Notes under the pieces: generated by a model
What the model was told of the DNA's origin: nothing
Database searches by the model: none
What the model saw: only the letters and a program-made list of their open reading frames with translations
Translations under genes and position numbers: made by a program
In this document: in pieces, positions 1 to 64,000 of the stretch
How positions within the stretch are numbered: position 1 is the first letter of the stretch
How the letters are laid out: each line of letters starts with the position of its first letter
Assembly (NCBI GenBank): GCA_902596065.1
Contig: CACJSL010000002.1
Location: forward strand, 12,794-76,793
DNA length: 64,000 nucleotides
From: an uncultured Alphaproteobacteria bacterium
GTDB taxonomy: Bacteria > Pseudomonadota > Alphaproteobacteria > HIMB59 > GCA-002718135
Direction of reading: 5' to 3'

Positions 1-192
1 ACAAGAGATAGAGAGAGAAAGTTAATTAACAAAATTGACTCTGCCTTAAAAAGAATTGAGGATGGAAGTTATGGATATTGCGATGAAACTGGAGAGCCAA
101 TAAGTATAAAAAGGCTAGAGGCAAGACCTGTTGCTACATTAAGTTTAGAAGCACAAGAAATGCATGAAAAAGCAGAAAAAAAATTAAATTAA
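1..192 (+). CDS. dksA: DksA/TraR-family RNA polymerase-binding regulator, C-terminal 63 codons (5' end outside window)
   Basis: Frame 1 is open from base 1 to TAA at 190-192. It is absent from the ORF track because it has no start. The tail ...RIEDGSYGYCDETGEPISIKRLEARPVATLSLEAQEMHEKAEKKLN matches, from memory, the DksA finger block GYCxxCGxxIxxxRLxARPxAxLCxxC, but three of the four Cys are replaced. Confidence 0.7.
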   Translation, partial: TRDRERKLINKIDSALKRIEDGSYGYCDETGEPISIKRLEARPVATLSLEAQEMHEKAEKKLN

Positions 193-216
193 ATATATTT
201 AAAGTATATAGTAAAT

Positions 217-414
217 TTGATGGTTGAAGAAAATAGAATGGATTTAACTCCAGGTAACTATGTAATTAACAAAAATAATAATGAATGGGGAATTGGTCAA
301 ATACAATCATCAATAGATAATAAAATTACAGTAAATTTTGAAAATGTTGGCAAAAAAGTTATCAATATAAACGAAATTAATTTAGAAGTTATAAATTATA
401 ATGACATTAGTTGA
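217..414 (+). CDS. Small conserved hypothetical protein (DUF3553-like)
   Basis: 65-codon ORF (TTG at 217, ATG at 220). The pattern G.YV.....EWGIGQIQS....KITVNFENVGKKVI resembles the small alphaproteobacterial DUF3553 family as I remember it. It overlaps the moaA start by 14 nt. Confidence 0.45.
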   Translation: MMVEENRMDLTPGNYVINKNNNEWGIGQIQSSIDNKITVNFENVGKKVININEINLEVINYNDIS

Positions 415-1393
415 TCAGTTCAGCAGAAAAATAAACTACCTGAGAGTTTCTGTAACAGATAGATGTGATCTTAGATGTGTTTACTGCATGAAAGAAAAAA
501 TGACTTTTTTACCAAAAAGTGAAATATTAACTCTAGAAGAAATTGAAAGACTTTGTGATAACTTTATTGAACTTGGGGTAAGTAAAATCAGAATTACTGG
601 TGGGGAGCCTTTAGTAAGAAAAGATATTATTGAATTAATAAAAAAACTAAATTTTAAAAAAAATAAAACTAATTTAAAAGAGATTACATTAACTTCAAAC
701 GGAACTTTATTAGCAAAGTATGCAAAAGAATTAAAAAAATTTGGAGTTAGTCGAATTAATATTTCTCTAGATACTATAGATCCAGACAAATATAAAGAAA
801 TTACAAGATTTGGAAATTTAGATAATGTAATCAAAGGTATCAAAGAAGCAATAAAGAATAAAATAAAAGTCAAAATAAATGTTGTAGCATTAAAAAATTT
901 TAATGAAAATGAATTAGAAAAATTGATAATTTGGGCCAACAAATTAAAAATAGATATAACTTTCATTGAAGTTATGCCAATGGAAGAAACAGGTATTGAT
1001 AGATATCATCAATTTATTTCATTAGATCAAACTTTTAATAAGCTTAATTCAATTTTTGAATTTAAAAAAATTGATAAGAATACTGGTGGTCCAGCTTTAT
1101 ATTATCAGAGCAAAAAATTATCTATAAATGTTGGTTTTATTACACCTTTAAGTAATAATTTCTGTTCGTCCTGTAATAGAATTAGAATTACAAGTACTGG
1201 AAAACTTTTTATGTGCCTAGGACAAAATGAATATATTGATTTTAGAGATATCTTAAGAAAAGATTATGGCGATGATTATATTAAAGAAAAAATTAATTAT
1301 GCTTTAAAAATTAAACCTAAAAGACATGATTTTTTAATTGAAGAAAATAATAAGCCTTATATTCAAAGACATATGAATGTTACAGGTGGATAA
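401..1393 (+). CDS. moaA: GTP 3',8-cyclase (molybdenum cofactor biosynthesis protein A), radical SAM
   Basis: 330 aa with the N-terminal radical-SAM motif CDLRCVYC, GGEPL, and a C-terminal second-cluster region CSSCNRIRITSTGKLFMCL typical of MoaA. Confidence 0.9.
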   Translation: MTLVDQFSRKINYLRVSVTDRCDLRCVYCMKEKMTFLPKSEILTLEEIERLCDNFIELGVSKIRITGGEPLVRKDIIELIKKLNFKKNKTNLKEITLTSNGTLLAKYAKELKKFGVSRINISLDTIDPDKYKEITRFGNLDNVIKGIKEAIKNKIKVKINVVALKNFNENELEKLIIWANKLKIDITFIEVMPMEETGIDRYHQFISLDQTFNKLNSIFEFKKIDKNTGGPALYYQSKKLSINVGFITPLSNNFCSSCNRIRITSTGKLFMCLGQNEYIDFRDILRKDYGDDYIKEKINYALKIKPKRHDFLIEENNKPYIQRHMNVTGG

Positions 1394-2151
1394 TGAAATT
1401 TTATTTTAGTAATTCAAAATCAAAAGAAGCGATAGAAGCTAAGGAATATTTAGTATCTAAATATGGACAAAATCAGCCTGAGGATGCAGATATAATAGTA
1501 CCAATAGGTGGAGATGGTTTTATGCTTAAAAATTTACATGACTTTCATCAATTAAATAAATCTTTCTTTGGTATAAATTGTGGTTCAGTAGGTTTTCTTA
1601 TGAACGCTAAAAATGATGAAGATTTAGAAATATTAGTAAAACAATCACATGAAACAATTTTATATCCTCTTCAAATGAATGCTACTGATAGTAACAATAA
1701 ATCTTTTAGTTCGATTGCATTTAATGAAGTTTCAATGATGAGACAAACTCATCAAGCCTCTAAAATTAAAATTAAGATAAATGAAATAGAACGAATTAAA
1801 GAACTTGTGTGTGATGGTGTATTAGTTGCAACTGCTGCAGGTAGTACTGCATATAATCTCTCAGCTCATGGAAGTATCATACCACTTAATTCTAATTTAC
1901 TAGCCTTAACTCCTATAAGTGCTTTTCGTCCTAGAAGATGGAGAGGTGCCCTATTACAACATAACACAAATATAAAATTTGAAGTTATTGATAATATTAA
2001 TAGACCTGTAAGCGTTACAGCAGATCATAGTGAATTTCGAAATATAGTAAAAGTTGATATTATTTCTTCTCAAAAAAGTTCTTGTAAAATACTTTTAGAC
2101 TCCAAACATTCAATGGAAGAAAGAGTATTAAAAGAACAATTCTATTCTTAA
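1393..2151 (+). CDS. nadK: NAD kinase
   Basis: 252 aa with the GGDGFML motif and the ATAAGSTAYNLSAHG block. The ATG overlaps the moaA stop (TAATG). Confidence 0.9.
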   Translation: MKFYFSNSKSKEAIEAKEYLVSKYGQNQPEDADIIVPIGGDGFMLKNLHDFHQLNKSFFGINCGSVGFLMNAKNDEDLEILVKQSHETILYPLQMNATDSNNKSFSSIAFNEVSMMRQTHQASKIKIKINEIERIKELVCDGVLVATAAGSTAYNLSAHGSIIPLNSNLLALTPISAFRPRRWRGALLQHNTNIKFEVIDNINRPVSVTADHSEFRNIVKVDIISSQKSSCKILLDSKHSMEERVLKEQFYS

Positions 2152-2155
2152 ATTT

Positions 2156-2533
2156 TTAATTTTCAGCAAACACGCAAATTTTATTTCCATCTAAATCTCT
2201 AAAATATCCATAATAATTTTCGCCGTGTCTAGGCCCAGGATCACCTTCATTTATTGCTCCAAGTTCTATAGCTTTTTTATGAATTTCATTAATCTTTTCT
2301 GGCGTTTGAGCATCAAATGAAATCATCGTTCCATTACCAATTGAAGCTTTATCTTTATTAAATGGGCTCATAATATAAAAATATGCTAACTTGTCTGTTT
2401 TTTCTTTTGCATACCCCACATATCTTCCTTCTTCTTCTTCAACTCTAATAATATCTAATATCTTTAAAATTTCATCATAAAAATCAGAACTTTTTTTTAA
2501 ATCATTAGTTCCTAAAGTTACAAATCTAATCAT
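2156..2533 (-). CDS. VOC (glyoxalase/bleomycin-resistance/dioxygenase) family protein
   Basis: 125 aa with the VOC-fold pattern (N-terminal F.TLGTNDL..S..FY, C-terminal YYGYFRDLDGNKI). Confidence 0.75.
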   Translation of the reverse strand: MIRFVTLGTNDLKKSSDFYDEILKILDIIRVEEEEGRYVGYAKEKTDKLAYFYIMSPFNKDKASIGNGTMISFDAQTPEKINEIHKKAIELGAINEGDPGPRHGENYYGYFRDLDGNKICVFAEN

Positions 2534-2560
2534 ATGAAAATAGGTTATTTAATTTTTTTT

Positions 2561-2645
2561 TGGTAGCCTCGGCCGGACTTGAACCGGCACTCCCAAAAGG
2601 GCAAGGATTTTAAGTCCTTTGTGTCTACCATTCCACCACGAGGCC
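2561..2645 (-). tRNA. tRNA-Leu (anticodon UAA), class II with long variable arm, CCA encoded
   Basis: The reverse complement reads GGCCTCGTGGTGGAATGGTAGACACAAAGGACTTAAAATCCTTGCCCTTTTGGGAGTGCCGGTTCAAGTCCGGCCGAGGCTACCA. Elements: 7-bp acceptor (G1:U72 wobble), anticodon stem AAGGA/TCCTT with loop CTTAAAA, long variable arm, T arm GCCGG-TTCAAGT-CCGGC. Ends are +/-1 nt. Confidence 0.9.
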
Positions 2646-2660
2646 AAATTTATGCATTTA

Positions 2661-3407
2661 TCAGACTATTGAACTTTTTCCACCTAATAATGAAATCATA
2701 CTTTGAATTTCTATGGAAATATCATCTAGGTTTTCAATTGTCCAAGAAGAAATAACAATATTTATACCTCCAACTTTTGTAATATAATTAAAAAAAGGAT
2801 AGCTACCTATACTGCATTCTTTAAATTTTTTTTGAATTTTTTCTAATTCTGTTGAAATAGCACTTTCGTATAAATTTGTATTAATTGTTATAATTTTTTT
2901 TGGAGGACCCTTTTGTATTTTTTCTAATAAACTAATGAACATTTTTTGCATGATTTCTGGAACACCTGGAAGCACATAGACATTTTTTACGATAAATCCT
3001 GGAGCTACAGTAAGAGGATTTTTTATTAATTTTGCATTCTCAGGCATTTTTGCCATTTTTTTTCTTCCTTCATTAAATTGACCGGCAGGATAATAATTTT
3101 CTAATATTTTGTAAGCCTCATCATGAAAGCAGTATTTTAAATTAAATGCTTCAGCAATACTTTCAGACGTTATATCGTCATGAGTTGGACCAATACCTCC
3201 TGTAGTAAAAACATAGTCATATTTTTTATGAAATTCTTTTATATTAATAATGATTGTTTCTTTACTATCATGAATAATCTTAATTTCTTCTAAAGAGATT
3301 CCTGATTCAGTAAGTTTTTTTGCTATAAAATTTGAATTTGTATCATGAGTTCTACCAGATAAAATCTCATCTCCTATTACCAATATTCCAGCTTTTAAAA
3401 TTGCCAT
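2661..3407 (-). CDS. CinA-like / MoCF-biosynthesis (molybdopterin-binding) domain protein
   Basis: 248 aa. The N-terminus AGILVIGDEILSGRTHDTNSNFIAKKL and GGIGPTHDDIT are typical of the MoaB/MogA-like domain of competence/damage-inducible CinA-type proteins. Confidence 0.75.
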   Translation of the reverse strand: MAILKAGILVIGDEILSGRTHDTNSNFIAKKLTESGISLEEIKIIHDSKETIIINIKEFHKKYDYVFTTGGIGPTHDDITSESIAEAFNLKYCFHDEAYKILENYYPAGQFNEGRKKMAKMPENAKLIKNPLTVAPGFIVKNVYVLPGVPEIMQKMFISLLEKIQKGPPKKIITINTNLYESAISTELEKIQKKFKECSIGSYPFFNYITKVGGINIVISSWTIENLDDISIEIQSMISLLGGKSSIV

Positions 3408-3496
3408 TATTGCTTTTATACATTTAATGAGATCAATTAAATATATATCTGATATCTATTTCATAGTTTTAAATATTAGTATAAAAGTAACTTTTA

Positions 3497-4291
3497 ATGC
3501 AATCTAATCATATACCTATTTACACATCTAAAGATTTTGAAGGTATGAGAAAAGCTGGTTCTCTAGCAGCAAAAATATTAGATCAATTACAATCGTTTGT
3601 TAAACCTGGTATTTCTACTTTAGAAATTAATGATTTTTGTCATGAAATAATCATTGAAAATGAAGCTATTCCTGCACCTTTAAATTATAAAGGTTTCCCT
3701 AAATCAGTTTGCACATCTGTTAATCATGTTGTGTGTCATGGCATTCCTAATGATCAAAAAATATTAAAAGATAATGATATAATTAATGTTGATGTCACTG
3801 TTATTTTAGATGGATGGTATGGTGATAGCTCAAGAATGTATGTTGCAGGATCAATAAACAATAAAATTTATTCTCTATTAAAAACAACATATGAGTGTTT
3901 GCTTATTGGCATTGAAAATGCATTGCCTGGTAAGCATTTAGGCGACATAGGATATGAAATACAAAATCATGCAGAAAAAAATCATTACTCAGTTGTAAGA
4001 GATTTTTGTGGACACGGAATAGGAAAGGAATTTCACACTCCTCCAAGTGTTTTGCATTATGGCAATATTGGCGAAGGGCCAATATTAAAACCAGGAATGT
4101 TTTTTACAATTGAACCAATGATAAACTTGGGAGATTGGAGAACAAAAATATTAAATGATGGTTGGACAGCTGTTACAAAAGACAAATCTTTGTCTGCTCA
4201 ATTTGAACATACAATTGGTATTACTGAAAAAGGTAATGAAATATTTACTCTTTCTCATAATAATTCCGATTTTCCAATAAATCCTTTATAA
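3497..4291 (+). CDS. map: Methionine aminopeptidase, type I
   Basis: 264 aa with VCHGIP, DVTVILDGWYGDSSRMY, FCGHGIG and EPMIN/FEHT blocks carrying the MetAP metal ligands. Confidence 0.95.
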   Translation: MQSNHIPIYTSKDFEGMRKAGSLAAKILDQLQSFVKPGISTLEINDFCHEIIIENEAIPAPLNYKGFPKSVCTSVNHVVCHGIPNDQKILKDNDIINVDVTVILDGWYGDSSRMYVAGSINNKIYSLLKTTYECLLIGIENALPGKHLGDIGYEIQNHAEKNHYSVVRDFCGHGIGKEFHTPPSVLHYGNIGEGPILKPGMFFTIEPMINLGDWRTKILNDGWTAVTKDKSLSAQFEHTIGITEKGNEIFTLSHNNSDFPINPL

Positions 4292-4298
4292 GAGCTTA

Positions 4299-5594
4299 AT
4301 GATTCCAAGATATAATAGACCTGTAATTCAATCTATATGGTCAGATGAAAATAAATTTAAAATTTGGACTGAAATTGAATGCTTGATAGCTGAAAAACTC
4401 TCTGAACTTGGTGACATACCAAATAAAGCGGCAGAAGATATAAGAAAAAAAGCAAAATTTAATATTGATGAAATTAAAGAAATTGAAAAAGAAACAAAAC
4501 ATGATGTTGTTGCTTATATAAATAATGTTAGTTCCTATATAGGTGAAAATTCTAAATATTTTCACTTTGGGGTAACTTCAAGTGACATTATCGATACTGG
4601 ATTTTCTCTTCAGTTAAAACAAACAGCTGAAATTATTACTGAGCAGTTAAAAAAATTAATAAATAATTTAAAACAAAAATCTATTGAGCACAAATATACT
4701 TTTATGATTGGCAGAAGTCATGGTGTGCATGCTGAACAGATTTCATTTGGTTTAAAAATGGGTTCTTTTTACTTTGAATTTTTAAGAAATTTAAAAAGAT
4801 TAGAAATTGCCAAAGAGGAAATTTCAATTTGTTCTATTTCTGGACCAGTTGGAACTTATAATTCAATAGACCCTAGAATAGAAGAGTATGTTGCAAAAAA
4901 ATTAAATTTAAAAACTGAGGATATCTCAACTCAAGTTATACCAAGAGATAGACATGCATTTTATTTTTCTACGTTGGGAATAATTGCCTCATCAATTGAA
5001 AGACTAGTTATCGAAATAAGACATTTACAAAGAACTGAAATTTTAGAAGTGGAAGAATTTTTTAGTTCAGGTCAAAAAGGTTCTTCAGCAATGCCTCATA
5101 AAAGAAATCCAATTTTAAGTGAAAATTTAACTGGTTTAGCTAGATACATAAGAAGTGCTACTATTCCCACAATGGAGAATATAGCTTTGTGGCACGAAAG
5201 AGACATAAGTCATTCTAGTGTAGAAAGAATACTTGCACCTGATATTAATATTGCTATGGATTTTGCTTTAAATAGACTTTCAAACATTATTGAAAATTTA
5301 GTTGTTTACCCAGAAAATATGGAAAAAAATCTTAATAGCTTAGGAGGACTTCACAAAAGCCAAGATATTTTAAAAGCACTTATAAAAAAGGGGCTTTCAC
5401 GTCAAGATGCATATTTAAATGTACAATCTTTGTGTACAAAAGCTTGGAATACAAAAGAAAAATTTATAGAAATATTGTTAAAAGATAATAAGATAAATGA
5501 ATATCTAAATGAGAAAGAGATAACAAAGCTTTTAACAAATGATGATATAAAAGAAAGTATTGATTGGATTTATAAAAATAAATTTAAAATTTAA
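4299..5594 (+). CDS. purB: Adenylosuccinate lyase
   Basis: 431 aa with the fumarate-lyase signature SSAMPHKRNP and an N-terminus MIPRYNRP..IWSDENKF typical of PurB. Confidence 0.95.
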   Translation: MIPRYNRPVIQSIWSDENKFKIWTEIECLIAEKLSELGDIPNKAAEDIRKKAKFNIDEIKEIEKETKHDVVAYINNVSSYIGENSKYFHFGVTSSDIIDTGFSLQLKQTAEIITEQLKKLINNLKQKSIEHKYTFMIGRSHGVHAEQISFGLKMGSFYFEFLRNLKRLEIAKEEISICSISGPVGTYNSIDPRIEEYVAKKLNLKTEDISTQVIPRDRHAFYFSTLGIIASSIERLVIEIRHLQRTEILEVEEFFSSGQKGSSAMPHKRNPILSENLTGLARYIRSATIPTMENIALWHERDISHSSVERILAPDINIAMDFALNRLSNIIENLVVYPENMEKNLNSLGGLHKSQDILKALIKKGLSRQDAYLNVQSLCTKAWNTKEKFIEILLKDNKINEYLNEKEITKLLTNDDIKESIDWIYKNKFKI

Positions 5595-5637
5595 TTCTTA
5601 CTTTTCTTTTGAAGACAAATACTTTATTTAATATTTA

Positions 5638-5868
5638 ATGCCTCTAGAAAAAAAAATAATTGAAGAACTGATTAAAAACTCTATTCCTGACGCTAAAGTA
5701 ATAATTGAGGATTTAAGAGGTGATGGGGATCATTATAGTGCTACAGTTATTTCAAAAACTTTTGATGGAAAAAGTAAAATAGAGCAACATAAAATGGTAT
5801 ATAACTCTTTAGAAGGTAAAATGGGTAAGGAATTACATGCGTTAATGCTTAAAACAAAAATGGAGTAA
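5638..5868 (+). CDS. BolA family protein
   Basis: 76 aa of BolA-like size and pattern (...DGDHYSATVIS..F.GKS.I.QHKMVY..L). It lies directly upstream of a monothiol glutaredoxin, the usual BolA-Grx pairing. Confidence 0.8.
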   Translation: MPLEKKIIEELIKNSIPDAKVIIEDLRGDGDHYSATVISKTFDGKSKIEQHKMVYNSLEGKMGKELHALMLKTKME

Positions 5869-5871
5869 AAT

Positions 5872-6216
5872 ATGAATGATATTAATATTGATGTTACAGA
5901 GAGTATAAACAATGAATTAAATAATAATGATGTTGTTTTATTTATGAAAGGAACTCCTGATTTTCCTATGTGTGGATTCTCAGCTGCTACTGTTCAAGTT
6001 TTAAAAAACCTAGGTATCAACTTTAATAGTGTTAATGTTTTAGATAGTAATGATATGAGAGAAGGAATAAAAAAATTTTCTGATTGGCCCACTATTCCTC
6101 AATTATATGTTAAAAAAGAATTTATTGGTGGATGTGATATTGTTAAGGAAATGTATGAAAGTGGAGAACTTCTAGAATTATTAAATTCAAGAGGAATACA
6201 AGTTAACCCTTCTTAA
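5872..6216 (+). CDS. grxD: Monothiol glutaredoxin (Grx4 family)
   Basis: 114 aa with the CGFS active site in [17 protein letters not shown], followed by [17 protein letters not shown]. Confidence 0.9.
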
Positions 6217-6218
6217 TT

Positions 6219-7124
6219 TTGAGAAAAAATAATCTTTTAAAAGGAATTTTTTTTACTTCATTTGCTTCTACTTTTTGGGGAATCCCTCAGCCTTTAATTT
6301 TTAATCAAATAAAATATATTCCAGCAATAGAAGTAGTTAGTCACCGAGCTTTGTGGTCTTTTATATTTCTTTTTCTTATAATTACATTCATTGGAAAAAT
6401 TAAAGATTTTTTTTTATTATTCTATTCTTATAAAATTCTAATCATTTTAAGTATTAGTGCTATTTTAATTTCAATTAATTGGATAGGCTTTATTTTTGCC
6501 GTAAGTTTTAATAGAATTCAAGATGCATCAATGGGTTATTTTTTAACTCCTCTAGTAAGTATTAGTTTAGGATATTTTTTTTTAAATGAAAAAATATCAA
6601 AAGCTAAATTCATATCTATCTTATTAATGCTTTCTGCAATATTTTTTTTAATTATTAGCTTAAAAACTTTGCCTATACTTGCTATTGTAATTGGAACTTC
6701 ATGGGGACTATATGGTTTATTAAAGAAAAAAATAAATATTTCATCTGAAATAGGTCTTTTATATGAATCATTTTTAATATCTATTTTAGCTTTGCCATAT
6801 ATAATTTATATCGATTATATTAACTTGGGATTTTTTCTAAATGAATCAACTAATACAAATTATTTATTAATTTTAACAGGTGCAATAACTGTATTTCCTT
6901 TATTTTTATTTAATCAAGGTGTAAAATTTATTACATTGGGTTTTGCAGGAGTTATTTTTTATCTAGCTCCTACTCTTCATTTCTTTACTTCAGTATTTAT
7001 TTTAAATGAAACTTTGAGTTTATCTAAACTTATTGCTTTTATAATAATTTGGATTGGAGTATTAGTTTTTATTATAGATGTTTTGAAAAATGAAAATAAA
7101 TCTATCGAGAATAATACTCAATAA
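6219..7124 (+). CDS. rarD: EamA/RarD-type drug/metabolite transporter (10 TMS)
   Basis: 301 aa, hydrophobic throughout, with a duplicated EamA-like architecture. TTG start 2 nt after the grxD stop. The RarD assignment is from overall pattern only. Confidence 0.7.
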
Positions 7125-7722
7125 CTAGATTAGGCTCCATAGTTACTGGATAAGGTACATCATGAATTAATGGGGCTCTTAAAAATCTACCTTTAAATTC
7201 TTTTATATCAACTTCAAGGTACTCAGGTATTTCTCTTTCTTGAGAAACAATTGCTTCTTGAACCAAATTCATCTCTTTTGATTTGTCTTTTAAAGAAATT
7301 TCATCGCCATCTTTAACAGTATATGATGGAATATTAACTCTTTTTCCATTTACTTTAACATGTCCATGATTAACAAATTGTCTGGCAGAAAAAATTGTTG
7401 GTACAAATTTCATTCTATAGACAATAGCATCAAGCCTTCTTTCTAAAAGTTCAATTAAAATTTCACTAGTATCACCTTTAATATTAGATGCTTTATGATA
7501 TATGCGTCTAAATTGTTTTTCTGTTAAATCGCCATAATAAAAACGTAGTTTTTGTTTAGCAAATAATTGATTTCCGTAATCAGATAATTTTCTTCTTTGA
7601 CCTGACACACCATGTTGGCCTGGTCTAGAGTTTCTATTATTATATGGACTTTTTGGTCTGCCCCAAAGATTACAACCTAATCTACGGTCTATTTTGTATT
7701 TAGCAGCTATTCTTTTTGTCAT
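7102..7722 (-). CDS. rpsD: 30S ribosomal protein S4
   Basis: [28 protein letters not shown]... plus the S4 RNA-binding domain ([11 protein letters not shown]...[16 protein letters not shown]). I place the start at the ATG 7720-7722. The 14-codon extension in the ORF track begins at a TTG that is part of a TTGACA -35 box. Confidence 0.95.
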
Positions 7723-7736
7723 ATATATCTCGCGGA

Positions 7737-7764
7737 TATATAGAGATATAATCTTACATGTCAA
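7737..7764 (-). promoter_or_regulatory. Candidate sigma-70 promoter of rpsD (TTGACA-16 nt-TATATA)
   Basis: The minus strand reads TTGACA (7764-7759), tgtaagattatatctc (16 nt), TATATA (7742-7737). The ATG is 15 nt further on, implying a very short leader. Confidence 0.45.
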
Positions 7765-7786
7765 TTCTATATTATTAAATATTTGA

Positions 7787-8503
7787 CTATTTTCTTAGCT
7801 TTTTTATCATTCCCCAAAGAGTTTGAATTTCAATTTTACTTAAAGAAGACCTTAAAAACAATGTTTGTATATTTTCAAACATTTTTTTATTTTTATTTTT
7901 TGGGTGTAAAAAACCTACTTCTTCTAATTCATCTTTTAAAAAATTCATAAAGTATAAAAAATCTTTATTTGAAGCTTTTTTTTCAATTATTATATTTTTA
8001 TTATTTAATCTCTTATTTTTTTGAAAAAAATCTCTCCAACAATAACACATTAATAAAACAGCATGTGATAAATTTAAAGATTGATTAGATTTTGATGTAT
8101 CAATTGTGAAGATTATATCTGCTAGCATCAAATCTTGATTAGATAGACCAGAGTTTTCAGGTCCAAAAACTATAGCTACCTTTTTAGTTTTAGGAAAATT
8201 TGTAAATAACCTATTCACATTACTAAGACTTGGCTTATTTAAAAATCTTCTTCTATTTGAAGTAGCTACAACATAACTAAAACTTTCTAATGCATTATCT
8301 AAATCATTATAAACCTTAGCATTTAGAATAATTTTTTTAGAATTAGCAGAAGATTTTATAGCTAAGTTATTTGGCCACCCTTCTCTAGGATTAACAATTA
8401 ATAATTTATTTAATCCAAAATTGTCCATAGCTCTTGCAACCATGCCAATATTTTCTGGGAGTTGAGGCTTAACTAAAACTATAGAAGGTTTAATAATTTT
8501 CAC
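7787..8503 (-). CDS. SpoU/TrmH-family (TrmJ-like) RNA 2'-O-methyltransferase
   Basis: 238 aa with an N-terminal SPOUT domain: [43 protein letters not shown]. Confidence 0.8.
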
Positions 8504-8505
8504 AA

Positions 8506-10086
8506 TTAAGATTTTAGATCATGAAATAACTTATAAGTAATACTATCATAGATAGCATTGTAAGAGGCATCAATAATATTGGGAGATACTCCAATTGTTG
8601 TCCAATGACGATTGCTATCATCGGTTGATTCAATTAAAACTCTTGTAACTGCTCCAGTTCCTTTATCAGAAGATAAAATCATTACTTTAAAATCTGTTAG
8701 CTTTAGATTCTTTAAAGTTGGATAAAAACTAATCAAAGCTTTTCTTAAAGCACTATCAATTGCATTTACAGGACCATTTCCAACTCCTACGGTCATTCTC
8801 TCTTCATCTGCAACATGAACATTAATTGTAGCCTCTGATTCTGTTATAAGTTGACCTTTTGCATTCCATCTTCTTTCATCTGTAACTCTAAATTTTTGAA
8901 GAGTATAAAAATCAACTATTTCACCTATTTCTTTTCTAACCAAAACTTCAAAACTAGCTAGAGCAGTATCATAAGAAAAACCTTCGGATTCTTTTTCTTT
9001 AATAATTCTAAGAATTTTATTAATTTTATCATCTGAGAGATTAATTGACATTTTATTTAATTGAGTAATTAAATTCGATTTTCCTGCTTGATCTGAAATG
9101 ATAACATTTCTAAAATTTCCAACTATAGAAGGATTAATATGTTCATAAGTTTCCGGATTTTTTTCTACAGCTGAAGCATGAAGTCCTCCCTTATGAGAAA
9201 ATGCATATTCTCCTACATAAGGGCTTTGTTTTTTTGAGGGGGTATTCAATATTTCATCAACTAATCTAGATAATTTAGTAATATCACTTAGTTTATCTTT
9301 ATTAATATTTATTTGATAATCAGTTTTAAGAGCTAATGTAGGAATAAGAGAAATTAAATTAGCATTTCCACATCTTTCTCCTAGTCCATTAATTGTTCCT
9401 TGAATTTGCTTTGCACCTGCATTTATTGCAGCAAGAGAATTTGCTACAGCATTTTCTGTATCATTATGAGCATGAATACCAATATTTTTTCCAGGTATTT
9501 CTTTAGTAACCCTAGAAACAATTTCAAAAATTTCATTAGGTAAAGTTCCACCATTAGTATCACATAAAACTATCCATCTAGCACCTGATTCATAAGCTGC
9601 CATTAAACATTCAATAGAGTATTTCTCATTATATTTAAATCCATCAAAAAAATGTTCTGCATCAAATATTGCCTCTTTATTTTTTTTGGTTATTTCTTTA
9701 ATGCTTTCAGATATCATTAGTAGATTTTCATTTTTATCTATTGATAAAGCCTCGGTAACTTGGAACAATGAAGATTTACCTACTAAACAAATAGATGTAG
9801 CCTTAGAGTTTATTAAAGTATTAAGTCCAGGATCATTGCCAGCACTTTTGCTAGGTCTTCTAGTCATGCCAAAAGCTGTAAAAGATGAATTATTAAATTT
9901 TATATCTCTATTAAAAAATTCATCGTCAGTAGGGTTAGCACCAGGCCAACCTCCTTCAATATAATCAACACCTAATTCATCTAAAGCTTTAGAAATAATC
10001 ATTTTATCACTAACAGTAAAATTTACTCCAGTTGTTTGTTGACCATCTCTTAGGGTGGTATCAAATAAATAAATCTTATTTTCCAT
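8506..10086 (-). CDS. cimA: Citramalate synthase / LeuA-related 2-isopropylmalate synthase family protein
   Basis: 526 aa. The N-terminus LFDTTLRDGQQTTGVNFTV, HAHNDTENAVANSLAAI, and the length with C-terminal regulatory domain fit the CimA (LeuA_rel) subgroup. Confidence 0.8.
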   Translation of the reverse strand: MENKIYLFDTTLRDGQQTTGVNFTVSDKMIISKALDELGVDYIEGGWPGANPTDDEFFNRDIKFNNSSFTAFGMTRRPSKSAGNDPGLNTLINSKATSICLVGKSSLFQVTEALSIDKNENLLMISESIKEITKKNKEAIFDAEHFFDGFKYNEKYSIECLMAAYESGARWIVLCDTNGGTLPNEIFEIVSRVTKEIPGKNIGIHAHNDTENAVANSLAAINAGAKQIQGTINGLGERCGNANLISLIPTLALKTDYQININKDKLSDITKLSRLVDEILNTPSKKQSPYVGEYAFSHKGGLHASAVEKNPETYEHINPSIVGNFRNVIISDQAGKSNLITQLNKMSINLSDDKINKILRIIKEKESEGFSYDTALASFEVLVRKEIGEIVDFYTLQKFRVTDERRWNAKGQLITESEATINVHVADEERMTVGVGNGPVNAIDSALRKALISFYPTLKNLKLTDFKVMILSSDKGTGAVTRVLIESTDDSNRHWTTIGVSPNIIDASYNAIYDSITYKLFHDLKS

Positions 10087-10151
10087 TATTTTAGGCCTGC
10101 TAAATGAAAAGATAATTAATGTCGAGTTAATTCAAAATTTAAAGACTTATT

Positions 10152-11498
10152 TTAAGCAATTACACCTAATTTCTTCATAATGTTGTTTCTTGTAAGTAAA
10201 GGGAGTAAGAATTTTAACTCAGGCCCCTTTGCTTTTCCAGTTAATGCCATTCTTAGAGGCATAAACAAATCTTTTCCTTTTTTCCCAGTTTTTTTATTTA
10301 TTTCCATAATCCATTCATCCCAACTATCAATAGTGTATGGTTCTTTAGGCAATAAATTGGCAGCATCTTTTAAAAATTCTTTATCGTCTGCATAAAATGG
10401 TTTTTCTGTTTTAATAATATTATGCCATTCTAAACATTCTGAGAAAAAATTTATATTGTTCTTAACAAAAATCCAAAAATTATTATCGGCATGTATTCTT
10501 AAATCAAGAAATTTATTTTTTACATCTGAATATGTATATTTTTGTAATATTTCTTTATTTAATAATTTTAAAACTTCAATTGAAAATTTAGGAGAAGAAT
10601 TTGAAATATTAGATATATTATAATTATTTATTAATTTAGTTACATCTGTTTCACTACTAATATTAGAACTTGTACCAACGCTTAAAAGATAATTTAATAT
10701 TGTTAAACTTTCAAATCCAGTGTCTCTAAGTTTTTCAATTGACAAACTACCTAATCTTTTTCCAAATGCTTTTCCATTTTCATCAGTTAAAAATGGGTGA
10801 TGTCCAAAAGTTGGAATAGCTGAATTTAAGGCTTCAAAAATTTGTATATGAAATGCAGTATTTGAAATATGATCCTCACCTCTAATAATTTCTGAAACTC
10901 CTTCTTCAATATCATCTATTACAGAAGGCAAATGATATAATAAAGTTTCATCCTCTCTAATCAATACAGGATCACTTAAATTCTTACTTTCAAATGATAC
11001 TTTTCCTTTTATCAAATCATTCCATTCAATAGTTTTATTTTCAAGTTTGAATCTCCAATGTGGTTTTTTACCTGATAGCAAAAGATTTTTAATTTCAATT
11101 TCAGTTAGATGAAGAGAGCTTCTATCATAAATAGGTGGTTTGCCAGAAGTAAGTTGTGATTTTTTCTTAAGTGATAGCTCTTCTTGGCTTTCAAAGCATG
11201 GGTAAAGTCTATTATCTTTTTTTAATTTTTCTATACTTTGATCATATATTTTTTTTCTATCAGATTGATTAAATGATTTGTTCCAACTAATTCCAAGCCA
11301 ACTTAAATCTCTTTTTATTTTTTCTTCGTATTCTTTCTTGCTTCTTTCTATATCGGTATCATCAATTCTTAAGATAAAATTTCCTTTTTTATTATTTATA
11401 TAAGCCCAATTTAAAACTGCTGATCTAGCGTTTCCAATATGAATTAAACCAGTTGGACTAGGGGCAAACCTGGATAAAGAATTCATTTTATTTTTCAA
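10152..11498 (-). CDS. gltX: Glutamyl-tRNA synthetase
   Basis: 448 aa. SRFAPSPTGLIHIGNARSA carries the HIGH motif, followed by a class I catalytic core. Confidence 0.93.
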   Translation of the reverse strand: MKNKMNSLSRFAPSPTGLIHIGNARSAVLNWAYINNKKGNFILRIDDTDIERSKKEYEEKIKRDLSWLGISWNKSFNQSDRKKIYDQSIEKLKKDNRLYPCFESQEELSLKKKSQLTSGKPPIYDRSSLHLTEIEIKNLLLSGKKPHWRFKLENKTIEWNDLIKGKVSFESKNLSDPVLIREDETLLYHLPSVIDDIEEGVSEIIRGEDHISNTAFHIQIFEALNSAIPTFGHHPFLTDENGKAFGKRLGSLSIEKLRDTGFESLTILNYLLSVGTSSNISSETDVTKLINNYNISNISNSSPKFSIEVLKLLNKEILQKYTYSDVKNKFLDLRIHADNNFWIFVKNNINFFSECLEWHNIIKTEKPFYADDKEFLKDAANLLPKEPYTIDSWDEWIMEINKKTGKKGKDLFMPLRMALTGKAKGPELKFLLPLLTRNNIMKKLGVIA

Positions 11499-12225
11499 AT
11501 TTACAAACTGGAATTGATATCATTTTATGTAAGTTTTGTTCTCTAATTTTATTATATTTTTCAAAATGAGGACTATCTTTATTTTCCATAGCTTCCTCTA
11601 TTTCCTTATAGGTTAATCCAAGTTGAGATTCATCATTTCTACTATCATCCCACAAACCATCCGTGGGTGGAGCGTTTACTATGTCTTTATTAATTTCTAA
11701 CTCTTTTGCCATTTCCCAAACTTGAGATTTTGTACAATCAGCAATTGGTGAGATATCTACACCTCCATCTCCATATTTAGTATAAAAACCAACACCAAAA
11801 TCTTCTACTTTATTTCCGGTTCCCACTACTATGCCATTACTAGATTGTGCAATTTGATACAAAGTAATCATTCTGAGTCTTGAACGAGAATTTGCAAATG
11901 CTAATTTATTCTCATATTCTTTCATTGCTTTTTCAAAAGAATTAAAAACATGATCTAATTCTATAATTTTTGTTTCAACATTGTTATATTTACTTTTTAA
12001 CCATTCCAAATGCTGTAAACTTAAATAGTGTTGCTCACTATTTTGTCTTATTGGCATAGATACTGCGATTGTTTTTAATTTTGTTTTTGCCGATAAAGTA
12101 CTTGCTACTGCAGAGTCAACTCCTCCTGAGACTCCTATAATCAAAGAAACTGGATTATACTTAACTTTGTCTGAATAACCTTTTATCCAATCAACTATAA
12201 ATTCTATTCTCTCATTAACTAACAT
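11488..12225 (-). CDS. nadE: NH3-dependent NAD+ synthetase
   Basis: 245 aa with the PP-loop GVSGGVDSAV and NadE-like blocks (GTGNKVEDFGVGFYTKYGDGGVD). It overlaps gltX by 11 nt. Confidence 0.9.
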   Translation of the reverse strand: MLVNERIEFIVDWIKGYSDKVKYNPVSLIIGVSGGVDSAVASTLSAKTKLKTIAVSMPIRQNSEQHYLSLQHLEWLKSKYNNVETKIIELDHVFNSFEKAMKEYENKLAFANSRSRLRMITLYQIAQSSNGIVVGTGNKVEDFGVGFYTKYGDGGVDISPIADCTKSQVWEMAKELEINKDIVNAPPTDGLWDDSRNDESQLGLTYKEIEEAMENKDSPHFEKYNKIREQNLHKMISIPVCKFEK

Positions 12226-12249
12226 ACTATTTAATATATAAATGTTATT

Positions 12250-13626
12250 TTATAGATTGGAAGACTGCTGTAATCTAATTCTTTCATCTTTTAAAAAATC
12301 TGAAAGAATAAAAGCCAATTCTAAAGATTGAGAAGCATTTAATCTTGGATCACAGTAAGTATGATATCTGCTTTTTAAGTCATCTTCAGTAACTTCTCTA
12401 ATTCCACCTATACATTCTGTTACATCTTGACCGGTCATCTCTAGATGAATTCCGCCAGGATATGTTCCTTCTGAACGATGAATCTTAAAGAACTGTTCTA
12501 TCTCTGAAATTATATTAGTTAGTGGTCTAGTTTTATACCCTGTATTAGATTTAATAGTATTTCCGTGCATAGGATCACAAGCCCAAACCACCTTATAGTC
12601 AGTTTTGCTAACCTCTCTAATTATTTGAGGTAAAATTGAAGAAATTTTATCTGCTCCCATGCGACATATTAAAGTAACTCTTCCAGGAATATTATTTGGA
12701 TTAACAACTTCAATAATTTTTAGGAGTTCACTAACTTCTGTAGAAGGTCCTACTTTTATACCTATTGGATTTTCTATGCCTTTAATAAATTCAATATGAG
12801 CGCCATCAAGTTGTCTTGTTCTGTCTCCGACCCACAGCATATGAGCAGATACATCATACCAAAGACCAGTAGTACTATCTACTCTAGTCAACGCTTCTTC
12901 ATAAGGAAGCAATAAAGCTTCATGACTAGTATAAAAATCTGTTTCATTCATTTGACGAACATTTTCATCATTAATCCCACAAGCTTCCATAAAAGTTAAA
13001 CATTCATCTATTCTATTTGCCATATCTTCAAATCTTTTTTTATACTGATTGTCATCTGCAAAACTCAAATTCCATTGATGAATTTGTTTTAAATTAGCAA
13101 AACCTCCTTGAGCAAATGCTCTTAATAAATTCAGAGTAGCTGCTGACTGATTATAAGCTTGTATCAATCTTTTTGGATCAGCAGTTCTCGATTTTTCATT
13201 AAAATCAATACCATTTATAATATCGCCTTTATATGATTCTAATTCTAGATTATCTAACTTTTCTGTATCCTGGGATCTCGGTTTTGCAAACTGACCAGCA
13301 ATACGACCAACTTTTACAACTGGGCAAGAAGCACCATAAGTTAAAACTACAGCCATTTGTAACATAACTTTAAAAGAGTCTCTGATATTATTAGGATTAA
13401 AATCTGCAAAACTTTCAGCACAATCACCTCCTTGAAGTAAAAATGCTTTGCCATTAGCAACATCTCCTAATTGCTTTAGCAAATTTCTTGATTCACCTGC
13501 AAATACTAAAGGCGGATATGCAGTAAGTTTATTAGTAATTAGATTTAATGCTTTTTCATCAGAATAATTAGGCAAGTGTTTTGCCTTTTTTTCTCTCCAA
13601 GAGCTAGGTTTCCAATTTTTATTCAT
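12250..13626 (-). CDS. 3-deoxy-7-phosphoheptulonate (DAHP) synthase, class II
   Basis: 458 aa. WRxKxAxQxPxY-type N-terminus (SWREKKAKHLPNY), GRIAGQFAKPRS and DPMHGNT are class II (plant-like) DAHP synthase blocks. Confidence 0.9.
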   Translation of the reverse strand: MNKNWKPSSWREKKAKHLPNYSDEKALNLITNKLTAYPPLVFAGESRNLLKQLGDVANGKAFLLQGGDCAESFADFNPNNIRDSFKVMLQMAVVLTYGASCPVVKVGRIAGQFAKPRSQDTEKLDNLELESYKGDIINGIDFNEKSRTADPKRLIQAYNQSAATLNLLRAFAQGGFANLKQIHQWNLSFADDNQYKKRFEDMANRIDECLTFMEACGINDENVRQMNETDFYTSHEALLLPYEEALTRVDSTTGLWYDVSAHMLWVGDRTRQLDGAHIEFIKGIENPIGIKVGPSTEVSELLKIIEVVNPNNIPGRVTLICRMGADKISSILPQIIREVSKTDYKVVWACDPMHGNTIKSNTGYKTRPLTNIISEIEQFFKIHRSEGTYPGGIHLEMTGQDVTECIGGIREVTEDDLKSRYHTYCDPRLNASQSLELAFILSDFLKDERIRLQQSSNL

Positions 13627-13678
13627 ATTTATAAAAGCGTAATAAACTCTAAAGAATCTTGAAACAAGTCCAATATAA

Positions 13679-14977
13679 TTATTTTTTTCCCCGTTTTCTT
13701 AGAATTTTTAGATCAGATCTCTCAAGTGCTAAATAATTAGCAGGTATATTTCTAGTAACAACACTTCCAGCTCCTATTGTAGCTTTTCTACCAATAGTAA
13801 TAGGAGCTACTAAAGAGCAGTTAGAACCAACAAAAACTTGATCCTTAATAATAGTTTTATTTTTTTTCTTTCCATCATAATTACAAGTAATAGTTCCCGC
13901 TCCAACATTTACATTTTTTCCCAAATGTGAGTCCCCAATATAAGATAAATGACTAATAGAATTTTTATTTCCAATAACAGAATTTTTTATTTCTACAAAA
14001 TTACCAATTTTTGTATTTTTTCCAATTTTAGATTTTGGTCTTATTCTCGCACTAGGGCCTATTGAGGAATTTTCTCCAATAGAACACTCTTCAATAACAC
14101 TATAACTTTTAATTAATACATTTTCATCAATCAGTACCCTTGGTTTAAAAGTTACAAAAGGTTCAATTATGGATCCTTTTTTAATTTTTGTATCTACACA
14201 TAAACGTATAGTTTCTGGTTGTTGTAAAATCACACCATTCTTAATAATATTTGCTTTAAGTTTTTTTTGAAGTATTTTATCAACTAATATTAAATCATCT
14301 ATAGTATTAATGCCTAATGTTTCTTCTTGTGGACAAATAATATAACTAAAACCCTTTCTTAAATTATTAAATATTTGAAATATATCTGGTAAGTATTTTT
14401 CCTTTTTTAAATTTTTATCAGAAATTTTATTAATATTGCTAAATAATAATTTGGCATTGCATAACATTACTCCTGAATTACAAAGCAATATTTTTTTTTC
14501 AATTAAAGAAGTATTTATTTCCTCAACGACAGAAATAATTTTTTTATCTTTTGCCTTCACTCTGCCATATCCATAAGGATTATTGGTTTTAAAAGCTATC
14601 ATTGATCCTATGGATCCATTTTTAACATAATTATTATAAAGTTTTGTAATTGTATTAGAAGATAGCAACGGAACATCACCAAATAGAATTAAAACATTTT
14701 TATTTTTGATATATTTTTTGGCACAAACTATTGCATCTGCTGTACCCTTTTGATTTTTTTGTAATACACATTTTGCATATGGAAATTTATTTTTAATTTC
14801 AATGATATTTTCTTTATTACAAACAAAAATAACTTCTTTATTAGAAATTTTTTTTGCTACCTGATAAACATGGTTAATAATTTCAATTCCTGCAAGGTCT
14901 TGAAAAATTTTAGATTTTTTATGCTTAAATCTTGTACTCTTTCCAGCAGCTAAAATTACAGTAGTTATTTTTTTCAT
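13679..14977 (-). CDS. glmU: Bifunctional GlcNAc-1-P uridyltransferase / GlcN-1-P acetyltransferase
   Basis: 432 aa. N-terminal LAAGKSTRF nucleotidyltransferase motif, then a C-terminal left-handed beta-helix of hexapeptide repeats (IG.N..IG.F.EIKNS.IG...). Confidence 0.9.
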   Translation of the reverse strand: MKKITTVILAAGKSTRFKHKKSKIFQDLAGIEIINHVYQVAKKISNKEVIFVCNKENIIEIKNKFPYAKCVLQKNQKGTADAIVCAKKYIKNKNVLILFGDVPLLSSNTITKLYNNYVKNGSIGSMIAFKTNNPYGYGRVKAKDKKIISVVEEINTSLIEKKILLCNSGVMLCNAKLLFSNINKISDKNLKKEKYLPDIFQIFNNLRKGFSYIICPQEETLGINTIDDLILVDKILQKKLKANIIKNGVILQQPETIRLCVDTKIKKGSIIEPFVTFKPRVLIDENVLIKSYSVIEECSIGENSSIGPSARIRPKSKIGKNTKIGNFVEIKNSVIGNKNSISHLSYIGDSHLGKNVNVGAGTITCNYDGKKKNKTIIKDQVFVGSNCSLVAPITIGRKATIGAGSVVTRNIPANYLALERSDLKILRKRGKK

Positions 14978-14993
14978 TTTAAGTTGGCAAAAT

Positions 14994-15626
14994 TTAGAAA
15001 TTTCTTACAATTTCATTACCAACATTAATAATTTCTTTAGAAGCATCTGAGGTAACACTTATATCAACTACTCCCCTACCAACTGAAAATGTTTCGGCAT
15101 AAATTATTTTACCAGAAACTCTAGATCTTGCAATTTTTGCTCCAGCGTATCTCAATCTCATAATCATAGCTTCTGTTAACTTTGCTCTTGGCATAACTCT
15201 ATTTAAGATAACAGTTGTTTTTTTTCTTTCTTCTTTAGCTACATTTAAAAAAGGAATTGTAGCCATAAGATCTAATGGACTTGGTTGAACAGGAACAAAA
15301 ATATAATCTGATGATTTGACGATTTGTATTGTTTCAAAAGTAATTGAAGGAGGGCTATCTATAATAATAAAATTATATTTTCTTTTAATTTTTTTTAGAT
15401 CTTCCTTTAAGTTTCTTGGGTCAAAAGCATAGCTATCAATACCCATAGGCTCTTCTCCATAATATTTTTTTCTAGCATCTAGCCAATATGTAAGACTTTT
15501 TTGTGCATCAGCATCTATAACAGCAACTTTATAATCACTATTTGCCCATAATACTGCTAAATTTGCAGATAATGTAGTTTTACCTGATCCTCCTTTTTGA
15601 TTAGCAAATGATATAATTTTACCCAT
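14994..15626 (-). CDS. Orphan ParA/MinD-like P-loop ATPase
   Basis: Deviant Walker A in MGKIISFANQKGGSGKTT. I place the start at this ATG (15624-15626); the track adds 12 codons upstream. No parB-like gene is adjacent. Confidence 0.8.
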   Translation of the reverse strand: MGKIISFANQKGGSGKTTLSANLAVLWANSDYKVAVIDADAQKSLTYWLDARKKYYGEEPMGIDSYAFDPRNLKEDLKKIKRKYNFIIIDSPPSITFETIQIVKSSDYIFVPVQPSPLDLMATIPFLNVAKEERKKTTVILNRVMPRAKLTEAMIMRLRYAGAKIARSRVSGKIIYAETFSVGRGVVDISVTSDASKEIINVGNEIVRNF

Positions 15627-15702
15627 ATTAAAACTTGTAAAAAATTTGTAAGACAATAACAATTTTATGTCTATATAAATTCTGTAAATAAGACAAAATA
15701 TT

Positions 15703-16638
15703 ATGAAAAAAATGTTAGAATTAGCTAAAAAAACCTTTCAGAATGGTGGATTAGTTATCTTTCCTACTGAAACTGTTTATGGACTAGGTGGAGATGCAAC
15801 AAATGATATAGCACTTAAAAAGATATTTAAATTAAAAAAAAGACCTAGAAATAATCCCCTTATATGTCATTTTAAAAATATAAAAGAAGTAAAAAAAAAT
15901 TGTAAAATAAAAACCTTAGATGAAAAATTAATTAATTTATTTTGGCCAGGTCCTTTAACATTAATTTTAGAAAAGAAAAAAACAAGTTCAATTAGTCCAT
16001 TAGTGTCAAATAGTATGAATTTCATTGGATGCCGTATACCAAATAATAAAACTGCTAAAAGTTTGTTAAATCTACTTAATTTTCCTATAGCAGCTCCTAG
16101 TGCTAATATTGCAACAAAAATTTCTAGCACTCACCCTTTGCATTTACTAAAATATTTTAAGAAAAAAGTTTTTATTTTAGATGGCGGTAGATCTAAATTA
16201 GGACTTGAATCAACAGTCATAAAAACTTTTAATAAACATATAAAAATATTAAGATTAGGAAGTATTAGTATAGAAGAAATAAAATCTAAATTACCTAATG
16301 TGAAAATAATTATCTCAAATAATAAATCAATAATTTCTCCAGGAAATCAAAAAAAACATTATGCTCCTAACTTACCGATAAGAATAAATGTAAAAAAAAT
16401 GAATAAAAATGAAAGTTTGTTAAATTTTGGAAAAAATAATCTTAAATCTAATATTTGTGAATATAATCTCAGTACTTCAGGCAATTTAAAGGAAGCAAGC
16501 AAAAATTTTTTTTATTATTTGCATCTTCTTGATAATACTAAATGTTCTAAAATTGCTGTTGCACCTATACCTAATTATGGATTAGGAAAAACCATTAATG
16601 ATAAATTAAAAAGAGCCTCTTATAATAAAAATAATTAA
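15703..16638 (+). CDS. tsaC: L-threonylcarbamoyladenylate synthase (Sua5/YrdC/TsaC family, with Sua5 C-terminal domain)
   Basis: 311 aa with FPTETVYGLGGDATN, PLICH, WPGPLTLIL and APSAN blocks. Confidence 0.85.
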   Translation: MKKMLELAKKTFQNGGLVIFPTETVYGLGGDATNDIALKKIFKLKKRPRNNPLICHFKNIKEVKKNCKIKTLDEKLINLFWPGPLTLILEKKKTSSISPLVSNSMNFIGCRIPNNKTAKSLLNLLNFPIAAPSANIATKISSTHPLHLLKYFKKKVFILDGGRSKLGLESTVIKTFNKHIKILRLGSISIEEIKSKLPNVKIIISNNKSIISPGNQKKHYAPNLPIRINVKKMNKNESLLNFGKNNLKSNICEYNLSTSGNLKEASKNFFYYLHLLDNTKCSKIAVAPIPNYGLGKTINDKLKRASYNKNN

Positions 16639-17960
16639 AATTTATATTTTATTGAGTCTCTTAGTTTATAATAAAAAATAGCTGAAGAATAAATAGGTCT
16701 TCTAAAAAAATCTCCTCCTGGAATTATTAGATGTTTTATATTAGAGAATAAATCAAACCTTTCTGATTTTCCATCAATTTTTTCAGAAATCAATTTTCCT
16801 GCAAATGTGCTTAAGGCAAGTCCATGACCAGAATAACCTTGTGCATAAATTAATTTATTATTCATTAAAGTGCCAAAATGAGGAAGTCGATTAATAGTAA
16901 TAGCTAAAGTTCCACCCCAAGCAAAATCTATTTTGCAATCTTTAAGTGTAGGAAATACTTTATCCATTCTATTTTTAACAAAATTTTTAGAATTTTTCAC
17001 AAACATAGCAGAATAAGTTTCCCCACCTCCAAAAATCAATCTCCAATCTTCTGAAAATCGGTAATAATCTATTATAAATCTAGTATCACATACAGCATGA
17101 TTATTTTTTATAAGTTCTCTAGCTTTTTTTTCTCCTAAAGGTTCTGTTGCAATTACGTAATTATTTATAGGCATAAACCTTTGTCTAATATTGCTAAGTA
17201 AATTATCTAAATATCCATTACAAGCTACTACCACTCTTTTAGATTTAATTTTTTTTAGATTTGAATAGCAATACATAGAATCTTCATGCTCTATTATTTT
17301 AGTTATAGGTGTGTTTTCAAAAACTTTTATTTTTGTAGAGTTAATTTGATTTGCTATACCTATTAAAAATTTTAAAGGATTAATATGATAGCTGCCATAA
17401 TTAATTAATCCAGATTCATATATATTAGATTTAATTTCATCTTTTATTTGAATTTTGTTTAAAAGTTTTAAATTTGTATAATTATAAAATTTTTCTAGAT
17501 GATTTTTTTCTTCTTCAAAATATTTTATATCTTTTTTAAAGCATCCTGCACTAATTACGCCATTTTGTAAATTGCAATCAATTTTATATTTATTTATTAA
17601 ATCAATTGAATATTGAACTGCATCTAAGCCAAAATTCCAAAATTCCCTCGCAGTTTCAAATCCTAATTTCTTTTCAAGAAAAAATTGATCTTTTCGCATC
17701 CCATTACCTAACTGACCGCCATTTCTTCCTGAAGCGCCCCAGCCAATTAATCTTGATTCACATAAAGCTACAGAATATCCTTTATTGACTAAGTTCAACG
17801 CACTTGATACTCCTGTTAACCCTCCTCCAACAATACAAATATCAACCTCTAAATAATCTTCTAAAAAATCTTCTGAAGAATAGGGTTTTATAGAATGTCT
17901 ATAATAACTTTCTTTTTCATTATCATGTTGTTCATAGGTCTTTTTTTTGTTAAATAACAT
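16635..17960 (-). CDS. DAO-family FAD-dependent oxidoreductase (PuuB/PauB-like gamma-glutamyl-amine oxidase candidate)
   Basis: Dinucleotide fold DICIVGGGLTGVSSAL with a DAO-type C-terminus. I prefer the ATG at 17958-17960; the track start at 17975 is a TTG five codons upstream. Confidence 0.8.
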   Translation of the reverse strand: MLFNKKKTYEQHDNEKESYYRHSIKPYSSEDFLEDYLEVDICIVGGGLTGVSSALNLVNKGYSVALCESRLIGWGASGRNGGQLGNGMRKDQFFLEKKLGFETAREFWNFGLDAVQYSIDLINKYKIDCNLQNGVISAGCFKKDIKYFEEEKNHLEKFYNYTNLKLLNKIQIKDEIKSNIYESGLINYGSYHINPLKFLIGIANQINSTKIKVFENTPITKIIEHEDSMYCYSNLKKIKSKRVVVACNGYLDNLLSNIRQRFMPINNYVIATEPLGEKKARELIKNNHAVCDTRFIIDYYRFSEDWRLIFGGGETYSAMFVKNSKNFVKNRMDKVFPTLKDCKIDFAWGGTLAITINRLPHFGTLMNNKLIYAQGYSGHGLALSTFAGKLISEKIDGKSERFDLFSNIKHLIIPGGDFFRRPIYSSAIFYYKLRDSIKYKF

Positions 17961-17982
17961 AATAATATGAAACAATAATATC

Positions 17983-18009
17983 GTAATTCCTTTTCAAAAC
18001 AAGAATTAC
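17983..18009. promoter_or_regulatory. Inverted repeat GTAATTC-N13-GAATTAC in the divergent promoter gap
   Basis: GTAATTC (17983-17989) and its exact reverse complement GAATTAC (18003-18009) lie in the 73-bp gap between the divergently transcribed FAD oxidoreductase and GS-like genes. Confidence 0.3.
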
Positions 18010-18033
18010 ATATTTCAAATTTAAATAATCATT

Positions 18034-19398
18034 ATGTCTGAAAATTTTCAAAATTGGATTAAAGAGAATTCTATTACTGAGGTTGAGTGTTTAGTGCCTG
18101 ATTTAGGAGGTATTGCTAGAGGTAAAATTCTTCCTTCCAATAAATTTCTAAAAGGTATGGAGAATGACAGTCATAGATTGCCTCAATCAGTATTTATTCA
18201 AACAATTTCTGGGGGTTATGCGAATGAAGAAGAAGATCTCCCAAATGATGTCTACAACCCTACAGATATTGATGTCATTTTAAGGCCTGATTTTAATACA
18301 ATAAGAAATGTGCCATGGTATGAAGATCCTACAGCCCAAGTAATTTGTGATGCAGTGAATTTAAATGGCTCTACTGTAATAAACTCTAGTAGGAGTGTTC
18401 TTAAAAAAATAATTAAACAATTTAATGATTTAGGTTACCAACCAATAGTTTCGCCTGAAGTTGAATTTTATTTAGTAAAACCTAATCCAGACTCAGATTA
18501 TCCTCTAGAAGTTCCTATAGGGCAATCTGGAAGAGAAGAAAAAGGGAAACAAGCATTTGGAATTGATGCAGTTAATGAATTTGATAATCTATTTGAAGAT
18601 GTTTATAATTATTGTGAGCAACAAAATATAGAAATAGATACAATAAATCATGAAAGTGGTTCTGCCCAAATGGAAATTAATTTTCAACATGGGGATCCTT
18701 TAGAATTGGCGGACCAAGTATTTCTTTTTAAGAGAACTTTAAGACAAGCAGCTATTAAACATAAATTATATGCGACTTTTATGGCAAAGCCAATTGAGAA
18801 TCAACCTGGAAGCTCATTGCATTTACATCAATCATTGCTTAATGCCAAAAATAAAAAAAACGTTTTTTTTAATAATAAAAATACAATTTCTAATTTAATG
18901 AAAAATTATATTGGAGGATTGCAAGAATTCACCCCTAAATTAATGCCAATTCATGCTCCTAATATTAATTCATATAGACGTTTATTTGCTACTTGGGACG
19001 CTCCTAGAAATACAAACTGGGGCATAGGTAATAGATCATGTGGATTTCGAATTCCTTCAAATGAAGAATATAGTATGCGTATTGAAAATAGAATTTCTGG
19101 CTCTGATACCAACCCTTACTTAGTAATTGCTGCAAATCTAGCTGCTGGATATTTAGGAATTAAAAATAAAATTAAGCCATCTGCAGAAACCAAAAAAAGT
19201 GTATTTGGGCAAAAGCAAAGCTCATTACCTACAACAATGGAGGAAGCTATCTCCTTGTTTGAAAAAGATGAACAAATTAACGAAGTATTTAATCAAAAAT
19301 TTGTAAGAACTATAGCTGCAATTAGAAAAGTTGAAAATCAAGCATATCTTAAAGTTATTAGTTCTTGGGAGAGAGAATTTCTACTATTAAATGTCTAA
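18034..19398 (+). CDS. Glutamine synthetase-family gamma-glutamyl-amine ligase (PuuA/PauA/GmaS-like)
   Basis: 454 aa with a GS catalytic domain: EVEFYL, NHESGSAQMEINF, FMAKP...PGSSLHLHQSL, NRSCGFRIP, ENRISGSDTNPYL. Confidence 0.85.
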   Translation: MSENFQNWIKENSITEVECLVPDLGGIARGKILPSNKFLKGMENDSHRLPQSVFIQTISGGYANEEEDLPNDVYNPTDIDVILRPDFNTIRNVPWYEDPTAQVICDAVNLNGSTVINSSRSVLKKIIKQFNDLGYQPIVSPEVEFYLVKPNPDSDYPLEVPIGQSGREEKGKQAFGIDAVNEFDNLFEDVYNYCEQQNIEIDTINHESGSAQMEINFQHGDPLELADQVFLFKRTLRQAAIKHKLYATFMAKPIENQPGSSLHLHQSLLNAKNKKNVFFNNKNTISNLMKNYIGGLQEFTPKLMPIHAPNINSYRRLFATWDAPRNTNWGIGNRSCGFRIPSNEEYSMRIENRISGSDTNPYLVIAANLAAGYLGIKNKIKPSAETKKSVFGQKQSSLPTTMEEAISLFEKDEQINEVFNQKFVRTIAAIRKVENQAYLKVISSWEREFLLLNV

Positions 19399-20627
19399 GA
19401 TATAGAAATTTCTAAATGCTTTAAATACCAAGATTTAAATTTTTCTAGACCTTTTTCCATTTCAGATAAAGGACCTGGTACATATTTTTTTGACAGGACC
19501 CCTTTTTGATTATTTTCAATTATCTTTTTATCAGCAATAGTTGTCAAATCCCACATCCATGTCATTTCTTCTAAATTATAATCTTTGCCCTCCTCTGCAT
19601 CTTTGTGAACTAACCACATTAGTTCAACTTGTGTATGCAATGATGAAACAGGAATAAAGGTAAATAGTGTAGCAAAATCATTACACATAAGTAAACTATT
19701 AAAAGGTGAAGTTCCGACAGATGTATAACCACAATCATATTCTTTAAAATCTCCCATTAATTTTGAAACAGGTTTCCCAGATTTAGTTTCTGTAAACATT
19801 CCTTCTTTAAGTGGAGTTCTCTCGGCGCTTCTAGAATAATCATTAAATTCACTTTCAGAATATTCTCCAGTAACATGACCCATTTTTTTAACTTTTTCAT
19901 TCCAATTTTGTAAAATCTTATCAAATTTTTTTGATGAAGGGCCTGTATTACTTCCAGCTCCATAAGCAATGATATACTCTTTATCATGAACTTTACAATA
20001 TTCTGGATGTGCAGGTTGACAGTGATAACATTCATGAAAATTATCTAATGTAAGTTTCCAATTTCCATTTGTTGGATACATCTGCCTATGAGCAATTTTA
20101 GCATTAGATAAGCCATGTAATTTAATAAATTCTTTAGTAGGAGAAATAAATTCATTAAAATCATTTGGTTTATCTGACAAATTGATAAATATAAGTCCTT
20201 CAAAAATTTTTAAGTTACATTTATTTAAGGACCATTCTTCTTTGTTAAAATTATCATTCATCAACCTTGCAGACTTTATTGATCCATCTAAATTATAACT
20301 CCAAGCGTGGTAAGGACAAACTAATAATTTTTTATTTCCTGACTCTTCTAAACAAATATGTGAACCTCTATGTCGACAGACATTATAATGGGCATAAATT
20401 TTATTATCTTTATCACGAATAATTATTATTGATTCTTTCCCTATATTAAAAAGAAAGAAATCACCATATTTTGGAATTCTTGAGGTATGACCCACAAATA
20501 CCCATTGTTTAGAAAAAATATTTTTAATATCTAAATTAAAAATATAATCATCAACATAAAATTCTTGATCTAATGTGTAATTTGATTTCTGTTTCTTTAT
20601 TAAATTTTTTAAATTATCATTATTCAT
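19395..20627 (-). CDS. Rieske [2Fe-2S] non-heme-iron oxygenase, alpha subunit (GbcA/CntA/Stc2-like group)
   Basis: Rieske motif CRHRGSHIC...CPYHAW. Mononuclear-iron block NWKLTLDNFHECYHCQPAHP (E-x-Y-H-x4-H). I place the start at the ATG 20625-20627 (MNNDNL...); the track start 20663 is a TTG inside the palindrome. Confidence 0.85.
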   Translation of the reverse strand: MNNDNLKNLIKKQKSNYTLDQEFYVDDYIFNLDIKNIFSKQWVFVGHTSRIPKYGDFFLFNIGKESIIIIRDKDNKIYAHYNVCRHRGSHICLEESGNKKLLVCPYHAWSYNLDGSIKSARLMNDNFNKEEWSLNKCNLKIFEGLIFINLSDKPNDFNEFISPTKEFIKLHGLSNAKIAHRQMYPTNGNWKLTLDNFHECYHCQPAHPEYCKVHDKEYIIAYGAGSNTGPSSKKFDKILQNWNEKVKKMGHVTGEYSESEFNDYSRSAERTPLKEGMFTETKSGKPVSKLMGDFKEYDCGYTSVGTSPFNSLLMCNDFATLFTFIPVSSLHTQVELMWLVHKDAEEGKDYNLEEMTWMWDLTTIADKKIIENNQKGVLSKKYVPGPLSEMEKGLEKFKSWYLKHLEISIS

Positions 20628-20646
20628 TAATATACATATAATATTG

Positions 20647-20664
20647 ATTGAATATCCATTCAAT
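20647..20664. promoter_or_regulatory. Operator/promoter palindrome copy a: A-TTGAAT-atcc-ATTCAA-T
   Basis: Exact inverted repeat, core 20648-20663, centred in the 55-bp gap between the Rieske gene (ATG 20627, minus strand) and the FAD oxidoreductase (ATG 20683). It ends 19 nt before the + strand ATG; TATAAG lies at 20671-20676. Confidence 0.55.
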
Positions 20665-20682
20665 GAAATTTATAAGTATCTA

Positions 20683-22017
20683 ATGGCAGGTTTATACCAT
20701 CCGGATATATATAAATTTGAAAAACCTATAAATAGTTATTGGGAAACAACTGCTGATACAAAAAATCAATATAACAAATTGAAAGAAGATATTCATACAA
20801 ATATATTGGTTATTGGAGGTGGTTATACAGGCATATCTTGTGCTTTAAGTTTATCAAAAAAATATAATGAAGAAGTTGTCATAGTTGAAGCAGGTCATAT
20901 TGGTTGGGGATCCTCAGCGAGAAACGCAGGTTTTTGCTGTATACCTCCTGCGAAAATGTCCGTATCAAAAATGTTTAAGAAATATGGAAAAGAAGAAACT
21001 AAGAAATTTTTTCAAAATACAATTGAAGGATCAAATTTTACAAAAGATTTAATATCAGAATACAATATTGATTGTGACTTAACTGGAAATTGTAATTATG
21101 AAGTTGCCCCACATCCTGACTACTTTCAATCCATTAAAAAAGAAGCAGATGTGTATAAAAAAGAATTTGGAATAGAAACAGAAATATATTCTCAATCAGA
21201 ATTTAATGAAATAGGACATACAGGTGAAGAACAATTTGGGGCTTTTTCTTATAAACCTGGATTTGCAATTAATCCTTTAAAATTTTTACTTGGATTAGCT
21301 AAAGAAGCAAAAAAGTCTGGTGTTAAAATTTATCAAAAAAGCAAAGTTAGCAAAATAGAAAAAAAGAATGGAAAGTATAATATTATAATAAATGAAAACA
21401 AAATAACATCGAATAAAATAGTTATGGCCACTAATGGATTTTATAGAGATGACTTATTTCCAAAACTTAATAATAGAATACTTCCTGTAATATCTAATAT
21501 TATTATTACAAAACCACTTACAAATGATCAAATTATGGCTCACAATTTTGTTACACACAACCCTATCTTAAATAATAGAAATTTACTTTTTTATTATAGA
21601 TTATTAAAAGATAATCGTTTCTTATTTGGTGCTAGAGGTGATTTAGTTGGAAGTGAAGAGTCTTCTTTAATAAAATCAAAAAAAATGGAACAACAAATGA
21701 AAAAAGTTTTTCCTGAATGGAACAATGTTGAAATTGATTATCATTGGCGAGGTCTTGTGGCCGTAACTACAAAATTTACTCCTTCAATTGGAAAGTTAGA
21801 TGATGATGAAATTTACTATAGTTTTGGTTATCAAGCAAATGGGGTTAATACTGCCCCTTGGTCTGGTAGTAAACTTGCAAATTTAATTGTATCAAATAGT
21901 AAAGAACTTAATATTTCAAAATTTTATCAAGGATTACCAAAAAAGTTTCCTTTTCCAAAATTAAGACTATTTTATCTTAAGATGTATTTAGCATATCATT
22001 CATTAAGAGATAAATAA
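20683..22017 (+). CDS. DAO-family FAD-dependent oxidoreductase (second PuuB/PauB-like paralogue)
   Basis: NILVIGGGYTGISCAL dinucleotide fold of DAO type. I prefer the ATG at 20683 (MAGLYHPDIY...). The track TTG at 20644 would overlap the divergent gene and the palindrome. Confidence 0.8.
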   Translation: MAGLYHPDIYKFEKPINSYWETTADTKNQYNKLKEDIHTNILVIGGGYTGISCALSLSKKYNEEVVIVEAGHIGWGSSARNAGFCCIPPAKMSVSKMFKKYGKEETKKFFQNTIEGSNFTKDLISEYNIDCDLTGNCNYEVAPHPDYFQSIKKEADVYKKEFGIETEIYSQSEFNEIGHTGEEQFGAFSYKPGFAINPLKFLLGLAKEAKKSGVKIYQKSKVSKIEKKNGKYNIIINENKITSNKIVMATNGFYRDDLFPKLNNRILPVISNIIITKPLTNDQIMAHNFVTHNPILNNRNLLFYYRLLKDNRFLFGARGDLVGSEESSLIKSKKMEQQMKKVFPEWNNVEIDYHWRGLVAVTTKFTPSIGKLDDDEIYYSFGYQANGVNTAPWSGSKLANLIVSNSKELNISKFYQGLPKKFPFPKLRLFYLKMYLAYHSLRDK

Positions 22018-22050
22018 ACTTATGAAAATTACCAATTAGTTAATCTTATA

Positions 22051-23823
22051 ATGAAAACTTTTAAACCTTTATTATATTTAATGCCATATTTATGGCCTAA
22101 AAATAATAAAAATTTTAAAATAAGATTGATTTTAGCAATATGTTTTTTAATCTTTGCCAAATTAGCAAATGTTTCTGTGCCAATTTTTTTAGGGAAAGCC
22201 GTTGATTCATTAGATGGGCTTAATAAAAATTCTTTAATCATCTTTGTCCCTATAGTTTTTATTGCCGCTTATGGAATTGCAAGATTTTTGCATGTTGGTT
22301 TTGGTGAAATACGAGATGCTTTATTTGCAAGAATTGGACAAAATGCAATTAGAAGAGCTGCCTTAAAAGTATTTGAGCATCTTCATAATTTATCATTAAA
22401 ATTTCACTTAAATAGACAAACAGGAGCTTTAAGTAGAATTATAGACAGAGGAATAGGTGCAATAGATTTTATACTTCGCTTTGTAACATTTAATATTTTT
22501 CCAACATTATTAGAAATGATTTTAGTTTGTCTTATTCTTTTAAATTTATTTAGTTGGTATTTCTCAATTATTACTTTTTTTGTAATCCTTTTTTACATAT
22601 CTTTTACATTTATAGTGACAGAATGGAGAGTTCAAATTAGAAAAAAAATGAATGATGCTGATAATGTTAGAGGTCAAAAATCTATTGATAGTTTATTAAA
22701 TTATGAAACAGTAAAATACTTTAATAATGAAAATTTTGAATCTTCAAATTATGATAAATCTTTAGAAGAATATGAAAAATTTGCTATCAAAAGTGCAATA
22801 AGTTTAAATTTTTTAAATTTAGGACAAGCATTAATTATCACTATTGGAATAATTGTAATGATGGTCCTAACCGTATATGAAATTCAATCAAATAAAATGA
22901 GTATTGGTGATTTCATTATAGTCAATACCTATTTAATTCAATTATCTATTCCCTTAAACTTTATAGGTTTTGTATATTGGCAAATCAAACAATCTTTAGT
23001 TGATATGGAAAATATGTTTACTCTTTTAAATGAAAAAACAGAAATAACAGACAATATTCATGCAAAAGATTTAATAATTTCAGATGCATCAGTTACCTTT
23101 AAAAATGTTTCTTTTCATTATGATGAAAAAAGAAAAATTATTAAAGATATATCTTTTAAGATTTATCCTAATCAAACTGTCGCAATAGTGGGACCTACTG
23201 GTGCAGGAAAATCAACAATAAGTAAAATTTTTTTTAGATTTTTTGATCCTATCTCTGGGTCAATATTAATTGATAATCAAGATATAAGAAAAGTAACACA
23301 AAAATCTCTTCGCGAACAAATTGCTGTAGTACCTCAAGATACTGTCTTATTTAATGAAACTTTATTTTATAATATTTCTTATGGCAATCCAAATTCCTCT
23401 AAAGAAGAAATTGTTCAAGTTACAAAAATGGCAAAATTACATGACTTTATTGAGAACCTACCTGATGGATATAATACTATAGTTGGAGAAAGAGGTTTAA
23501 AACTTTCTGGTGGTGAAAAACAACGAGTTGCTATAGCAAGAGCCTTACTAAAAAAACCTAAAATTTTCTTTTTTGATGAAGCCACTTCTTCGTTAGATAC
23601 AAAAACAGAAAAAGAAATTCAAAATAATCTTGAACATTTATCAAAAAATATAACAACCATAATAATAGCTCATAGACTTTCTACTGTTAAAAATGCTGAT
23701 AATATAATTGTATTAGATAATGGAGAAATAGCTGAGACAGGAAATCACAGAAGATTATTAGAGCTTAATGGTTTATATTCAAACCTTTGGAAACAACAAG
23801 AAAAAAACTTTAAAGATAAGTAA
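22051..23823 (+). CDS. ATM1/HMT1-type ABC exporter (fused permease + ATPase)
   Basis: 590 aa with six N-terminal TMS, Walker A GPTGAGKST, signature LSGGEKQRVAIARAL and Walker B IFFFDEATS. Confidence 0.85.
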   Translation: MKTFKPLLYLMPYLWPKNNKNFKIRLILAICFLIFAKLANVSVPIFLGKAVDSLDGLNKNSLIIFVPIVFIAAYGIARFLHVGFGEIRDALFARIGQNAIRRAALKVFEHLHNLSLKFHLNRQTGALSRIIDRGIGAIDFILRFVTFNIFPTLLEMILVCLILLNLFSWYFSIITFFVILFYISFTFIVTEWRVQIRKKMNDADNVRGQKSIDSLLNYETVKYFNNENFESSNYDKSLEEYEKFAIKSAISLNFLNLGQALIITIGIIVMMVLTVYEIQSNKMSIGDFIIVNTYLIQLSIPLNFIGFVYWQIKQSLVDMENMFTLLNEKTEITDNIHAKDLIISDASVTFKNVSFHYDEKRKIIKDISFKIYPNQTVAIVGPTGAGKSTISKIFFRFFDPISGSILIDNQDIRKVTQKSLREQIAVVPQDTVLFNETLFYNISYGNPNSSKEEIVQVTKMAKLHDFIENLPDGYNTIVGERGLKLSGGEKQRVAIARALLKKPKIFFFDEATSSLDTKTEKEIQNNLEHLSKNITTIIIAHRLSTVKNADNIIVLDNGEIAETGNHRRLLELNGLYSNLWKQQEKNFKDK

Positions 23824-23856
23824 TGAAAAAAAAGATGATTTTTTTTTTAGAAAATG

Positions 23857-23867
23857 TACAAGTTGTA
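23857..23867. promoter_or_regulatory. Short palindrome TACAA-G-TTGTA upstream of aguA
   Basis: An 11-bp palindrome 18 nt upstream of the aguA ATG (23885). Low information content in AT-rich DNA. Confidence 0.15.
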
Positions 23868-23884
23868 AAGTTTCAAATAACTAA

Positions 23885-24928
23885 ATGAGCACACCTAAAG
23901 AAAAAAAATTTTACATGCCTCCTGAATGGCATCCACATACATGTTGTTGGATGCAATGGCCTTATAATAATCCTAAACATGATGGATATGGAACTGTTCC
24001 CTCTTGGTCTCATTTTGATTTTGACAAAGGTCGACTAGCATGGTCTAATGTGGCTAATTCTATTGCTAAATTTGAAAAAGTTAAAATGATTGTTCATCCT
24101 GATGAAATATCAAAAGCAAAGAAATTGTTAAATTCTGAAATTGAAATTATTCAACTAAAAATTGATGATTGTTGGGCAAGGGATAGTGGAGCTATTTTCT
24201 TATTAAATAAAGAAAATAAACTTGGTGGTATTGATTGGGAATTCAATGGATGGGGTAAATTTAAACCTTTTGACTCTGACAATAAAGTTGCGAAATTTAT
24301 GATAGAAAATTCATCAGCTACTTATTTTAAAAATAATATGATCTTAGAAGGAGGTTCTATTCATGTTGATGGAGAAGGAACACTTTTAACCACAGAACAA
24401 TGTTTGCTTAATAAAAATAGAAATCCACAATTATCTAAGGAAGAAATTGAAAAAAATTTAAAAGAATATCTAAATGTAAATAAAGTAATCTGGCTTAAGA
24501 GTGGCACTGACGAAGGAACGGATGGTCATGTTGATAATATTGCCTGTTTTGTAAAACCTGGAGTTGTTATGGCTTTATCCTGTAAAGATAAAAGTGATCC
24601 TTTTTTTGAAAAAATTAATGAAAATTTAGAAATATTAAAAACATCAACTGATAATAAGGGTAGATTAATAAATGTCATTGAATTAGAAATGTCTTATAAA
24701 AGACTTATACCAAATAATGATGAACCAAGTTCTTATATAAATTACTATATTGCAAACAATGGAATAGTAATGCCGAGTTTTGATGATCAAAAAGCAGATT
24801 TAAATGCTCAATCTATTATAGAATCAGTCTTTCCTGATAGGAAAATTATTGTTATTAATGGAATTGATATTTGTTTGGGCGGAGGTAATGTTCATTGTAT
24901 AACTCAACAACAACCTCTAAGTTCATAA
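23885..24928 (+). CDS. aguA: Agmatine deiminase
   Basis: 347 aa. FYMPPEWHPH..CWMQWP N-terminus, and C-terminal GGGNVHCITQQQP with the catalytic Cys. Confidence 0.9.
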   Translation: MSTPKEKKFYMPPEWHPHTCCWMQWPYNNPKHDGYGTVPSWSHFDFDKGRLAWSNVANSIAKFEKVKMIVHPDEISKAKKLLNSEIEIIQLKIDDCWARDSGAIFLLNKENKLGGIDWEFNGWGKFKPFDSDNKVAKFMIENSSATYFKNNMILEGGSIHVDGEGTLLTTEQCLLNKNRNPQLSKEEIEKNLKEYLNVNKVIWLKSGTDEGTDGHVDNIACFVKPGVVMALSCKDKSDPFFEKINENLEILKTSTDNKGRLINVIELEMSYKRLIPNNDEPSSYINYYIANNGIVMPSFDDQKADLNAQSIIESVFPDRKIIVINGIDICLGGGNVHCITQQQPLSS

Positions 24929-24947
24929 TAGATAAAGAGAGAAAAAT

Positions 24948-25817
24948 ATGAAAATCAAAGTTGCTGCAACTCAAATGTCTTGCACTTGGGAAATTGAAGA
25001 AAATATTTCAAAAGCAAAAAAACTTATTTATGAAGCAGCTAAAAAAGGTGCGAATATAATTTTACTTCAAGAATTATTTCAAACTCCATATTTTTGCATT
25101 CAATATGATGAAGAAATTTTTAAGTTAGCACAGACTTATGAAAATAATAATGTTCTAAAAGAAATGTCAAGTTTAGCAAAAGAATTAAATGTTGTGCTTC
25201 CAATTAGTTTTTTTGAAAAAGACAACAATGCATATTTTAATTCTATTGCAGTAATTAATTCAGATGGAAACATACTTGGTAAATATCGTAAATCTCACAT
25301 ACCTGACGGTGCTGGTTATTTAGAAAAATACTATTTTAATCCGGGCAATACTGGTTTTGAAGTATGGGATACAGCTTTTGGAAAAATTGGTATTGGTATC
25401 TGTTGGGATCAATGGTTTCCAGAAGCTGCAAGAATTATGGCACTTAAAGGAGCTGAAGTACTATTTTATCCTACAGCAATTGGTGATGAGTTAATGAGTG
25501 AATATGACAGCTCCGGAGCATGGCAAAGAGTTATGCAAGGTCATGCAGCTGCAAATATAATGCCAGTAGTGGCATCTAATAGAATTGGTTCTGAGTCAGT
25601 AAAAGGTCAAGTTAATGGATTTTATGGAAAGTCTTTTATTTGTGATCGATCAGGTAAAATTATTAAAGAAGCATCAAAAGAAAAAGAAGAAATTATTTTG
25701 GCAGACATAGATACTGAAGAAAATCATTTATTTAGAAGAAATTGGGGACTTTTTAGAGATAGAAGAACAGATTTGTATAAAGAGATATTAACTCTTGAAG
25801 GTAAAATTAAAGATTAA
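24948..25817 (+). CDS. aguB: N-carbamoylputrescine amidase (nitrilase superfamily)
   Basis: 289 aa with a Glu-Lys-Cys triad context: ILLQELF, YRKSHIP, GIGICWDQWFPE. It is adjacent to aguA. Confidence 0.9.
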   Translation: MKIKVAATQMSCTWEIEENISKAKKLIYEAAKKGANIILLQELFQTPYFCIQYDEEIFKLAQTYENNNVLKEMSSLAKELNVVLPISFFEKDNNAYFNSIAVINSDGNILGKYRKSHIPDGAGYLEKYYFNPGNTGFEVWDTAFGKIGIGICWDQWFPEAARIMALKGAEVLFYPTAIGDELMSEYDSSGAWQRVMQGHAAANIMPVVASNRIGSESVKGQVNGFYGKSFICDRSGKIIKEASKEKEEIILADIDTEENHLFRRNWGLFRDRRTDLYKEILTLEGKIKD

Positions 25818-27192
25818 GATACCATTTATATTCAATATCAGAAATTTCAGAACGAAAAGATTCGATTTCCTTTCTTTTTAAATCAGCATACATTGTTACA
25901 TATTCTTTTGAATAATAATCAATACAAAATTTTGAGTCTTCAAATAACCCAATAGCTTTTTCAATTGACTTGGGCATTTCAGGATCGGGGTCAGTGCAAG
26001 CATTATCAATTCTCAATTTTGTAGGAGATAGTTTATTTATAAGACCATAATGAATTCCAGATAAAATAGCCGAAAGAACTAAATAAGAATTAGCTTCAGC
26101 TCCTGCTACTCTATGTTCAATCCTTTTAGATTTTTCATCACTTCTTGGTATTCTAAAAGCTACTGATCTATTGTTGGGACCCCATGAATTATTTACAGGA
26201 ACAAATTGATCAGGCTCAAAACGTCTATAAGAATTTACATTAGAAGCAAAAATTAAAAAATTATCATATAATGTCTTTTGTAAACCACCAATTGCATAAT
26301 GTAATTGTTCACTTCCCTCATCTTTATCTCCAGAAAAAATATTTTGATTTTTTTCATCAAACAAACTTATATGAACATGCATACCACTGCCTGTTTGCTC
26401 AATAAATGGTTTAGAAATAAAACTTGCCTCATAATCATGTTTAATTGCAGTTTCCTTTATTACTCTTCTAAGCAAAGCAGAGTCATCTGCAGCTTTAAGA
26501 ATATCATTGGTATGATTTAAATTTATTTCAAATTGTCCTGGAGCAAATTCTGATGAGGCAGTTGATGCAGGAATATTTTGTATTTTACAAAATTCATTAA
26601 CATCTTCTAAAAAATCATAAAATTCATCTAATTCTCGCATTCCATAAACCTGAGTTCCTTCACTCTGTTTATTAGTTTCATTTGATATTGCTGGTTCTGG
26701 TTTTTCAGAAATATTTTTTCTTTTTTTAAAAAGATAAAATTCTAATTCAAAAGCAACTTTAAATTGTAAATTTAAATCTTCAATTCGACTTAAAACGCTA
26801 GCAAGTACATTTCTTGGATCTATAATAGAGCTATATCGTGAATCATCTTGAATTGTTATCAAAACTTGCCCTAAAGAATCTTTATGCCATGGCATTTTTT
26901 TTAAGGTTCCAGCTACGGGAAAATAAGTTGCATCTGGATCTCCATCAGTAAAACCTCTTCCAGCTGCATCAGGACAATAGCCAGTAACATCTAATAAAAA
27001 AGTAGAATAACAAAATTGAATTCCTGACTTAAAAAGTTTTTGAGCATCGTTAATAGGCAATCTTTTGCCTCTAATAACGCCTGATAAGTCGCTTAAAATA
27101 GCATCAATATATTTAATTTCAGGATTTTTTTCTTTAAAAGAATCAAATTCATCGATTGTTGCTAGTAAAACTTTGTTATTTTGAAAAGTCAT
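25807..27192 (-). CDS. Glutamine synthetase-family gamma-glutamyl-amine ligase (second PuuA/PauA-like paralogue)
   Basis: 461 aa with ELEFYLF, SSEFAPGQFEINL, GSGMHVHISL, NRSVAFRIP, EHRVAGAEANSYL. Confidence 0.85.
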   Translation of the reverse strand: MTFQNNKVLLATIDEFDSFKEKNPEIKYIDAILSDLSGVIRGKRLPINDAQKLFKSGIQFCYSTFLLDVTGYCPDAAGRGFTDGDPDATYFPVAGTLKKMPWHKDSLGQVLITIQDDSRYSSIIDPRNVLASVLSRIEDLNLQFKVAFELEFYLFKKRKNISEKPEPAISNETNKQSEGTQVYGMRELDEFYDFLEDVNEFCKIQNIPASTASSEFAPGQFEINLNHTNDILKAADDSALLRRVIKETAIKHDYEASFISKPFIEQTGSGMHVHISLFDEKNQNIFSGDKDEGSEQLHYAIGGLQKTLYDNFLIFASNVNSYRRFEPDQFVPVNNSWGPNNRSVAFRIPRSDEKSKRIEHRVAGAEANSYLVLSAILSGIHYGLINKLSPTKLRIDNACTDPDPEMPKSIEKAIGLFEDSKFCIDYYSKEYVTMYADLKRKEIESFRSEISDIEYKWYLNL

Positions 27193-27215
27193 ATATTTTT
27201 ATATGAAAAAATTAA

Positions 27216-27231
27216 TTGAATGTCTATTTAA
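27216..27231. promoter_or_regulatory. Operator/promoter palindrome copy d: TTGAAT-gtct-ATTtAA (one mismatch)
   Basis: It lies in the 58-bp gap between the GS-like gene (minus strand, ATG 27192) and the amidase (ATG 27251). Extended arms TTAATTGAAT / ATTTAATTAA match 9 of 10. It ends 19 nt before the amidase ATG. Confidence 0.42.
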
Positions 27232-27250
27232 TTAAACTAAAGTAATATCT

Positions 27251-28726
27251 ATGGAGCTACATTATATATCAGCTGTTGAAGCTATAAAAAAATTCAAAGA
27301 TAAATCATTATCTCCAGTAGAGCTTATAAATTCTATCATTGAAAGATCTGAAAAGATTAATCCTAAAATAAATGCTCATAACTTTACTTTTTATGAAAAA
27401 GCAATTGAATATGCAAAAAAATCAGAACAAAAATATTTAACAAATTCCTCAACTCTACCGTTAGAAGGAATACCTGTTGCTATTAAAGATGAAGAAGACA
27501 TCAAAGGTCAGCCAAATACTAATGGCTCGTTGATATTAAAAGATCATATAGCTAATCGAACTATGATTGATATTGAAAGAATTGTTAATTCTGGAGCAGT
27601 TATCCATTGTAGAACAACTACCCCAGAATTTTCTACTACCTCTTTCACTCATTCAAAATTATGGGGTGTTACAAGAAATCCATGGAATTTAGATTATACA
27701 CCTGGCGGTTCTTCCGGAGGGTCAGGTGCATCTTTGGCTGCAGGATGTTCAACTCTAGCAACTGGTTCTGATATTGGAGGATCAATAAGAATACCCGCTT
27801 CTGCTTGTGGTTTAGTTGGGTTTAAGCCTCCTCATGGTCGAAATCCTCAAGAAGCACCTTTTAATCATGATCAATATTGTGTGGTTGGCCCAATGGCAAG
27901 AACAGTTAAAGATTGTGCTCTAATGCAAAATGTAATGTCAGGACCACATCCCAAAGACATTACTAGCTTAAAACCTAAATTAAATATCCCTGATGAATTT
28001 GAAAATATTAAAAATTGGAAAATAGCTTATTCAATGGATCTTGGTTTTTTTGAAATTGATAAAGAGGTAGAAAAAAATACACTCAATATAATTAATAAAT
28101 TAAAAGAATTAGGTGCACAAGTTGAAGAAGTTAAAATAAAATGGAATAAAAAAGAGCTTGAAGATACTTGTTATAATTACTATGCCCATCTTTTTGCCAA
28201 TTTTGTTGCAGAATTAATTCCTAAATATGAAGAAGAACTGACAGATTACGCAAGAGATGTTGGCTCAACAGCTAGAATTATCAATAAAGCATTAGTGGAA
28301 AGAAAAAAAATCAATCATCCGACTATGGGAGTTGATCTTGGTATGACATTATATGAATGTAATAAAGTAGCTGGTAAAATGTATGAAGAGTTTGGTCCTA
28401 TAATACACAAATATGATGCTTTTGTTTGCCCTACCTTATCTATCCCTGCTGTTAAGGCAGACATTAATCTGTTTAAAGATAAAATATTAATAAATGGAAA
28501 AAAAATAAATTCGCCTGATCTTGGATGGACTTTGTGTTATCCTTTTAATATACTCTGTCGATTACCAGTGTTGTCAATCCCCTCAGGAATAGCTGGTAAT
28601 GGTGTTCCTACTGGAGTACAAATAGTTGGCAAACCTTATGATGATATACCCGTTTTCCAAGCAGGATATCAATTAGAACAGATAGAGCCATGGTTTCAAA
28701 ACAATAAATTAAAACCTAATTTATAA
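27251..28726 (+). CDS. Amidase-signature (AS) family amidase
   Basis: 491 aa with PVAIKDE (Lys), GGSSGGSGASLAAG and GSDIGGSIRIPA (Ser-cisSer-Lys triad context). Confidence 0.85.
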   Translation: MELHYISAVEAIKKFKDKSLSPVELINSIIERSEKINPKINAHNFTFYEKAIEYAKKSEQKYLTNSSTLPLEGIPVAIKDEEDIKGQPNTNGSLILKDHIANRTMIDIERIVNSGAVIHCRTTTPEFSTTSFTHSKLWGVTRNPWNLDYTPGGSSGGSGASLAAGCSTLATGSDIGGSIRIPASACGLVGFKPPHGRNPQEAPFNHDQYCVVGPMARTVKDCALMQNVMSGPHPKDITSLKPKLNIPDEFENIKNWKIAYSMDLGFFEIDKEVEKNTLNIINKLKELGAQVEEVKIKWNKKELEDTCYNYYAHLFANFVAELIPKYEEELTDYARDVGSTARIINKALVERKKINHPTMGVDLGMTLYECNKVAGKMYEEFGPIIHKYDAFVCPTLSIPAVKADINLFKDKILINGKKINSPDLGWTLCYPFNILCRLPVLSIPSGIAGNGVPTGVQIVGKPYDDIPVFQAGYQLEQIEPWFQNNKLKPNL

Positions 28727-28803
28727 AAATTGTTATTTTTTATTGAAATTTTCTCAAATTGTTGTTCATATAGCAATTAATTAATTTTTTTATTGGGGGT
28801 AAA

Positions 28804-29892
28804 ATGCCTAAATACTATGAAACTAAAAATTTTTTAGTTAAAACTTTAGGAGTGGCAATATTAACGGTTTTTATGGCCGTATTATTTTCCACTTCAAAGG
28901 TTTTTGCTGATGAGCCTGGAAGTGTTTTTCTTTGGGGCGGATATGATGATGATGGTCTGTTTGGATCATATGTAGAAGAACATGGATCACCTGAATACTC
29001 AACATTTGGTGATGCTGAAGAAGGTTTACAAAAATTAAAAGCTGGTTTTGAAGTTGATTTAGCTTGGCCATGCCAAGGTGAAATAGCTCGTTGGGTAAGA
29101 GCTGGAGTACTTGAACCATTGGACACTTCTCGAATAGATAACTGGGATGATATGTTCCCTGAAGTCAGAGATCTACCAAGCGGTATTGTGGATGGTAAGA
29201 ACTATTTTGCACCTATCGATTGGGGTGATACAACTTTATTTTACATGGCTGATCGAGTTCCGTGGATGAATGCTGATAATGAAAGTTTTGATCTAATGGA
29301 AGATCCAAGAGTAAAAGGTAAAGTTGGTATATTAGACTCTGCTGCTGACTCATTATTTTTAATGATGCATCATCTTGGAATTGATATCAGAGAAAAGGAT
29401 CAATTAACTAAAGCTGCTATTGATAAAGGTATCAATAAGTTTCGTGAAATGAGAGATAACGGACAAATTCGTGCGTTCTTCGGAGACACTTCTTCAATGG
29501 TAGAGGCGTTAGGTAACGAAGAAATAGATGTAGCTCTTGGTTGGAACGAAATTGCATGGAATGCTGGAGCGAAAATGATGCAACCTGCTAATGGAACAAT
29601 GACTTGGGCTTGCGGACTTGCAATTGTTAAAGGTGCAGACCTTGATAAAGCATATGCAATGATTAACGGAGCTACTAGTCCAGAAACTTCAGCTTACTTA
29701 CTTAGTGAGTGGGGTTATGGCCATTCAAACAAGAAAGGTTTTAGCACCATCACTGCTGATGAATTAGCTGAGCGTGGAGTAGCATCTAATCCTGCAGAAC
29801 ACCTTTCAAATGGAATGTTCTCTGTGATGCCTTCAGATGAAGTAACTGATTATATGGAAGCTCAATGGGCTGAAATGGTTGCTGGCGGTTAA
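28804..29892 (+). CDS. Periplasmic substrate-binding protein, PotD/PotF (family 1) type
   Basis: 362 aa with a signal peptide (...AVLFSTSKVFA/DEP) and a mature domain of the polyamine-type SBP pattern. Purine-rich SD (GGGGGT) precedes the ATG. Visibly richer in G+C and poorer in Lys/Asn/Ile codons than its neighbours. Confidence 0.8.
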   Translation: MPKYYETKNFLVKTLGVAILTVFMAVLFSTSKVFADEPGSVFLWGGYDDDGLFGSYVEEHGSPEYSTFGDAEEGLQKLKAGFEVDLAWPCQGEIARWVRAGVLEPLDTSRIDNWDDMFPEVRDLPSGIVDGKNYFAPIDWGDTTLFYMADRVPWMNADNESFDLMEDPRVKGKVGILDSAADSLFLMMHHLGIDIREKDQLTKAAIDKGINKFREMRDNGQIRAFFGDTSSMVEALGNEEIDVALGWNEIAWNAGAKMMQPANGTMTWACGLAIVKGADLDKAYAMINGATSPETSAYLLSEWGYGHSNKKGFSTITADELAERGVASNPAEHLSNGMFSVMPSDEVTDYMEAQWAEMVAGG

Positions 29893-29912
29893 TCAAAGAT
29901 TAGTTCAATATC

Positions 29913-29950
29913 AAAATAGCCTGCTCTCTTTCTGAGGCAGGCTATTTTTT
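29913..29950. terminator. Bidirectional intrinsic terminator between the convergent SBP and potA-like genes
   Basis: AAAA-TAGCCTGC-(12-nt loop)-GCAGGCTA-TTTTTT: an 8-bp GC-rich stem (29917-29924 / 29937-29944) flanked by an A run and a T run. The potA-like stop codon lies inside the 3' arm. Confidence 0.75.
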
Positions 29951-31024
29951 ATTTAATAAAGAAATATCTTCTAAACTAATACTTATAAAGCATTTATTAT
30001 TTTCAAAAGATTGATTATCAAAATGTTGTGAAGAAACAGTGATTAGTTGTTCTATTCCTTTCGTTTCAACGTAAAATCTAGTCATTTCTCCTAAATAAGA
30101 AGTCTGACTAATCTTAGCATCAAGACAGATATCCCAGTCAGATTTCACTTTAGAAATCATCATTGATTCTGGACGAACACTGCAAACAACATCAGAAGAA
30201 TTTGTTGCTATATTTAAATTATTTTTAATTTTAAACACTCCCAATTTTTCGATCGAAACGTTGATGAATTCTCCATCACTTGATTTAGTTTCAGCTTTAA
30301 GGAAATTTGTTTCACCAATAAAGTCACTTACAAATATATTTTTTGGATTCTTATAAAGTTCATTTGGTGCTGATAATTGCTGAATTTTTCCATCGTTCAT
30401 AACTGCAACTCTATCTGACATACTTATAGCTTCTTGTTGATCGTGAGTAACGAATACAAAAGTAATTCCAATATTTTTTTGAAGAGTTCTTAATTCTAAT
30501 TGCATTTCATCTCTTAGTTTTTTATCTAAAGCTCCAAGAGGTTCATCTAATAATAAAACTTTTGGTTGCCTTACTAATGCTCTTGCAAGAGCAACACGCT
30601 GTCTTTGACCACCAGATAATTGATTACTAAATCTTTCTTCATAGCCCTCAAGCTTAACCAATGAAAGAACTTCTTTAACGCGTTTACCTATTTCATCATT
30701 GCTTAAGCCAAGTTTTCTTAGTCCAAATTGAATATTTTTTTCTACGTTAAGGTGAGGAAAAATTGCATAGTTTTGAAAAACCATATTTGTAGGTCTTTTG
30801 TCTGGTGGTAATGCAGTAATATCTGTTCCATCAATTAATAGATTTCCTGAAGTAGGATATTCAAATCCTGCCAACAACCTTAACAATGTTGTCTTACCAC
30901 ATCCAGAAGGTCCTAAAAGAGAAAAAAATTCGCCTTCTTTAATTTCAAATGAAACATCATCAACTGCTTTTACATCTGCAAAGTGTTTTGAAATATTATT
31001 GATCTGTATAAATGAATTGTTCAT
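29942..31024 (-). CDS. ABC importer ATP-binding protein, PotA type
   Basis: 360 aa with Walker A GPSGCGKTT, LSGGQRQRVALARAL, LLLDEPLGALD, and a C-terminal TOBE-like regulatory domain. Confidence 0.88.
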   Translation of the reverse strand: MNNSFIQINNISKHFADVKAVDDVSFEIKEGEFFSLLGPSGCGKTTLLRLLAGFEYPTSGNLLIDGTDITALPPDKRPTNMVFQNYAIFPHLNVEKNIQFGLRKLGLSNDEIGKRVKEVLSLVKLEGYEERFSNQLSGGQRQRVALARALVRQPKVLLLDEPLGALDKKLRDEMQLELRTLQKNIGITFVFVTHDQQEAISMSDRVAVMNDGKIQQLSAPNELYKNPKNIFVSDFIGETNFLKAETKSSDGEFINVSIEKLGVFKIKNNLNIATNSSDVVCSVRPESMMISKVKSDWDICLDAKISQTSYLGEMTRFYVETKGIEQLITVSSQHFDNQSFENNKCFISISLEDISLLNKK

Positions 31025-31030
31025 AATTTA

Positions 31031-31840
31031 TTATAATTTCATAGCTATATCTTTCTTTGCTTTACCTTGTCCAACATTTCTTAACCAGAATGCTAACAAA
31101 ACAATAAAAGTAGTAAAAACAATTATTACTGCTCCCAAAGCCAGTACGTGAGGTAACTTTTGAACAAATCTCATTTGACCCCACATATACATTGGAAGTG
31201 TTGCATCACTTCCAGTTAAAAAGAATGCCAGAATAAATTCATCAAAAGAAATTATGAAACTTAGAAGAAGAGCTGCAACTATTCCAGGCAAATACAATGG
31301 AAATGAAACTCTAAAAAATGTTCCCCATGCATTCTCTCCTAAATCTCTAGAGGCCTCTTCAAGTGAAAAATCAAAACCTTCGATACGAGCTATAAGTATT
31401 AACATTGCAAAAGGTGTACAAAATAAAGTGTGACCAATTGTGACTGGAACGAGACCTAATTTAAATCCAAGATTAACCCAAATTATAAGTATAGCTACAG
31501 CCAAAATAATTTCAGGTATCAAAAATGGCATCATTATACCTCCATAAGAGATCTTTTCCCCTCTAAATTTATATCGAGCAAATGCCTTTGCAGCAAAAAG
31601 TGCAATTGTTGTGCTAATGACACTCGCAACTACTCCTACTTTTATACTCGCCCATAGAGCCTTATGTAGATTTCTTTTTGACCACATCTCTTCGTAGTGT
31701 TCCGTTGTAAATCCAGCGAGAGGGAATGACATATAATTTGCGTCGTTAAAACTAAATATAGGCAAGAATAAAACTGGCACATACAGAAACCCAAAATATA
31801 AAAGAGTATAAATCAGTAATGTATTATTTTTTTCGTTCAT
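31031..31840 (-). CDS. ABC importer permease, PotC type
   Basis: 269 aa with 6 TMS and an EAA-loop region (LEEASRDLGENAWGTFFRVSFPL). Confidence 0.85.
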   Translation of the reverse strand: MNEKNNTLLIYTLLYFGFLYVPVLFLPIFSFNDANYMSFPLAGFTTEHYEEMWSKRNLHKALWASIKVGVVASVISTTIALFAAKAFARYKFRGEKISYGGIMMPFLIPEIILAVAILIIWVNLGFKLGLVPVTIGHTLFCTPFAMLILIARIEGFDFSLEEASRDLGENAWGTFFRVSFPLYLPGIVAALLLSFIISFDEFILAFFLTGSDATLPMYMWGQMRFVQKLPHVLALGAVIIVFTTFIVLLAFWLRNVGQGKAKKDIAMKL

Positions 31841-31842
31841 TT

Positions 31843-32727
31843 TTAAGTTAACCTTTGTGTTAGTTTTTTTGTTACATTCGAAACAATTATAGTTATGAGC
31901 ACAACAGTTGTTAACATAATTGTAGCTGAAGCTGCACCAAGAGGAATATTATTTATTTTTCCAAAATAAGCCTGAATCATATTTGAAAGCATGCGACCAT
32001 CAGTTCCTCCAAGTAAAGCTGGAGTTACATAATCACCTACTGTTGGAATAAATATGATTAATATTGCACCTATTACACCAGGTAACGATAATGGAAATGT
32101 AATTTTCCAAAATACTTCAAATCGAGAGAGCCCAAGATCCCTTCCAGCTTCAATAAAAGAAAAATCAATTTTTTCTAACGAAACATATAAAGGTAGTAAC
32201 GCAAACGCTGCCCATGCATGAGTTAAAGTAATAACTACTGCGGTCTCTGAATACATTAAGAATGTAAGAGGTTCGCTAAGAATTCCAGCATTAATCAATG
32301 AAGAGTTTATCACTCCTTTTGTTCCAAGGATAATTTTCCAAGAGAATACTCTTAATAAATAAGAAGTCCAAAAAGGTAAAGTAAGTAAAACAAGCCACAG
32401 CATTTTGTTTTTTTTGACATAAAAAGCGATGTAATAACAAACTGGGTATGCTGTTATAAGTGTAATTAGTGTTACGAGAAATGATATTTTAATTGATTTT
32501 ATTAGAAGTGTGACCAATAATTTTTTTTGAAAGAAATCAATATATCTTTGAAATGTAAAAGTATAATCAATCTCCATCATACTAACTTGAGTAAACATAC
32601 TAAAGCTCAGCATTAGGGCCATTGGGACGATCATAGCTAAAATAACTAAAATTAAAGCTGGTGATAATAAAGAATAGGCTTTAACATTATCATGTTTTGC
32701 ATAAATTTTTTTCAAAAAGCCTATCAT
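31843..32727 (-). CDS. ABC importer permease, PotB type
   Basis: 294 aa with 6 TMS and the EAA loop FIEAGRDLGLSRFEVFWKITFPL. Confidence 0.85.
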   Translation of the reverse strand: MIGFLKKIYAKHDNVKAYSLLSPALILVILAMIVPMALMLSFSMFTQVSMMEIDYTFTFQRYIDFFQKKLLVTLLIKSIKISFLVTLITLITAYPVCYYIAFYVKKNKMLWLVLLTLPFWTSYLLRVFSWKIILGTKGVINSSLINAGILSEPLTFLMYSETAVVITLTHAWAAFALLPLYVSLEKIDFSFIEAGRDLGLSRFEVFWKITFPLSLPGVIGAILIIFIPTVGDYVTPALLGGTDGRMLSNMIQAYFGKINNIPLGAASATIMLTTVVLITIIVSNVTKKLTQRLT

Positions 32728-32749
32728 ATTTTCTTTTACAGCTCCTTAT

Positions 32750-33928
32750 TTATTCAATTAAAGATTTCAAACCTCTTTTATAAAGAGAATTTGCAATTAT
32801 TATTCTATGAATTTCACTTGTCCCTTCCCAAATACGATCGACTCGTAGTTCCCTATAGTATCTTTCAGCAACATTTTCCCTCATATATCCTCTTCCACCA
32901 AAAATTTGTACTGCACGGTCTGCAATTTTGTTAGCCATTTCAGAGGCTAATAATTTTATCATGGAACATTTTCCGTGTAAAATTTTAACATCTTGATTTG
33001 AATCATGAGCTTTGCATATTTCATAGAGCATTAATCTAGTTGAAGCTAATTCATTGACACAATCTGCAAGCATAAATTGTATTGCTTGATAATTTGATAT
33101 TTTATCTCCAAAAGACTCTCTTTCTTTTGCAAAAATTGTTGCTTCATCAATTAATCTCTCGGCTGCCCCACAGCATCTAGCTGCTATTCCTAATCTTTCA
33201 TGTCTAAACCAAGAATGTGTATAGTCCATTCCTATACCTTCATTACCTATTATATTTTTAGAAGGTATAGAAACATTATTAAAACGATAAATACTGTGAT
33301 GATGAGCATAAGTATGACTAAATTTAGGAGTATCTATTAATTCAATACCTTTTGTATCTTTATCAATTATAAAAAGTGAGTGTTTGTCTTTATTTTGACC
33401 AGATTTAATTTTTGCTTGTAAAAAGAAAAAGTTAGCAAGATTTGCACTAGTCACATACCATTTTTCACCATTGATTATGTATTGATCTCCCTTTTTTTCA
33501 GCTGTAGTTTCTATAGAGCCATCTACATCAGAGCCTGCACCTTTTTCAGTAATTGCATAACATTCTTTTTTTGTTCCATTTAAAAGTGGCTTTAAATAAT
33601 TTTCTTTTTGAAAGTCATTGAAATTTACTTCCATCCAATCTTGAGCTTCTGAAAAACACCAACATAAAGCATTAGTAACACGACCAAATTGTTCCCAAAT
33701 AATCATTTGTTCAAACATATTTAATCCCAGTCCTCCATTTTCTTTTGATATTCCCATACCAGGAAGTCCTAGAGAAATTGCAATATCTCGATGTTTTTTT
33801 TCTATATCTTTTGGTAATTCTCCATCATTTTTTTCAGCATGAACTTCCCAAGGTATAAGTTCATCATTAACAAATTTTCTTATTTTTTTTTGCCACTCTA
33901 AGGCCTTAGGGGTCATTCCACTATACAT
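32750..33928 (-). CDS. Acyl-CoA dehydrogenase family protein
   Basis: 392 aa with ACAD blocks (CYAITEKGAGSD, IFGGRGY, RVDRIWEGTSEIHR). It starts 2 nt after the TetR stop and ends 22 nt before potB. Confidence 0.85.
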   Translation of the reverse strand: MYSGMTPKALEWQKKIRKFVNDELIPWEVHAEKNDGELPKDIEKKHRDIAISLGLPGMGISKENGGLGLNMFEQMIIWEQFGRVTNALCWCFSEAQDWMEVNFNDFQKENYLKPLLNGTKKECYAITEKGAGSDVDGSIETTAEKKGDQYIINGEKWYVTSANLANFFFLQAKIKSGQNKDKHSLFIIDKDTKGIELIDTPKFSHTYAHHHSIYRFNNVSIPSKNIIGNEGIGMDYTHSWFRHERLGIAARCCGAAERLIDEATIFAKERESFGDKISNYQAIQFMLADCVNELASTRLMLYEICKAHDSNQDVKILHGKCSMIKLLASEMANKIADRAVQIFGGRGYMRENVAERYYRELRVDRIWEGTSEIHRIIIANSLYKRGLKSLIE

Positions 33929-33930
33929 AT

Positions 33931-34584
33931 CTATAAAATATTTTTAAATTGTTTTGGAAAATTTGACTTAATAAATTCAAAGCAAATTTTTTTTGACTGT
34001 ACTTTATTAAAAGTATCAGGATCTTCTAATTGATCTAACCATAAACCCATTATTAAAGCTTGAAAACCTCTAGCTATGTTTTTTTCAGATAATTTAACTT
34101 TTTCTTTTTTTATTAAATCTAAAAAGATATTTTCAGTAATTGATTGATAATATAAATCTCGCTCTTTACATATTTGATGATAAGCTGGTTTGTATTTGAT
34201 TTCGCTAAAAAATGTAAACCAGACAGCTATTTTTTCTCTGGTACATATTTTTTTACTAAAATCATTTTTTATAATTCCTATTATTTTTTTTCTAGGATCA
34301 TTCCCAGCTTTAGAAATACTCTTTTGAAATGAAAGCAGATATTCATTTGAAATAAATTTTAAAGTCTCAATTAATAGTAGTTCTTTACTTTTAAAATGGA
34401 AATTTACTATCCCTTGAGATAATCCTGCTCCTTGAGAGACATCTTGCATTGTTAATTGGTGTATTCCTTTTTTTGATAAATTCTTAATGGTTGAAGATAT
34501 CAATTTTAAATTACTATTTTTTTTATTTTCTAATCTAATATTTCTGTGTCTCATAAAATTATAAAAACAATGATAGTTTTTCAT
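33931..34584 (-). CDS. TetR-family transcriptional repressor, BetI-like subgroup
   Basis: N-terminal HTH (TMQDVSQGAGLSQGIVNFHFKSKELL). The C-terminal blocks VWFTFFSE...P and GFQALIMGLWLD resemble, from memory, E. coli BetI (AWLAFWASS...P, LAALIDGLWLR). An alternative start is the ATG at 34554. Confidence 0.8.
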   Translation of the reverse strand: MKNYHCFYNFMRHRNIRLENKKNSNLKLISSTIKNLSKKGIHQLTMQDVSQGAGLSQGIVNFHFKSKELLLIETLKFISNEYLLSFQKSISKAGNDPRKKIIGIIKNDFSKKICTREKIAVWFTFFSEIKYKPAYHQICKERDLYYQSITENIFLDLIKKEKVKLSEKNIARGFQALIMGLWLDQLEDPDTFNKVQSKKICFEFIKSNFPKQFKNIL

Positions 34585-34612
34585 AAAAAGCTTGATTTTA
34601 CAAGAAATTTGG

Positions 34613-34628
34613 TTGAATGGTCATTCAA
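34613..34628. promoter_or_regulatory. Operator/promoter palindrome copy b: TTGAAT-ggtc-ATTCAA (exact; extended TTGAATG-gt-CATTCAA)
   Basis: It lies in the 63-bp gap between the TetR gene (minus strand) and the divergent flavoprotein operon. It ends 19 nt before the ATG at 34648; TATAAG lies at 34634-34639. Confidence 0.6.
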
Positions 34629-34647
34629 AGAAATATAAGAAAATACT

Positions 34648-36276
34648 ATGAACAAATCTAAATATGATGTTGCAATTATTGGTGGTGGTCATAATGGGCT
34701 CACCACAGCATGTTATTTAGCTAAAGCTGGACTAAAAGTAGTTGTTGTAGAAAAACATGATTATGTGGGGGGAGCAGCTGTAAGCAGAGAGCTTCATCCA
34801 GGTTGGACATATTCTAACTGTTCATACGTCTGTAGTTTGCTTAGACCTGAAATTTTTAGAGATTTAGAATTATCTAAACACGGTTTACAAATTATACCTT
34901 ACGAAGGTAGTGCAAGCATGCTTAATGATGGGAGATTTTACGCACATTACCAAGATCATGATTTAACTTATAGATCTATTGCTCAATTTTCCAAAAAAGA
35001 TGCTGAAGCCTATGATAGATTTGGAAAAGATGTGATGCGACAGTGTAAAATTATTAAACCTCTTTTAAAGATGACACCTCCTGATCCTACTTCATTTTCT
35101 CCAAAGGATATAATGGGTTTATTTGAATTTGCTAAATATTTTGCTGCAAAAGATGAGTTAGGAGGCTTAGGTGAGAAAGAAATATACGATACAATTCGTT
35201 TTTGGACAATGAGTGTTAGGGATTATCTCGAAGAATATTTTGAATCAGAAATTGTAAAAGTGCATTTAGCAGGGTCTGCTATCATTGGAACAGCTTTAGG
35301 CCCTTATTCTCCAGGCTCTGCATATGTATTGCTACATCATTATATGGGAGAAGTAGATGGTACTGTTGGAGCGTGGGGGTACGCTAGAGGAGGTATGGGT
35401 TCAATTACAAAAGCTATGGCATCTTCTTTTAAATCAAAAAATGGAGAAATTAAATCTGGTTCGCCAGTCACAAAAATTCTTATTAAAAATAATAAAAGTT
35501 ATGGTCTTGTTCTTGAAAATGGAGATGAAATTTATGCTGATAAAATAGTTTCAAACCTTGATGTCAAAAGAACCTTTTTAAAAGTTGTTGAGGAAAAAGA
35601 ATTACCCAATGATTTTTACAAAGCAGTAAAAAATTTTAAAATCAGAGGATCTTCAGGAAAGTTAAATATTGCTCTTGATGATCTACCTATTTGGAAAAGT
35701 ATTCCAGAGGGTGATCCAGCTGGAACAGGTGACTTACATATAACTCAGAATATTGAAGAGATGGAGGGAGCATATGATGATTGGAAAGATGGTAAGTGGT
35801 CTCAATTTCCATATGTTGATATGTGTATTCCAAGTATAAATGATCCCACTATGGCCCCTCAAGGAAAACACTATATGTCTGTTTTTATTCAATATGTTCC
35901 TTACAATTTAGCAGATGGAGGATGGACAGAAGAAAAGCGTCTTGAATTTGGCAAACATGTGATGGGTAGGATTGGAAATTATTCAACAAACTTCAATGAT
36001 ATCATTAATCATGCAGAAATTAGAACTCCTAAAGAATTAGAAGCTGAAGTTGGTTTAACAGAAGGAAATATTTTTCAAGGTGAGCTTACTATGGATCAGT
36101 TAATGTTTAACCGCCCTGTACCTGGTTATGCTCAATATAAAACGCCTATAAAAAATCTTTATATGTGTGGTTCTAGCACTCATCCTGGCGGAGGAGTAAT
36201 GGGAGCACCTGGAGCAAATGCTGCAAGAGAAATATTAAAAGATTTAAACAAAAAGATATCAACACATTATATATGA
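34648..36276 (+). CDS. CrtI/phytoene-desaturase-family (flavin amine-oxidase superfamily) FAD-dependent oxidoreductase, paralogue 1
   Basis: 542 aa. N-terminal YDVAIIGGGHNGLTTACYLAKAGLKVVVVEKHDYVGGAA and C-terminal LYMCGSSTHPGGGVMGAPGANAA. Confidence 0.8.
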   Translation: MNKSKYDVAIIGGGHNGLTTACYLAKAGLKVVVVEKHDYVGGAAVSRELHPGWTYSNCSYVCSLLRPEIFRDLELSKHGLQIIPYEGSASMLNDGRFYAHYQDHDLTYRSIAQFSKKDAEAYDRFGKDVMRQCKIIKPLLKMTPPDPTSFSPKDIMGLFEFAKYFAAKDELGGLGEKEIYDTIRFWTMSVRDYLEEYFESEIVKVHLAGSAIIGTALGPYSPGSAYVLLHHYMGEVDGTVGAWGYARGGMGSITKAMASSFKSKNGEIKSGSPVTKILIKNNKSYGLVLENGDEIYADKIVSNLDVKRTFLKVVEEKELPNDFYKAVKNFKIRGSSGKLNIALDDLPIWKSIPEGDPAGTGDLHITQNIEEMEGAYDDWKDGKWSQFPYVDMCIPSINDPTMAPQGKHYMSVFIQYVPYNLADGGWTEEKRLEFGKHVMGRIGNYSTNFNDIINHAEIRTPKELEAEVGLTEGNIFQGELTMDQLMFNRPVPGYAQYKTPIKNLYMCGSSTHPGGGVMGAPGANAAREILKDLNKKISTHYI

Positions 36277-37739
36277 AAAAATTTGATGTAATAATAATTG
36301 GAGGTGGACATAATGGTTTAGTTGCATCTTCATATCTAGCCAAAAAAGGTAAAAAAGTTTTGGTAATTGAAAAAAATGAACATGTTGGAGGATTAGCGGA
36401 ATATGCAAATTCACTGAGTTGTATTTCTCCTATCATTAAAAAAGAATTAAATATCAATATTCCTAATATTAAAGATACAGATTACATTATATCTCTTGAA
36501 GATAATCAAAATCATACAATCTTAGAGGATAAAAACGGTAAGCTATCTTTTGTAAAAACGAATGCTGATGAAGATGATCAGAAAACATTTTTATCAATTA
36601 TTAATAACTACAAATTATTTTCAAAAACTCTTGGATCTTTTATGCATCAAAAACCCCCAAGAGTTAAATCAGGAAAAAGGTCAGACTTATTTCAATTAAT
36701 GTCCATGGGATGGAAAATTAGAAAATTAGGTAAAAAAAATATGCGAGAGCTATTAAGAGTAATTGGTTTAAATATTGCTGATGATTTAGAGGATAATTTA
36801 AATAACGATAACTTAAAGGGTTTATTGTCCCATGAATCAGTTTTAGGCTCAAACTTGGGTCCTAGATCTCCTGGCTCAATATTGACTTTACTTTATAAGC
36901 AAGCAATCAATGATAATATTTTTAATTTGAAGAAGATAGAAGTTACAAACTATATTAATCAATTAGAAGATTGTTGTAAAAAAAATACAGTAGAAATAAT
37001 TAAATCCTCTGAAGTTAGAAAAATAGTAACTAAAAACAACTCTGTTACTGGTATTCAATTAAATAATAATGAGGTTATAGAATCAGCATGCGTTATGTCT
37101 AATGCTGACCCCAAAACAACTTACTTAAATTTATTAGGCGCAGAAATATTAGATACTGATTTTATTAGAAGAATTAAAAATTTTAGAAACAAGGGAAATG
37201 TTGCTAAACTTGAATTAGTTTTAGAAAATGAGATTAATATTAAAAATATTGATAAGAAAATGTATGGAAAATTTATTTACGCCCCAAATATAAAATACAT
37301 AGAACATGCATTTAATGCCAATAAGTATAATCATTATTCTAAAAATCCATGTTTGGAATTTTATGTTAATGATAACACTTTGTCAGCAAACATTTACTAT
37401 GTTCCATATTTAATTAATGCTAGTCATCAAGAAAATGAAATAATTGAAAAGTGTGTTGCTGTTTTAAGTAAATTTATTCCAGATATGAATATAAGAAAAC
37501 AAGAACTTATTACTCCAAATCAAATGGAGGAAAAATATAATATATCTGGTGGTCATTGGCATCATGGTGATTTAGAAATAGATCAATTACTAATGATGAG
37601 ACCTTTTTATGGATCTTCTCAATATTCAACTCCTGTTAACGGTTTATATTTATGCAGTGCTGGCACTCATCCTGGAGGAGGTTTAACTGGTATCAACGGT
37701 CTTAATGCAGCAAAAAAAATAGTAGAGGACTTAAAATAA
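36273..37739 (+). CDS. CrtI/phytoene-desaturase-family FAD-dependent oxidoreductase, paralogue 2
   Basis: 488 aa with FDVIIIGGGHNGLVASSYLAKKGKKVLVIEKNEHVGG and LYLCSAGTHPGGGLTGINGLNAA. Its ATG overlaps the upstream stop (ATGA). Confidence 0.75.
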   Translation: MKKFDVIIIGGGHNGLVASSYLAKKGKKVLVIEKNEHVGGLAEYANSLSCISPIIKKELNINIPNIKDTDYIISLEDNQNHTILEDKNGKLSFVKTNADEDDQKTFLSIINNYKLFSKTLGSFMHQKPPRVKSGKRSDLFQLMSMGWKIRKLGKKNMRELLRVIGLNIADDLEDNLNNDNLKGLLSHESVLGSNLGPRSPGSILTLLYKQAINDNIFNLKKIEVTNYINQLEDCCKKNTVEIIKSSEVRKIVTKNNSVTGIQLNNNEVIESACVMSNADPKTTYLNLLGAEILDTDFIRRIKNFRNKGNVAKLELVLENEINIKNIDKKMYGKFIYAPNIKYIEHAFNANKYNHYSKNPCLEFYVNDNTLSANIYYVPYLINASHQENEIIEKCVAVLSKFIPDMNIRKQELITPNQMEEKYNISGGHWHHGDLEIDQLLMMRPFYGSSQYSTPVNGLYLCSAGTHPGGGLTGINGLNAAKKIVEDLK

Positions 37740-38941
37740 TGAATAAAGAAAAAATTTCATATAAAAAACCTCTATTAGAAACACCTTTTCATAAAAGAAC
37801 ATCTGAGCATTGTTATGCAAATGATTGGTATAGATGGGCTGGTTACAAAGTTGCCAAAGAATACTCCTCAACTGAACTTGAATATACTTCAATGAGAAAC
37901 ACTGCAGGAGTAATAGATATAACTCCAATGCATAAATATGAAATTAAAGGTAAAGATGCAAAAAAATTTATTAATAAATTAATTACAAAAAATATTACTA
38001 ATATTCAATCTAATCAAGTAGCCTACGGCATATGGTGCAATGAAGATGGAATGGTGATTGATGATGGAACAATATTTTGCTTAAACGAAAATCATTATAG
38101 AATTTTTTGCGCTGAGAGAAATCTTAATTGGTTTTGTGATACAGCTACTGGATTTAATGTAACTATTGAAGATATAAGCTCATCAATTGCTGCTTTAGCT
38201 TTTCAAGGTCCTTTATCTTGTAAAATTTTAAATCTTTTAAAAGTAGAAAATATAGAAAACCTTAAACCTTTTCATTTTGATAATTACAAACTTGAAAATC
38301 AAAATGTCACAATTTCAAGAACAGGCTTTTCTGGAGATTTAGGTTATGAAATATGGTGTGACCCTTCTCAGGCTATCGATGTATGGGACAGCTTATTTAA
38401 GTTTAACAGAGATTATAAAGTACTTGCTGCTGGAATGAACTCACTTGAGATGGTGAGAATTGAAGCAGGATTTATCCAACCAAATGCAGATTTTATGTCT
38501 GCAGAACAGGCTTTAAGACCAAATAGAATGAGAAACCCATATGAATTAGGTTTAGGTTGGTTAGTAAATCTAGATAAAGAGTATTTTACTGGGAAACAGG
38601 CTTTAATTAGACACAAAGAAAAGGGGCCTGAAAAAAAACTTGTAGGATTGGATGTTGAGGGAGATAAGCCTGCTGTGGGATCTGTCCTCTATGATAATAG
38701 TAAGAAAAATATAGCCAAAGAAATTGGTATAGTGACAGCAGCAATGTGGTCCCCTGTTCTTAAATCTAATATTGCAATTGGATTTGTTAACAAAGAATAT
38801 TATAAGTTAGGATCTAATGTTTATGCTGAAATTTACCATCCAGAAGAATTGGATTATAGAAAAATTTGGGCTGAATGCAAAGTGGTAAAAAAGCAATTTT
38901 TTAACAATCCAAGAAGGAATGCTATTCCTGCATTTATATAG
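37739..38941 (+). CDS. GcvT-family aminomethyltransferase-like folate-binding protein
   Basis: 400 aa. TPFHKRT, AGVIDITPMHKYEIKGKDA, LAFQGP, ISRTGFSGDLGYEIW and LRIEAGF are typical GcvT/DmdA-family blocks. Its ATG overlaps the upstream stop (TAATG). Confidence 0.85.
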   Translation: MNKEKISYKKPLLETPFHKRTSEHCYANDWYRWAGYKVAKEYSSTELEYTSMRNTAGVIDITPMHKYEIKGKDAKKFINKLITKNITNIQSNQVAYGIWCNEDGMVIDDGTIFCLNENHYRIFCAERNLNWFCDTATGFNVTIEDISSSIAALAFQGPLSCKILNLLKVENIENLKPFHFDNYKLENQNVTISRTGFSGDLGYEIWCDPSQAIDVWDSLFKFNRDYKVLAAGMNSLEMVRIEAGFIQPNADFMSAEQALRPNRMRNPYELGLGWLVNLDKEYFTGKQALIRHKEKGPEKKLVGLDVEGDKPAVGSVLYDNSKKNIAKEIGIVTAAMWSPVLKSNIAIGFVNKEYYKLGSNVYAEIYHPEELDYRKIWAECKVVKKQFFNNPRRNAIPAFI

Positions 38942-38953
38942 GATAGATATTAT

Positions 38954-40105
38954 ATGGAATTTAATCTTTCAGAAGAACAGAATCTTTTAATTGATACTAC
39001 TAAATCATTCGTAAAAGCAGAATTATTGCAACATGAAGAACTATTAGAAAAAACAAATAATTTACCAAAAGAATTATATGATGAAATTAAGAAAAAAAGT
39101 ATTGAAGCAGGCTTATATGCTTGCAATATGCCAACTGAACATGGTGGTGGTGGCTTAAATGCTTTTGATTTAACCTTGGTTGAAAAACATCTAGGATTTG
39201 CATCACTTGCTTTAGCAGAAATTGCTTGGAGACCACAAAATATCTTAATGGCCTGCGAAGGTGAACTAGTAGATGAATACTTAAAACCGGCTATTACTGG
39301 AGAGAGAAAAGATTGTATTGCTATGACTGAACCTGGCGCTGGTTCAGATTTAAGAGGTATGAAAACGAAAGCAGTTAAAGATAGAAATGATTGGATTATT
39401 AATGGAACAAAACATTTTATATCTAATGCTCACATCTCTGACTTTGTTGTTCTTTTTGCTTCAACAGGTGAAGATGATAAAGGTAGAAATTCACTTTCTT
39501 GTTTTTTAGTTGATTTAAAACAAAAAGGAGTTGAAGTTGCTAAAGGATATGACTGTGTCTCTCACAGAGGATATGTAAATAATATTATACATTTTAATGA
39601 TTGTAGAATTCCTGGAAAAAATATTCTTGGAGAAAAAGATAAGGGTTTTGAATTAATGAATGTTTGGTTGGAAGCTACTAGATTAACTGTTGCGGCTACA
39701 TCGGTATCTAGAGCAGAAAGAGCTTTTGATATCGCTTTGGATTGGTCAGCTAATAGAAAACAATTTGGAAAAGTCATTGGAAAATTTCAAGGTGTTTCAT
39801 TTAAACTAGCTGATATGGCTACAGAAATTAAATTAGCAAATTTAATGTTAATGGAATCAGCTTGGAAGATTGATCAAAAAACATTAACTTCCCAAGATGC
39901 TGCAATGACAAAATTATTTTGCACTGAAATGTTAAGCAGAGTTTCAGATGAAGCAATTCAAATTTGTGGTGGAATGGGATTAATGGCAGATATACCTCTT
40001 GAAAGAATATGGCGTGATGCAAGAATAGAAAGAATTTGGGAAGGGACAAGTGAAATTCAACGGCATATTATTTCACGTTCTTTATTAAGACCCCTTGGAG
40101 CATAA
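38954..40105 (+). CDS. Acyl-CoA dehydrogenase
   Basis: 383 aa with EFNLSEEQ, CIAMTEPGAGSDL, QFGKVIGKFQGV, ICGGMGL and RIERIWEGTSEIQR. Confidence 0.9.
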   Translation: MEFNLSEEQNLLIDTTKSFVKAELLQHEELLEKTNNLPKELYDEIKKKSIEAGLYACNMPTEHGGGGLNAFDLTLVEKHLGFASLALAEIAWRPQNILMACEGELVDEYLKPAITGERKDCIAMTEPGAGSDLRGMKTKAVKDRNDWIINGTKHFISNAHISDFVVLFASTGEDDKGRNSLSCFLVDLKQKGVEVAKGYDCVSHRGYVNNIIHFNDCRIPGKNILGEKDKGFELMNVWLEATRLTVAATSVSRAERAFDIALDWSANRKQFGKVIGKFQGVSFKLADMATEIKLANLMLMESAWKIDQKTLTSQDAAMTKLFCTEMLSRVSDEAIQICGGMGLMADIPLERIWRDARIERIWEGTSEIQRHIISRSLLRPLGA

Positions 40106-40108
40106 TCT

Positions 40109-42145
40109 TTGAACTTAAAAAAACTTTTTAGACCAAAAAGCTTGGCTATAATAGGAGGCTATTGGGCAGACTTTGTTTATGATGGTAACAAAACTATTGG
40201 TTATAAAGGTAAAGTTTGGCATATAAATCCTTCACGAAAAAGCACCAAAAGAAAAAAATATTATAAAAATATTAAAGATCTACCAGAAATACCTGATTGT
40301 GTTTATCTTGCCGTTTCAAGAGATCAAACTGTAAAATTAATTAAAGATATATCTAATATGGGTGTTGGAGGAACAGTTTGCCTGGCTTCAAGATTTTCTG
40401 AACTTAATTCAAAAGAAGGAAAAGATAAAACTAATGAACTTATAAAAAACTCTGGTAAGATGCCTTTTCTGGGACCAAATTGTTATGGATTTATCAATTA
40501 TTTAGATAAAATTTCTGTATGGTCAGATCAAGTTTCTGGGAAACCAACAAAAAAAGGTGTTGCTATTATATGTCAGAGCGGAACAATTGGTAATACTATT
40601 AGTTTTAACAATAGATCTTTGCCTATTGGCTACATAATTTCTTTAGGTAATCAATCAAAAATAACCATTGAAGATGCAATTAATTATGCCCTTGATGATA
40701 ACAGAGTAACCGCCATTGGTATTTACGCCGAAAGTTTTACTAATACTGCAAAATTAATTAAAGTATTTAAAAAATCTAAGTTAAAGAACATACCTATAGC
40801 TATAGTCAAAGTAGGCAGATCTAAAATTGCATCTAAAACAATTCTAACACATACTGGCTCTCTTAGTGGGAAAGAAGATATTTATGATTCTTTGTTTCAA
40901 AGAATGGGGGTAGCAAAATGCAATACATTAGGCGAATTATGTGAAATTTTAAAATTATTTCATACACATGGAGTTTTAAAAGATGATCAAATTTCAATAA
41001 TGGGACCATCTGGAGGAGATATGGCTATGATAGGAGATGTGGCAGAATCTTTATCATTAAAATTTGGCAAAATACCTCCAAAAATAAAAAATGATTTAAA
41101 AAAAGTTAATCACCCAAGCGTGATAATATCAAATCCTTTTGATTTACAAACATACAATTGGAATGATCCTGAGAATCTAGAAAAAACATTTAAATTAATA
41201 TTCAAAACAAATTTTGCTTTAAATGCACTGATGTTAGATCTTCCAAATGTAGAAGATTGTGATACTGAAGAGTGGGATGCAATAGTTGATAAATTTATAA
41301 AATCTTCAAAAATAAAAAAAAATGGAGCAATTATTTCTTCACTTTCAGATACTCTTCCAAAATATTTAAGAGAAAAATGTCTAAAGTATAACGTTGTTCC
41401 TCTTCAAGGCATGTCAGAAAGCTTATTAGCTATAAGTAATTCAATAAAAATTGGCAAAGTATGGAAGAATTTTGCTGGTATAAAAATTCCTGAGAAAATA
41501 CCAAATCTTAAAAAGAAAATAAAAACATATTCAGAATATGAATCAAAGTTAATTTTAAAGAAAAACAAAATACCTATTCCAAAATCCTTAGTTACAAATA
41601 AAAAGAATATATTGCGTGATTCTAAAAAAATTGGATTTCCTTTAGTGGCAAAAATAAATTCAAATACAGTTTTTCATAAAACTGAAATTGGAGGTGTTGT
41701 AACAAATATTAATAGTGAAAAAGAATTAAAGAAAAAAACAAATAAATTTACTGGTAATATCTTAATTGAAAAAATGATAACTGATAATGTCTTTGAAATG
41801 ATTATAGGAATAAAAAACGATAATGAATTTGGTCCTACTATAATTTTAGGAGCTGGAGGAATTTATACTGAATTATTTAAAGATACAACCACCCTACTCT
41901 TACCTTTAACTAAAAGAATGATTATGGAAGAGATAAAAAAACTAAAATTTAGTAAAATATTATTTGGTTTTAGAGGAAAAAATAGTGGTGATTTAGATGC
42001 TTTAGTTTGTTCAATATTAAAAATTGCTAAATTTGCTGAAAATAATTATGATAAAATTTCAGAAGTTGATATAAATCCATTAATAGTTTGTAAAAAAGGC
42101 AAAGGGGTGTTTGCTGTAGATGCATTAATACATTATTTTAAATAA
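40109..42145 (+). CDS. ADP(NDP)-forming acyl-CoA synthetase, fused alpha/beta (CoA-binding + ligase-CoA + ATP-grasp domains)
   Basis: 678 aa. N-terminal LFRPKSLAIIGG CoA-binding fold, GPNCYGFIN, and a C-terminal ATP-grasp (E.ESK.IL....IPIP..., GFPLVAKI). TTG start 3 nt after the ACAD stop. Confidence 0.8.
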   Translation: MNLKKLFRPKSLAIIGGYWADFVYDGNKTIGYKGKVWHINPSRKSTKRKKYYKNIKDLPEIPDCVYLAVSRDQTVKLIKDISNMGVGGTVCLASRFSELNSKEGKDKTNELIKNSGKMPFLGPNCYGFINYLDKISVWSDQVSGKPTKKGVAIICQSGTIGNTISFNNRSLPIGYIISLGNQSKITIEDAINYALDDNRVTAIGIYAESFTNTAKLIKVFKKSKLKNIPIAIVKVGRSKIASKTILTHTGSLSGKEDIYDSLFQRMGVAKCNTLGELCEILKLFHTHGVLKDDQISIMGPSGGDMAMIGDVAESLSLKFGKIPPKIKNDLKKVNHPSVIISNPFDLQTYNWNDPENLEKTFKLIFKTNFALNALMLDLPNVEDCDTEEWDAIVDKFIKSSKIKKNGAIISSLSDTLPKYLREKCLKYNVVPLQGMSESLLAISNSIKIGKVWKNFAGIKIPEKIPNLKKKIKTYSEYESKLILKKNKIPIPKSLVTNKKNILRDSKKIGFPLVAKINSNTVFHKTEIGGVVTNINSEKELKKKTNKFTGNILIEKMITDNVFEMIIGIKNDNEFGPTIILGAGGIYTELFKDTTTLLLPLTKRMIMEEIKKLKFSKILFGFRGKNSGDLDALVCSILKIAKFAENNYDKISEVDINPLIVCKKGKGVFAVDALIHYFK

Positions 42146-42149
42146 TTAT

Positions 42150-42926
42150 ATGAATAAACCTATAAAAACTAAAATTGAAGGATCAATATTAGAAGTAACA
42201 ATTGATCGTCCAAAAGCGAACGCTATAGACTCTAAAACTAGCATAATATTAGGAGATATTTTTGCTGATTTTAGAGATAATCCTAAACTTAAAGTTGCTA
42301 TAATAACTGGAGGTGGTGAAAAATTTTTTTCTGCTGGATGGGATCTTAAAGCTGTAAATGAAGGAGAAGCTGCTGATGCAGATTATGGCGTAGGTGGATT
42401 TGGAGGATTGCAAGAATTACCAAATATGAATAAACCTATTATTTCTGCTGTTAATGGTATTGCGTGTGGAGGTGGTTTTGAAATCATGATTTCAGCAGAT
42501 ATTATTATTGCTGCAGATCACGCTACTTTTGCTTTACCTGAAATTAATGTTGGTGTCATAGCTGATGCGGCAACTATAAAACTAAGAAGAAGAATTCCCT
42601 ATCATGTAGCTGTCGAATTTTTAATGACAGGTAGGTGGATGGATGTCAAAGAAGCAAAGCACTGGGGTTTAGTTAATGAAATAGTTGATAAAAAAGATTT
42701 ATTAAAAAGATCCTGGGAAATTGCTGATAAAATTTCAAAAGGGCCTAATTTAATATATTCATCAATCAAAGAAGTTTTAAGAGAAACAGAAAATGAAAAG
42801 GAGATACCTTCTTTTGATATTCTTCGATCCTTAGAAACTGTAAAGAAAGTTTATGGAAGTGAAGACTTAAAAGAAGGTGCCTCTTCTTTTGTAAAAAAAA
42901 CTGATCCAAATTGGAAAGATAAATAG
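42150..42926 (+). CDS. Crotonase-superfamily hydratase, CaiD (carnitinyl-CoA dehydratase)-like
   Basis: 258 aa. The blocks [52 protein letters not shown] and [12 protein letters not shown] closely track the E. coli CaiD sequence as I recall it ([53 protein letters not shown]). Confidence 0.8.
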   Translation: [258 protein letters not shown]

Positions 42927-42947
42927 TTAACAATTTTAATTATTTCA

Positions 42948-42968
42948 TTGAATGCTCATTCAGTGAAT
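42948..42968. promoter_or_regulatory. Operator/promoter palindrome copy c: TTGAAT-gctc-ATTCAg, plus a third half-site (ATTCA-g-TGAAT)
   Basis: It lies in the 56-bp gap between the crotonase stop (42926) and the aminotransferase ATG (42983). The 16-bp core 42948-42963 ends 19 nt before the ATG. An overlapping second palindrome spans 42958-42968. Confidence 0.5.
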
Positions 42969-42982
42969 GATAAAACTACTTA

Positions 42983-44359
42983 ATGAAAAACGATTATATT
43001 AGTGAAATTCATAAAAAAGATAGATTAGTTCTTCATCCTTATGAAGATACAAATACAAGAGGAACATATAACCGTAAACTAATTACAAAATCAGATAATA
43101 TTTATTTATATGATGAAAATGGGACTGAATATATTGATGGTCCTGGAGGAATGTGGTGTAATAATATTGGCCACGGCAATAAGGAAATTGGAGAAGCCGT
43201 AAAAAAACAACTTGAAAAATTAGAATATTGTAGTCCTTTTTCAGAATCTACTGAAATATCAGCTGAATTAGCTTCGGTTTTATCAGAGTTATCTCCCGGT
43301 GATCTGAATACAGTTTTTTTTACCACCGATGGATCAACTGCAAATGATACTGCTTTAAGATTTATAATGTTTTATAATAATATGCTAGGTCGTCCTAATA
43401 AAAAACATATCATTACAAGAAATAAAGCTTATCACGGCAGTACCTATTTAACAGGATCAATAACTGGGAAAGATAGAGAAAAAAATAATTTTGATTTTGA
43501 AAAAGATTTTATACATCATTTAAGTGCTCCTTTAGAGTATAGAAGAAAAGATAATCAAACTGTGGAAGAGTTTTGTGATGATCTAGTGAAAGAATTTGAA
43601 AATAAAATTCTTGAGCTTGGTTCTGAAAATGTCGCTGCTTTTATAGCAGAACCTATTATGGCATCTGGAGGATGTATTGTTCCACCAGAGGGTTATTTAA
43701 AAAGAATTTGGGAAATTTGTAAAAAAAATGATGTACTTTTTATATCTGATGAAGTTGTTACTGGCTTTGGAAGAATAGGTCATTTTTTTGCTTCAGAAAA
43801 AGTATTTGGAGTAACACCTGACATTATAACTTGTGCTAAAGGTATCACTTCAGGATATATGCCTTTGGGTGCTGTTTTATTTTCAGATAAATTGCTTAAT
43901 GATCTTAAAAATGATTCTGCTCTTTTTTTTCATGGATATACATATTCTGGTCACCCCGCTTGTTGTGCAGCAGCATTAAAGAATATAGAAATTATTAAAA
44001 GAGATAAAATTCTTGAACATGTTCAAAATATAGAACCTTACTTTCATCAACAATTAAAAAAATTATACGATTTACCAATTGTAGGAGATATAAGAGGCAA
44101 AGGACTTATGGCTGGAATAGAATGCGTGATTAATAAAGACAGTAAAGAGGCTCTAGTATTAGATAAAGCTATAGGTTCTAGAATTGATGAAGAGTCATTA
44201 AAATTGGGATTAATAATTCGTCCACTTTATCATATATGTGTTTTATCTCCTGCTTTAATTATTTCAAAAAATCAAATTGATACACTTGTAGATAAATTAT
44301 ATTTAGCAATTAAAAATACAATAACACAATTAGAAGTAGAGGGCTTATGGAAAGGTTAA
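42983..44359 (+). CDS. Class III (omega) pyridoxal-phosphate aminotransferase
   Basis: 458 aa with AYHGSTY, FIAEPIMASGG, LFISDEVVTGFGRIGHFF and TCAKGITSGYMPLG (PLP-binding Lys). Confidence 0.9.
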   Translation: MKNDYISEIHKKDRLVLHPYEDTNTRGTYNRKLITKSDNIYLYDENGTEYIDGPGGMWCNNIGHGNKEIGEAVKKQLEKLEYCSPFSESTEISAELASVLSELSPGDLNTVFFTTDGSTANDTALRFIMFYNNMLGRPNKKHIITRNKAYHGSTYLTGSITGKDREKNNFDFEKDFIHHLSAPLEYRRKDNQTVEEFCDDLVKEFENKILELGSENVAAFIAEPIMASGGCIVPPEGYLKRIWEICKKNDVLFISDEVVTGFGRIGHFFASEKVFGVTPDIITCAKGITSGYMPLGAVLFSDKLLNDLKNDSALFFHGYTYSGHPACCAAALKNIEIIKRDKILEHVQNIEPYFHQQLKKLYDLPIVGDIRGKGLMAGIECVINKDSKEALVLDKAIGSRIDEESLKLGLIIRPLYHICVLSPALIISKNQIDTLVDKLYLAIKNTITQLEVEGLWKG

Positions 44360-44368
44360 AACTTCTTA

Positions 44369-45556
44369 ATGCTTTCCAATATTAAAAGGTATTTTGACTT
44401 TAGTTCAATAAATTCTAGTATAAAATATTTATCTATTGTTGCTTTCTTTACAGGCACAGTTCTTGGTTATTTTTTCACAATAATAGTAATTTTACAAAAA
44501 TATGCAGGTTATTCAGAATCAACAATTGGTTTAATTGCCTCTAGTTTTTCTTTTGGGTTAATGTCTGCAGGTTTTTTTGTGTCTAAAACTTTAGATAGAT
44601 TTGGATTATTTAATACATTGATATTTTCAGTATGTATTCAAGCCTTATGTGTTATTTCTATGTTTGTATATTTTAATCCAATAAATTTTGTGATTTGTCA
44701 TTTTATCATGGGACTTACGGGTGGCATGAATTGGATGACAATGGATACTTGGGTAAATATTGTTTCTAATAACAATAATAGAGGAAAATCTATAGGTTTA
44801 TATAATTCAGCAATTTCAATTGGTTTTGGTGTAGGGCCATTAATTGTAGCTGTTTTAGGAAGTAAAGGATCTTTACCAATTTTTATATGCTTAATATTAA
44901 TGGCTTTCAGAATTTTTATGATTATTTTAATAAAAAAACATATCGAAAATGTAGAAATACCTAAGCAAAAGAAACAAATTAGTTTTTCATTCATTGTAAT
45001 GGCCCCTTTTGTTTTTGTTGCTATATTTATTGGGGGAATTAACGACTCTACTTTTGGTGCTTTATTTCCTGCATTTATGATAAATGAATTCTTTTCTGAC
45101 AGACAAATTGGTTTCTATTATTTTTTAGGAGCTTTTGCTGGTGTCTTATCTCAACCTTTTGTAGGAGCATTAAGTGATAAAATAGATAAAAGAAAATTAA
45201 TTTTTATTTTTCTTTGTGGAAATATTATATGGCCACTACTCCTATTAAAAACTATAAACTTAGATTATGCTGTTTACATTTCAGTTATTATATGGGGTTG
45301 TTCAAGTATTAGTTTATATACTGTGACTTTGGCCTATTTAGGACAAAGGATAAAAATCAAGGAAATAGCAATAGCTACCTCATTATTCATCATAATATAT
45401 GAAGCAGGAGAATTCATAGGGCCTATTTCCGTAGGTATAGTTATGGACAGTATGGGAAATAATGGATTTATTTATAGCCTATTAATCTTTACTAGTTTTA
45501 GTATAATAATTGGATTTATCAGATCAGTTTTAAAAAATGAAAATAAAAATAATTAA
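44369..45556 (+). CDS. MFS transporter
   Basis: 395 aa with 12 predicted TMS in a 6+6 arrangement and a central basic loop (KKHIENVEIPKQKKQ). Confidence 0.8.
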   Translation: MLSNIKRYFDFSSINSSIKYLSIVAFFTGTVLGYFFTIIVILQKYAGYSESTIGLIASSFSFGLMSAGFFVSKTLDRFGLFNTLIFSVCIQALCVISMFVYFNPINFVICHFIMGLTGGMNWMTMDTWVNIVSNNNNRGKSIGLYNSAISIGFGVGPLIVAVLGSKGSLPIFICLILMAFRIFMIILIKKHIENVEIPKQKKQISFSFIVMAPFVFVAIFIGGINDSTFGALFPAFMINEFFSDRQIGFYYFLGAFAGVLSQPFVGALSDKIDKRKLIFIFLCGNIIWPLLLLKTINLDYAVYISVIIWGCSSISLYTVTLAYLGQRIKIKEIAIATSLFIIIYEAGEFIGPISVGIVMDSMGNNGFIYSLLIFTSFSIIIGFIRSVLKNENKNN

Positions 45557-45983
45557 AGCAAAAAAAGAGAATATTAAGGATGTTGGCATTCTATTTGATT
45601 TATATAGACAATTTTATAAATATAATCCTGAATTAAAAAAATCTACTAAATATATCAAAGAAAGAATTTCTAAAAAAGATTCAACTATTTTTGTATGCTA
45701 CCAAGATAAGGAGGCATGCGGATTTGTGCAATTATATGAAACTTTTGATTCCCTTAATATTAATAAAAAATTAATCTTATATGATTTGTTTGTAAAAGAA
45801 ATTTTTAGAAAAAAAAGAATAGGTAGAAAATTAATGAATACTGCAAAAAAATTTGCAGTTAAAAAGAAAATTAAAATAATAGAACTATCTACTGCAATTA
45901 CTAATAAGAAGGCTCAATCACTTTATGAATCTCTTGAATATAAAAGAGATAAAGAATATTATAACTATTATTTAGAATTATAA
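45537..45983 (+). CDS. GNAT-family N-acetyltransferase
   Basis: 148 aa with an acetyl-CoA-binding motif context, LFVKEIFRKKRIGRKLM (R/Q-x-x-G-x-G/A-like). It overlaps the MFS gene by 20 nt. Confidence 0.75.
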   Translation: MKIKIIKAKKENIKDVGILFDLYRQFYKYNPELKKSTKYIKERISKKDSTIFVCYQDKEACGFVQLYETFDSLNINKKLILYDLFVKEIFRKKRIGRKLMNTAKKFAVKKKIKIIELSTAITNKKAQSLYESLEYKRDKEYYNYYLEL

Positions 45984-45985
45984 AT

Positions 45986-46555
45986 ATGAAAACTGTTAAA
46001 TTTAATGAAATGAAAGATGGGGATAAAGAAGATTATGAACTTCTTGCTAAATTTGAAGATAAATACATAGAAGGTACGGCTGATAGAGTTATTCGTATTT
46101 TAAAAGGTTTAGACAGTTCATTAGGAGGTTATAAAGTTTCTAGATTAGAACACTCTTTACAAACTGCATCAAGAGCACTGAGAGATAATGCATCAGAAGA
46201 AATGATAGTCGCAGCCCTATTACATGATATAGGAGATGAAATAGCTCCATTAAATCATTCAGAAATATCTGCAGCAGTATTAAGGCCTTTTGTTGCTGAA
46301 AAAACTCATTGGATAGTTCAAAAACATGGATTATTTCAATCTTATTATTATAATCATCATTATGGAAATGATCGAAATTTAAGAGATAAATATAAAGATC
46401 ATCCTTTTTTTATAGATACTGTTAATTTTTGCTCAAAGTGGGATCAAAATTCTTTTGATCCAAATTATGAAACTATTCCTCTTAAAGATTTTATTCCTTT
46501 AGTTTATAAAATTTTTAATAGAGACCCTCATAAACATGTATATTTGGGACTTTAA
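45986..46555 (+). CDS. HD-domain metalloprotein (phosphohydrolase fold; possible PhnZ/MIOX-like oxygenase)
   Basis: 189 aa with H56 (LEHSLQTA), H80-D81 (AALLHDIGD), further conserved-looking His (H91, H108, H114, H124/125, H139) and KWDQNSFD near the C-terminus. The EHSLQ.A....A.EEM..AALLHD pattern resembles PhnZ as I recall it. Confidence 0.7.
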   Translation: MKTVKFNEMKDGDKEDYELLAKFEDKYIEGTADRVIRILKGLDSSLGGYKVSRLEHSLQTASRALRDNASEEMIVAALLHDIGDEIAPLNHSEISAAVLRPFVAEKTHWIVQKHGLFQSYYYNHHYGNDRNLRDKYKDHPFFIDTVNFCSKWDQNSFDPNYETIPLKDFIPLVYKIFNRDPHKHVYLGL

Positions 46556-46560
46556 TTATT

Positions 46561-47028
46561 TTATTTTTTTAATTTATTAATAAGATGTAAATTTCCTGGT
46601 TTAAAATTATTTTTATTATCTTCTATAAAATTTTTAATTAAGCTACTTTTTGATTCCTCAAATTCAGTTACTTTGCGAGAATTCAAATCCACATATAATG
46701 AACAAACCTCTGTTGTAGCTGCTAAGTATTTTTCTGACTTGTGAATCATTTCAAGTTTATAAACAATACGTTTTTTATCAAAATCAATAAAAAGTAATTT
46801 AATATCAACTTCATCTCCAACTTTAACTTCCATGTCATAAGTTGTGTGCGATTCTACAGCAAAAGTAGTTCTTTTTTCAATTTTAGCTGCATCTTCTCCT
46901 ATATTAAATTTTTGCAGCAAAACCTCCCAAGCAGAATCAAAGAGATGAATATAAAAAGCAAGGTTCATATGACCGTTATAATCAGTCCATTCAGATTTAA
47001 CACGACCTGTTTTTAAATAAATACTCAC
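46561..47028 (-). CDS. Hotdog-fold (4HBT/YbgC-type) acyl-CoA thioesterase
   Basis: 155 aa. The N-terminal [15 protein letters not shown] matches the 4HBT-type D-x-N-x-H-(V/M)-N motif. It is divergent from the BKACE gene. Confidence 0.72.
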
Positions 47029-47071
47029 TTGTCTAATTCCTTATTCTGAGATACATCAAATTATATTAAAA

Positions 47072-47962
47072 ATGAACAATGAAGTTATAATAAGTTGTGC
47101 TGTTACTGGATCTGGTGATACTGCTAAAAAGCATCCTGAACTTCCAATAACTCCGAAACAAATAGCTGACGCTGCTATAGAGGCAGCTAAGGAGGGGGCG
47201 GCTATTGCTCATATGCATGTGCGAGAACCAGACGGAAAACCAAGCAGAAAACTTGAATACTATAAAGAGGTTGCAGATAGAATCAGATCAAGCGATACTG
47301 ATGTTGTAATCAATTTTACTACTGGTATGGGAGGAGACTTTGAAGTTGGAGAGGGAAAAGATCCTTTAAATCCTATAGGGCCTAACACCGATATGGTACA
47401 TGCCCTTGATCGTTTAGAGCATGTTGAAGAATTATTACCAGAAATATGCACTTTAGATTGTGGCTCTCTGAATTTTGGAGATACAAATATGCTATTTGTC
47501 CATACTCCAATCCAGTTAAGAGCTGCTGCAAAAAAAATGCAAGATTTAGGAGTTAAACCAGAAATGGAAGCTTTTGAAATGGGGCACTTATGGTTTGCAA
47601 ATCAATTATATAAAGAAGGACTAGTTGATGGACCTCCAATGTATCAAATATGTTTAGGTATACCTTGGGGCTCTCCAGCTGATACAAGCTCAATGAAAGT
47701 AATGGCAGACATGATACCTTCTGAAGGTATCTGGGCTGGTTTTGGTATAGGAAGACACCAAATGCCTATGGCTGCTCAAGCTGTAGTTTTAGGTGGAAAT
47801 GTTCGAGTAGGTCTTGAAGATAATTTATATTTAAAAAAAGGAGTATTAGCATCGAACGGTCAATTAGTTGAAAAAGCTGCAAGAATAGTTGATGATTTGG
47901 GTGCAAAAATATTAAATCCTGAAGAAGTAAGAGAAAAATTAAAATTAAAAAAACATTTTTAA
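47072..47962 (+). CDS. BKACE (beta-keto acid cleavage enzyme, DUF849 / 3-keto-5-aminohexanoate cleavage enzyme family)
   Basis: 296 aa. [13 protein letters not shown]...[38 protein letters not shown] is the characteristic DUF849 N-terminus, followed by [12 protein letters not shown] near the C-terminus. Confidence 0.85.
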
Positions 47963-47968
47963 ATTTTT

Positions 47969-48976
47969 ATGAGTATTGAATCAAAATATGTTGCCTTAAA
48001 AGAATACATACCTATGGGGAATCCTAGTTTATCTCATTTTGATTTAAAATCTGAAACAATTTCTCTAAAAAATGATGATGAAGTTTTAGTAACTAATAAA
48101 TGGATATCCGTAGATCCTTATATGAGAGCTAGAATGACTGAAAGGAAAAATTATAAACCTCCTTTTGAAATTGGTAAACCAATGGAGGGAACAGCAATTG
48201 GAGAAATAATTGAAAGTAAATCAAATAATTTTAAAAAAGGAGATTTCGTACTAAGTGAATTTGGTTGGAGAGATAATTTTATTGCAAATTCAGAATCACT
48301 TAAAAAAATTAACCCTATTAATGTACCTATACAAACATATTTAGGTCCTTTAGGCTTTACTGGTCATACAGCATATATTGGACTTTTTAGAATAGCAAAA
48401 ATAAAACAAAACCAAACTATTCTTGTTTCTTCTGCAGCAGGAAGTGTAGGATCTACTGTTTGTCAAATTGCTAAAATATTAGGATGTAAAGTTATTGCAA
48501 GTACTGGTAGTGATGAAAAAGTAGAGTGGCTAAAAAAAGAAATTGGTGTTGATCATGCTTTTAATTACAAAAAAATTGATAATCTAGTTTTGCACTTTAA
48601 AGATATTTGTCCAGAAGGTTTTGATATTTACTTTGATAATGTTGGGGGAGATTTTCTTGAGGCGGCAATTTTTAGAATGAAAAATTTTGGTAGAATTGTT
48701 ATTTGTGGAAGGATTTCTCAAATGAATGCAACTTCACCTGGTGAAGGATTAAAAAATATGGCTCATGTGTTAGTAAAAAGATTAACTATTAAAGGTTTTT
48801 TAATATTTGATCATTATGAAGATTATAAAGATTTTGAAAATGATATGAGCAATTGGGTAATAAATAAAAAAATTAAATGGAGAGAAACTATCGTTGAGGG
48901 TATTGAAAATTCACCTCAAGCTTTCTTAGACTTATTAAATGGCAAAAATATAGGCAAAATGATTGTTAAAATCTAA
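47969..48976 (+). CDS. NADP-dependent MDR oxidoreductase (zinc-independent, PTGR1/YncB/CurA-like enone reductase type)
   Basis: 335 aa with ISVDPYMR, VSSAAGSVGSTVCQIAK (AxxGxxG), and no zinc-ligand Cys cluster. Confidence 0.82.
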   Translation: MSIESKYVALKEYIPMGNPSLSHFDLKSETISLKNDDEVLVTNKWISVDPYMRARMTERKNYKPPFEIGKPMEGTAIGEIIESKSNNFKKGDFVLSEFGWRDNFIANSESLKKINPINVPIQTYLGPLGFTGHTAYIGLFRIAKIKQNQTILVSSAAGSVGSTVCQIAKILGCKVIASTGSDEKVEWLKKEIGVDHAFNYKKIDNLVLHFKDICPEGFDIYFDNVGGDFLEAAIFRMKNFGRIVICGRISQMNATSPGEGLKNMAHVLVKRLTIKGFLIFDHYEDYKDFENDMSNWVINKKIKWRETIVEGIENSPQAFLDLLNGKNIGKMIVKI

Positions 48977-50418
48977 ACAGTCACATAAGGGGACGTGCCT
49001 CGATAATTAATATCTAATTTTAAATCTTTATCTATGGGAGGAAATGCTCTTTGTTGACAATTAATTCTAGGACATATCCTGCACGAAATTCCTATGGGTG
49101 TCTCTAAGTTTTTATTTTGAAGGTCCATTCCTTCAGAATATGTTAATTCTTTTGCATATTGAATATCACAACCTAAGCCAATAGAAACAAAACTTTTTGG
49201 CATACCATGTTTTTCTATTCCTTTTTCAAAAGCTCTAGCTATACAAAAATATACTTTTCCATCTGGCATTCTTGATATTTGAGGATGAATTTTTCCAGGA
49301 TTTAAAAAAGCTATATATACATTCCATCTTGGACATGAGCCTCCATGTCTTGGAATATGAATACCAGATAAAGAAAATCTTTTAGATACATTGCCAGCTA
49401 TATCTGTTTTTAAAAAATGAAATGGCACTCCCTCAGAGCCAGGTCTTTGTAAATTAGTTAAACGATGAGTAATTTGTTCAAAGCTAGCAGCATAATGATG
49501 CATTAATATCTCAATATCATACTTGTATTTTTTTGCACTTTTAAGAAAATCTTCATAAGGCATCAATAGTGCAGCTGAAAAATAATTTAATAATGATATT
49601 TTCAGTAAAGCAATTAATTCATCTGAATAAAATTTATTTTTATTAATTATTTGTTGTATAATTTTTTGACATTCACAATAACCTATTTGATAGGCTAGAT
49701 GAAAATTTCTAGCAGTATAGGTAAGCATTTCTGATAAAATAAGAGTATTATTTTTACTATCAAATTTTTTAACTGATTTTTCATCTTCTTCTGGTGGTAC
49801 TATTTTAACTTTTATATTATGCTCGCTTTGTAAATAACTTGTAAATTTGATTTCAGTAGACCCTATTCCAGGTCCAAACTGTAAGCCAATTTTATCTCTT
49901 AAGGACTCGGCTTTTTTTTCTAAAGAATCAAAATAATTTTTATTTTCTTGCAAAAAGTCTGAAACAATTTCTACTGGCAAACGAGTAGATTTTCTTTCTG
50001 AAATACCTGATTCTACATCCATAATTTCAAGACGATTTTGCATATCATCTCTTAAGCTTTTGTAAGAATCATTGAGCATCAGCAATGCTTTAGCAATATT
50101 AGGATTACTACCAATAAATTCAGCAGTCTCTAAATTAGTGATATCTAAGTCATCAAATATTTCATTGCTTAAAACTTCCATTGTGTCAGCTAATATTCTT
50201 TTATTACTCTCTACTGTTAAATCTTTTAAAGAAAGATTTAGCTCATTACCTATTTTGATCAAAAGAGGAACAGTAAGTGTTCTTCTGCCATTTTCTAAAA
50301 GATTTAAATAACTTGCTGATATACCAAGATTTTTTGAAAAATCAGATTGAGATATGCCTTTTGATCTCCTCTCTTTTCTAATTCTAGGACCAAGGTTTAT
50401 TAATTCAGAAGATTTCAT
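48973..50418 (-). CDS. ScfR/RamB-type regulator (XRE HTH + ImmA/IrrE-like metallopeptidase-like domain + DUF2083-type C-terminus)
   Basis: 481 aa. N-terminal XRE HTH (IRKERRSKGISQSDFSKNLGISASYLNLLENGRR) and a Cys-rich C-terminal region (GGSCPRWNV...CRICPRINCQQR), as in short-chain fatty acyl-CoA regulators. Confidence 0.78.
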   Translation of the reverse strand: MKSSELINLGPRIRKERRSKGISQSDFSKNLGISASYLNLLENGRRTLTVPLLIKIGNELNLSLKDLTVESNKRILADTMEVLSNEIFDDLDITNLETAEFIGSNPNIAKALLMLNDSYKSLRDDMQNRLEIMDVESGISERKSTRLPVEIVSDFLQENKNYFDSLEKKAESLRDKIGLQFGPGIGSTEIKFTSYLQSEHNIKVKIVPPEEDEKSVKKFDSKNNTLILSEMLTYTARNFHLAYQIGYCECQKIIQQIINKNKFYSDELIALLKISLLNYFSAALLMPYEDFLKSAKKYKYDIEILMHHYAASFEQITHRLTNLQRPGSEGVPFHFLKTDIAGNVSKRFSLSGIHIPRHGGSCPRWNVYIAFLNPGKIHPQISRMPDGKVYFCIARAFEKGIEKHGMPKSFVSIGLGCDIQYAKELTYSEGMDLQNKNLETPIGISCRICPRINCQQRAFPPIDKDLKLDINYRGTSPYVTV

Positions 50419-50419
50419 A

Positions 50420-50467
50420 TTTACAAAATTTACAAATTAAGATTTTTTACAATCATGTTCTTTACAT
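50420..50467. promoter_or_regulatory. Four same-orientation TTTACA(A/T) repeats immediately upstream of the ScfR-type regulator
   Basis: TTTACAAA at 50420 and 50429 (9-bp period), TTTACAA at 50446 and TTTACAT at 50461. AAAATTTACAAA resembles the corynebacterial RamB box A(A/G)AACTTTGCAAA as I remember it. Confidence 0.25.
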
Positions 50468-50542
50468 AAATTATGGCTGAAATTCAAAAAAAAAATTGAT
50501 TTTTTTTAGATTAGTAAATAATGTCAATTATCGAGGAAAACT

Positions 50543-50722
50543 ATGCAAAAAAATGAAAAAACTAAGAAAAAAGCTAAAAGTAAAGAGTTTAATAATACTC
50601 TAATTACTAATGAATTTACCAAAAAAGATATTGAAAAGTCTTATGATTTAGACAATTTAAAAGGTACTGAAGCCTATTACTCAAATAGATATGGCTGGAC
50701 CCTAAGAAAATCTATCGATTAA
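50543..50722 (+). CDS. Unannotated small ORF, 59 codons, hypothetical basic protein
   Basis: Below the ORF-track cut-off. ATG at 50543 is preceded by GAGGA (50533-50537) at 5-nt spacing; stop TAA at 50720-50722. Translation: MQKNEKTKKKAKSKEFNNTLITNEFTKKDIEKSYDLDNLKGTEAYYSNRYGWTLRKSID. It fills most of an otherwise unusual 318-bp gap. Confidence 0.35.
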   Translation: MQKNEKTKKKAKSKEFNNTLITNEFTKKDIEKSYDLDNLKGTEAYYSNRYGWTLRKSID

Positions 50723-50736
50723 ATTAACTTTTATAT

Positions 50737-53421
50737 TTAACCTGTATTTTTCATTGAAGCTGAAATACCTGAAATAGTAACAATCATTGCATCCATTAGT
50801 ATTTTTTTGCTTTTTGTATTTATATTTTTCTTGTTTAATCTTTTCATTATATCTGCTTGAAGTAAGTTTAAAATTTCTGCATAGGTATTTCTTAGTTTGA
50901 TTGATTTTCTGAAAGCTTTTCTTTGATTTATTATATTATTAGGAATAATTTTTTTATTAATTTCAATTAATTCAATAAGTTTCGCCCTTAATTCATTTCC
51001 AATTTTTTTTAATTCAGGAGTTGCTAAACATTCTTCATAATATCTAATTACTCGTTGATCTGTTTTTATCAAAACCATATCTAACATATCCATCATTTCA
51101 TAAAAAAATGGCCAGTTTTTAATCATCTCATCTAAAATTTTTTTATTTTTTCCTTTTGAAGCAAAATTTAAAGCTTCATATGTGCCCAGCCATGCTGGTA
51201 ATAACATTCGAATTTGTGTCCAGGCAAAAACCCAAGGTATAGCTCTTAAACTTTTAATATCTTTTGAAGCATTTCTCTTAGAAGGTCTCGATCCAATATA
51301 TAATTTGCCAATAATATTCTTTGGGGTGACTTTATCAAAATATTTTAAAAAATCTTCATCTTCTAATAAATAATGTCTATATGCTTTACTTGAAATAACG
51401 CTCATTGAATCTATTAATGCCCTCCATTCTTTACTAGGCTTGTTAGGAGGAGATAAAGTTGCTTCAAGTACTGCTCCTATATAGGTCCCTAAACTATATT
51501 CAGCCATAGATTCAGATCCATATTTTTGTTGTATTACTTCTCCTTGTTCAGTTACTCTAGTCATTCCCATTACAGTGCCTGGTGGTTGAGATAAAAGTGC
51601 TGCATAAACTGGGCCTCCACCTCTACCAACTGACCCCCCTCTTCCGTGAAAGAAATTCAATTTTATTTTATGCTTATTAGCTACTGAACATAATTTTTCT
51701 TGAGCACAATATTGAGCCCAGCTAGCTGCGAATTTTCCAGCATCTTTACTGGAGTCTGAATATCCAATCATTATTTCTTGCTCATTTGAAAAAATATTTG
51801 TGTACCATCTATTTTTAAATAAATTATCTACAATTTTAGATGAATTTTGTAAGTCTGATAATGTTTCAAACAGTGGCACTATTCTTAAAGGGTTTTTAAC
51901 TCCAGCTTCTTTTTGCAATAGTAAAACAGCTAGAATATCAGAAACTTTAGATGTCATAGAAATAACATAAGCTCCTAAAAATTCGTTTGAAGTATTAGCA
52001 ATCATTTTAAAAGTTTCCCATGTTTCTTTATCAGTATTATTAAATTTAATTTTGTTAGGTATTAGTGGTCTTTTAGATTTATATTCTCTAGATAAAAATT
52101 TTATTTTTTCTTGTTCTGATAATTTTGTATATTCCTTTAAGGCTAATTTCTTACAAATTGTATTTAATAATGAAGTATGTCTTGATGACTCTTGTCTAAT
52201 ATCTAATTTTGCTAAATTTAATCCAAAAGTATGACTAAGTCTTATTATATCGAGAACTAAGCCATTAGCTATAATATCACATTTTACTAAACATAAAGAA
52301 TTATAAACTTCATTTAAAGGATCAAGAATTTCATTTATAGAATTAACTAATAATTTTTTTTTAGGTTCTCTTTTCTCTAAAAGAGCATCTTCTATTTCTC
52401 TTTGAGTTTGTTGTAATTTATTTCTAATAGGTCTTAAAAAAACTCTGTATGGTTCCCAAGTTTTCCCTACTTGTTTTTTTATTTTTTTTGAGCAATCAAA
52501 TAATGATAAACTTTGAATTAATTTAGTAAATTCTTTCTCATATAAGCTCGCTGCTTCCCATCTAGATAACAAAACTACTTCCATAGTTGTTTTAGATGTA
52601 ACATTTGGATTTCCATCTCTATCTCCACCCATCCAAGAGCTAACCTTGATTGGAGAATAATTAATAGGTAAGTTTTTATTAGTAAATTTATTAACTGCAT
52701 TATCAAATCTTGAACATATTTTAGGAATCGAATTCCAGAGTGAGTCCTCAATTACAGCCAAACCCCATTTGGCTTCTTCAACAGCCGTAGGTCTAGATCT
52801 TTTTATTTCATCCGTTTTCCATACTGAAGTAATTTCTTCTTTTAATTTTTTTTCAAGTATTCCTTTTTCTCTCTTAATATTTTGTTTTTTAAGAATTTGT
52901 ATATTATTTAATTCGTCTAATATATTATTTACATTGGCATATTTTTGAATCAATGTTCTTCTTTTAACTTCTGTAGGGTGAGCTGTTAAAACTAAATCAA
53001 TACTTATATTTTTTGCTACATTAAAAAATTTATTTTTAGAAACATTTGGATTTTTTTGAACATCTAATAACGCTTCTTCTAAAATTACTATTTCATTAGT
53101 CTCTTGAGTTTTACGAATAACATGATCATGAATATTGTGAATACTATACAATGATTCAGCAATATTAGAAAAATCTAAAAACCTACTAAATGATTTAGCT
53201 ATAATTAAGGTTTCTGTCGAAGTAAGATTTGAAATTTGATTTTTTAATTTTTTAAATGATTGTTTATTTAAACCTTCATTACTTCCTCTACTATTTTTTG
53301 AAAGAGTTCTAATCTTTTCAATCTTATCAAAAATAGCAGTGTTTTCTTGTTTTTTTATAACACTACCTAATATTTCTCCTAAGAGATGAATAGTAGATGA
53401 AAGTTCAATTTTTTTTGTCAT
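50737..53421 (-). CDS. ppc: Phosphoenolpyruvate carboxylase
   Basis: 894 aa with VLTAHPTE, IGYSDSSKDAG, FHGRGGSVGRGGGP and a C-terminal ...MKNTG. Confidence 0.95.
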   Translation of the reverse strand: MTKKIELSSTIHLLGEILGSVIKKQENTAIFDKIEKIRTLSKNSRGSNEGLNKQSFKKLKNQISNLTSTETLIIAKSFSRFLDFSNIAESLYSIHNIHDHVIRKTQETNEIVILEEALLDVQKNPNVSKNKFFNVAKNISIDLVLTAHPTEVKRRTLIQKYANVNNILDELNNIQILKKQNIKREKGILEKKLKEEITSVWKTDEIKRSRPTAVEEAKWGLAVIEDSLWNSIPKICSRFDNAVNKFTNKNLPINYSPIKVSSWMGGDRDGNPNVTSKTTMEVVLLSRWEAASLYEKEFTKLIQSLSLFDCSKKIKKQVGKTWEPYRVFLRPIRNKLQQTQREIEDALLEKREPKKKLLVNSINEILDPLNEVYNSLCLVKCDIIANGLVLDIIRLSHTFGLNLAKLDIRQESSRHTSLLNTICKKLALKEYTKLSEQEKIKFLSREYKSKRPLIPNKIKFNNTDKETWETFKMIANTSNEFLGAYVISMTSKVSDILAVLLLQKEAGVKNPLRIVPLFETLSDLQNSSKIVDNLFKNRWYTNIFSNEQEIMIGYSDSSKDAGKFAASWAQYCAQEKLCSVANKHKIKLNFFHGRGGSVGRGGGPVYAALLSQPPGTVMGMTRVTEQGEVIQQKYGSESMAEYSLGTYIGAVLEATLSPPNKPSKEWRALIDSMSVISSKAYRHYLLEDEDFLKYFDKVTPKNIIGKLYIGSRPSKRNASKDIKSLRAIPWVFAWTQIRMLLPAWLGTYEALNFASKGKNKKILDEMIKNWPFFYEMMDMLDMVLIKTDQRVIRYYEECLATPELKKIGNELRAKLIELIEINKKIIPNNIINQRKAFRKSIKLRNTYAEILNLLQADIMKRLNKKNINTKSKKILMDAMIVTISGISASMKNTG

Positions 53422-53658
53422 AAAGTTTTTTTATGTATAAAAAAAGATAATTTAGAAAAATTAATATATTAATATTTTAATAAATACAGATGATTTTTTT
53501 ATTAAAACTCATGGGTTTCTATTATAAATTTTACTTAAATTATTAAAAAAAGGTAATTTTATTAAATAACTTTTAGTGCTCTATTTAATACACTTGTTTT
53601 GAACAAAATTATTTTTTTTATTTTTTAATATATTTTTAATATTAGATTAATCTATAAA

Positions 53659-54444
53659 TTATTTATTTTTCCAAACTGGAGATCTTTTTTCAATAAATGA
53701 GTTTATTCCTTCAATAGCATCTTTTTTCATCATATTTTCTGTCATAATTTTACTAGCATATGAATACGCTTGCTTCATAGGTTGTTCTAACTGTTTATAA
53801 AAAGCCTCTTTTCCAATGGCTAAAACTAAATTTGATTTCGAAGAAATTAAATTGGCAATTTTTGTTACTTCCCTATCTAACTTTGAAGAAATAAAAAAAT
53901 CATTTATTAAGCCTATTTCTTTGGCATATTTTGCAGTAATTGGCTCACCAGTAAGAAGCATTTCCATAGATCTTTTTCTATTAACTTTTCTACTCAAAGC
54001 CACCATAGGAGTACTGCAAAATAATCCAATATTAACACCTGGGGTAGCAAAAATTGCTTTGCTATCACTGTAGGCCAAATCACAACTTGCAACTAATTGG
54101 CATCCTGCAGCAAATGCTGCACCATGAATCTTAGCTATAACTGGTTTTTTGTGATTAACTATATTTAACATTAGTTCAGAACATTTATTAAATAATCTTT
54201 GATATTCAGATTTTCCTTTTAACCCTCTTATTTCTTTTAAATCATGTCCAGCACAAAAACCTTTTCCTTGACCCTCAATTATAATTACTTTTACTTTATT
54301 ATCTAAATTTAATTTTTTAAAAATTTCTATTAAAGATAAAATCGTATTAAAGGATAAAGCATTGTAAGTTGAAGGTTCAGCTAAGATAATTTTAGCAATA
54401 CCTTTATTATCAATTGATAAGATAATATTTTTGTAACTTTTCAT
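53659..54444 (-). CDS. Enoyl-CoA hydratase/isomerase (crotonase) family protein
   Basis: 261 aa with NALS, GKGFCAGHDLKE, KIHGAAFAAGCQL and a C-terminal EGINSFIEKRSPVWKNK. Confidence 0.85.
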   Translation of the reverse strand: MKSYKNIILSIDNKGIAKIILAEPSTYNALSFNTILSLIEIFKKLNLDNKVKVIIIEGQGKGFCAGHDLKEIRGLKGKSEYQRLFNKCSELMLNIVNHKKPVIAKIHGAAFAAGCQLVASCDLAYSDSKAIFATPGVNIGLFCSTPMVALSRKVNRKRSMEMLLTGEPITAKYAKEIGLINDFFISSKLDREVTKIANLISSKSNLVLAIGKEAFYKQLEQPMKQAYSYASKIMTENMMKKDAIEGINSFIEKRSPVWKNK

Positions 54445-54463
54445 TTAATGAAATTTATCTATT

Positions 54464-54493
54464 TTGCATTAGTATACTTAGCAAAACTATATT
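54464..54493 (+). promoter_or_regulatory. Candidate promoter of the homocysteine methyltransferase gene (TTGCAT-18 nt-TATATT)
   Basis: TTGCAT at 54464-54469 and TATATT at 54488-54493. The ATG at 54508 implies a leader of about 8 nt. The gap also contains the direct repeat ATTAGTATA at 54468-54476 and 54491-54499. Confidence 0.3.
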
Positions 54494-54507
54494 AGTATAG
54501 AAAAATA

Positions 54508-55407
54508 ATGATTGAGAAAAAGAAAAAATACATTCTGGATGGTGGTTCTGGACAAACTCTACTAGAAATGGGTCTTAAGCCAGAAGGAAGACTTTGGTCA
54601 GCCACAGCTTTAATTAATAAAAATTTGCATAAAATGATTATAGATATGCATTTAGATTTTATAAATGCTGGATCTGATTTAATTGTAACTAGTAATTTTT
54701 CTGTAAGAAAAAGAAGGTTTTTAGAATATAATAAGTTAGAATTTTTTGAACAAGCTACCAATGATTCAGCTATACTAGCTAAAAAGGCAAAAGATATTTC
54801 TCGAAAAAATGTTTTAATAGCAGGATCTCTTCCTACTCAAGAAATTGTTTATTTTGCAAAAAGGGTCGCAGATGATAAAGAAATATATAATGGCTTTAAT
54901 GAAACTGCTAAAATTTTAGATCCTAACGTTGATTTATTTTATTTAGATGTTTTGAGTAGTATTAATGAAATTAAAATTGCCTGTGAAGCTATTAAAGATT
55001 TTGAAAAACCAATTTTAATTGGAGTTCATTTAAATAATAAAGGTTATTTGCCTTCTGGAGAAACAATCAATGATTTAATACCTATTACCAATAATTATAA
55101 TACTTGTGGAATAATAGCAGCTTGTGTTTCGCCAGAAATAGTAAATCTTGCAATGCCTATATTAACAAATCAAAAATTACCTTTCGGATTTAAAGTTAAT
55201 GCATTTAAAAATATACCTGAGAATGATCCTTTGGATGCCGATTTATATGATAATGGATATCCGACAGAAAGATATGGCACACGTGCTAATGAATTTAATC
55301 CAGAAGTATTCAAAAAATTTGTTCAAAATAAATTAAAAGATGGCGCAACTTTATTGGGCGGTTGCTGCGAAATTAAACCAAGACACATAAAAGCCTTAAC
55401 TAAATAA
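54508..55407 (+). CDS. Homocysteine S-methyltransferase domain protein (BHMT/MmuM-like)
   Basis: 299 aa with ILDGGSGQTL, an internal Cys (IIAACVSPE) and C-terminal LLGGCCEIKPRHI, the zinc-binding Cys/Cys-Cys pattern of Hcy-binding domains. Confidence 0.8.
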   Translation: MIEKKKKYILDGGSGQTLLEMGLKPEGRLWSATALINKNLHKMIIDMHLDFINAGSDLIVTSNFSVRKRRFLEYNKLEFFEQATNDSAILAKKAKDISRKNVLIAGSLPTQEIVYFAKRVADDKEIYNGFNETAKILDPNVDLFYLDVLSSINEIKIACEAIKDFEKPILIGVHLNNKGYLPSGETINDLIPITNNYNTCGIIAACVSPEIVNLAMPILTNQKLPFGFKVNAFKNIPENDPLDADLYDNGYPTERYGTRANEFNPEVFKKFVQNKLKDGATLLGGCCEIKPRHIKALTK

Positions 55408-55426
55408 TTAAAATTTTAAATCTAAA

Positions 55427-57058
55427 TTATTTATAAATTTCAGCTTTTAAAGGTGCTTCTTCTCTTCCTAAAATTAGATCTGAAGCTTTTTCTGCAATCA
55501 TTACTGTTGCTGCATTCAAGTTTCCACTAACAATATCTGGCATAATAGAAGAATCAATAATCCTTAAATTTTGGATACCATGAACTTTAGTTTCTTCATC
55601 TACAACTGACATTTTATCGATACCCATTTTATTAGTACATGAAGGATGATATGCTGTGTCTCCAGTATTTCTTATTATTTCATCTAGTTGTTCATTAGAT
55701 TGGCAATCATTTCCTGGTCGAATTTGCTCACCTAAATAAGAAGACAAACTTGGTTGACTAAAAATATTATTTGCTATTTTCACACTTTCTCGCATTTGCT
55801 CTAAATCTTCTTCTTCTTTTAAATAATTAAATTGAATTATTGGATCGTCATTAGCATTTTTACTGCGAAGCTTAACAAAACCTCTACTTTTAGGTCTATT
55901 AGGAGATGCATGAAATTGAAAACCATCAAATGAAGGATTAGTTAATCCATGATTAATTACTAAAGATGGAAAGAAATGGAATTGAATGTTTGGATGTGAA
56001 TATTTAGAGTTAGTTTTAACAAAGCCACCTAATTCAAGGTGTGAATGAGCTAACATTCCTTTTTTAAATAAGAACCATTTAAGACCCTCTATGCCTTGAG
56101 TGATATAATTAGTTGACAAATTATATAAAGTTTCTTTTTTCTTTGATTTGTGCTGAATATATATTTCAAAATGATCTTGAAGATTTTGCCCTACTCCAGG
56201 CAAGTCATGAACTATATCAATAGCCATTTTTTTTAGTTCAGTTGCATCACCTATTCCTGATAATTGTAATAACTTTGGTGAATTAATTGATCCAGCAGAC
56301 AATAAAACTTCTTTTCTTGCAAAAAATCTTTCTTTTTTATTGTTTACTTCTACTTCAATTCCAATTGCAATTTTGTTTTTAAATAAAATTTTTAAAACAT
56401 TAGAATTTGTAAAAATTCTTAAATTTGGTTTGTTTCTAATTGTATTCAAATAGGCTTTTCCAACTCCATATCTTTGTCCTCGATTGATAGTCACATCAAA
56501 TGTGCCAAAACCTTCTTGTTTAAACCCATTTGAATCTTCAAATAATTCAAAACCAGCTTCTTTGGCTGCATTTAAAACAGATTGAAATAAAGGAAATCCT
56601 TCATTAATTTTAGATCTATTTACTTTTAATGGTCCATAACCTCCTCTATAAAGATTTTCACCTCCAGACCATGTTTCTAATTTTTTAAAATATGGTAAAA
56701 CATTTTCATAGCTCCATTTATTTAAACCATAAGATGCCCATCTATTAAAGTCTTCCGGATGACCTCTTACAAAAACCATTCCATTATGTGAGGAACAACC
56801 TCCAATCATTTTTCCTCTTGGACAAAAAATTCTTCTGTTATTTAAATATGGTTCTGGTTCAGAATAGTACTTCCAATTCATATTTGGATCATGCATTGTA
56901 TACAAAAGTGCACTCGGCATATTCACTTTCCAGGTATTATCAGTTAGTCCTGATTCAAATAATGCTATAGAATTTTTTTCATTAAAACTTAAACGATTTG
57001 CTAGAACACACCCAGCGGACCCTGCGCCAATTATTAAATAATCGAAGTCTTGATCCAC
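55427..57058 (-). CDS. GMC-family oxidoreductase, choline dehydrogenase-like
   Basis: 543 aa with FDYLIIGAGSAGCVLANRLS, GGCSSHNGMV and a C-terminal HPSCTNKMG...LRIIDSSIMP. Confidence 0.85.
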   Translation of the reverse strand: MDQDFDYLIIGAGSAGCVLANRLSFNEKNSIALFESGLTDNTWKVNMPSALLYTMHDPNMNWKYYSEPEPYLNNRRIFCPRGKMIGGCSSHNGMVFVRGHPEDFNRWASYGLNKWSYENVLPYFKKLETWSGGENLYRGGYGPLKVNRSKINEGFPLFQSVLNAAKEAGFELFEDSNGFKQEGFGTFDVTINRGQRYGVGKAYLNTIRNKPNLRIFTNSNVLKILFKNKIAIGIEVEVNNKKERFFARKEVLLSAGSINSPKLLQLSGIGDATELKKMAIDIVHDLPGVGQNLQDHFEIYIQHKSKKKETLYNLSTNYITQGIEGLKWFLFKKGMLAHSHLELGGFVKTNSKYSHPNIQFHFFPSLVINHGLTNPSFDGFQFHASPNRPKSRGFVKLRSKNANDDPIIQFNYLKEEEDLEQMRESVKIANNIFSQPSLSSYLGEQIRPGNDCQSNEQLDEIIRNTGDTAYHPSCTNKMGIDKMSVVDEETKVHGIQNLRIIDSSIMPDIVSGNLNAATVMIAEKASDLILGREEAPLKAEIYK

Positions 57059-57840
57059 TAAATCATTCTTTCAGTATTTCCATCCACACTTATAGATTGA
57101 CCAGATATATTTTTAGAAAAGTCACTTAGTAAATAAATTATAATAGAAGTTATTTCATCTTTTGATACAAATGATCTCATAGACACCATAGATTCAAATT
57201 CTTTTTTTATAATAGAGGTTTTGCTCTTTAAAAGATTAGCTTTTGCTTCAATCACTCTATCCATTCTCTTACCTTCTACTGATCCAGGACAAACAGCATT
57301 AACTCGAATATTATGTTTTCCTAACTCCATAGCCATGCTCTTGGTAAGACCTATAATTGCCCATTTGCTTGCCGCATAAGGTGTTCTTTGAGGAAAACCA
57401 TATAAACCGGCAGAGGAAGATAGATTAATAATAGAACCAGACTTATTTTTTTTTAATAATGGAACTGAATATTTTGAAAAATAAAAATGACTATTTAGAT
57501 TAGTAGATATAGTATTTTCCCATTCAGTGTTTGTAATTTTATCTAAATATTTTGTTGGTCCTGCAATACCAACATTATTAATCAAACCATCAATGCTTTT
57601 TATAAAATTTATAGACTCAAAATATTTTTTAACCTGTGAAGAATCATTAACATCTAAATGATAAGCATGAATCTTATTTTTATATTTCTTATTCCTTTGA
57701 AGTTTATCAATCTTTTTTTTATCTATATCTGTAATAAAAACATATCCTCCAAGATCAATAATTTTTTTTGCAATAGAAAAACCAATACCATCTGCCGCTG
57801 CAGAAATTATAAATTTTTTATTTTTAAAACTAATTTTCAT
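57058..57840 (-). CDS. Short-chain dehydrogenase/reductase (SDR)
   Basis: 260 aa with ISAAADGIGFSIA (a variant of TGxxxGIG), NNVG and YAASKWA (YxxxK). Its stop overlaps the downstream GMC start by 1 nt. Confidence 0.85.
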   Translation of the reverse strand: MKISFKNKKFIISAAADGIGFSIAKKIIDLGGYVFITDIDKKKIDKLQRNKKYKNKIHAYHLDVNDSSQVKKYFESINFIKSIDGLINNVGIAGPTKYLDKITNTEWENTISTNLNSHFYFSKYSVPLLKKNKSGSIINLSSSAGLYGFPQRTPYAASKWAIIGLTKSMAMELGKHNIRVNAVCPGSVEGKRMDRVIEAKANLLKSKTSIIKKEFESMVSMRSFVSKDEITSIIIYLLSDFSKNISGQSISVDGNTERMI

Positions 57841-57845
57841 ATAAA

Positions 57846-58997
57846 TTATTTAAAATATGGAATTACTTTTTCAGAAAATAAATTCATACTTTTTAATATT
57901 TTTTTATATTCTATACCTGGAAATTGCTGTAATAAAACAATATGTTGAAGATTAATTGATTCAATGTAGTAATTAATTTTTTCTTTAATGTATTTGCTAT
58001 CACCTACCCAAATTAGATCATGATCTAATAAAAAATCGAACCAACTATTATTTAAATCTTTGTTTGTTAACTCAGCCCCTTCATCTAAATATGATTTTCT
58101 TGACCATTCCCCTGAAGGCCTACTTCCACTTAAAAATTCATAATATAGATTAATTGATTGTTCAACATCTCTACGAGCTTCTTCATATGAATCTGCTACA
58201 TAAATTATAACACAAATACCTACATTTCTTCCTAAATCAATTTTATCATTTCTGTACTTTAAAGCTGATGATTTATATTGTTCCCAACAAGTATTAAGTT
58301 TATTTAATGGATTTGACATTCCAATGACATTATACCCCATCATACCTGCAAGATTATAAGTTTGAGGAGTATTAGACATTAACCAAACAGGAGGATGTGG
58401 TTTTTGAAAAGGTTTTGGATGTATATACATACCTATATATTCGCCATCTTCTTTATGATATTTTTTGTCCAAAGGATTAAAAAATCTATTTGTCTCTTTC
58501 CATCCTGGCTCTGGAAATTTGTAAAACTGCCCTTCATATTTAAAAGGATCTTCCGTCCAAGCTTTTAAAATTATATCTAAACATTCTTTGAACAAATCAT
58601 TACTTTTTTTATTATCTCTTCTGTCTGCATCTTTATTGAACTGTATACAAACTCTTTCATTAATTCCTTTGCTTGCACCAAAGTCAACTCTTCCTTCAGT
58701 TAAATGATCCAATACCGCTATATCTTCAGCAACTCTAAGAGGGTGCCAATCAGGCAAAACAACTGGGCTTTGGCCAACTCTAATTTTTTTTGAATGAGCT
58801 GCGAGGTCAGCACACATTAGTATAGGATTTGGTGGTGCATTTAAATAACCATTATGTGCAAAATGATGTTCAGTTAACCATACTGTCTCAAAACTAGCAT
58901 CTTCAGCTAGTTGAGTTTGTTCTCTCATCATCTTAGCAGTTTCAATCCAAGGAATATTTTCACCAGGATTAAAAAAAGGGATAAAATCAAATCTCAT
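57846..58997 (-). CDS. Luciferase-like (LLM class) flavin-dependent monooxygenase/oxidoreductase
   Basis: 383 aa with a TIM-barrel LLM pattern: FETVWLTEHHF, IRVGQSPVVLPDWHPLRVAEDIAVLDHLTEGRVDFG. No flavin reductase gene is adjacent. Confidence 0.78.
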   Translation of the reverse strand: MRFDFIPFFNPGENIPWIETAKMMREQTQLAEDASFETVWLTEHHFAHNGYLNAPPNPILMCADLAAHSKKIRVGQSPVVLPDWHPLRVAEDIAVLDHLTEGRVDFGASKGINERVCIQFNKDADRRDNKKSNDLFKECLDIILKAWTEDPFKYEGQFYKFPEPGWKETNRFFNPLDKKYHKEDGEYIGMYIHPKPFQKPHPPVWLMSNTPQTYNLAGMMGYNVIGMSNPLNKLNTCWEQYKSSALKYRNDKIDLGRNVGICVIIYVADSYEEARRDVEQSINLYYEFLSGSRPSGEWSRKSYLDEGAELTNKDLNNSWFDFLLDHDLIWVGDSKYIKEKINYYIESINLQHIVLLQQFPGIEYKKILKSMNLFSEKVIPYFK

Positions 58998-59860
58998 AAA
59001 GTCTTTACAATATTATTCATAATTTTCTTAAATAACTTACTATTTGAATCACCAATACAATCTACAGTATCAAAATGATCACAATTTTCAATAGGCAATA
59101 AAGAAATAGAATTAGTCATAGAAGAAAATTTTTTAAATAGATCAATAGATTGTCTTTGCATGTCCGGAGGTTCTTTAGATCCATAGGCTATAAGTAAGTT
59201 GCCCTTTAAATCAAATGTTCTATAAAAAGGACTTTCATCTATTGCCTCCTTGTGATTTAATTTTAATCTTTCATTCTCTGAGCATTGTAATAAAGGAATT
59301 AAATCATATATTCCAGAAACAGCAATGGAATAATTTATAAATTTCTGTGGCATTAAAGAATTAATTTTATTCCAATCTGTCATTAGCATTTCAACTGTTA
59401 AATGAGCCCCTGCAGAGTGGCCCATTAAATTAAAGTTTTGTTTATTGATATCTAATTCATCTGCATTTTTCCAAAGAAAAGTAATTGCTTGTTGAATTTG
59501 ATATTTAATATTAGAAAATTTAACTTGAGGACACATTTCATAATTTACAAAAGCAACAGAAATATTTAAATTATTATAAGGTTCAGCTATAAAACTATAG
59601 ACAGATTTATCGCCTCTTTGCCAATAACCCCCATGAATATAAAGTAAAAAAATTTTACTATTATTTACAGAGTATAAATCTAAAACATTTCTTTCACTCT
59701 TTCCATATTTTAAGTTAAATCTTGGTTTTACTCTTTCAGAATAGTCTTTAGATTTTTTAATCCAATTAGGTATTACTTCAGTTTGATAATTAGGTCTTAA
59801 ACCTCTTAAATAATATTGATTCTCTATTTCATTCTTTGTAAGCTTAGTAAATTCTTTCAA
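58994..59860 (-). CDS. Alpha/beta-hydrolase (esterase / arylformamidase-like)
   Basis: 288 aa with the oxyanion-hole HGGYW, the nucleophile elbow GHSAGAH and a C-terminal DHF. It overlaps the LLM gene by 4 nt. Confidence 0.75.
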   Translation of the reverse strand: MKEFTKLTKNEIENQYYLRGLRPNYQTEVIPNWIKKSKDYSERVKPRFNLKYGKSERNVLDLYSVNNSKIFLLYIHGGYWQRGDKSVYSFIAEPYNNLNISVAFVNYEMCPQVKFSNIKYQIQQAITFLWKNADELDINKQNFNLMGHSAGAHLTVEMLMTDWNKINSLMPQKFINYSIAVSGIYDLIPLLQCSENERLKLNHKEAIDESPFYRTFDLKGNLLIAYGSKEPPDMQRQSIDLFKKFSSMTNSISLLPIENCDHFDTVDCIGDSNSKLFKKIMNNIVKTL

Positions 59861-59864
59861 AAAA

Positions 59865-60524
59865 TTATCCTTTTTTTTCTATTTCAAGCCATTCATTTGG
59901 ATTTGTTCCAAATTTATTCATAGCATGCTCTTTATAAGCTTCTCTTAGGCATAATTTATTATACCATTTCTCAATATTTGGAAAAGATGGCCTTGTTATA
60001 TCAAGCTCAAAGTATTTAAACATTCCAGCTCCAACTGGAATATCTCCAATTGTAAATGAGTCTCCTATAATATAACTTTTGCCATCAAGTTGTTTTTCTA
60101 AAATCTCCATAATAGAATTTAAATTTTTTACCATTTCTTCTATTTTATTGTTATCTCTGTCATTTTCTGAAATTCTAACTTTATTCCAAAAAATAGGAAA
60201 TAATTTTGGCATAAGTGTTTCTTGAAACCATTCAATCCATTGATCGGCTAAAGCAGCTTCACAAATATCCTTAGGCCATAAAGAACCATATCCATATTTT
60301 TTGGCTAAATAACGGATAATTGCATAAGATTCCCACAAAACAAAATTTCCATCTTTTATAGTTGGTATATATAAATTTGGATTTAACTTTTTATAATCTT
60401 CATTTTTTAAACCTCCAAAAGACCCGCCAACATTGTGTCTTTTATAATCTAAATTCAATTCTCCAACAGTCCACATGACATGTATAACCTGGTTAGAATT
60501 TTTTCTTCCCCATACTTCTAGCAT
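59865..60524 (-). CDS. Glutathione S-transferase (GstB/YliJ-like)
   Basis: 219 aa. The N-terminus LEVWGRKNSNQVIHVMWTVGELNL resembles the LWGRxxSxNVxKVxW start of GstB-type GSTs. Thioredoxin-like fold plus a helical domain. Confidence 0.82.
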   Translation of the reverse strand: MLEVWGRKNSNQVIHVMWTVGELNLDYKRHNVGGSFGGLKNEDYKKLNPNLYIPTIKDGNFVLWESYAIIRYLAKKYGYGSLWPKDICEAALADQWIEWFQETLMPKLFPIFWNKVRISENDRDNNKIEEMVKNLNSIMEILEKQLDGKSYIIGDSFTIGDIPVGAGMFKYFELDITRPSFPNIEKWYNKLCLREAYKEHAMNKFGTNPNEWLEIEKKG

Positions 60525-60533
60525 TGAACTGTT

Positions 60534-61577
60534 TTATTTTTGGTGAGCTGTTTTGCTTAGTGAAATAGCTAATTCTTTTTCTGTTATATAGCCCATAGTA
60601 TCACCTTTATTATCAACTACAACAATTGTAGATCTTTCAGACAAAACTTTAGGAAGAAATTCTTCAATATATACACTTTCATTTACTTTGTAAGTATCAG
60701 ATAGCTTCAAATCTTTTGCATTAAATTGATCTGCTTTAATCATAACAGTTTTAGCTCTTAAAACTTTTGCTCTATTTACATCTTTTACAAATGCTTCGAC
60801 ATAATCATCAGCAGGATTCATGATAATTTGCTCGGGTGTTCCTACTTGTACCAATCTTCCTCCATTTAAAATTCCAATATGGTCCCCAAGTCTTAAAGAT
60901 TCATCTAAATCATGTGTTATAAAAACTATTGTTTTTTTTAATTCAGACTGCAATTCAATCAATTGTTGCTGCATATCACTTCTAATAAGAGGGTCTAGGG
61001 CACTAAAAGCTTCATCCATTAACAATATACCTGGATTAGTTGCTAAAGCTCTAGCCAACCCTACTCTTTGCTGCATTCCTCCTGAAAGCTGACTGGGATA
61101 TTGATTCTCAAAGCCAATAAGTCCTACTGCTTCAATTTGTTTCATAGCTATTTCATTTCTTTTTTCTAATTGCATCCCTTGTATTTCTAAACCGTATGCA
61201 ACATTTTGAATAACAGTTTTATGAGGAAATAATCCAAATCTTTGAAAAACCATACTCATTTCATTTTTTCTAAATTCAATTAATTGATTTTCATTAAAGT
61301 CTAAAACATTAGTGCCATTTACAATCACTTCTCCATGAGTTGGATCTATTAATCGATTTATATGTCTAATTAAAGTTGATTTACCTGAACCAGATAAACC
61401 CATACAAACAAAAGTCTCCCCTTCTTCAATTGATATTGATACATTATCAAGTCCAACTGTATGACCTGTTTCTTCAAGAACCTGTTCTTTTGATGCTCCT
61501 TTTTGAACCATTGGCAAAACACTTAAAGGATCAGTGCCAAAAATTTTATAGATATTTTTTATTTCAATTTTAGACAC
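60534..61577 (-). CDS. proV: Glycine betaine/proline-type ABC importer ATPase with C-terminal CBS region
   Basis: 347 aa with GLSGSGKST, LSGGMQQRVGLARAL and LLMDEAFSALD. Confidence 0.9.
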   Translation of the reverse strand: MSKIEIKNIYKIFGTDPLSVLPMVQKGASKEQVLEETGHTVGLDNVSISIEEGETFVCMGLSGSGKSTLIRHINRLIDPTHGEVIVNGTNVLDFNENQLIEFRKNEMSMVFQRFGLFPHKTVIQNVAYGLEIQGMQLEKRNEIAMKQIEAVGLIGFENQYPSQLSGGMQQRVGLARALATNPGILLMDEAFSALDPLIRSDMQQQLIELQSELKKTIVFITHDLDESLRLGDHIGILNGGRLVQVGTPEQIIMNPADDYVEAFVKDVNRAKVLRAKTVMIKADQFNAKDLKLSDTYKVNESVYIEEFLPKVLSERSTIVVVDNKGDTMGYITEKELAISLSKTAHQK

Positions 61578-61579
61578 AA

Positions 61580-62596
61580 TTATTTTTTCTTTTTAGCGGG
61601 TTGTGTTCTTTCTTGAATTCTTTCTCCATAAGCTTGAGTAATTCTATCAAAGACAATTGCTAATAGAACTATGGCAAGACCTGCTTCTAATGAAGATCCA
61701 ACATTTAATTGCTGTAAACCAAGTAAAACTTCGTCACCTAGACCTCTTGTACCTATCATAGAAGCAACAACAACCATAGCTAGCGCCATCATAGTGCATT
61801 GATTTATTCCTTGCATTATATTTGGTAAAGCTAAAGGTAATTGTACTCCCCACAATTTTTGTTTTTTATTTGCCCCAAAAGATTCGGCTGCTTCTAAAAT
61901 TTCTTTATCAACTAATCTTATTCCTAGATCTGTTAATCTAATTAGAGGTGGGCACGAATATATAAATATACCTATAATTGCAGGAATAGCTCCTAAGCCA
62001 AACAAAATGATTCCAGGAATTAAATAACAAAAAGCAGGTATTACTTGCATTAAATCTAATATAGGAAGAATTGCATTTCTTACCTTAGGACTTCGCGCCA
62101 TAGCAATTCCAATTGGAATTCCGACAATTACACATAATACGATACCAATAAAAACAATTGTAGTTGTTTCAATTGCTTTGTCCCAAAAACGTGGATTTAA
62201 AAAACCAATTGAAAAAGTACATAATCCAACAAATAAAGTAGTTCCATATTTCTTTCCACTTGCATAGAAAGTAAGAAGAATAACTGCAAAAACTATTATT
62301 GGCCAAGGAACATCTACAAGAAAGTTTTTTATAATTGAATATGAACGCAATAATCCATAACCAATAGCGTCAAAAATAAGCCCATACTTGGCACTAAATG
62401 CCCTCCATCCGTCATTTATCCAGACCATAAAAGGTACATCTAGCCATTTAGGAAAATTATTTAACCATCTAAGATCAGTAATTAATTCTCCAACACTATC
62501 CGGCTTTCTCTTACTTGAATTATAACTTACTATTAAAAGTAATATAAAAATTAAGAAGAAACCAAAATTAAAATATTTTTTATACTTTTTTAACAT
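61580..62596 (-). CDS. proW: Glycine betaine/proline-type ABC importer permease
   Basis: 338 aa, multi-TMS, with the EAA region ILEAAESFGANKKQKLWGVQLPLALP. Confidence 0.9.
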   Translation of the reverse strand: MLKKYKKYFNFGFFLIFILLLIVSYNSSKRKPDSVGELITDLRWLNNFPKWLDVPFMVWINDGWRAFSAKYGLIFDAIGYGLLRSYSIIKNFLVDVPWPIIVFAVILLTFYASGKKYGTTLFVGLCTFSIGFLNPRFWDKAIETTTIVFIGIVLCVIVGIPIGIAMARSPKVRNAILPILDLMQVIPAFCYLIPGIILFGLGAIPAIIGIFIYSCPPLIRLTDLGIRLVDKEILEAAESFGANKKQKLWGVQLPLALPNIMQGINQCTMMALAMVVVASMIGTRGLGDEVLLGLQQLNVGSSLEAGLAIVLLAIVFDRITQAYGERIQERTQPAKKKK

Positions 62597-62601
62597 TATT
62601 G

Positions 62602-62630
62602 AAAAAATCTAGGGGAATTTAATCCCCTAG
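62602..62630 (-). terminator. Intercistronic intrinsic terminator / attenuator between proX and proW
   Basis: The minus strand reads CTAGGGGA-TTAAAT-TCCCCTAG (perfect 8-bp stem, 62630-62609), then A and TTTTTT (62607-62602), ending 5 nt before the proW ATG (62596). Confidence 0.6.
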
Positions 62631-62648
62631 AAAACTATTAATGATTAT

Positions 62649-63674
62649 TTAAAGAGCACTTTTGATTTTAGCTGCAACATCAGCTGAAACCCAAGACTCC
62701 CATACGTCATTAGTAGATAAGAAATGCATAGCAGTTGCTTCCATATCTCCACCTGACTCATCTACATAATATGCTAACATTTCATTAACTAACGGAGTAG
62801 GTAATGAATAGTTTTTAATCATATCATTTATCTCAGGATTAGCTTCTGCCCATTTTGTAGTAGACATTTTAGTCAAAGCCATATCTTTATATTCACATGC
62901 ACAAGAAGGAACATATGATTCTTGACCATTAGCTTTAATATCTTCTACTACTACTGACATAGCTCCCCAACATTCAGCATCATATGCTGGCTCTTCAAGT
63001 CTTACCATATCAATATCAGGCTTACCCATTAAACTTGTTGGAGTCCAATAGTAAGAAAATACTGGTTGACCTTTTGCAAATCCACCAGCTATAGCAGCAT
63101 CCAATGCGCCACCAGAACCTGGATCAAAGTTTGTATAGAATTCATCTAAACCATATTCTTTTTGTTTAACAAAATTAATTGTGTAACAAGTCCATCCAGA
63201 AATACAGCTAGTCATTCTTCCTTTTGAAGGATCTTCAGGATCTTTAAACAATTCCCAAATGCCAGGTTTTTTCATATCTTCAACTGATTTTAAACCATGT
63301 GCTTCAGCAGTTGCTCTATCAACCCAAAAAGCTTGTTCAGAAGCAGGGGTATTAATTCCTAAATGCTGAATTGTTCCAGCCTCAAAATGAGGTTTTAATA
63401 ATTCAACTAAGTTATCTTCCCAAACTTCAGTTACAACATCAATTTGTCCATCAAAAAAAGCAGCCATAATTGGTGTAGTGCTTCCTTTAGTCACTTCAAC
63501 ATCACAACCATAACCATGTTCAATCATAAAAGATGAAATAGCAGTATGAATGTTTGCACTATCCCAGTCAAAATCACCTAAGTGAACACTGCAACCAGCT
63601 TTAGCACTAGATGCACCTAGTGAAATACCAGACAATAAAACTAGAGATAGGATAAATTTTTTTACGAATTTCAT
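62649..63674 (-). CDS. proX: Periplasmic glycine betaine-type substrate-binding protein (OpuAC/ProX family)
   Basis: 341 aa with a signal peptide (...GASSAKA/G) and an OpuAC-like mature domain. A strong SD, AGGAGG (63686-63681), lies 6 nt before the ATG. Richer in G+C than the surrounding genes. Confidence 0.85.
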   Translation of the reverse strand: MKFVKKFILSLVLLSGISLGASSAKAGCSVHLGDFDWDSANIHTAISSFMIEHGYGCDVEVTKGSTTPIMAAFFDGQIDVVTEVWEDNLVELLKPHFEAGTIQHLGINTPASEQAFWVDRATAEAHGLKSVEDMKKPGIWELFKDPEDPSKGRMTSCISGWTCYTINFVKQKEYGLDEFYTNFDPGSGGALDAAIAGGFAKGQPVFSYYWTPTSLMGKPDIDMVRLEEPAYDAECWGAMSVVVEDIKANGQESYVPSCACEYKDMALTKMSTTKWAEANPEINDMIKNYSLPTPLVNEMLAYYVDESGGDMEATAMHFLSTNDVWESWVSADVAAKIKSAL

Positions 63675-63755
63675 AAATTTCCTCCTAAAAAAAATTAATT
63701 AATTAATTGTTAGCACTTAAACAACATAAGAGAAAAAATACAACAGTAAATTTAG

Positions 63756-63786
63756 AAAAAAAGCCAGCGATTGGCCAAATTTTTTA
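63756..63786 (-). terminator. Weak candidate terminator downstream of the ALDH gene
   Basis: The minus strand reads GGCCA-ATCGC-TGGCT (4-5 bp stem) followed by a T run, 33 nt after the ALDH stop and upstream of proX. The stem is short, so confidence is low. Confidence 0.3.
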
Positions 63787-63818
63787 TATTTTTATTAATT
63801 TATATGTATAGAAACGAT

Positions 63819-64000
63819 TTATTTCCAATCAGTTATAGCTTTAACTTCAAGATACTCTTCGAGGCCCCATTTTCCTCCCTCTCTTCCATTTCCAGATTGA
63901 CGAAAACCTCCAAAAGGGGTTCCACCAGATACACCCTTACCATTTACTTCAACTCCACCAGATTTAAGTTGTCGAGCTACTCTTTTTGCTTTTTCCTTAT
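63819..64000 (-). CDS. Aldehyde dehydrogenase family protein, C-terminal fragment (possible betaine-aldehyde dehydrogenase)
   Basis: The minus strand is open from the window edge to TAA (63821-63819). The tail ...GVSGGTPFGGFRQSGNGREGGKWGLEEYLEVKAITDWK carries the ALDH C-terminal PFGG(F/Y)(K/R)QSG.GRE block. The betB-like role is inferred only from proXWV/GMC neighbours. Confidence 0.72.
   Translation of the reverse strand, partial: KEKAKRVARQLKSGGVEVNGKGVSGGTPFGGFRQSGNGREGGKWGLEEYLEVKAITDWK

What the first reader, a model, noticed from the sequence alone, without database searches (positions are those of the whole stretch)
38954..42926. bco/cai-like beta-oxidation segment (ACAD, acyl-CoA synthetase, CaiD-like hydratase) in which activation is by an ADP-forming synthetase
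Three genes sit 3-4 nt apart: an acyl-CoA dehydrogenase, a 678-aa fused NDP-forming acyl-CoA synthetase, and a crotonase. The crotonase blocks ([36 protein letters not shown]) closely match my memory of E. coli carnitinyl-CoA dehydratase CaiD.

Established knowledge: rhizobial gamma-butyrobetaine catabolism (bco genes) runs synthetase, then butyrobetainyl-CoA dehydrogenase, then crotonobetainyl-CoA hydratase, then thioesterase. Enteric cai genes use the ACAD homologue CaiA and the crotonase CaiD on the same CoA esters.

The window has every one of these functions (thioesterase at 46561-47028). However, activation is by an ADP-forming enzyme, not an AMP-forming ligase (CaiC) or CoA transferase (CaiB).

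Inference: the operon beta-oxidises an omega-(methyl)ammonium carboxylate as its CoA ester. Control by a BetI-like repressor fits a quaternary-amine inducer.
Basis: partly seen in the sequence, partly recalled or inferred. Interest (0 to 1): 0.72.

Follow-up and report, generated by a model that had tools for sequence, protein, structure and literature searches.

The report
Butyrobetaine-to-carnitine CoA pathway genes
These three genes match the known rhizobial bco module that converts gamma-butyrobetaine to L-carnitine through CoA esters, here found in an uncultured low-GC marine alphaproteobacterium, so the pathway is ordinary although its genomic setting is unusual.

Summary
The acyl-CoA dehydrogenase (38954-40105), the 678-aa fused NDP-forming acyl-CoA synthetase (40109-42145) and the crotonase (42150-42926) are real and lie 3-4 nt apart.

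They match the rhizobial bcoC-bcoA/B-bcoD module in gene order and sequence. Against Rhizobium etli p42c the dehydrogenase is 56% identical, the hydratase 57% and the synthetase 34%. In p42c the trio follows a BKACE and a carnitine dehydrogenase/thioesterase. On NJ trees the hydratase and dehydrogenase fall in the bco-type clades, outside E. coli CaiD and CaiA.

The "ADP-forming" twist is not new, because the rhizobial cluster has the same type of synthetase as its only activating enzyme.

Three features do differ:
- The trio sits inside a separate operon (TetR | two CrtI-like flavoproteins, GcvT-like, aminotransferase, GNAT, plus a Pot-type ABC transporter). That operon occurs without the trio on Rhizobium and roseobacter plasmids.
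- The carnitine dehydrogenase gene that four sister genomes carry between BKACE and the MDR reductase is absent here.
- The closest relatives are GORG single-cell genomes and a MarineAlpha5 genome, not named SAR11.

Verdict: a new member of a known kind. The substrate remains an inference.

The parts
38954..40105 (+). BcoC-type acyl-CoA dehydrogenase (proposed gamma-butyrobetainyl-CoA to crotonobetainyl-CoA)
   Evidence: Pfam ACAD domains. 56% identical to the ACAD of the R. etli carnitine cluster and 30% to E. coli CaiA. On the NJ tree the window lineage is basal inside the bco-type ACAD clade, and CaiA is excluded in 45 of 50 bootstraps. Glu363 in WEGTSEIQ sits at the motif position of the usual ACAD catalytic base, judged by motif and from memory of MCAD Glu376.
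40109..42145 (+). BcoA/B-type fused NDP-forming acyl-CoA synthetase (proposed gamma-butyrobetaine + ATP + CoA to acyl-CoA + ADP + Pi)
   Evidence: CoA_binding_2, Succ_CoA_lig and ATP-grasp_5 domains. 34% identical over 99% of its length, E about 1e-120, to the ACS genes of Rhizobium carnitine clusters. His248 in THTGSLSG aligns with the phosphohistidine His292 of DddX. W389 aligns with the DddX cation-pi residue F435. The DddX lyase base E432 is Thr here and Ala in rhizobia.
42150..42926 (+). BcoD/CaiD-type enoyl-CoA hydratase (proposed crotonobetainyl-CoA to L-carnitinyl-CoA)
   Evidence: ECH_1. The best NCBIfam model is CaiD at 289 bits, with the next at 198; the rhizobial BcoD-type protein itself scores only 319.5 against a cutoff of 500. 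57% identical to the R. etli hydratase and 48% to E. coli CaiD. It falls in the bco-type clade with bootstrap 81. Both crotonase catalytic glutamates are present: GGGFE111 and LPE131.
46561..47028 (-). Stand-alone 4HBT_2 thioesterase (proposed carnitinyl-CoA / betainyl-CoA hydrolysis)
   Evidence: Pfam 4HBT_2. Its only NCBIfam hit is residues 345-484 of the fused carnitine 3-dehydrogenase model. 31% identical to the C-terminal domain of the R. etli enzyme. Other marine bco loci also have it unfused.
47072..47962 (+). BKACE (proposed 3-dehydrocarnitine + acetyl-CoA to betainyl-CoA + acetoacetate)
   Evidence: Pfam BKACE, E=1e-97. 55% identical to the BKACE of the R. etli carnitine cluster and up to 65% to those of marine bco loci. 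No excess of changes on the window branch: 7 against 7.
47963..47968 (.). Junction where sister genomes carry an L-carnitine dehydrogenase gene that is absent here
   Evidence: L004, L005 and L007 have a 311-313 aa ORF between BKACE and MDR. tblastn finds the same gene in L006. The L004 ORF has 3HCDH_N/3HCDH domains and scores 336 bits on NF005471, L-carnitine dehydrogenase. The window has 6 nt at this position. A tblastn with R. etli CDH finds no dehydrogenase domain anywhere in the window. Six metagenome scaffolds of the same population show the same arrangement.
44369..45556 (+). MFS transporter, candidate importer, specific to this lineage
   Evidence: MFS_1. Found only in L004-L007 among the 80 loci. 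Absent from the aminotransferase-GNAT junction of the Parasedimentitalea module. No specific family assignment.
33931..34584 (-). TetR/BetI-like repressor, divergent from the operon
   Evidence: TetR_N + TetR_C_6. BetI models score 98-102 bits, below their cutoffs. A TetR in the same divergent position, 28-35% identical, heads the flavoprotein/GcvT module in L090-L092.
34607..34634 (.). Imperfect palindrome, candidate TetR operator
   Evidence: ATTTGGTTGAATG-GT-CATTCAAAGAAAT lies in the 63-nt TetR/FAD1 intergenic region. The stretch aligned in L004 and L005 is identical, although the L004 slice I aligned ends inside the second arm. Its function is inferred.
34648..38941 (+). FAD1 (34648-36276), FAD2 (36273-37739) and GcvT-like protein (37739-38941): 5' half of a separate amine-catabolic module
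   Evidence: CrtI/amine-oxidase-like flavoproteins and a folate-binding aminomethyltransferase. The same three genes in the same order sit behind a TetR in Rhizobium sp. SL42, Fuscovulum ytuae and Parasedimentitalea marina plasmids, at 58-61%, 30-32% and 41% identity. Their substrate is unknown.
42983..44359 (+). Class-III omega-transaminase, 3' half of the same module
   Evidence: Aminotran_3. PRK07036 scores 664 bits, above its 618 cutoff. PDB relatives are amine/putrescine/GABA:pyruvate transaminases. 48-52% identical to the aminotransferase of the module in L090 and L092.
45537..45983 (+). GNAT acetyltransferase of the same module
   Evidence: Acetyltransf_1. A GNAT follows the aminotransferase in Parasedimentitalea pW43C.
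45986..46555 (+). HD-domain protein, a remote PhnZ/TmpB-like candidate diiron oxygenase
   Evidence: Weak HD hit. Best NCBIfam hits are Phn-HD at 40 bits and TmpB at 36 bits. PhnZ and TmpB are the only meaningful PDB hits. H56, H80, D81, H91, H114 and D153 are invariant across homologues.
47969..48976 (+). MDR NADPH oxidoreductase (curcumin reductase / LTB4 12-hydroxydehydrogenase type) directly after BKACE
   Evidence: ADH_N_2 + ADH_zinc_N. CurA model scores 341 bits against a 440 cutoff. Present only in the window lineage.
28804..32727 (.). Pot-type ABC transporter: binding protein 28804-29892 (+), ATPase and permeases 29942-32727 (-)
   Evidence: PotA/B/C-like and SBP_bac_8. 48-50% (ATPase and permeases) and 34% (binding protein) identical to the transporter beside the flavoprotein/GcvT module in Rhizobium sp. 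SL42.
32750..33928 (-). Second, lineage-specific acyl-CoA dehydrogenase (ACAD2)
   Evidence: ACAD domains. Only about 30-35% identical to the bco ACADs. No informative context elsewhere.

Best explanation
The three genes are this lineage's copy of the bcoC-bcoA/B-bcoD module. This is the CoA-dependent route that converts gamma-butyrobetaine (4-trimethylammoniobutanoate), and probably crotonobetaine, into L-carnitine.

Proposed steps:
1. The fused NDP-forming synthetase is phosphorylated by ATP on His248. It passes the phosphate to the carboxylate and forms gamma-butyrobetainyl-CoA, ADP and phosphate.
2. The flavin dehydrogenase makes crotonobetainyl-CoA and hands its electrons to ETF, which is not encoded in the window.
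3. The CaiD/BcoD-type hydratase adds water to give L-carnitinyl-CoA.
4. The stand-alone thioesterase (46561-47028) releases L-carnitine.

In sister genomes a carnitine dehydrogenase, the BKACE and the same thioesterase would then carry carnitine on to glycine betaine plus acetoacetate. In this window the dehydrogenase gene is missing. The pathway as encoded here therefore stops at L-carnitine, unless an enzyme not identified here makes 3-dehydrocarnitine.

Shown: domain content, catalytic residues, synteny, phylogenetic placement and the absence of the dehydrogenase gene. Inferred: the substrate, the ADP product, the thioesterase specificity and the direction of flux.
For: - Synteny with the rhizobial cluster. 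The best annotated hits of the synthetase lie in Rhizobium clusters ordered GlxA regulator | BKACE, carnitine 3-dehydrogenase (fused thioesterase), ACAD, NDP-forming ACS, carnitinyl-CoA dehydratase.
- Identities to R. etli p42c: ACAD 56%, hydratase 57%, BKACE 55%, synthetase 34%, thioesterase 31%.
- Link to experiment. S. meliloti BcoAB, a single gene product, makes gamma-butyrobetainyl-CoA from the acid, ATP and CoA (methods of 10.1101/2021.01.25.428109). SM2011_c01638 is the bifunctional carnitine dehydrogenase/betainyl-CoA hydrolase (PMC12482172). The next gene, SMc01639, is an acyl-CoA dehydrogenase (PMC12542648). That order is collinear with R. etli.
- Recurrence. ACAD-ACS-ECH in this order occurs in nearly all of 80 loci from Rhizobiaceae, Paracoccaceae, Arenicellales, Thioglobus, Kiloniella and others. 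A BKACE or a carnitine dehydrogenase is within 10 kb in most of them.
- Trees. The hydratase is inside the bco-type clade (bootstrap 81). In 98 of 100 replicates E. coli CaiD falls outside the clade joining the window and R. etli. The ACAD is in the bco-type clade with CaiA outside in 45 of 50 replicates.
- Catalytic residues. The synthetase phosphohistidine, both hydratase glutamates and the ACAD Glu are present.
- Sister genomes L004-L007 carry the full set in one region, including an L-carnitine dehydrogenase (336 bits on NF005471).
Against: - No experiment bears on this lineage.
- The synthetase, the enzyme that picks the substrate, is only 32-37% identical to every other bco-type synthetase, whereas those are 40-51% identical to one another. 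Its specificity could have shifted.
- The trio is embedded in an operon of N-demethylase-like and transaminase genes that the rhizobial pathway does not need.
- The carnitine dehydrogenase is absent from the window and from six scaffolds of the same population, so the route to glycine betaine is incomplete as encoded.
- I could not read Bazire et al. 2019. The equation of BcoA/B with the NDP-forming enzyme rests on cluster content and my memory of that paper.
- The trees are neighbour-joining only, and no experimentally characterised BcoC or BcoD sequence was available as an anchor.
Confidence: 0.7

Rival explanations
1. Same chemistry, different substrate. In this lineage the trio acts on a related omega-ammonium acid rather than on gamma-butyrobetaine itself. 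Candidates are 4-(di)methylaminobutyrate or 4-aminobutyrate made or consumed by the neighbouring flavoprotein/GcvT/aminotransferase genes, or a homologous betaine such as valerobetaine or beta-alanine betaine.
For: The trio is inserted between GcvT and the aminotransferase, which are adjacent in Parasedimentitalea pW43C. The synthetase is the most divergent component, at 32-37% identity to all others. The aminotransferase resembles pyruvate-dependent GABA/polyamine transaminases. A Pot-type amine transporter belongs to the same module.
Against: The dehydrogenase and hydratase keep 55-62% identity to bco-type enzymes and sit in those clades. Sister genomes keep a carnitine-dehydrogenase-type gene, a BKACE and the thioesterase in the same region, which makes sense only for a carnitine-like 3-hydroxy betaine. 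The synthetase evolves fastest in every lineage, so low identity by itself says little.
Confidence: 0.17
2. The pathway here is anabolic or osmoprotective. With no carnitine dehydrogenase, this population uses the module to make L-carnitine from scavenged gamma-butyrobetaine as an end product, not as a route to glycine betaine and carbon. This is a variant of the best explanation, not an alternative to the module assignment.
For: Clean absence of the dehydrogenase in the window and in six independent scaffolds at about 99% nucleotide identity. By my memory of Bazire et al. 2019, the rhizobial genes were described as carnitine-forming.
Against: The BKACE is intact and shows no acceleration on the window branch, 7 changes against 7, which argues that something still feeds it. 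The rest of the genome was not available, so a dehydrogenase may lie elsewhere.
Confidence: 0.15
3. A DMSP or 3-hydroxypropionate/acrylate pathway. GcvT-like, ACAD, CoA synthetase and crotonase in a row mimic DmdA, DmdC, DmdB and DmdD. Alternatively the synthetase is a DddX-like DMSP lyase, or a 3-hydroxypropionate-CoA ligase feeding a dehydratase.
For: The four enzyme classes of the DMSP demethylation pathway are contiguous at 37739-42926. The closest solved structures to the synthetase are 3-hydroxypropionate-CoA ligase (245 bits), 4-hydroxybutyrate-CoA ligase (214 bits) and the DMSP lyase DddX (183 bits). The ACAD's best NCBIfam model is acryloyl-CoA reductase.
Against: The GcvT-like protein scores 157 bits on the DmdA model against a cutoff of 410, and it belongs with the two flavoproteins in other bacteria that lack the trio. 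The rhizobial bco enzymes give the same pattern of NCBIfam hits. The DddX lyase base Glu432 is Thr here. All curated scores for the synthetase are far below cutoff, about 250-276 bits against 1200-1300.
Confidence: 0.05
4. Generic short-chain fatty-acid beta-oxidation under a TetR regulator.
For: All three families are common in fatty-acid metabolism. A RamB/ScfR-type short-chain acyl-CoA regulator lies downstream at 48973-50418.
Against: There is no 3-hydroxyacyl-CoA dehydrogenase or thiolase in the operon. The synteny and clade membership are specific to carnitine clusters. NDP-forming synthetases are not the usual fatty-acid activators, from general knowledge.
Confidence: 0.03

Closest known systems
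Rhizobial bco/cdh cluster (S. meliloti SMc01637-41 region, Bazire et al. 2019; the same cluster on R. etli p42c)
   Same: The three genes have the same order and the same enzyme types, including the fused NDP-forming synthetase. The hydratase, dehydrogenase and BKACE are 55-57% identical. A homologous thioesterase is present. The proposed chemistry is the same: activation, dehydrogenation and hydration to L-carnitinyl-CoA.
   Different: The synthetase is only 34% identical. The thioesterase is a separate gene on the opposite strand, not fused to the dehydrogenase. The carnitine dehydrogenase is absent from this window. The regulator is TetR/BetI-like, not GlxA-type. The trio is separated from the BKACE by four unrelated genes and embedded in another operon. 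No ABC transporter of the rhizobial type is present.
Enteric caiTABCDE / fixABCX carnitine respiration operon (E. coli)
   Same: The hydratase is a clear CaiD relative: 48% identical, and CaiD is its best curated model. The same CoA esters are involved.
   Different: There is no CaiT, CaiB, CaiC, CaiE or Fix homologue. The dehydrogenase is only 30% identical to CaiA and is not its orthologue. Activation is by an NDP-forming synthetase instead of a CoA-transferase/AMP-ligase pair. The direction is presumably oxidative (butyrobetaine to carnitine), not reductive.
DddX, the ATP-dependent DMSP lyase of the ACD superfamily (PDB 7CM9; PMC8163506)
   Same: Both are fused NDP-forming acyl-CoA synthetases acting on a small onium carboxylate. 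The phosphohistidine is conserved. An aromatic residue (W389) sits at the position of the DddX cation-pi residue F435.
   Different: Low similarity (183 bits). The general base Glu432 needed for the lyase step is Thr. W391 is not conserved in place. A gamma-onium CoA ester cannot undergo the beta-elimination that DddX performs.
Arctic SAR11 genomic island with BBOX, carnitine dehydrogenase, BKACE and acyl-CoA thioesterase (PMC12421898)
   Same: A streamlined marine alphaproteobacterium with an accessory gene set for turning butyrobetaine/carnitine into glycine betaine. It includes a BKACE and a thioesterase.
   Different: That island is described with gamma-butyrobetaine dioxygenase homologues, which would hydroxylate butyrobetaine directly, and it has a carnitine dehydrogenase. 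The present locus uses the CoA-dependent three-enzyme route and lacks the dehydrogenase.
Emergencia timonensis bbu cluster (anaerobic butyrobetaine to trimethylamine; 10.1101/2021.01.25.428109)
   Same: Butyrobetaine is handled as its CoA ester, with an acyl-CoA dehydrogenase-like flavoenzyme.
   Different: By my memory of that paper, bbu uses CoA transferases and eliminates trimethylamine. Nothing here suggests trimethylamine release, and a hydratase follows the dehydrogenase.

Membership tests
Rhizobial bco module (gamma-butyrobetaine to L-carnitine via CoA esters) | Contiguous genes in the order acyl-CoA dehydrogenase, CoA synthetase, enoyl-CoA hydratase | tested here: met
   Gaps of 3 and 4 nt in the window. 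Same order in R. etli p42c and a second Rhizobium replicon and in nearly all of 80 loci.
Rhizobial bco module (gamma-butyrobetaine to L-carnitine via CoA esters) | Activating enzyme is the fused NDP-forming (ACD-type) synthetase of the cluster | tested here: met
   Same three Pfam domains. Full-length alignment, 34% identity, E about 1e-120. His248 conserved. That experimentally studied BcoA/B is this protein is inferred from cluster content and from memory.
Rhizobial bco module (gamma-butyrobetaine to L-carnitine via CoA esters) | Hydratase groups with cluster-encoded BcoD-type hydratases on a tree | tested here: met
   NJ tree, 106 sequences. The bco-type clade has bootstrap 81 and includes the window lineage. 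E. coli CaiD is excluded in 98 of 100 replicates.
Rhizobial bco module (gamma-butyrobetaine to L-carnitine via CoA esters) | Dehydrogenase groups with cluster-encoded BcoC-type enzymes | tested here: met
   54-59% identical to bco-type ACADs. NJ tree places the lineage basal in that clade, with CaiA outside in 45 of 50 replicates.
Rhizobial bco module (gamma-butyrobetaine to L-carnitine via CoA esters) | Carnitinyl-CoA / betainyl-CoA thioesterase | tested here: inconclusive
   A homologous 4HBT_2 protein is present, at 31% identity to the thioesterase domain of the fused rhizobial enzyme. Its specificity cannot be read from sequence.
Rhizobial bco module (gamma-butyrobetaine to L-carnitine via CoA esters) | Activity on gamma-butyrobetaine / crotonobetaine | not testable with these tools
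   Needs enzyme assays or labelled-substrate experiments.
Carnitine-to-glycine-betaine module (carnitine dehydrogenase + BKACE + thioesterase) | NAD-dependent L-carnitine dehydrogenase (3HCDH family) | tested here: not met
   No 3HCDH-type match anywhere in the 64-kb window. The gene lies between BKACE and MDR in L004-L007 and is cleanly absent here and in six scaffolds of the same population.
Carnitine-to-glycine-betaine module (carnitine dehydrogenase + BKACE + thioesterase) | BKACE of the carnitine-cluster type | tested here: met
   55% identical to the R. etli cluster BKACE and up to 65% to those of marine bco loci.
Enteric cai operon | CaiD equivalog score (NF002936, cutoff 500) and CaiA equivalog score (NF002885, cutoff 540) | tested here: not met
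   289 and 188 bits. E. coli CaiD itself scores 563 bits, and the rhizobial hydratase 319.5.
Enteric cai operon | CaiT antiporter, CaiB CoA-transferase, CaiC AMP-forming ligase, CaiE, FixABCX | tested here: not met
   None among the ORFs annotated between 6.2 and 63.7 kb of the window. The first 6 kb was not scanned.
NDP-forming acyl-CoA synthetase (ACD) superfamily | CoA-binding, CoA-ligase and ATP-grasp domains, with the conserved phosphohistidine on the swinging loop | tested here: met
   Pfam domains. His248 aligns with DddX His292 and with the HTGSL motif of the 3-hydroxypropionate and 4-hydroxybutyrate ligases.
DddX-type DMSP lyase | General base Glu432 and cation-pi pair Trp391/Phe435 | tested here: not met
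   Glu432 is Thr386. Trp391 is Gln347, although Y349 and W351 lie nearby. Phe435 is Trp389.
DMSP demethylation pathway (DmdABCD) | DmdA equivalog score (NF009133, cutoff 410) | tested here: not met
   The GcvT-like protein scores 157 bits. Its best model is the folate domain of TMAO demethylase at 250 bits.

The most novel reading that the evidence does not exclude
In this lineage the bco trio has been wired into a second, uncharacterised catabolic operon. That operon holds a TetR, two CrtI-like flavoproteins, a folate-dependent GcvT-like protein, an omega-transaminase, a GNAT and a Pot-type transporter, and here also carries a PhnZ/TmpB-like HD-domain oxygenase.

The most novel reading still open is that the combined operon is an undescribed route that fully dismantles butyrobetaine- or carnitine-type betaines. 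The flavoprotein/GcvT pair would remove N-methyl groups onto tetrahydrofolate. In this population, which has lost carnitine dehydrogenase, a non-canonical enzyme would carry L-carnitine onward. Candidates are the HD-domain oxygenase or the MDR oxidoreductase next to the BKACE.
Probability: 0.12. Interest if true: 0.7.

Novelty: new member of a known kind. Interest (0 to 1): 0.38.

Why it matters
Gamma-butyrobetaine (TMAB) and carnitine are measured components of marine particulate metabolite pools (PMC9321204). Their consumers in the open ocean are poorly known.

In the library searched, papers on marine bacterioplankton mention only the dioxygenase (BBOX) route and the carnitine dehydrogenase/BKACE genes. 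This work shows that the CoA-dependent bco route is encoded in an abundant low-GC marine alphaproteobacterial population; the same hydratase sequence is on 60 contigs, including Tara samples. The same three-gene module also occurs in Thioglobus, Arenicellales, Kiloniella and many Paracoccaceae. That gives a concrete gene marker for butyrobetaine turnover in metagenomes and metatranscriptomes.

It also corrects a likely misdirection.

The biochemical principle itself is already known.

Tried and rejected
- Literature anchor. Bazire et al. 2019 (PMC6416908) is not held. A search for bco gene names found nothing relevant, and a search for SMc locus tags gave only indirect support.
- Source names. 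A homologue search seeded with the rhizobial synthetase, hoping for a "butyrobetaine-CoA ligase" name, returned only "acetate--CoA ligase family protein".
- First homologue search. The search with the crotonase returned only near-identical marine sequences and no diversity. Diversity came instead from the representative library and the genome scan.
- Signature residues. A screen for residues separating the CaiD/BcoD clade from neighbouring crotonases gave only six positions, of which the window has five. This is too few to weigh.
- Promoter and terminator scan of 32.5-50.6 kb. Counts were at or below shuffled expectation, so they say nothing about operon limits.
- Rfam. Only one tRNA, and no riboswitch near the operon.
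- FAD1 in scaffold L084. An apparent disruption is a 100-N scaffold gap.
- HD-domain oxygenase contexts. Seven plasmid contexts were checked for a recurrent carnitine link. One is suggestive (a TmpA/BBOX-like dioxygenase plus choline genes in P. aeruginosa). The rest are inconsistent.
- Relaxed selection on the BKACE after loss of the dehydrogenase. No sign of it: 7 changes against 7.
- DMSP-pathway and generic fatty-acid readings. Considered and rejected on synteny and model scores.

Full report
**Observation.** The window is about 29% G+C. Three ORFs lie on the + strand at 38954-40105 (383 aa), 40109-42145 (678 aa, TTG start) and 42150-42926 (258 aa), separated by 3 and 4 nt. Pfam assigns them to acyl-CoA dehydrogenases, to the fused CoA_binding_2/Succ_CoA_lig/ATP-grasp_5 architecture of NDP-forming acyl-CoA synthetases, and to the crotonase family, with E-values from 1e-45 to 1e-58. 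The thioesterase at 46561-47028 and the BetI-type TetR at 33931-34584 are also real.

**What the trio is.** A tblastn of the synthetase against annotated plasmids hit 476 records, led by Rhizobium replicons at 33-35% identity over 99% of the protein. In R. etli CFN42 p42c, and in a second replicon labelled Sinorhizobium sp. B11, the hit lies in a cluster ordered GlxA-type regulator | BKACE, carnitine 3-dehydrogenase (496 aa, fused thioesterase), acyl-CoA dehydrogenase, "acetate-CoA ligase family protein" (684 aa), carnitinyl-CoA dehydratase, ABC transporter. The neighbours of the window synthetase are much closer to those genes than the synthetase itself is. The dehydrogenase is 56% identical, the hydratase 57% and the BKACE at 47072-47962 55%. 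The stand-alone thioesterase is 31% identical to the C-terminal domain of the fused dehydrogenase.

**Link to experiment.** That five-gene set corresponds to the S. meliloti pathway from gamma-butyrobetaine to glycine betaine.
- BcoAB, a single gene product, makes gamma-butyrobetainyl-CoA from the acid, ATP and CoA (methods of 10.1101/2021.01.25.428109, citing Bazire et al. 2019).
- SM2011_c01638 is the bifunctional carnitine dehydrogenase/betainyl-CoA hydrolase (PMC12482172).
- The adjacent SMc01639 is an acyl-CoA dehydrogenase (PMC12542648).

I could not read Bazire et al.. The statement that BcoA/B is the NDP-forming enzyme therefore rests on it being the only CoA-activating gene in the cluster, and on my memory of that paper.

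**Distribution and phylogeny.** A scan of one genome per species, using an alignment of the window and rhizobial synthetases, found 595 relatives, of which the best 80 were kept. In almost all 80 the order is ACAD-ACS-ECH, with the ACAD 54-61% and the hydratase 50-62% identical to the window proteins. A BKACE or a carnitine dehydrogenase is within 10 kb in most. Carriers include Rhizobiaceae, many Paracoccaceae, Arenicellales, a Thioglobus genome, Kiloniella and Halopseudomonas.

The hydratase tree (NJ) combined 106 sequences: those from the loci, full-length sequences from a search of 1.84 billion representatives, E. coli CaiD and the window's second crotonase as outgroup. It puts the window lineage inside the clade of synthetase-linked hydratases with bootstrap 81. 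E. coli CaiD falls in the neighbouring group, and in 98 of 100 replicates it lies outside the clade joining the window and R. etli.

The dehydrogenase tree puts the window lineage basal within the bco-type clade. E. coli CaiA, at 30% identity, is as far away as the paralogue ACAD2.

The curated CaiD model is the best hit for the hydratase (289 bits, next best 198). Its cutoff of 500 is tuned to enterobacteria, because the rhizobial hydratase also scores only 319.5.

**The synthetase.** It is the fastest-evolving member in every lineage. Other bco-type synthetases are 40-51% identical to one another, whereas their dehydrogenases are 54-77% identical. The window lineage is the most divergent branch for all three proteins. 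Low identity alone therefore does not argue for a new specificity, but it leaves room for one.

His248 (THTGSLSG) aligns with the phosphohistidine of the ACD superfamily, His292 in DddX. That supports an ADP + Pi mechanism. Aligned to DddX, which also takes an onium carboxylate, the cation-pi residue Phe435 corresponds to Trp389, invariant in the three-sequence alignment. The lyase base Glu432 is Thr here and Ala in rhizobia. Trp391 is not conserved in place, although Tyr349 and Trp351 lie two to four residues on. This fits a synthetase that binds an onium head group but does not eliminate it. It is an alignment-based inference.

The central point is that ADP-forming activation is the rhizobial state, not a novelty. 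It contrasts only with the enteric CaiB/CaiC pair, none of which is present in the annotated part of the window.

**Setting: a composite operon.** Only four genomes share the rest of the operon: three GORG single-cell genomes (AG-447-I04, -A02, -J18) and MarineAlpha5_Bin3. The genes around the trio belong to a different conserved module. On plasmids of Rhizobium sp. SL42, Fuscovulum ytuae and Parasedimentitalea marina, a divergent TetR heads FAD1-FAD2-GcvT-like in the same order, at 58-61%, 30-32% and 41% identity. A class-III aminotransferase (48-52%) and a Pot-type ABC transporter accompany them, with Rieske oxygenases nearby. In P. marina the order is GcvT, aminotransferase, GNAT. None of the other 76 bco loci has these genes.

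In the window lineage the bco trio thus sits between GcvT and the aminotransferase of that module. The thioesterase | BKACE pair lies four genes further down. The substrate of the embedding module is unknown. Its parts suggest removal of N-methyl groups onto tetrahydrofolate followed by transamination of an amine brought in by a polyamine-type transporter. The BetI-like regulator belongs to this module. A 13+13-nt palindrome at 34607-34634 is a candidate operator; the portion aligned in L004 and L005 is identical.

**A missing step.** In L004, L005 and L007 a 311-313 aa ORF lies between the BKACE and the MDR reductase, and tblastn finds the same gene in L006. The L004 ORF has 3HCDH domains and scores 336 bits on the L-carnitine dehydrogenase model, against a cutoff of 414. 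The window has 6 nt at this position and no 3HCDH-type match anywhere in its 64 kb. Six metagenome scaffolds carrying the identical hydratase show the same arrangement; the one compared directly (L084) is about 99% identical in DNA. This is a property of the population, not an assembly error.

The BKACE shows no excess of substitutions on the window branch, 7 against 7. Either the loss is recent or something else supplies its substrate. As encoded here, the pathway reaches L-carnitine but has no assigned enzyme for the next oxidation.

**Taxonomy.** Source names for the same proteins say only "Alphaproteobacteria bacterium". No locus among the best 80 is named Pelagibacter, although the collection holds one genome per species. 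MarineAlpha5 is grouped with HIMB59 in PMC8879329. The SAR11 label is unverified, and typical SAR11 cultures probably lack the module. Because the core of the operon is far more similar to L004 (83-98% amino-acid identity) than the flanks are (63-76%), the operon itself is a poor taxonomic marker.

**Rivals.**
- The contiguous GcvT-like, ACAD, synthetase and crotonase genes mimic DmdA/C/B/D. However, the GcvT-like protein scores 157 bits against 410 on the DmdA model and belongs to the other module.
- The resemblance of the synthetase to 3-hydroxypropionate and 4-hydroxybutyrate ligases, and of the ACAD to acryloyl-CoA reductase, is shared by the rhizobial enzymes.
- Generic fatty-acid oxidation lacks a 3-hydroxyacyl-CoA dehydrogenase and a thiolase in the operon.
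- The most serious alternative is a shifted substrate within the same chemistry, given the operon fusion and the divergent synthetase.

**Verdict.** This is a new member of a known kind. The assignment to the bco module is well supported by synteny and trees (about 0.85). Gamma-butyrobetaine or crotonobetaine as the physiological substrate is likely but unproven (about 0.7). Interest is moderate. The biochemistry is known. What is new is the ecological reach of the module in marine bacteria, its fusion with an uncharacterised amine operon, and the loss of carnitine dehydrogenase in this population.

Noticed in passing
window 47962-47969; L004 17863-18804, L005 17854-18789, L007 9856-10794: An L-carnitine dehydrogenase gene lies between the BKACE and the MDR reductase in the closest relatives. 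It is cleanly absent in the window and in six metagenome scaffolds of the same population. The BKACE remains intact and is not evolving faster.
   Followed up: yes
window 28804-38941 and 42983-45983; L090, L091, L092: A conserved module of unknown substrate occurs on Rhizobium, Fuscovulum and Parasedimentitalea plasmids without any bco genes. It consists of a TetR, two CrtI-like flavoproteins, a GcvT-like protein, a class-III aminotransferase, sometimes a GNAT, and a Pot-type ABC transporter, often with Rieske oxygenases nearby. In the window lineage the bco trio is inserted into it.
   Followed up: partly
window 45986-46555: A 189-aa HD-domain protein is remotely related to the diiron oxygenases PhnZ and TmpB, with six invariant His/Asp candidate ligands. 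A 49.5% identical homologue on a P. aeruginosa plasmid sits beside a TmpA/BBOX-like dioxygenase, a choline-binding protein and choline dehydrogenase. Other contexts are inconsistent.
   Followed up: partly
window 29942-50418 compared with L004: Mosaic similarity to AG-447-I04. The core genes from TetR to BKACE are 78-98% identical in protein, with most at 83-98%. The Pot transporter (63-68%), the MDR reductase (69%) and the RamB-like regulator (76%) are much more divergent, with an excess of window-specific changes in PotABC. This suggests recombination or transfer of the operon core.
   Followed up: partly
window 16635-29892: Upstream lies a dense amine-catabolic neighbourhood: two glutamine-synthetase-like (gamma-glutamylpolyamine synthetase-type) genes, two DAO-type FAD oxidases, a GbcA-like Rieske oxygenase (19395-20663), agmatine deiminase, N-carbamoylputrescine amidase and an amidase.
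   Followed up: no
window 53659-63674: Downstream are glycine-betaine-related genes that could take the pathway's product onward: a BHMT-like homocysteine methyltransferase (54508-55407), choline dehydrogenase (55427-57058) and a ProVWX-type transporter (60534-63674). A second crotonase (53659-54444, PRK08139 type) is also there.
   Followed up: no
window 32750-33928: A second acyl-CoA dehydrogenase lies between the Pot permease and the TetR. It is conserved only in the window lineage and is about 30-35% identical to the bco dehydrogenases. Its role is unknown.
   Followed up: partly
window 34607-34634: An imperfect 13+13-nt palindrome lies in the TetR/FAD1 intergenic region. The part aligned in L004 and L005 is identical. 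It is a candidate operator.
   Followed up: partly
L018, L021, L031, L032, L013: Several marine metagenome-assembled genomes carry a compact version of the pathway: thioesterase | BKACE, carnitine dehydrogenase, ACAD, ACS, ECH, with the thioesterase and dehydrogenase unfused as in the window lineage. Their BKACEs are the closest to the window's, at 62-65% identity.
   Followed up: partly

Follow-up and report, generated by a model that had tools for sequence, protein, structure and literature searches.

A probable dehydrogenase-deleted variant of the carnitine-to-glycine betaine gene cluster in a sublineage of the marine HIMB59/AEGEAN-169 bacteria

In the Pseudomonas pathway of carnitine degradation, a BKACE enzyme cleaves 3-dehydrocarnitine with acetyl-CoA, the products being acetoacetate and betainyl-CoA; glycine betaine is then set free from the latter by a thioesterase function. 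The BKACE family is described as promiscuous, and its ASMC group G5 is defined only by the positive charge of the substrates. Labile sources of nitrogen and methyl groups that abound in seawater include carnitine, gamma-butyrobetaine, choline and glycine betaine, and the HIMB59/AEGEAN-169 lineage is a widespread group of streamlined bacterioplankton among the marine alphaproteobacteria. Carnitine is not mentioned in the HIMB59/AEGEAN-169 papers found by literature search, including the two main genomic studies. The locus described here lies in a 64,000-nt stretch of DNA (the window) from an uncultured member of this lineage, and it is a gene-loss variant of the known carnitine pathway. Its features, in window coordinates, are the following:

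45986-46555, plus strand: HD-domain protein, neighbour of the thioesterase; 189 aa, PhnZ/TmpB-like motifs, weak Pfam HD match.
46561-47028, minus strand: hotdog-fold thioesterase, predicted betainyl-CoA thioesterase; GTG start, 155 aa, PF13279 (4HBT_2), E 7e-22.
47029-47071, no strand: intergenic region between the divergent thioesterase and BKACE genes; 43 nt.
47072-47962, plus strand: BKACE, predicted 3-dehydrocarnitine:acetyl-CoA cleavage enzyme; 296 aa, PF05853, 327 bits.
47963-47968, no strand: deletion scar ATTTTT from the BKACE stop to the MDR start; 6 nt, where relatives have the gene of a 307-321 aa L-carnitine dehydrogenase.
47969-48976, plus strand: zinc-independent, NADP(H)-dependent MDR oxidoreductase of the double-bond reductase/PTGR1/CurA family; 335 aa, PF16884 and PF00107.
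48973-50418, minus strand: ScfR/RamB-type regulator with HTH_3, M78-like and ScfRs domains; PF09856, E 9e-61.

The gene calls and coordinates agree with the layout given in the initial annotation, in which the thioesterase is divergent from the BKACE gene and the MDR gene follows the latter; both the 43-nt and the 6-nt gaps are confirmed. The regulator gene is convergent with the MDR gene and overlaps it by 4 nt. In an Rfam scan of the window, the only match is a tRNA at 2564-2645.

Regarding the BKACE, the match to PF05853 (326.9 bits, cut-off 24.8) covers positions 2-274 of the 274 in the model, with 3c6c (E 4e-91) and 9zsc as the best matches among solved structures. In an alignment to 2y7d that allows for a 6-residue tag offset, residues H47/H49/E249, E166, R245 and D250 fall on His46/His48/Glu230, Glu143, Arg226 and Asp231 of Kce, which we take to be the zinc ligands and catalytic residues (Bellinzoni et al. 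2011). Homologues that are 57-67% identical adjoin annotated L-carnitine dehydrogenase genes in three outgroup operons. The canonical composition of these distant operons (regulator, binding protein, BKACE, carnitine dehydrogenase, thioesterase) supports a dehydrocarnitine-cleaving role for the window enzyme, which is assigned, by its synteny with carnitine dehydrogenase genes, as a putative orthologue of the dehydrocarnitine-cleaving enzymes. The thioesterase aligns over residues 3-144 with positions 345-484 of PRK07531 (E 2e-19), an NCBIfam model for carnitine 3-dehydrogenase with a length of 495 residues. In fused carnitine dehydrogenases this segment is the thioesterase-like domain at the C-terminus, to which the window protein is homologous, and the gene is divergent from BKACE in every related locus with enough flank. 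Such homology, together with the synteny seen in relatives and outgroups, supports the original proposal that the two genes encode a carnitine-type pair. The BKACE gene is also richer in G+C than its neighbours (37.3% vs 27-30%), as had been pointed out. The excess comes from first codon positions (0.55) and from an amino-acid composition rich in Gly, Ala, Pro and Arg, and because GC3 is only 0.19, near the local norm of 0.10-0.17, the G+C content reflects protein constraint and not recent transfer; a foreign origin of the gene is rejected on this basis.

The genes just upstream, encoding a class-III aminotransferase, an MFS transporter, a GNAT protein and the HD-domain protein, are conserved and have no role in the canonical pathway. 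In the HD-domain protein, whose gene is found in 79 related loci, the NCBIfam Phn-HD and TmpB matches are restricted to residues 43-87, and the motifs LEHSLQTA and AALLHDIG are present. An OpuAC-family binding protein and ABC transporter are encoded at 60534-63674, about 11.5 kb from the 3' end of the MDR gene, in a separate operon. As for regulation, the motif TTGAAT-N4-ATTCAA occurs at 20648 and 34613 in the window, and no TTGAAT/ATTCAA palindrome is found in the 43-nt gap (47029-47071); the earlier remark that the module lacks this BetI-type element is correct. The gap contains the stretch AGATACAT, which is partly conserved, in several but not all relatives. Promoter and terminator scans return matches at chance level, and this includes the promoter-like matches of the gap. 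The motif TTTGCAAA, presumably an operator motif as judged from work on PccR, is not found in 47029-47071, and its frequency across the window is that expected by chance. The ScfR-type regulator (domain order PF01381, PF06114, PF09856) scores 415 bits against the NCBIfam RamB equivalog, below the 700 cut-off. It is conserved next to the MDR gene in 74 related loci, and its other neighbour varies among genomes, being PEP carboxylase, isocitrate lyase or a GMC oxidoreductase. The initial annotation named it as a candidate regulator of the module, for which the operator searches gave no site in the 43-nt gap.

The component absent from this assembly of genes is the carnitine dehydrogenase. No HADH-type dehydrogenase is detected in the 64 kb window when its ORFs of 100 aa or more are all scanned against Pfam, and a profile built from the carnitine dehydrogenases of 78 relatives gives a best E value of 0.17. 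These results, with the 6-nt gap at the locus, substantiate the initial statement that the window holds no such enzyme. A compact carnitine-to-betaine cluster with an MDR partner is present in nearly every HIMB59/AEGEAN-169 genome sampled, and in 77 of 80 species-level genomes a 3HCDH-family gene is located between BKACE and MDR. The product of this gene scores 334-355 bits against the NCBIfam L-carnitine dehydrogenase model NF005471, vs 204-224 against the generic 3-hydroxyacyl-CoA dehydrogenase. Only three genomes (L006, L007 and L008) are without it, as is the metagenome scaffold L086. The ancestral order is HD-domain gene (forward), thioesterase (reverse), then BKACE, L-carnitine dehydrogenase and MDR (all forward), and the ScfR-type regulator (reverse).

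Inspection of the junction shows that the sequence TAA-ATTTTT-ATG is identical in the window, L006, L007, L008 and L086, whereas L087, the closest dehydrogenase-bearing relative, has a 939-nt gene at the same site. In the window lineage, a shallow sublineage comprising the window and four other assemblies, the deletion has removed precisely the dehydrogenase ORF. Parsimony favours loss over gain, since BKACE adjoins a carnitine dehydrogenase gene in the deepest relatives (L001) as well as in the outgroups L003, Agrobacterium pAt and Caballeronia. The same junction recurs in five independent assemblies (besides the window, a MAG, a metagenome scaffold and two single-cell genomes), and an assembly artefact is therefore rejected. 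The junction stretch is 4.5% divergent between the window and L008, a value no lower than that of the flanks, on which ground a recent import of the deletion allele by recombination is rejected. The local divergence of 4-5% sets a minimum age for the deletion. A relocated copy was sought in a metagenome scan with the dehydrogenase of the nearest relative, which yielded 10 loci; all those that can be judged by their flanks are in the usual cluster. The two public proteins nearest to that dehydrogenase (78-79% identical) are both inside BKACE-dehydrogenase-MDR clusters. No relocated orthologue was therefore found by the metagenome scan and the protein search, a result that is suggestive and not conclusive; its absence among the closest public homologues slightly weakens the idea of a gene that has merely moved to another site in the genome.

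The loss of the first enzyme raises the possibility that the pathway is broken, with BKACE and the thioesterase being non-functional remnants that a streamlined genome has yet to delete. The absence of an HADH homologue from the window, the failure to find a relocated orthologue among the closest public homologues and the single losses of cluster genes in other clades, such as the MDR-less genomes, would all be expected in such a case. The pattern of substitution is not. Between the window and L008, BKACE has 36 synonymous and 5 nonsynonymous changes (dN/dS 0.033; binomial P against neutrality 2e-19), the thioesterase 28 and 4 (0.027; 2e-16) and the MDR gene 22 and 4 (0.042; 3e-12). The dS of BKACE and thioesterase between two dehydrogenase-less genomes is 0.2-0.4, and a dN/dS of 0.03 over this distance is incompatible with neutrality (P about 1e-16 to 1e-19). 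Both ORFs are intact in all five dehydrogenase-less assemblies, and the minimum age of the deletion given above is a further point against decay. Compared with 82 relatives, the only lineage-specific substitution in BKACE is I109V, with the valine also found in canonical carnitine operons, and none is detected in the thioesterase or MDR. Strong purifying selection and the virtual lack of lineage-specific substitutions indicate that BKACE and the thioesterase are still used, and decay of the pathway is very unlikely.

The same continued selection in the absence of the dehydrogenase would also be compatible with a second, carnitine-independent job of BKACE and the thioesterase on another cationic beta-keto acid. 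The promiscuity of the BKACE family, with the charge-based definition of G5, agrees with this, as does the conservation of the upstream aminotransferase, MFS transporter, GNAT and HD-domain genes without a canonical role. However, the sequence names no alternative substrate or producing enzyme, the BKACE pocket is unchanged in the lineage, and the partner gene is a carnitine dehydrogenase in 77/80 relatives and in all outgroups. Taking these points together, a second job is considered unlikely.

The MDR oxidoreductase is the other component to which a role must be assigned. It matches PF16884 (ADH_N_2, 114.7 bits) and PF00107 (90.2 bits), and its translation carries the cofactor motif AAGSVGS, of the AAxGxxG type, in the Rossmann domain. 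Among solved structures it is closest to NADPH double-bond reductases, PTGR1 and LTB4 12-hydroxydehydrogenase (double-bond reductase PDB 7e4d, E 1e-97). The two domains and the predominance of double-bond reductases among the solved relatives are in accord with the previous assignment to an enone-reductase family. Against the NCBIfam CurA (curcumin reductase) equivalog it scores 341.5 bits, below the 440 cut-off, so that it is a member of the double-bond reductase/PTGR1/CurA family and not a CurA equivalog. In about 70 relatives the MDR gene comes after that of the carnitine dehydrogenase; it is absent from L024, L065, L080, L083 and L095, and a separate clade keeps the dehydrogenase without MDR. 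The protein is fast-evolving in all lineages; in a comparison of L010 with L022, for instance, its identity is only 72%, against 93% for their BKACEs. An accelerated or redirected evolution of MDR after the dehydrogenase loss is not seen, given this general rate and the lack of lineage-specific substitutions.

The initial annotation, which named the MDR enzyme and a distant SDR (57058-57840) as the only redox candidates, had implied a distinct design in which one of them would take the dehydrogenase role. This view is not supported, given the L-carnitine dehydrogenase gene located between BKACE and MDR in 77/80 genomes. The use of MDR as a stand-in is likewise disfavoured by the precise, lineage-specific nature of the deletion, by the unchanged state of MDR after it, and by its dispensability in another clade. 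If MDR did substitute, it would convert L- or D-carnitine to 3-dehydrocarnitine with NADP+, and BKACE, MDR and thioesterase would form a complete set without an HADH-type enzyme. The deletion places MDR 6 nt behind BKACE, where it is presumably co-transcribed, the family includes enzymes named as dehydrogenases of secondary or allylic alcohols (LTB4 12-hydroxydehydrogenase 1v3t and allyl alcohol dehydrogenase 4hfj), and in 0/80 genomes are dehydrogenase and MDR both missing. This last count, however, is without statistical power, with three dehydrogenase losses (one event) and four MDR losses among 80. Moreover, MDR did not arrive as a replacement: its coexistence with the dehydrogenase in relatives marks it as an ancestral neighbour. 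Its divergence is no greater than that between dehydrogenase-bearing genomes, a whole clade has the dehydrogenase and no MDR, and its solved relatives are mostly C=C reductases, whereas carnitine is not an allylic alcohol. Substitution by MDR is accordingly judged quite improbable. It would rather be a co-transcribed neighbour with a separate NADPH-dependent reductase role, and its conserved and often overlapping position after the dehydrogenase gene suggests that it may belong to the pathway.

More broadly, a functional replacement of the HADH-type carnitine dehydrogenase by a non-homologous enzyme (MDR, the PhnZ-like HD-domain protein or the SDR at 57058-57840) is unlikely. If true, it would represent a non-orthologous displacement of EC 1.1.1.108, and it would explain both the selection on BKACE and thioesterase and the fact that dehydrogenase and MDR are each lost and never seen lost together.

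The need for a free-acid dehydrogenase could also be circumvented at the CoA level. In such a route, L-carnitinyl-CoA would be formed from gamma-butyrobetaine or crotonobetaine by the acyl-CoA dehydrogenase, ADP-forming CoA ligase and CaiD-like hydratase encoded upstream at 38954-42926; after its oxidation by a general 3-hydroxyacyl-CoA dehydrogenase, the thioesterase, with or without BKACE, would process the product. Published work describes a conversion of gamma-butyrobetaine to carnitine at the CoA level, and several relatives have conserved the pair of ligase and hydratase genes in the upstream region. The best NCBIfam match of the hydratase is crotonobetainyl-CoA hydratase (289 bits, vs 198 for the next model), and the acyl-CoA dehydrogenase scores 188 bits against crotonobetainyl-CoA dehydrogenase, but every hydratase and acyl-CoA dehydrogenase score is under the curated cut-offs, and the latter protein fits acryloyl-CoA reductase better (271 bits). 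The same upstream genes are found in dehydrogenase-bearing relatives. Furthermore, BKACE uses a free beta-keto acid, so that this route alone leaves its retention unexplained, and we regard it as highly improbable.

Collectively, the evidence inclines us, at slightly better than even confidence, to interpret the locus as a dehydrogenase-deleted carnitine-to-glycine betaine cluster of HIMB59/AEGEAN-169, in which BKACE and thioesterase are kept and the beta-keto acid is supplied by another enzyme. Family knowledge and synteny suggest that BKACE would condense 3-dehydrocarnitine with acetyl-CoA and cleave it to betainyl-CoA and acetoacetate, that the thioesterase would free glycine betaine from betainyl-CoA, and that glycine betaine would pass to demethylation genes elsewhere in the window. 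Since the dehydrogenase was cut out while BKACE and thioesterase stayed under strong selection, some other supplier must feed them. The origin of the beta-keto acid is the weakest step of the scheme: it would come from an enzyme not encoded beside the module, whether a dehydrogenase with its gene at another genomic site or one acting promiscuously. The dehydrogenase-less sublineage represents a natural knockout. Its BKACE and thioesterase, if truly active, would imply that some carnitine-oxidising enzyme has so far escaped recognition or that carnitine-type BKACEs have a further physiological substrate; if a dehydrogenase sits elsewhere in the genome, the case would be one of ordinary gene relocation.

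In comparison with the Pseudomonas-type (cdhCAB) pathway, the window shares the two later enzymes, BKACE and the thioesterase function, and differs in lacking a carnitine dehydrogenase gene and a GlxA/AraC-type CdhR; nor is a CaiX binding protein evident next to the module, the OpuAC-family one being encoded in the separate operon. A divergent CdhR (DJ-1/PfpI plus HTH_18) is not found in the Pfam scans of the window and is present in L003, L089 and L090. The window thioesterase is, unlike in the cdhCAB type, a separate divergent gene, and an MDR gene and an ScfR-type regulator are attached to the module.

Kce, the 3-keto-5-aminohexanoate cleavage enzyme of lysine fermentation (PDB 2Y7D-G), belongs to the same fold family, with aligned zinc and catalytic residues. 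The window BKACE nevertheless matches Kce far more weakly than 3c6c (E 2e-46 vs 4e-91) and scores 263 bits against the NCBIfam Kce equivalog, under the 382 cut-off. The position of Kce Glu14 is occupied by Gly15-Asp16, and, in contrast to the Kce setting, lysine-fermentation genes are absent from the vicinity.

In Caballeronia sp. M1242 (plasmid NZ_CP071131) and Agrobacterium fabrum C58 pAt, the BKACEs are 64% and 57% identical to that of the window. The order there is a GlxA regulator, divergent from binding protein, BKACE, L-carnitine dehydrogenase and thioesterase, or with a fused carnitine 3-dehydrogenase. These operons keep the dehydrogenase and have no MDR or ScfR neighbours, and the thioesterase is downstream on the same strand or fused. 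The closest counterpart is the cluster of the HIMB59/AEGEAN-169 clade itself (e.g. L087, L104, L010 and L001), in which gene order, orientation and flanks are those of the window, with identities of 81-91% for BKACE, 74-84% for the thioesterase and 67-81% for MDR. The difference is confined to the site between BKACE and MDR, where the clade cluster carries the gene of a 307-321 aa dehydrogenase and the window lineage retains 6 nt.

The window has cleanly lost the L-carnitine dehydrogenase gene from a cluster that is conserved across HIMB59/AEGEAN-169. ORF listing and Pfam confirm the three-gene set and coordinates of the initial annotation, and the module, in a window of ~29% G+C, reads as follows:

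46561-47028, minus strand: thioesterase (4HBT_2), 155 aa
47072-47962, plus strand: BKACE (PF05853), 296 aa
47969-48976, plus strand: MDR, a zinc-independent NADP(H) oxidoreductase with an ADH_N_2 N-terminal domain, 335 aa
48973-50418, minus strand: ScfR/RamB-type regulator, convergent with the MDR gene (4-nt overlap)

The divergent thioesterase-BKACE gap spans 43 nt and the BKACE-MDR gap 6 nt. When all ORFs of 100 aa or more were scanned with Pfam, no 3HCDH-family protein turned up in the 64 kb, and a carnitine dehydrogenase profile built from 78 relatives' proteins gives a best E of only 0.17 against the window, which bears out the earlier statement that no HADH-type dehydrogenase is encoded there. 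The sole Rfam match in the window at the gathering threshold is a tRNA gene (2564-2645, minus strand).

The comparison set comprises 80 species-level genomes recovered with the BKACE protein as query, nearly all single-cell or MAG assemblies labelled uncultured Alphaproteobacteria, Pelagibacterales, MarineAlpha5 or HIMB59; ten query proteins were mapped onto all relatives' loci. In the dominant order, an HD-domain gene converges on the thioesterase gene, which is divergent from a BKACE, 3HCDH-family and MDR series that converges on ScfR. Of the 80 genomes, 77 carry the 3HCDH-family gene, counting the incomplete locus L037, where its N-terminus is visible. Only AG-414-E06 and HIMB59-LRMED-201 (98.8-98.9% DNA identity to the window) and AG-426-I04 (94.1%) are without it; it is also absent from a metagenome scaffold that matches the window at 98.1% identity. 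The top NCBIfam match of the relatives' gene is L-carnitine dehydrogenase (334-355 bits), with much lower scores for generic 3-hydroxyacyl-CoA dehydrogenase models, and members of the cluster carry the name "L-carnitine dehydrogenase" or "carnitine 3-dehydrogenase" in public sources. The closest relatives bearing the gene (loci L087/L088 and L091) have a BKACE 90-91% identical to that of the window and flanks that are otherwise alike.

The junction between the BKACE stop and the MDR start (TAA-ATTTTT-ATG) is identical in all five dehydrogenase-less assemblies, which rules out an assembly artefact. At this site L087 carries a 939-nt gene, starting 9 nt past the BKACE stop and overlapping the MDR start at its end. 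Loss is the parsimonious direction, because the gene is present in L001, among the deepest clade members (BKACE 81% identical), because BKACE adjoins the dehydrogenase in outgroup loci as well (L003-L005, Agrobacterium pAt and a Caballeronia plasmid), and because the dehydrogenase-less genomes are nested inside the clade. The absence is thus a precise, single, lineage-specific excision. Between the window and AG-426-I04, the 200-nt stretch holding the junction is 4.5% divergent, not below its flanks; therefore the deletion is no younger than this divergence and did not spread recently by recombination.

Alignment of the BKACE to the 3-keto-5-aminohexanoate cleavage enzyme Kce (PDB 2Y7D) shows conservation of H47, H49, E249, E166, R245 and D250, whose Kce equivalents we take to be the zinc ligands and catalytic residues. 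Homologues 57-67% identical occupy textbook carnitine operons, in which a GlxA/CdhR-type regulator is divergent from a binding protein, BKACE, L-carnitine dehydrogenase and thioesterase. In the published chemistry, the dehydrogenase yields 3-dehydrocarnitine, BKACE converts this with acetyl-CoA into betainyl-CoA and acetoacetate, and the thioesterase then gives glycine betaine; BKACE group G5 acts on substrates with a positive charge, and the genomic contexts in which it occurs trace out carnitine degradation. Homology and synteny thus give good support to BKACE and thioesterase as a predicted carnitine-type cleavage pair, the pathway family having been correctly named at the outset. For downstream betaine handling, the window encodes a homocysteine S-methyltransferase-family protein, GCV_T-linked oxidases and a GbcA-like Rieske protein. 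It also has genes for choline dehydrogenase and for an OpuAC transporter.

Selection was counted between the window and AG-426-I04, both dehydrogenase-less with a common junction.

Substitutions and binomial P against neutrality
BKACE: 36 synonymous, 5 nonsynonymous; dS 0.22; dN/dS 0.033; P 2e-19
Thioesterase: 28 synonymous, 4 nonsynonymous; dS 0.40; dN/dS 0.027; P 2e-16
MDR: 22 synonymous, 4 nonsynonymous; dS 0.12; dN/dS 0.042; P 3e-12

Furthermore, at positions at least 90% conserved among 73-82 other clade members, the only residue private to the dehydrogenase-less sequences is BKACE I109V, a valine also found in canonical carnitine operons; thioesterase and MDR have zero private positions. 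The synonymous bias and the near absence of private change thus indicate that all three genes are maintained and unaltered. These data oppose a decaying relic, placed last in a rough ranking of five readings. The puzzle left is a natural knockout, in which BKACE and thioesterase are retained under strong selection without the dehydrogenase.

The reading we rank highest is that another dehydrogenase elsewhere in the genome would feed BKACE. No relocated orthologue was detected among the closest public homologues listed, which slightly weakens this reading: the two proteins nearest the dehydrogenase of the closest relative bearing one (78-79% identical) both lie inside BKACE-dehydrogenase-MDR clusters, and the other matches listed are 74-77% identical, a band including the L091-type cluster copy. 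A second cationic beta-keto acid as BKACE substrate ranks next.

Oxidation by MDR or another neighbour comes third. The MDR family does contain alcohol-oxidising members; among solved proteins the window's MDR is closest to NADPH-dependent double-bond reductases, PTGR1/LTB4 12-hydroxydehydrogenase and allyl alcohol dehydrogenase, its cofactor motif is AAGSVGS, and the score is below the CurA equivalog cut-off. MDR as a replacement is nevertheless disfavoured, because it lies 3' of the dehydrogenase gene in ~70 genomes, its start codon often overlapping the dehydrogenase stop, stays attached in L001 although the downstream genes differ, evolves faster than its neighbours in all lineages, and is missing from a separate clade in which the dehydrogenase abuts ScfR (L024, L065, L080 and L083, at about 7826-7840, and fragment L095). 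The module reflects clean loss from a conserved cluster, not an alternative design centred on MDR. The MDR-less clade, whose members mostly share 78-84% DNA identity (L065-L080, 96.5%), mirrors the loss in the window.

A CoA-level bypass through upstream CaiA/CaiD-like genes is placed fourth. The surrounding features are:

38954-42926: acyl-CoA dehydrogenase, ADP-forming acyl-CoA synthetase and enoyl-CoA hydratase in a row
45986-46555: HD-domain protein, 189 aa, the thioesterase's most conserved neighbour (79 loci)
55427-63674, minus strand: OpuAC binding protein, permease, ATPase, GST, alpha/beta hydrolase, luciferase-like monooxygenase, SDR and choline-dehydrogenase-like GMC oxidoreductase

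In NCBIfam the hydratase best matches crotonobetainyl-CoA hydratase CaiD (289 bits; next model 198, cut-off 500), and the acyl-CoA dehydrogenase scores 188 bits for CaiA versus 271 bits for acryloyl-CoA reductase; the ligase-hydratase pair is kept upstream in L087, L104, L010, L022, L078 and L079. The row is possibly a CoA-level gamma-butyrobetaine/crotonobetaine branch into the carnitine genes. The 3' half of the synthetase gene (41072-42271) differs from AG-426-I04 at 30-38% of positions, versus 1-5% in the adjacent 10 kb; this step marks an abrupt recombination or hypervariable boundary. The HD-domain protein resembles PhnZ/TmpB-type diiron oxygenases in length and motifs (LEHSLQTA, AALLHDIG), its NCBIfam matches cover residues 43-87 only, and L104 has a homocysteine-methyltransferase-family gene in its place. 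In L101 (521-4787), of the same lineage and past the window's right end, OpuAC is followed by betaine-aldehyde-dehydrogenase-like, EamA transporter, GBBH-like dioxygenase and class II aldolase genes; the dioxygenase scores 327 bits for gamma-butyrobetaine dioxygenase and 283 for TmpA, both under cut-off. If such an enzyme makes L-carnitine, the dehydrogenase absence becomes more puzzling.

The palindrome TTGAAT-N4-ATTCAA is, as first observed, missing from the 43-nt gap; perfect copies lie instead at 20648-20663 (GbcA-like Rieske/DAO oxidase gene junction) and at 34613-34628, flanked by a BetI-type TetR gene (33931-34584) and an amine-oxidase gene, and a looser pattern has 3 matches against 1.05 expected. 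The palindrome is a likely operator of the BetI-type repressor. The gene past ScfR varies: most genomes have a GMC choline-dehydrogenase-like gene there, L087 (10671-11300), L091 and L104 (11771-13081) have isocitrate lyase, and in the window's lineage PEP carboxylase, enoyl-CoA hydratase and homocysteine methyltransferase genes (50737-57058) separate ScfR from the GMC gene. The target of ScfR may be central C2/C3 metabolism and not the carnitine genes.

In the distant relative L001, the SDR alone follows the transporter genes, in contrast to the GST-hydrolase-monooxygenase insert of the window. Unlike the window, the carnitine operons of the Caballeronia plasmid and Agrobacterium pAt keep BKACE beside the dehydrogenase.
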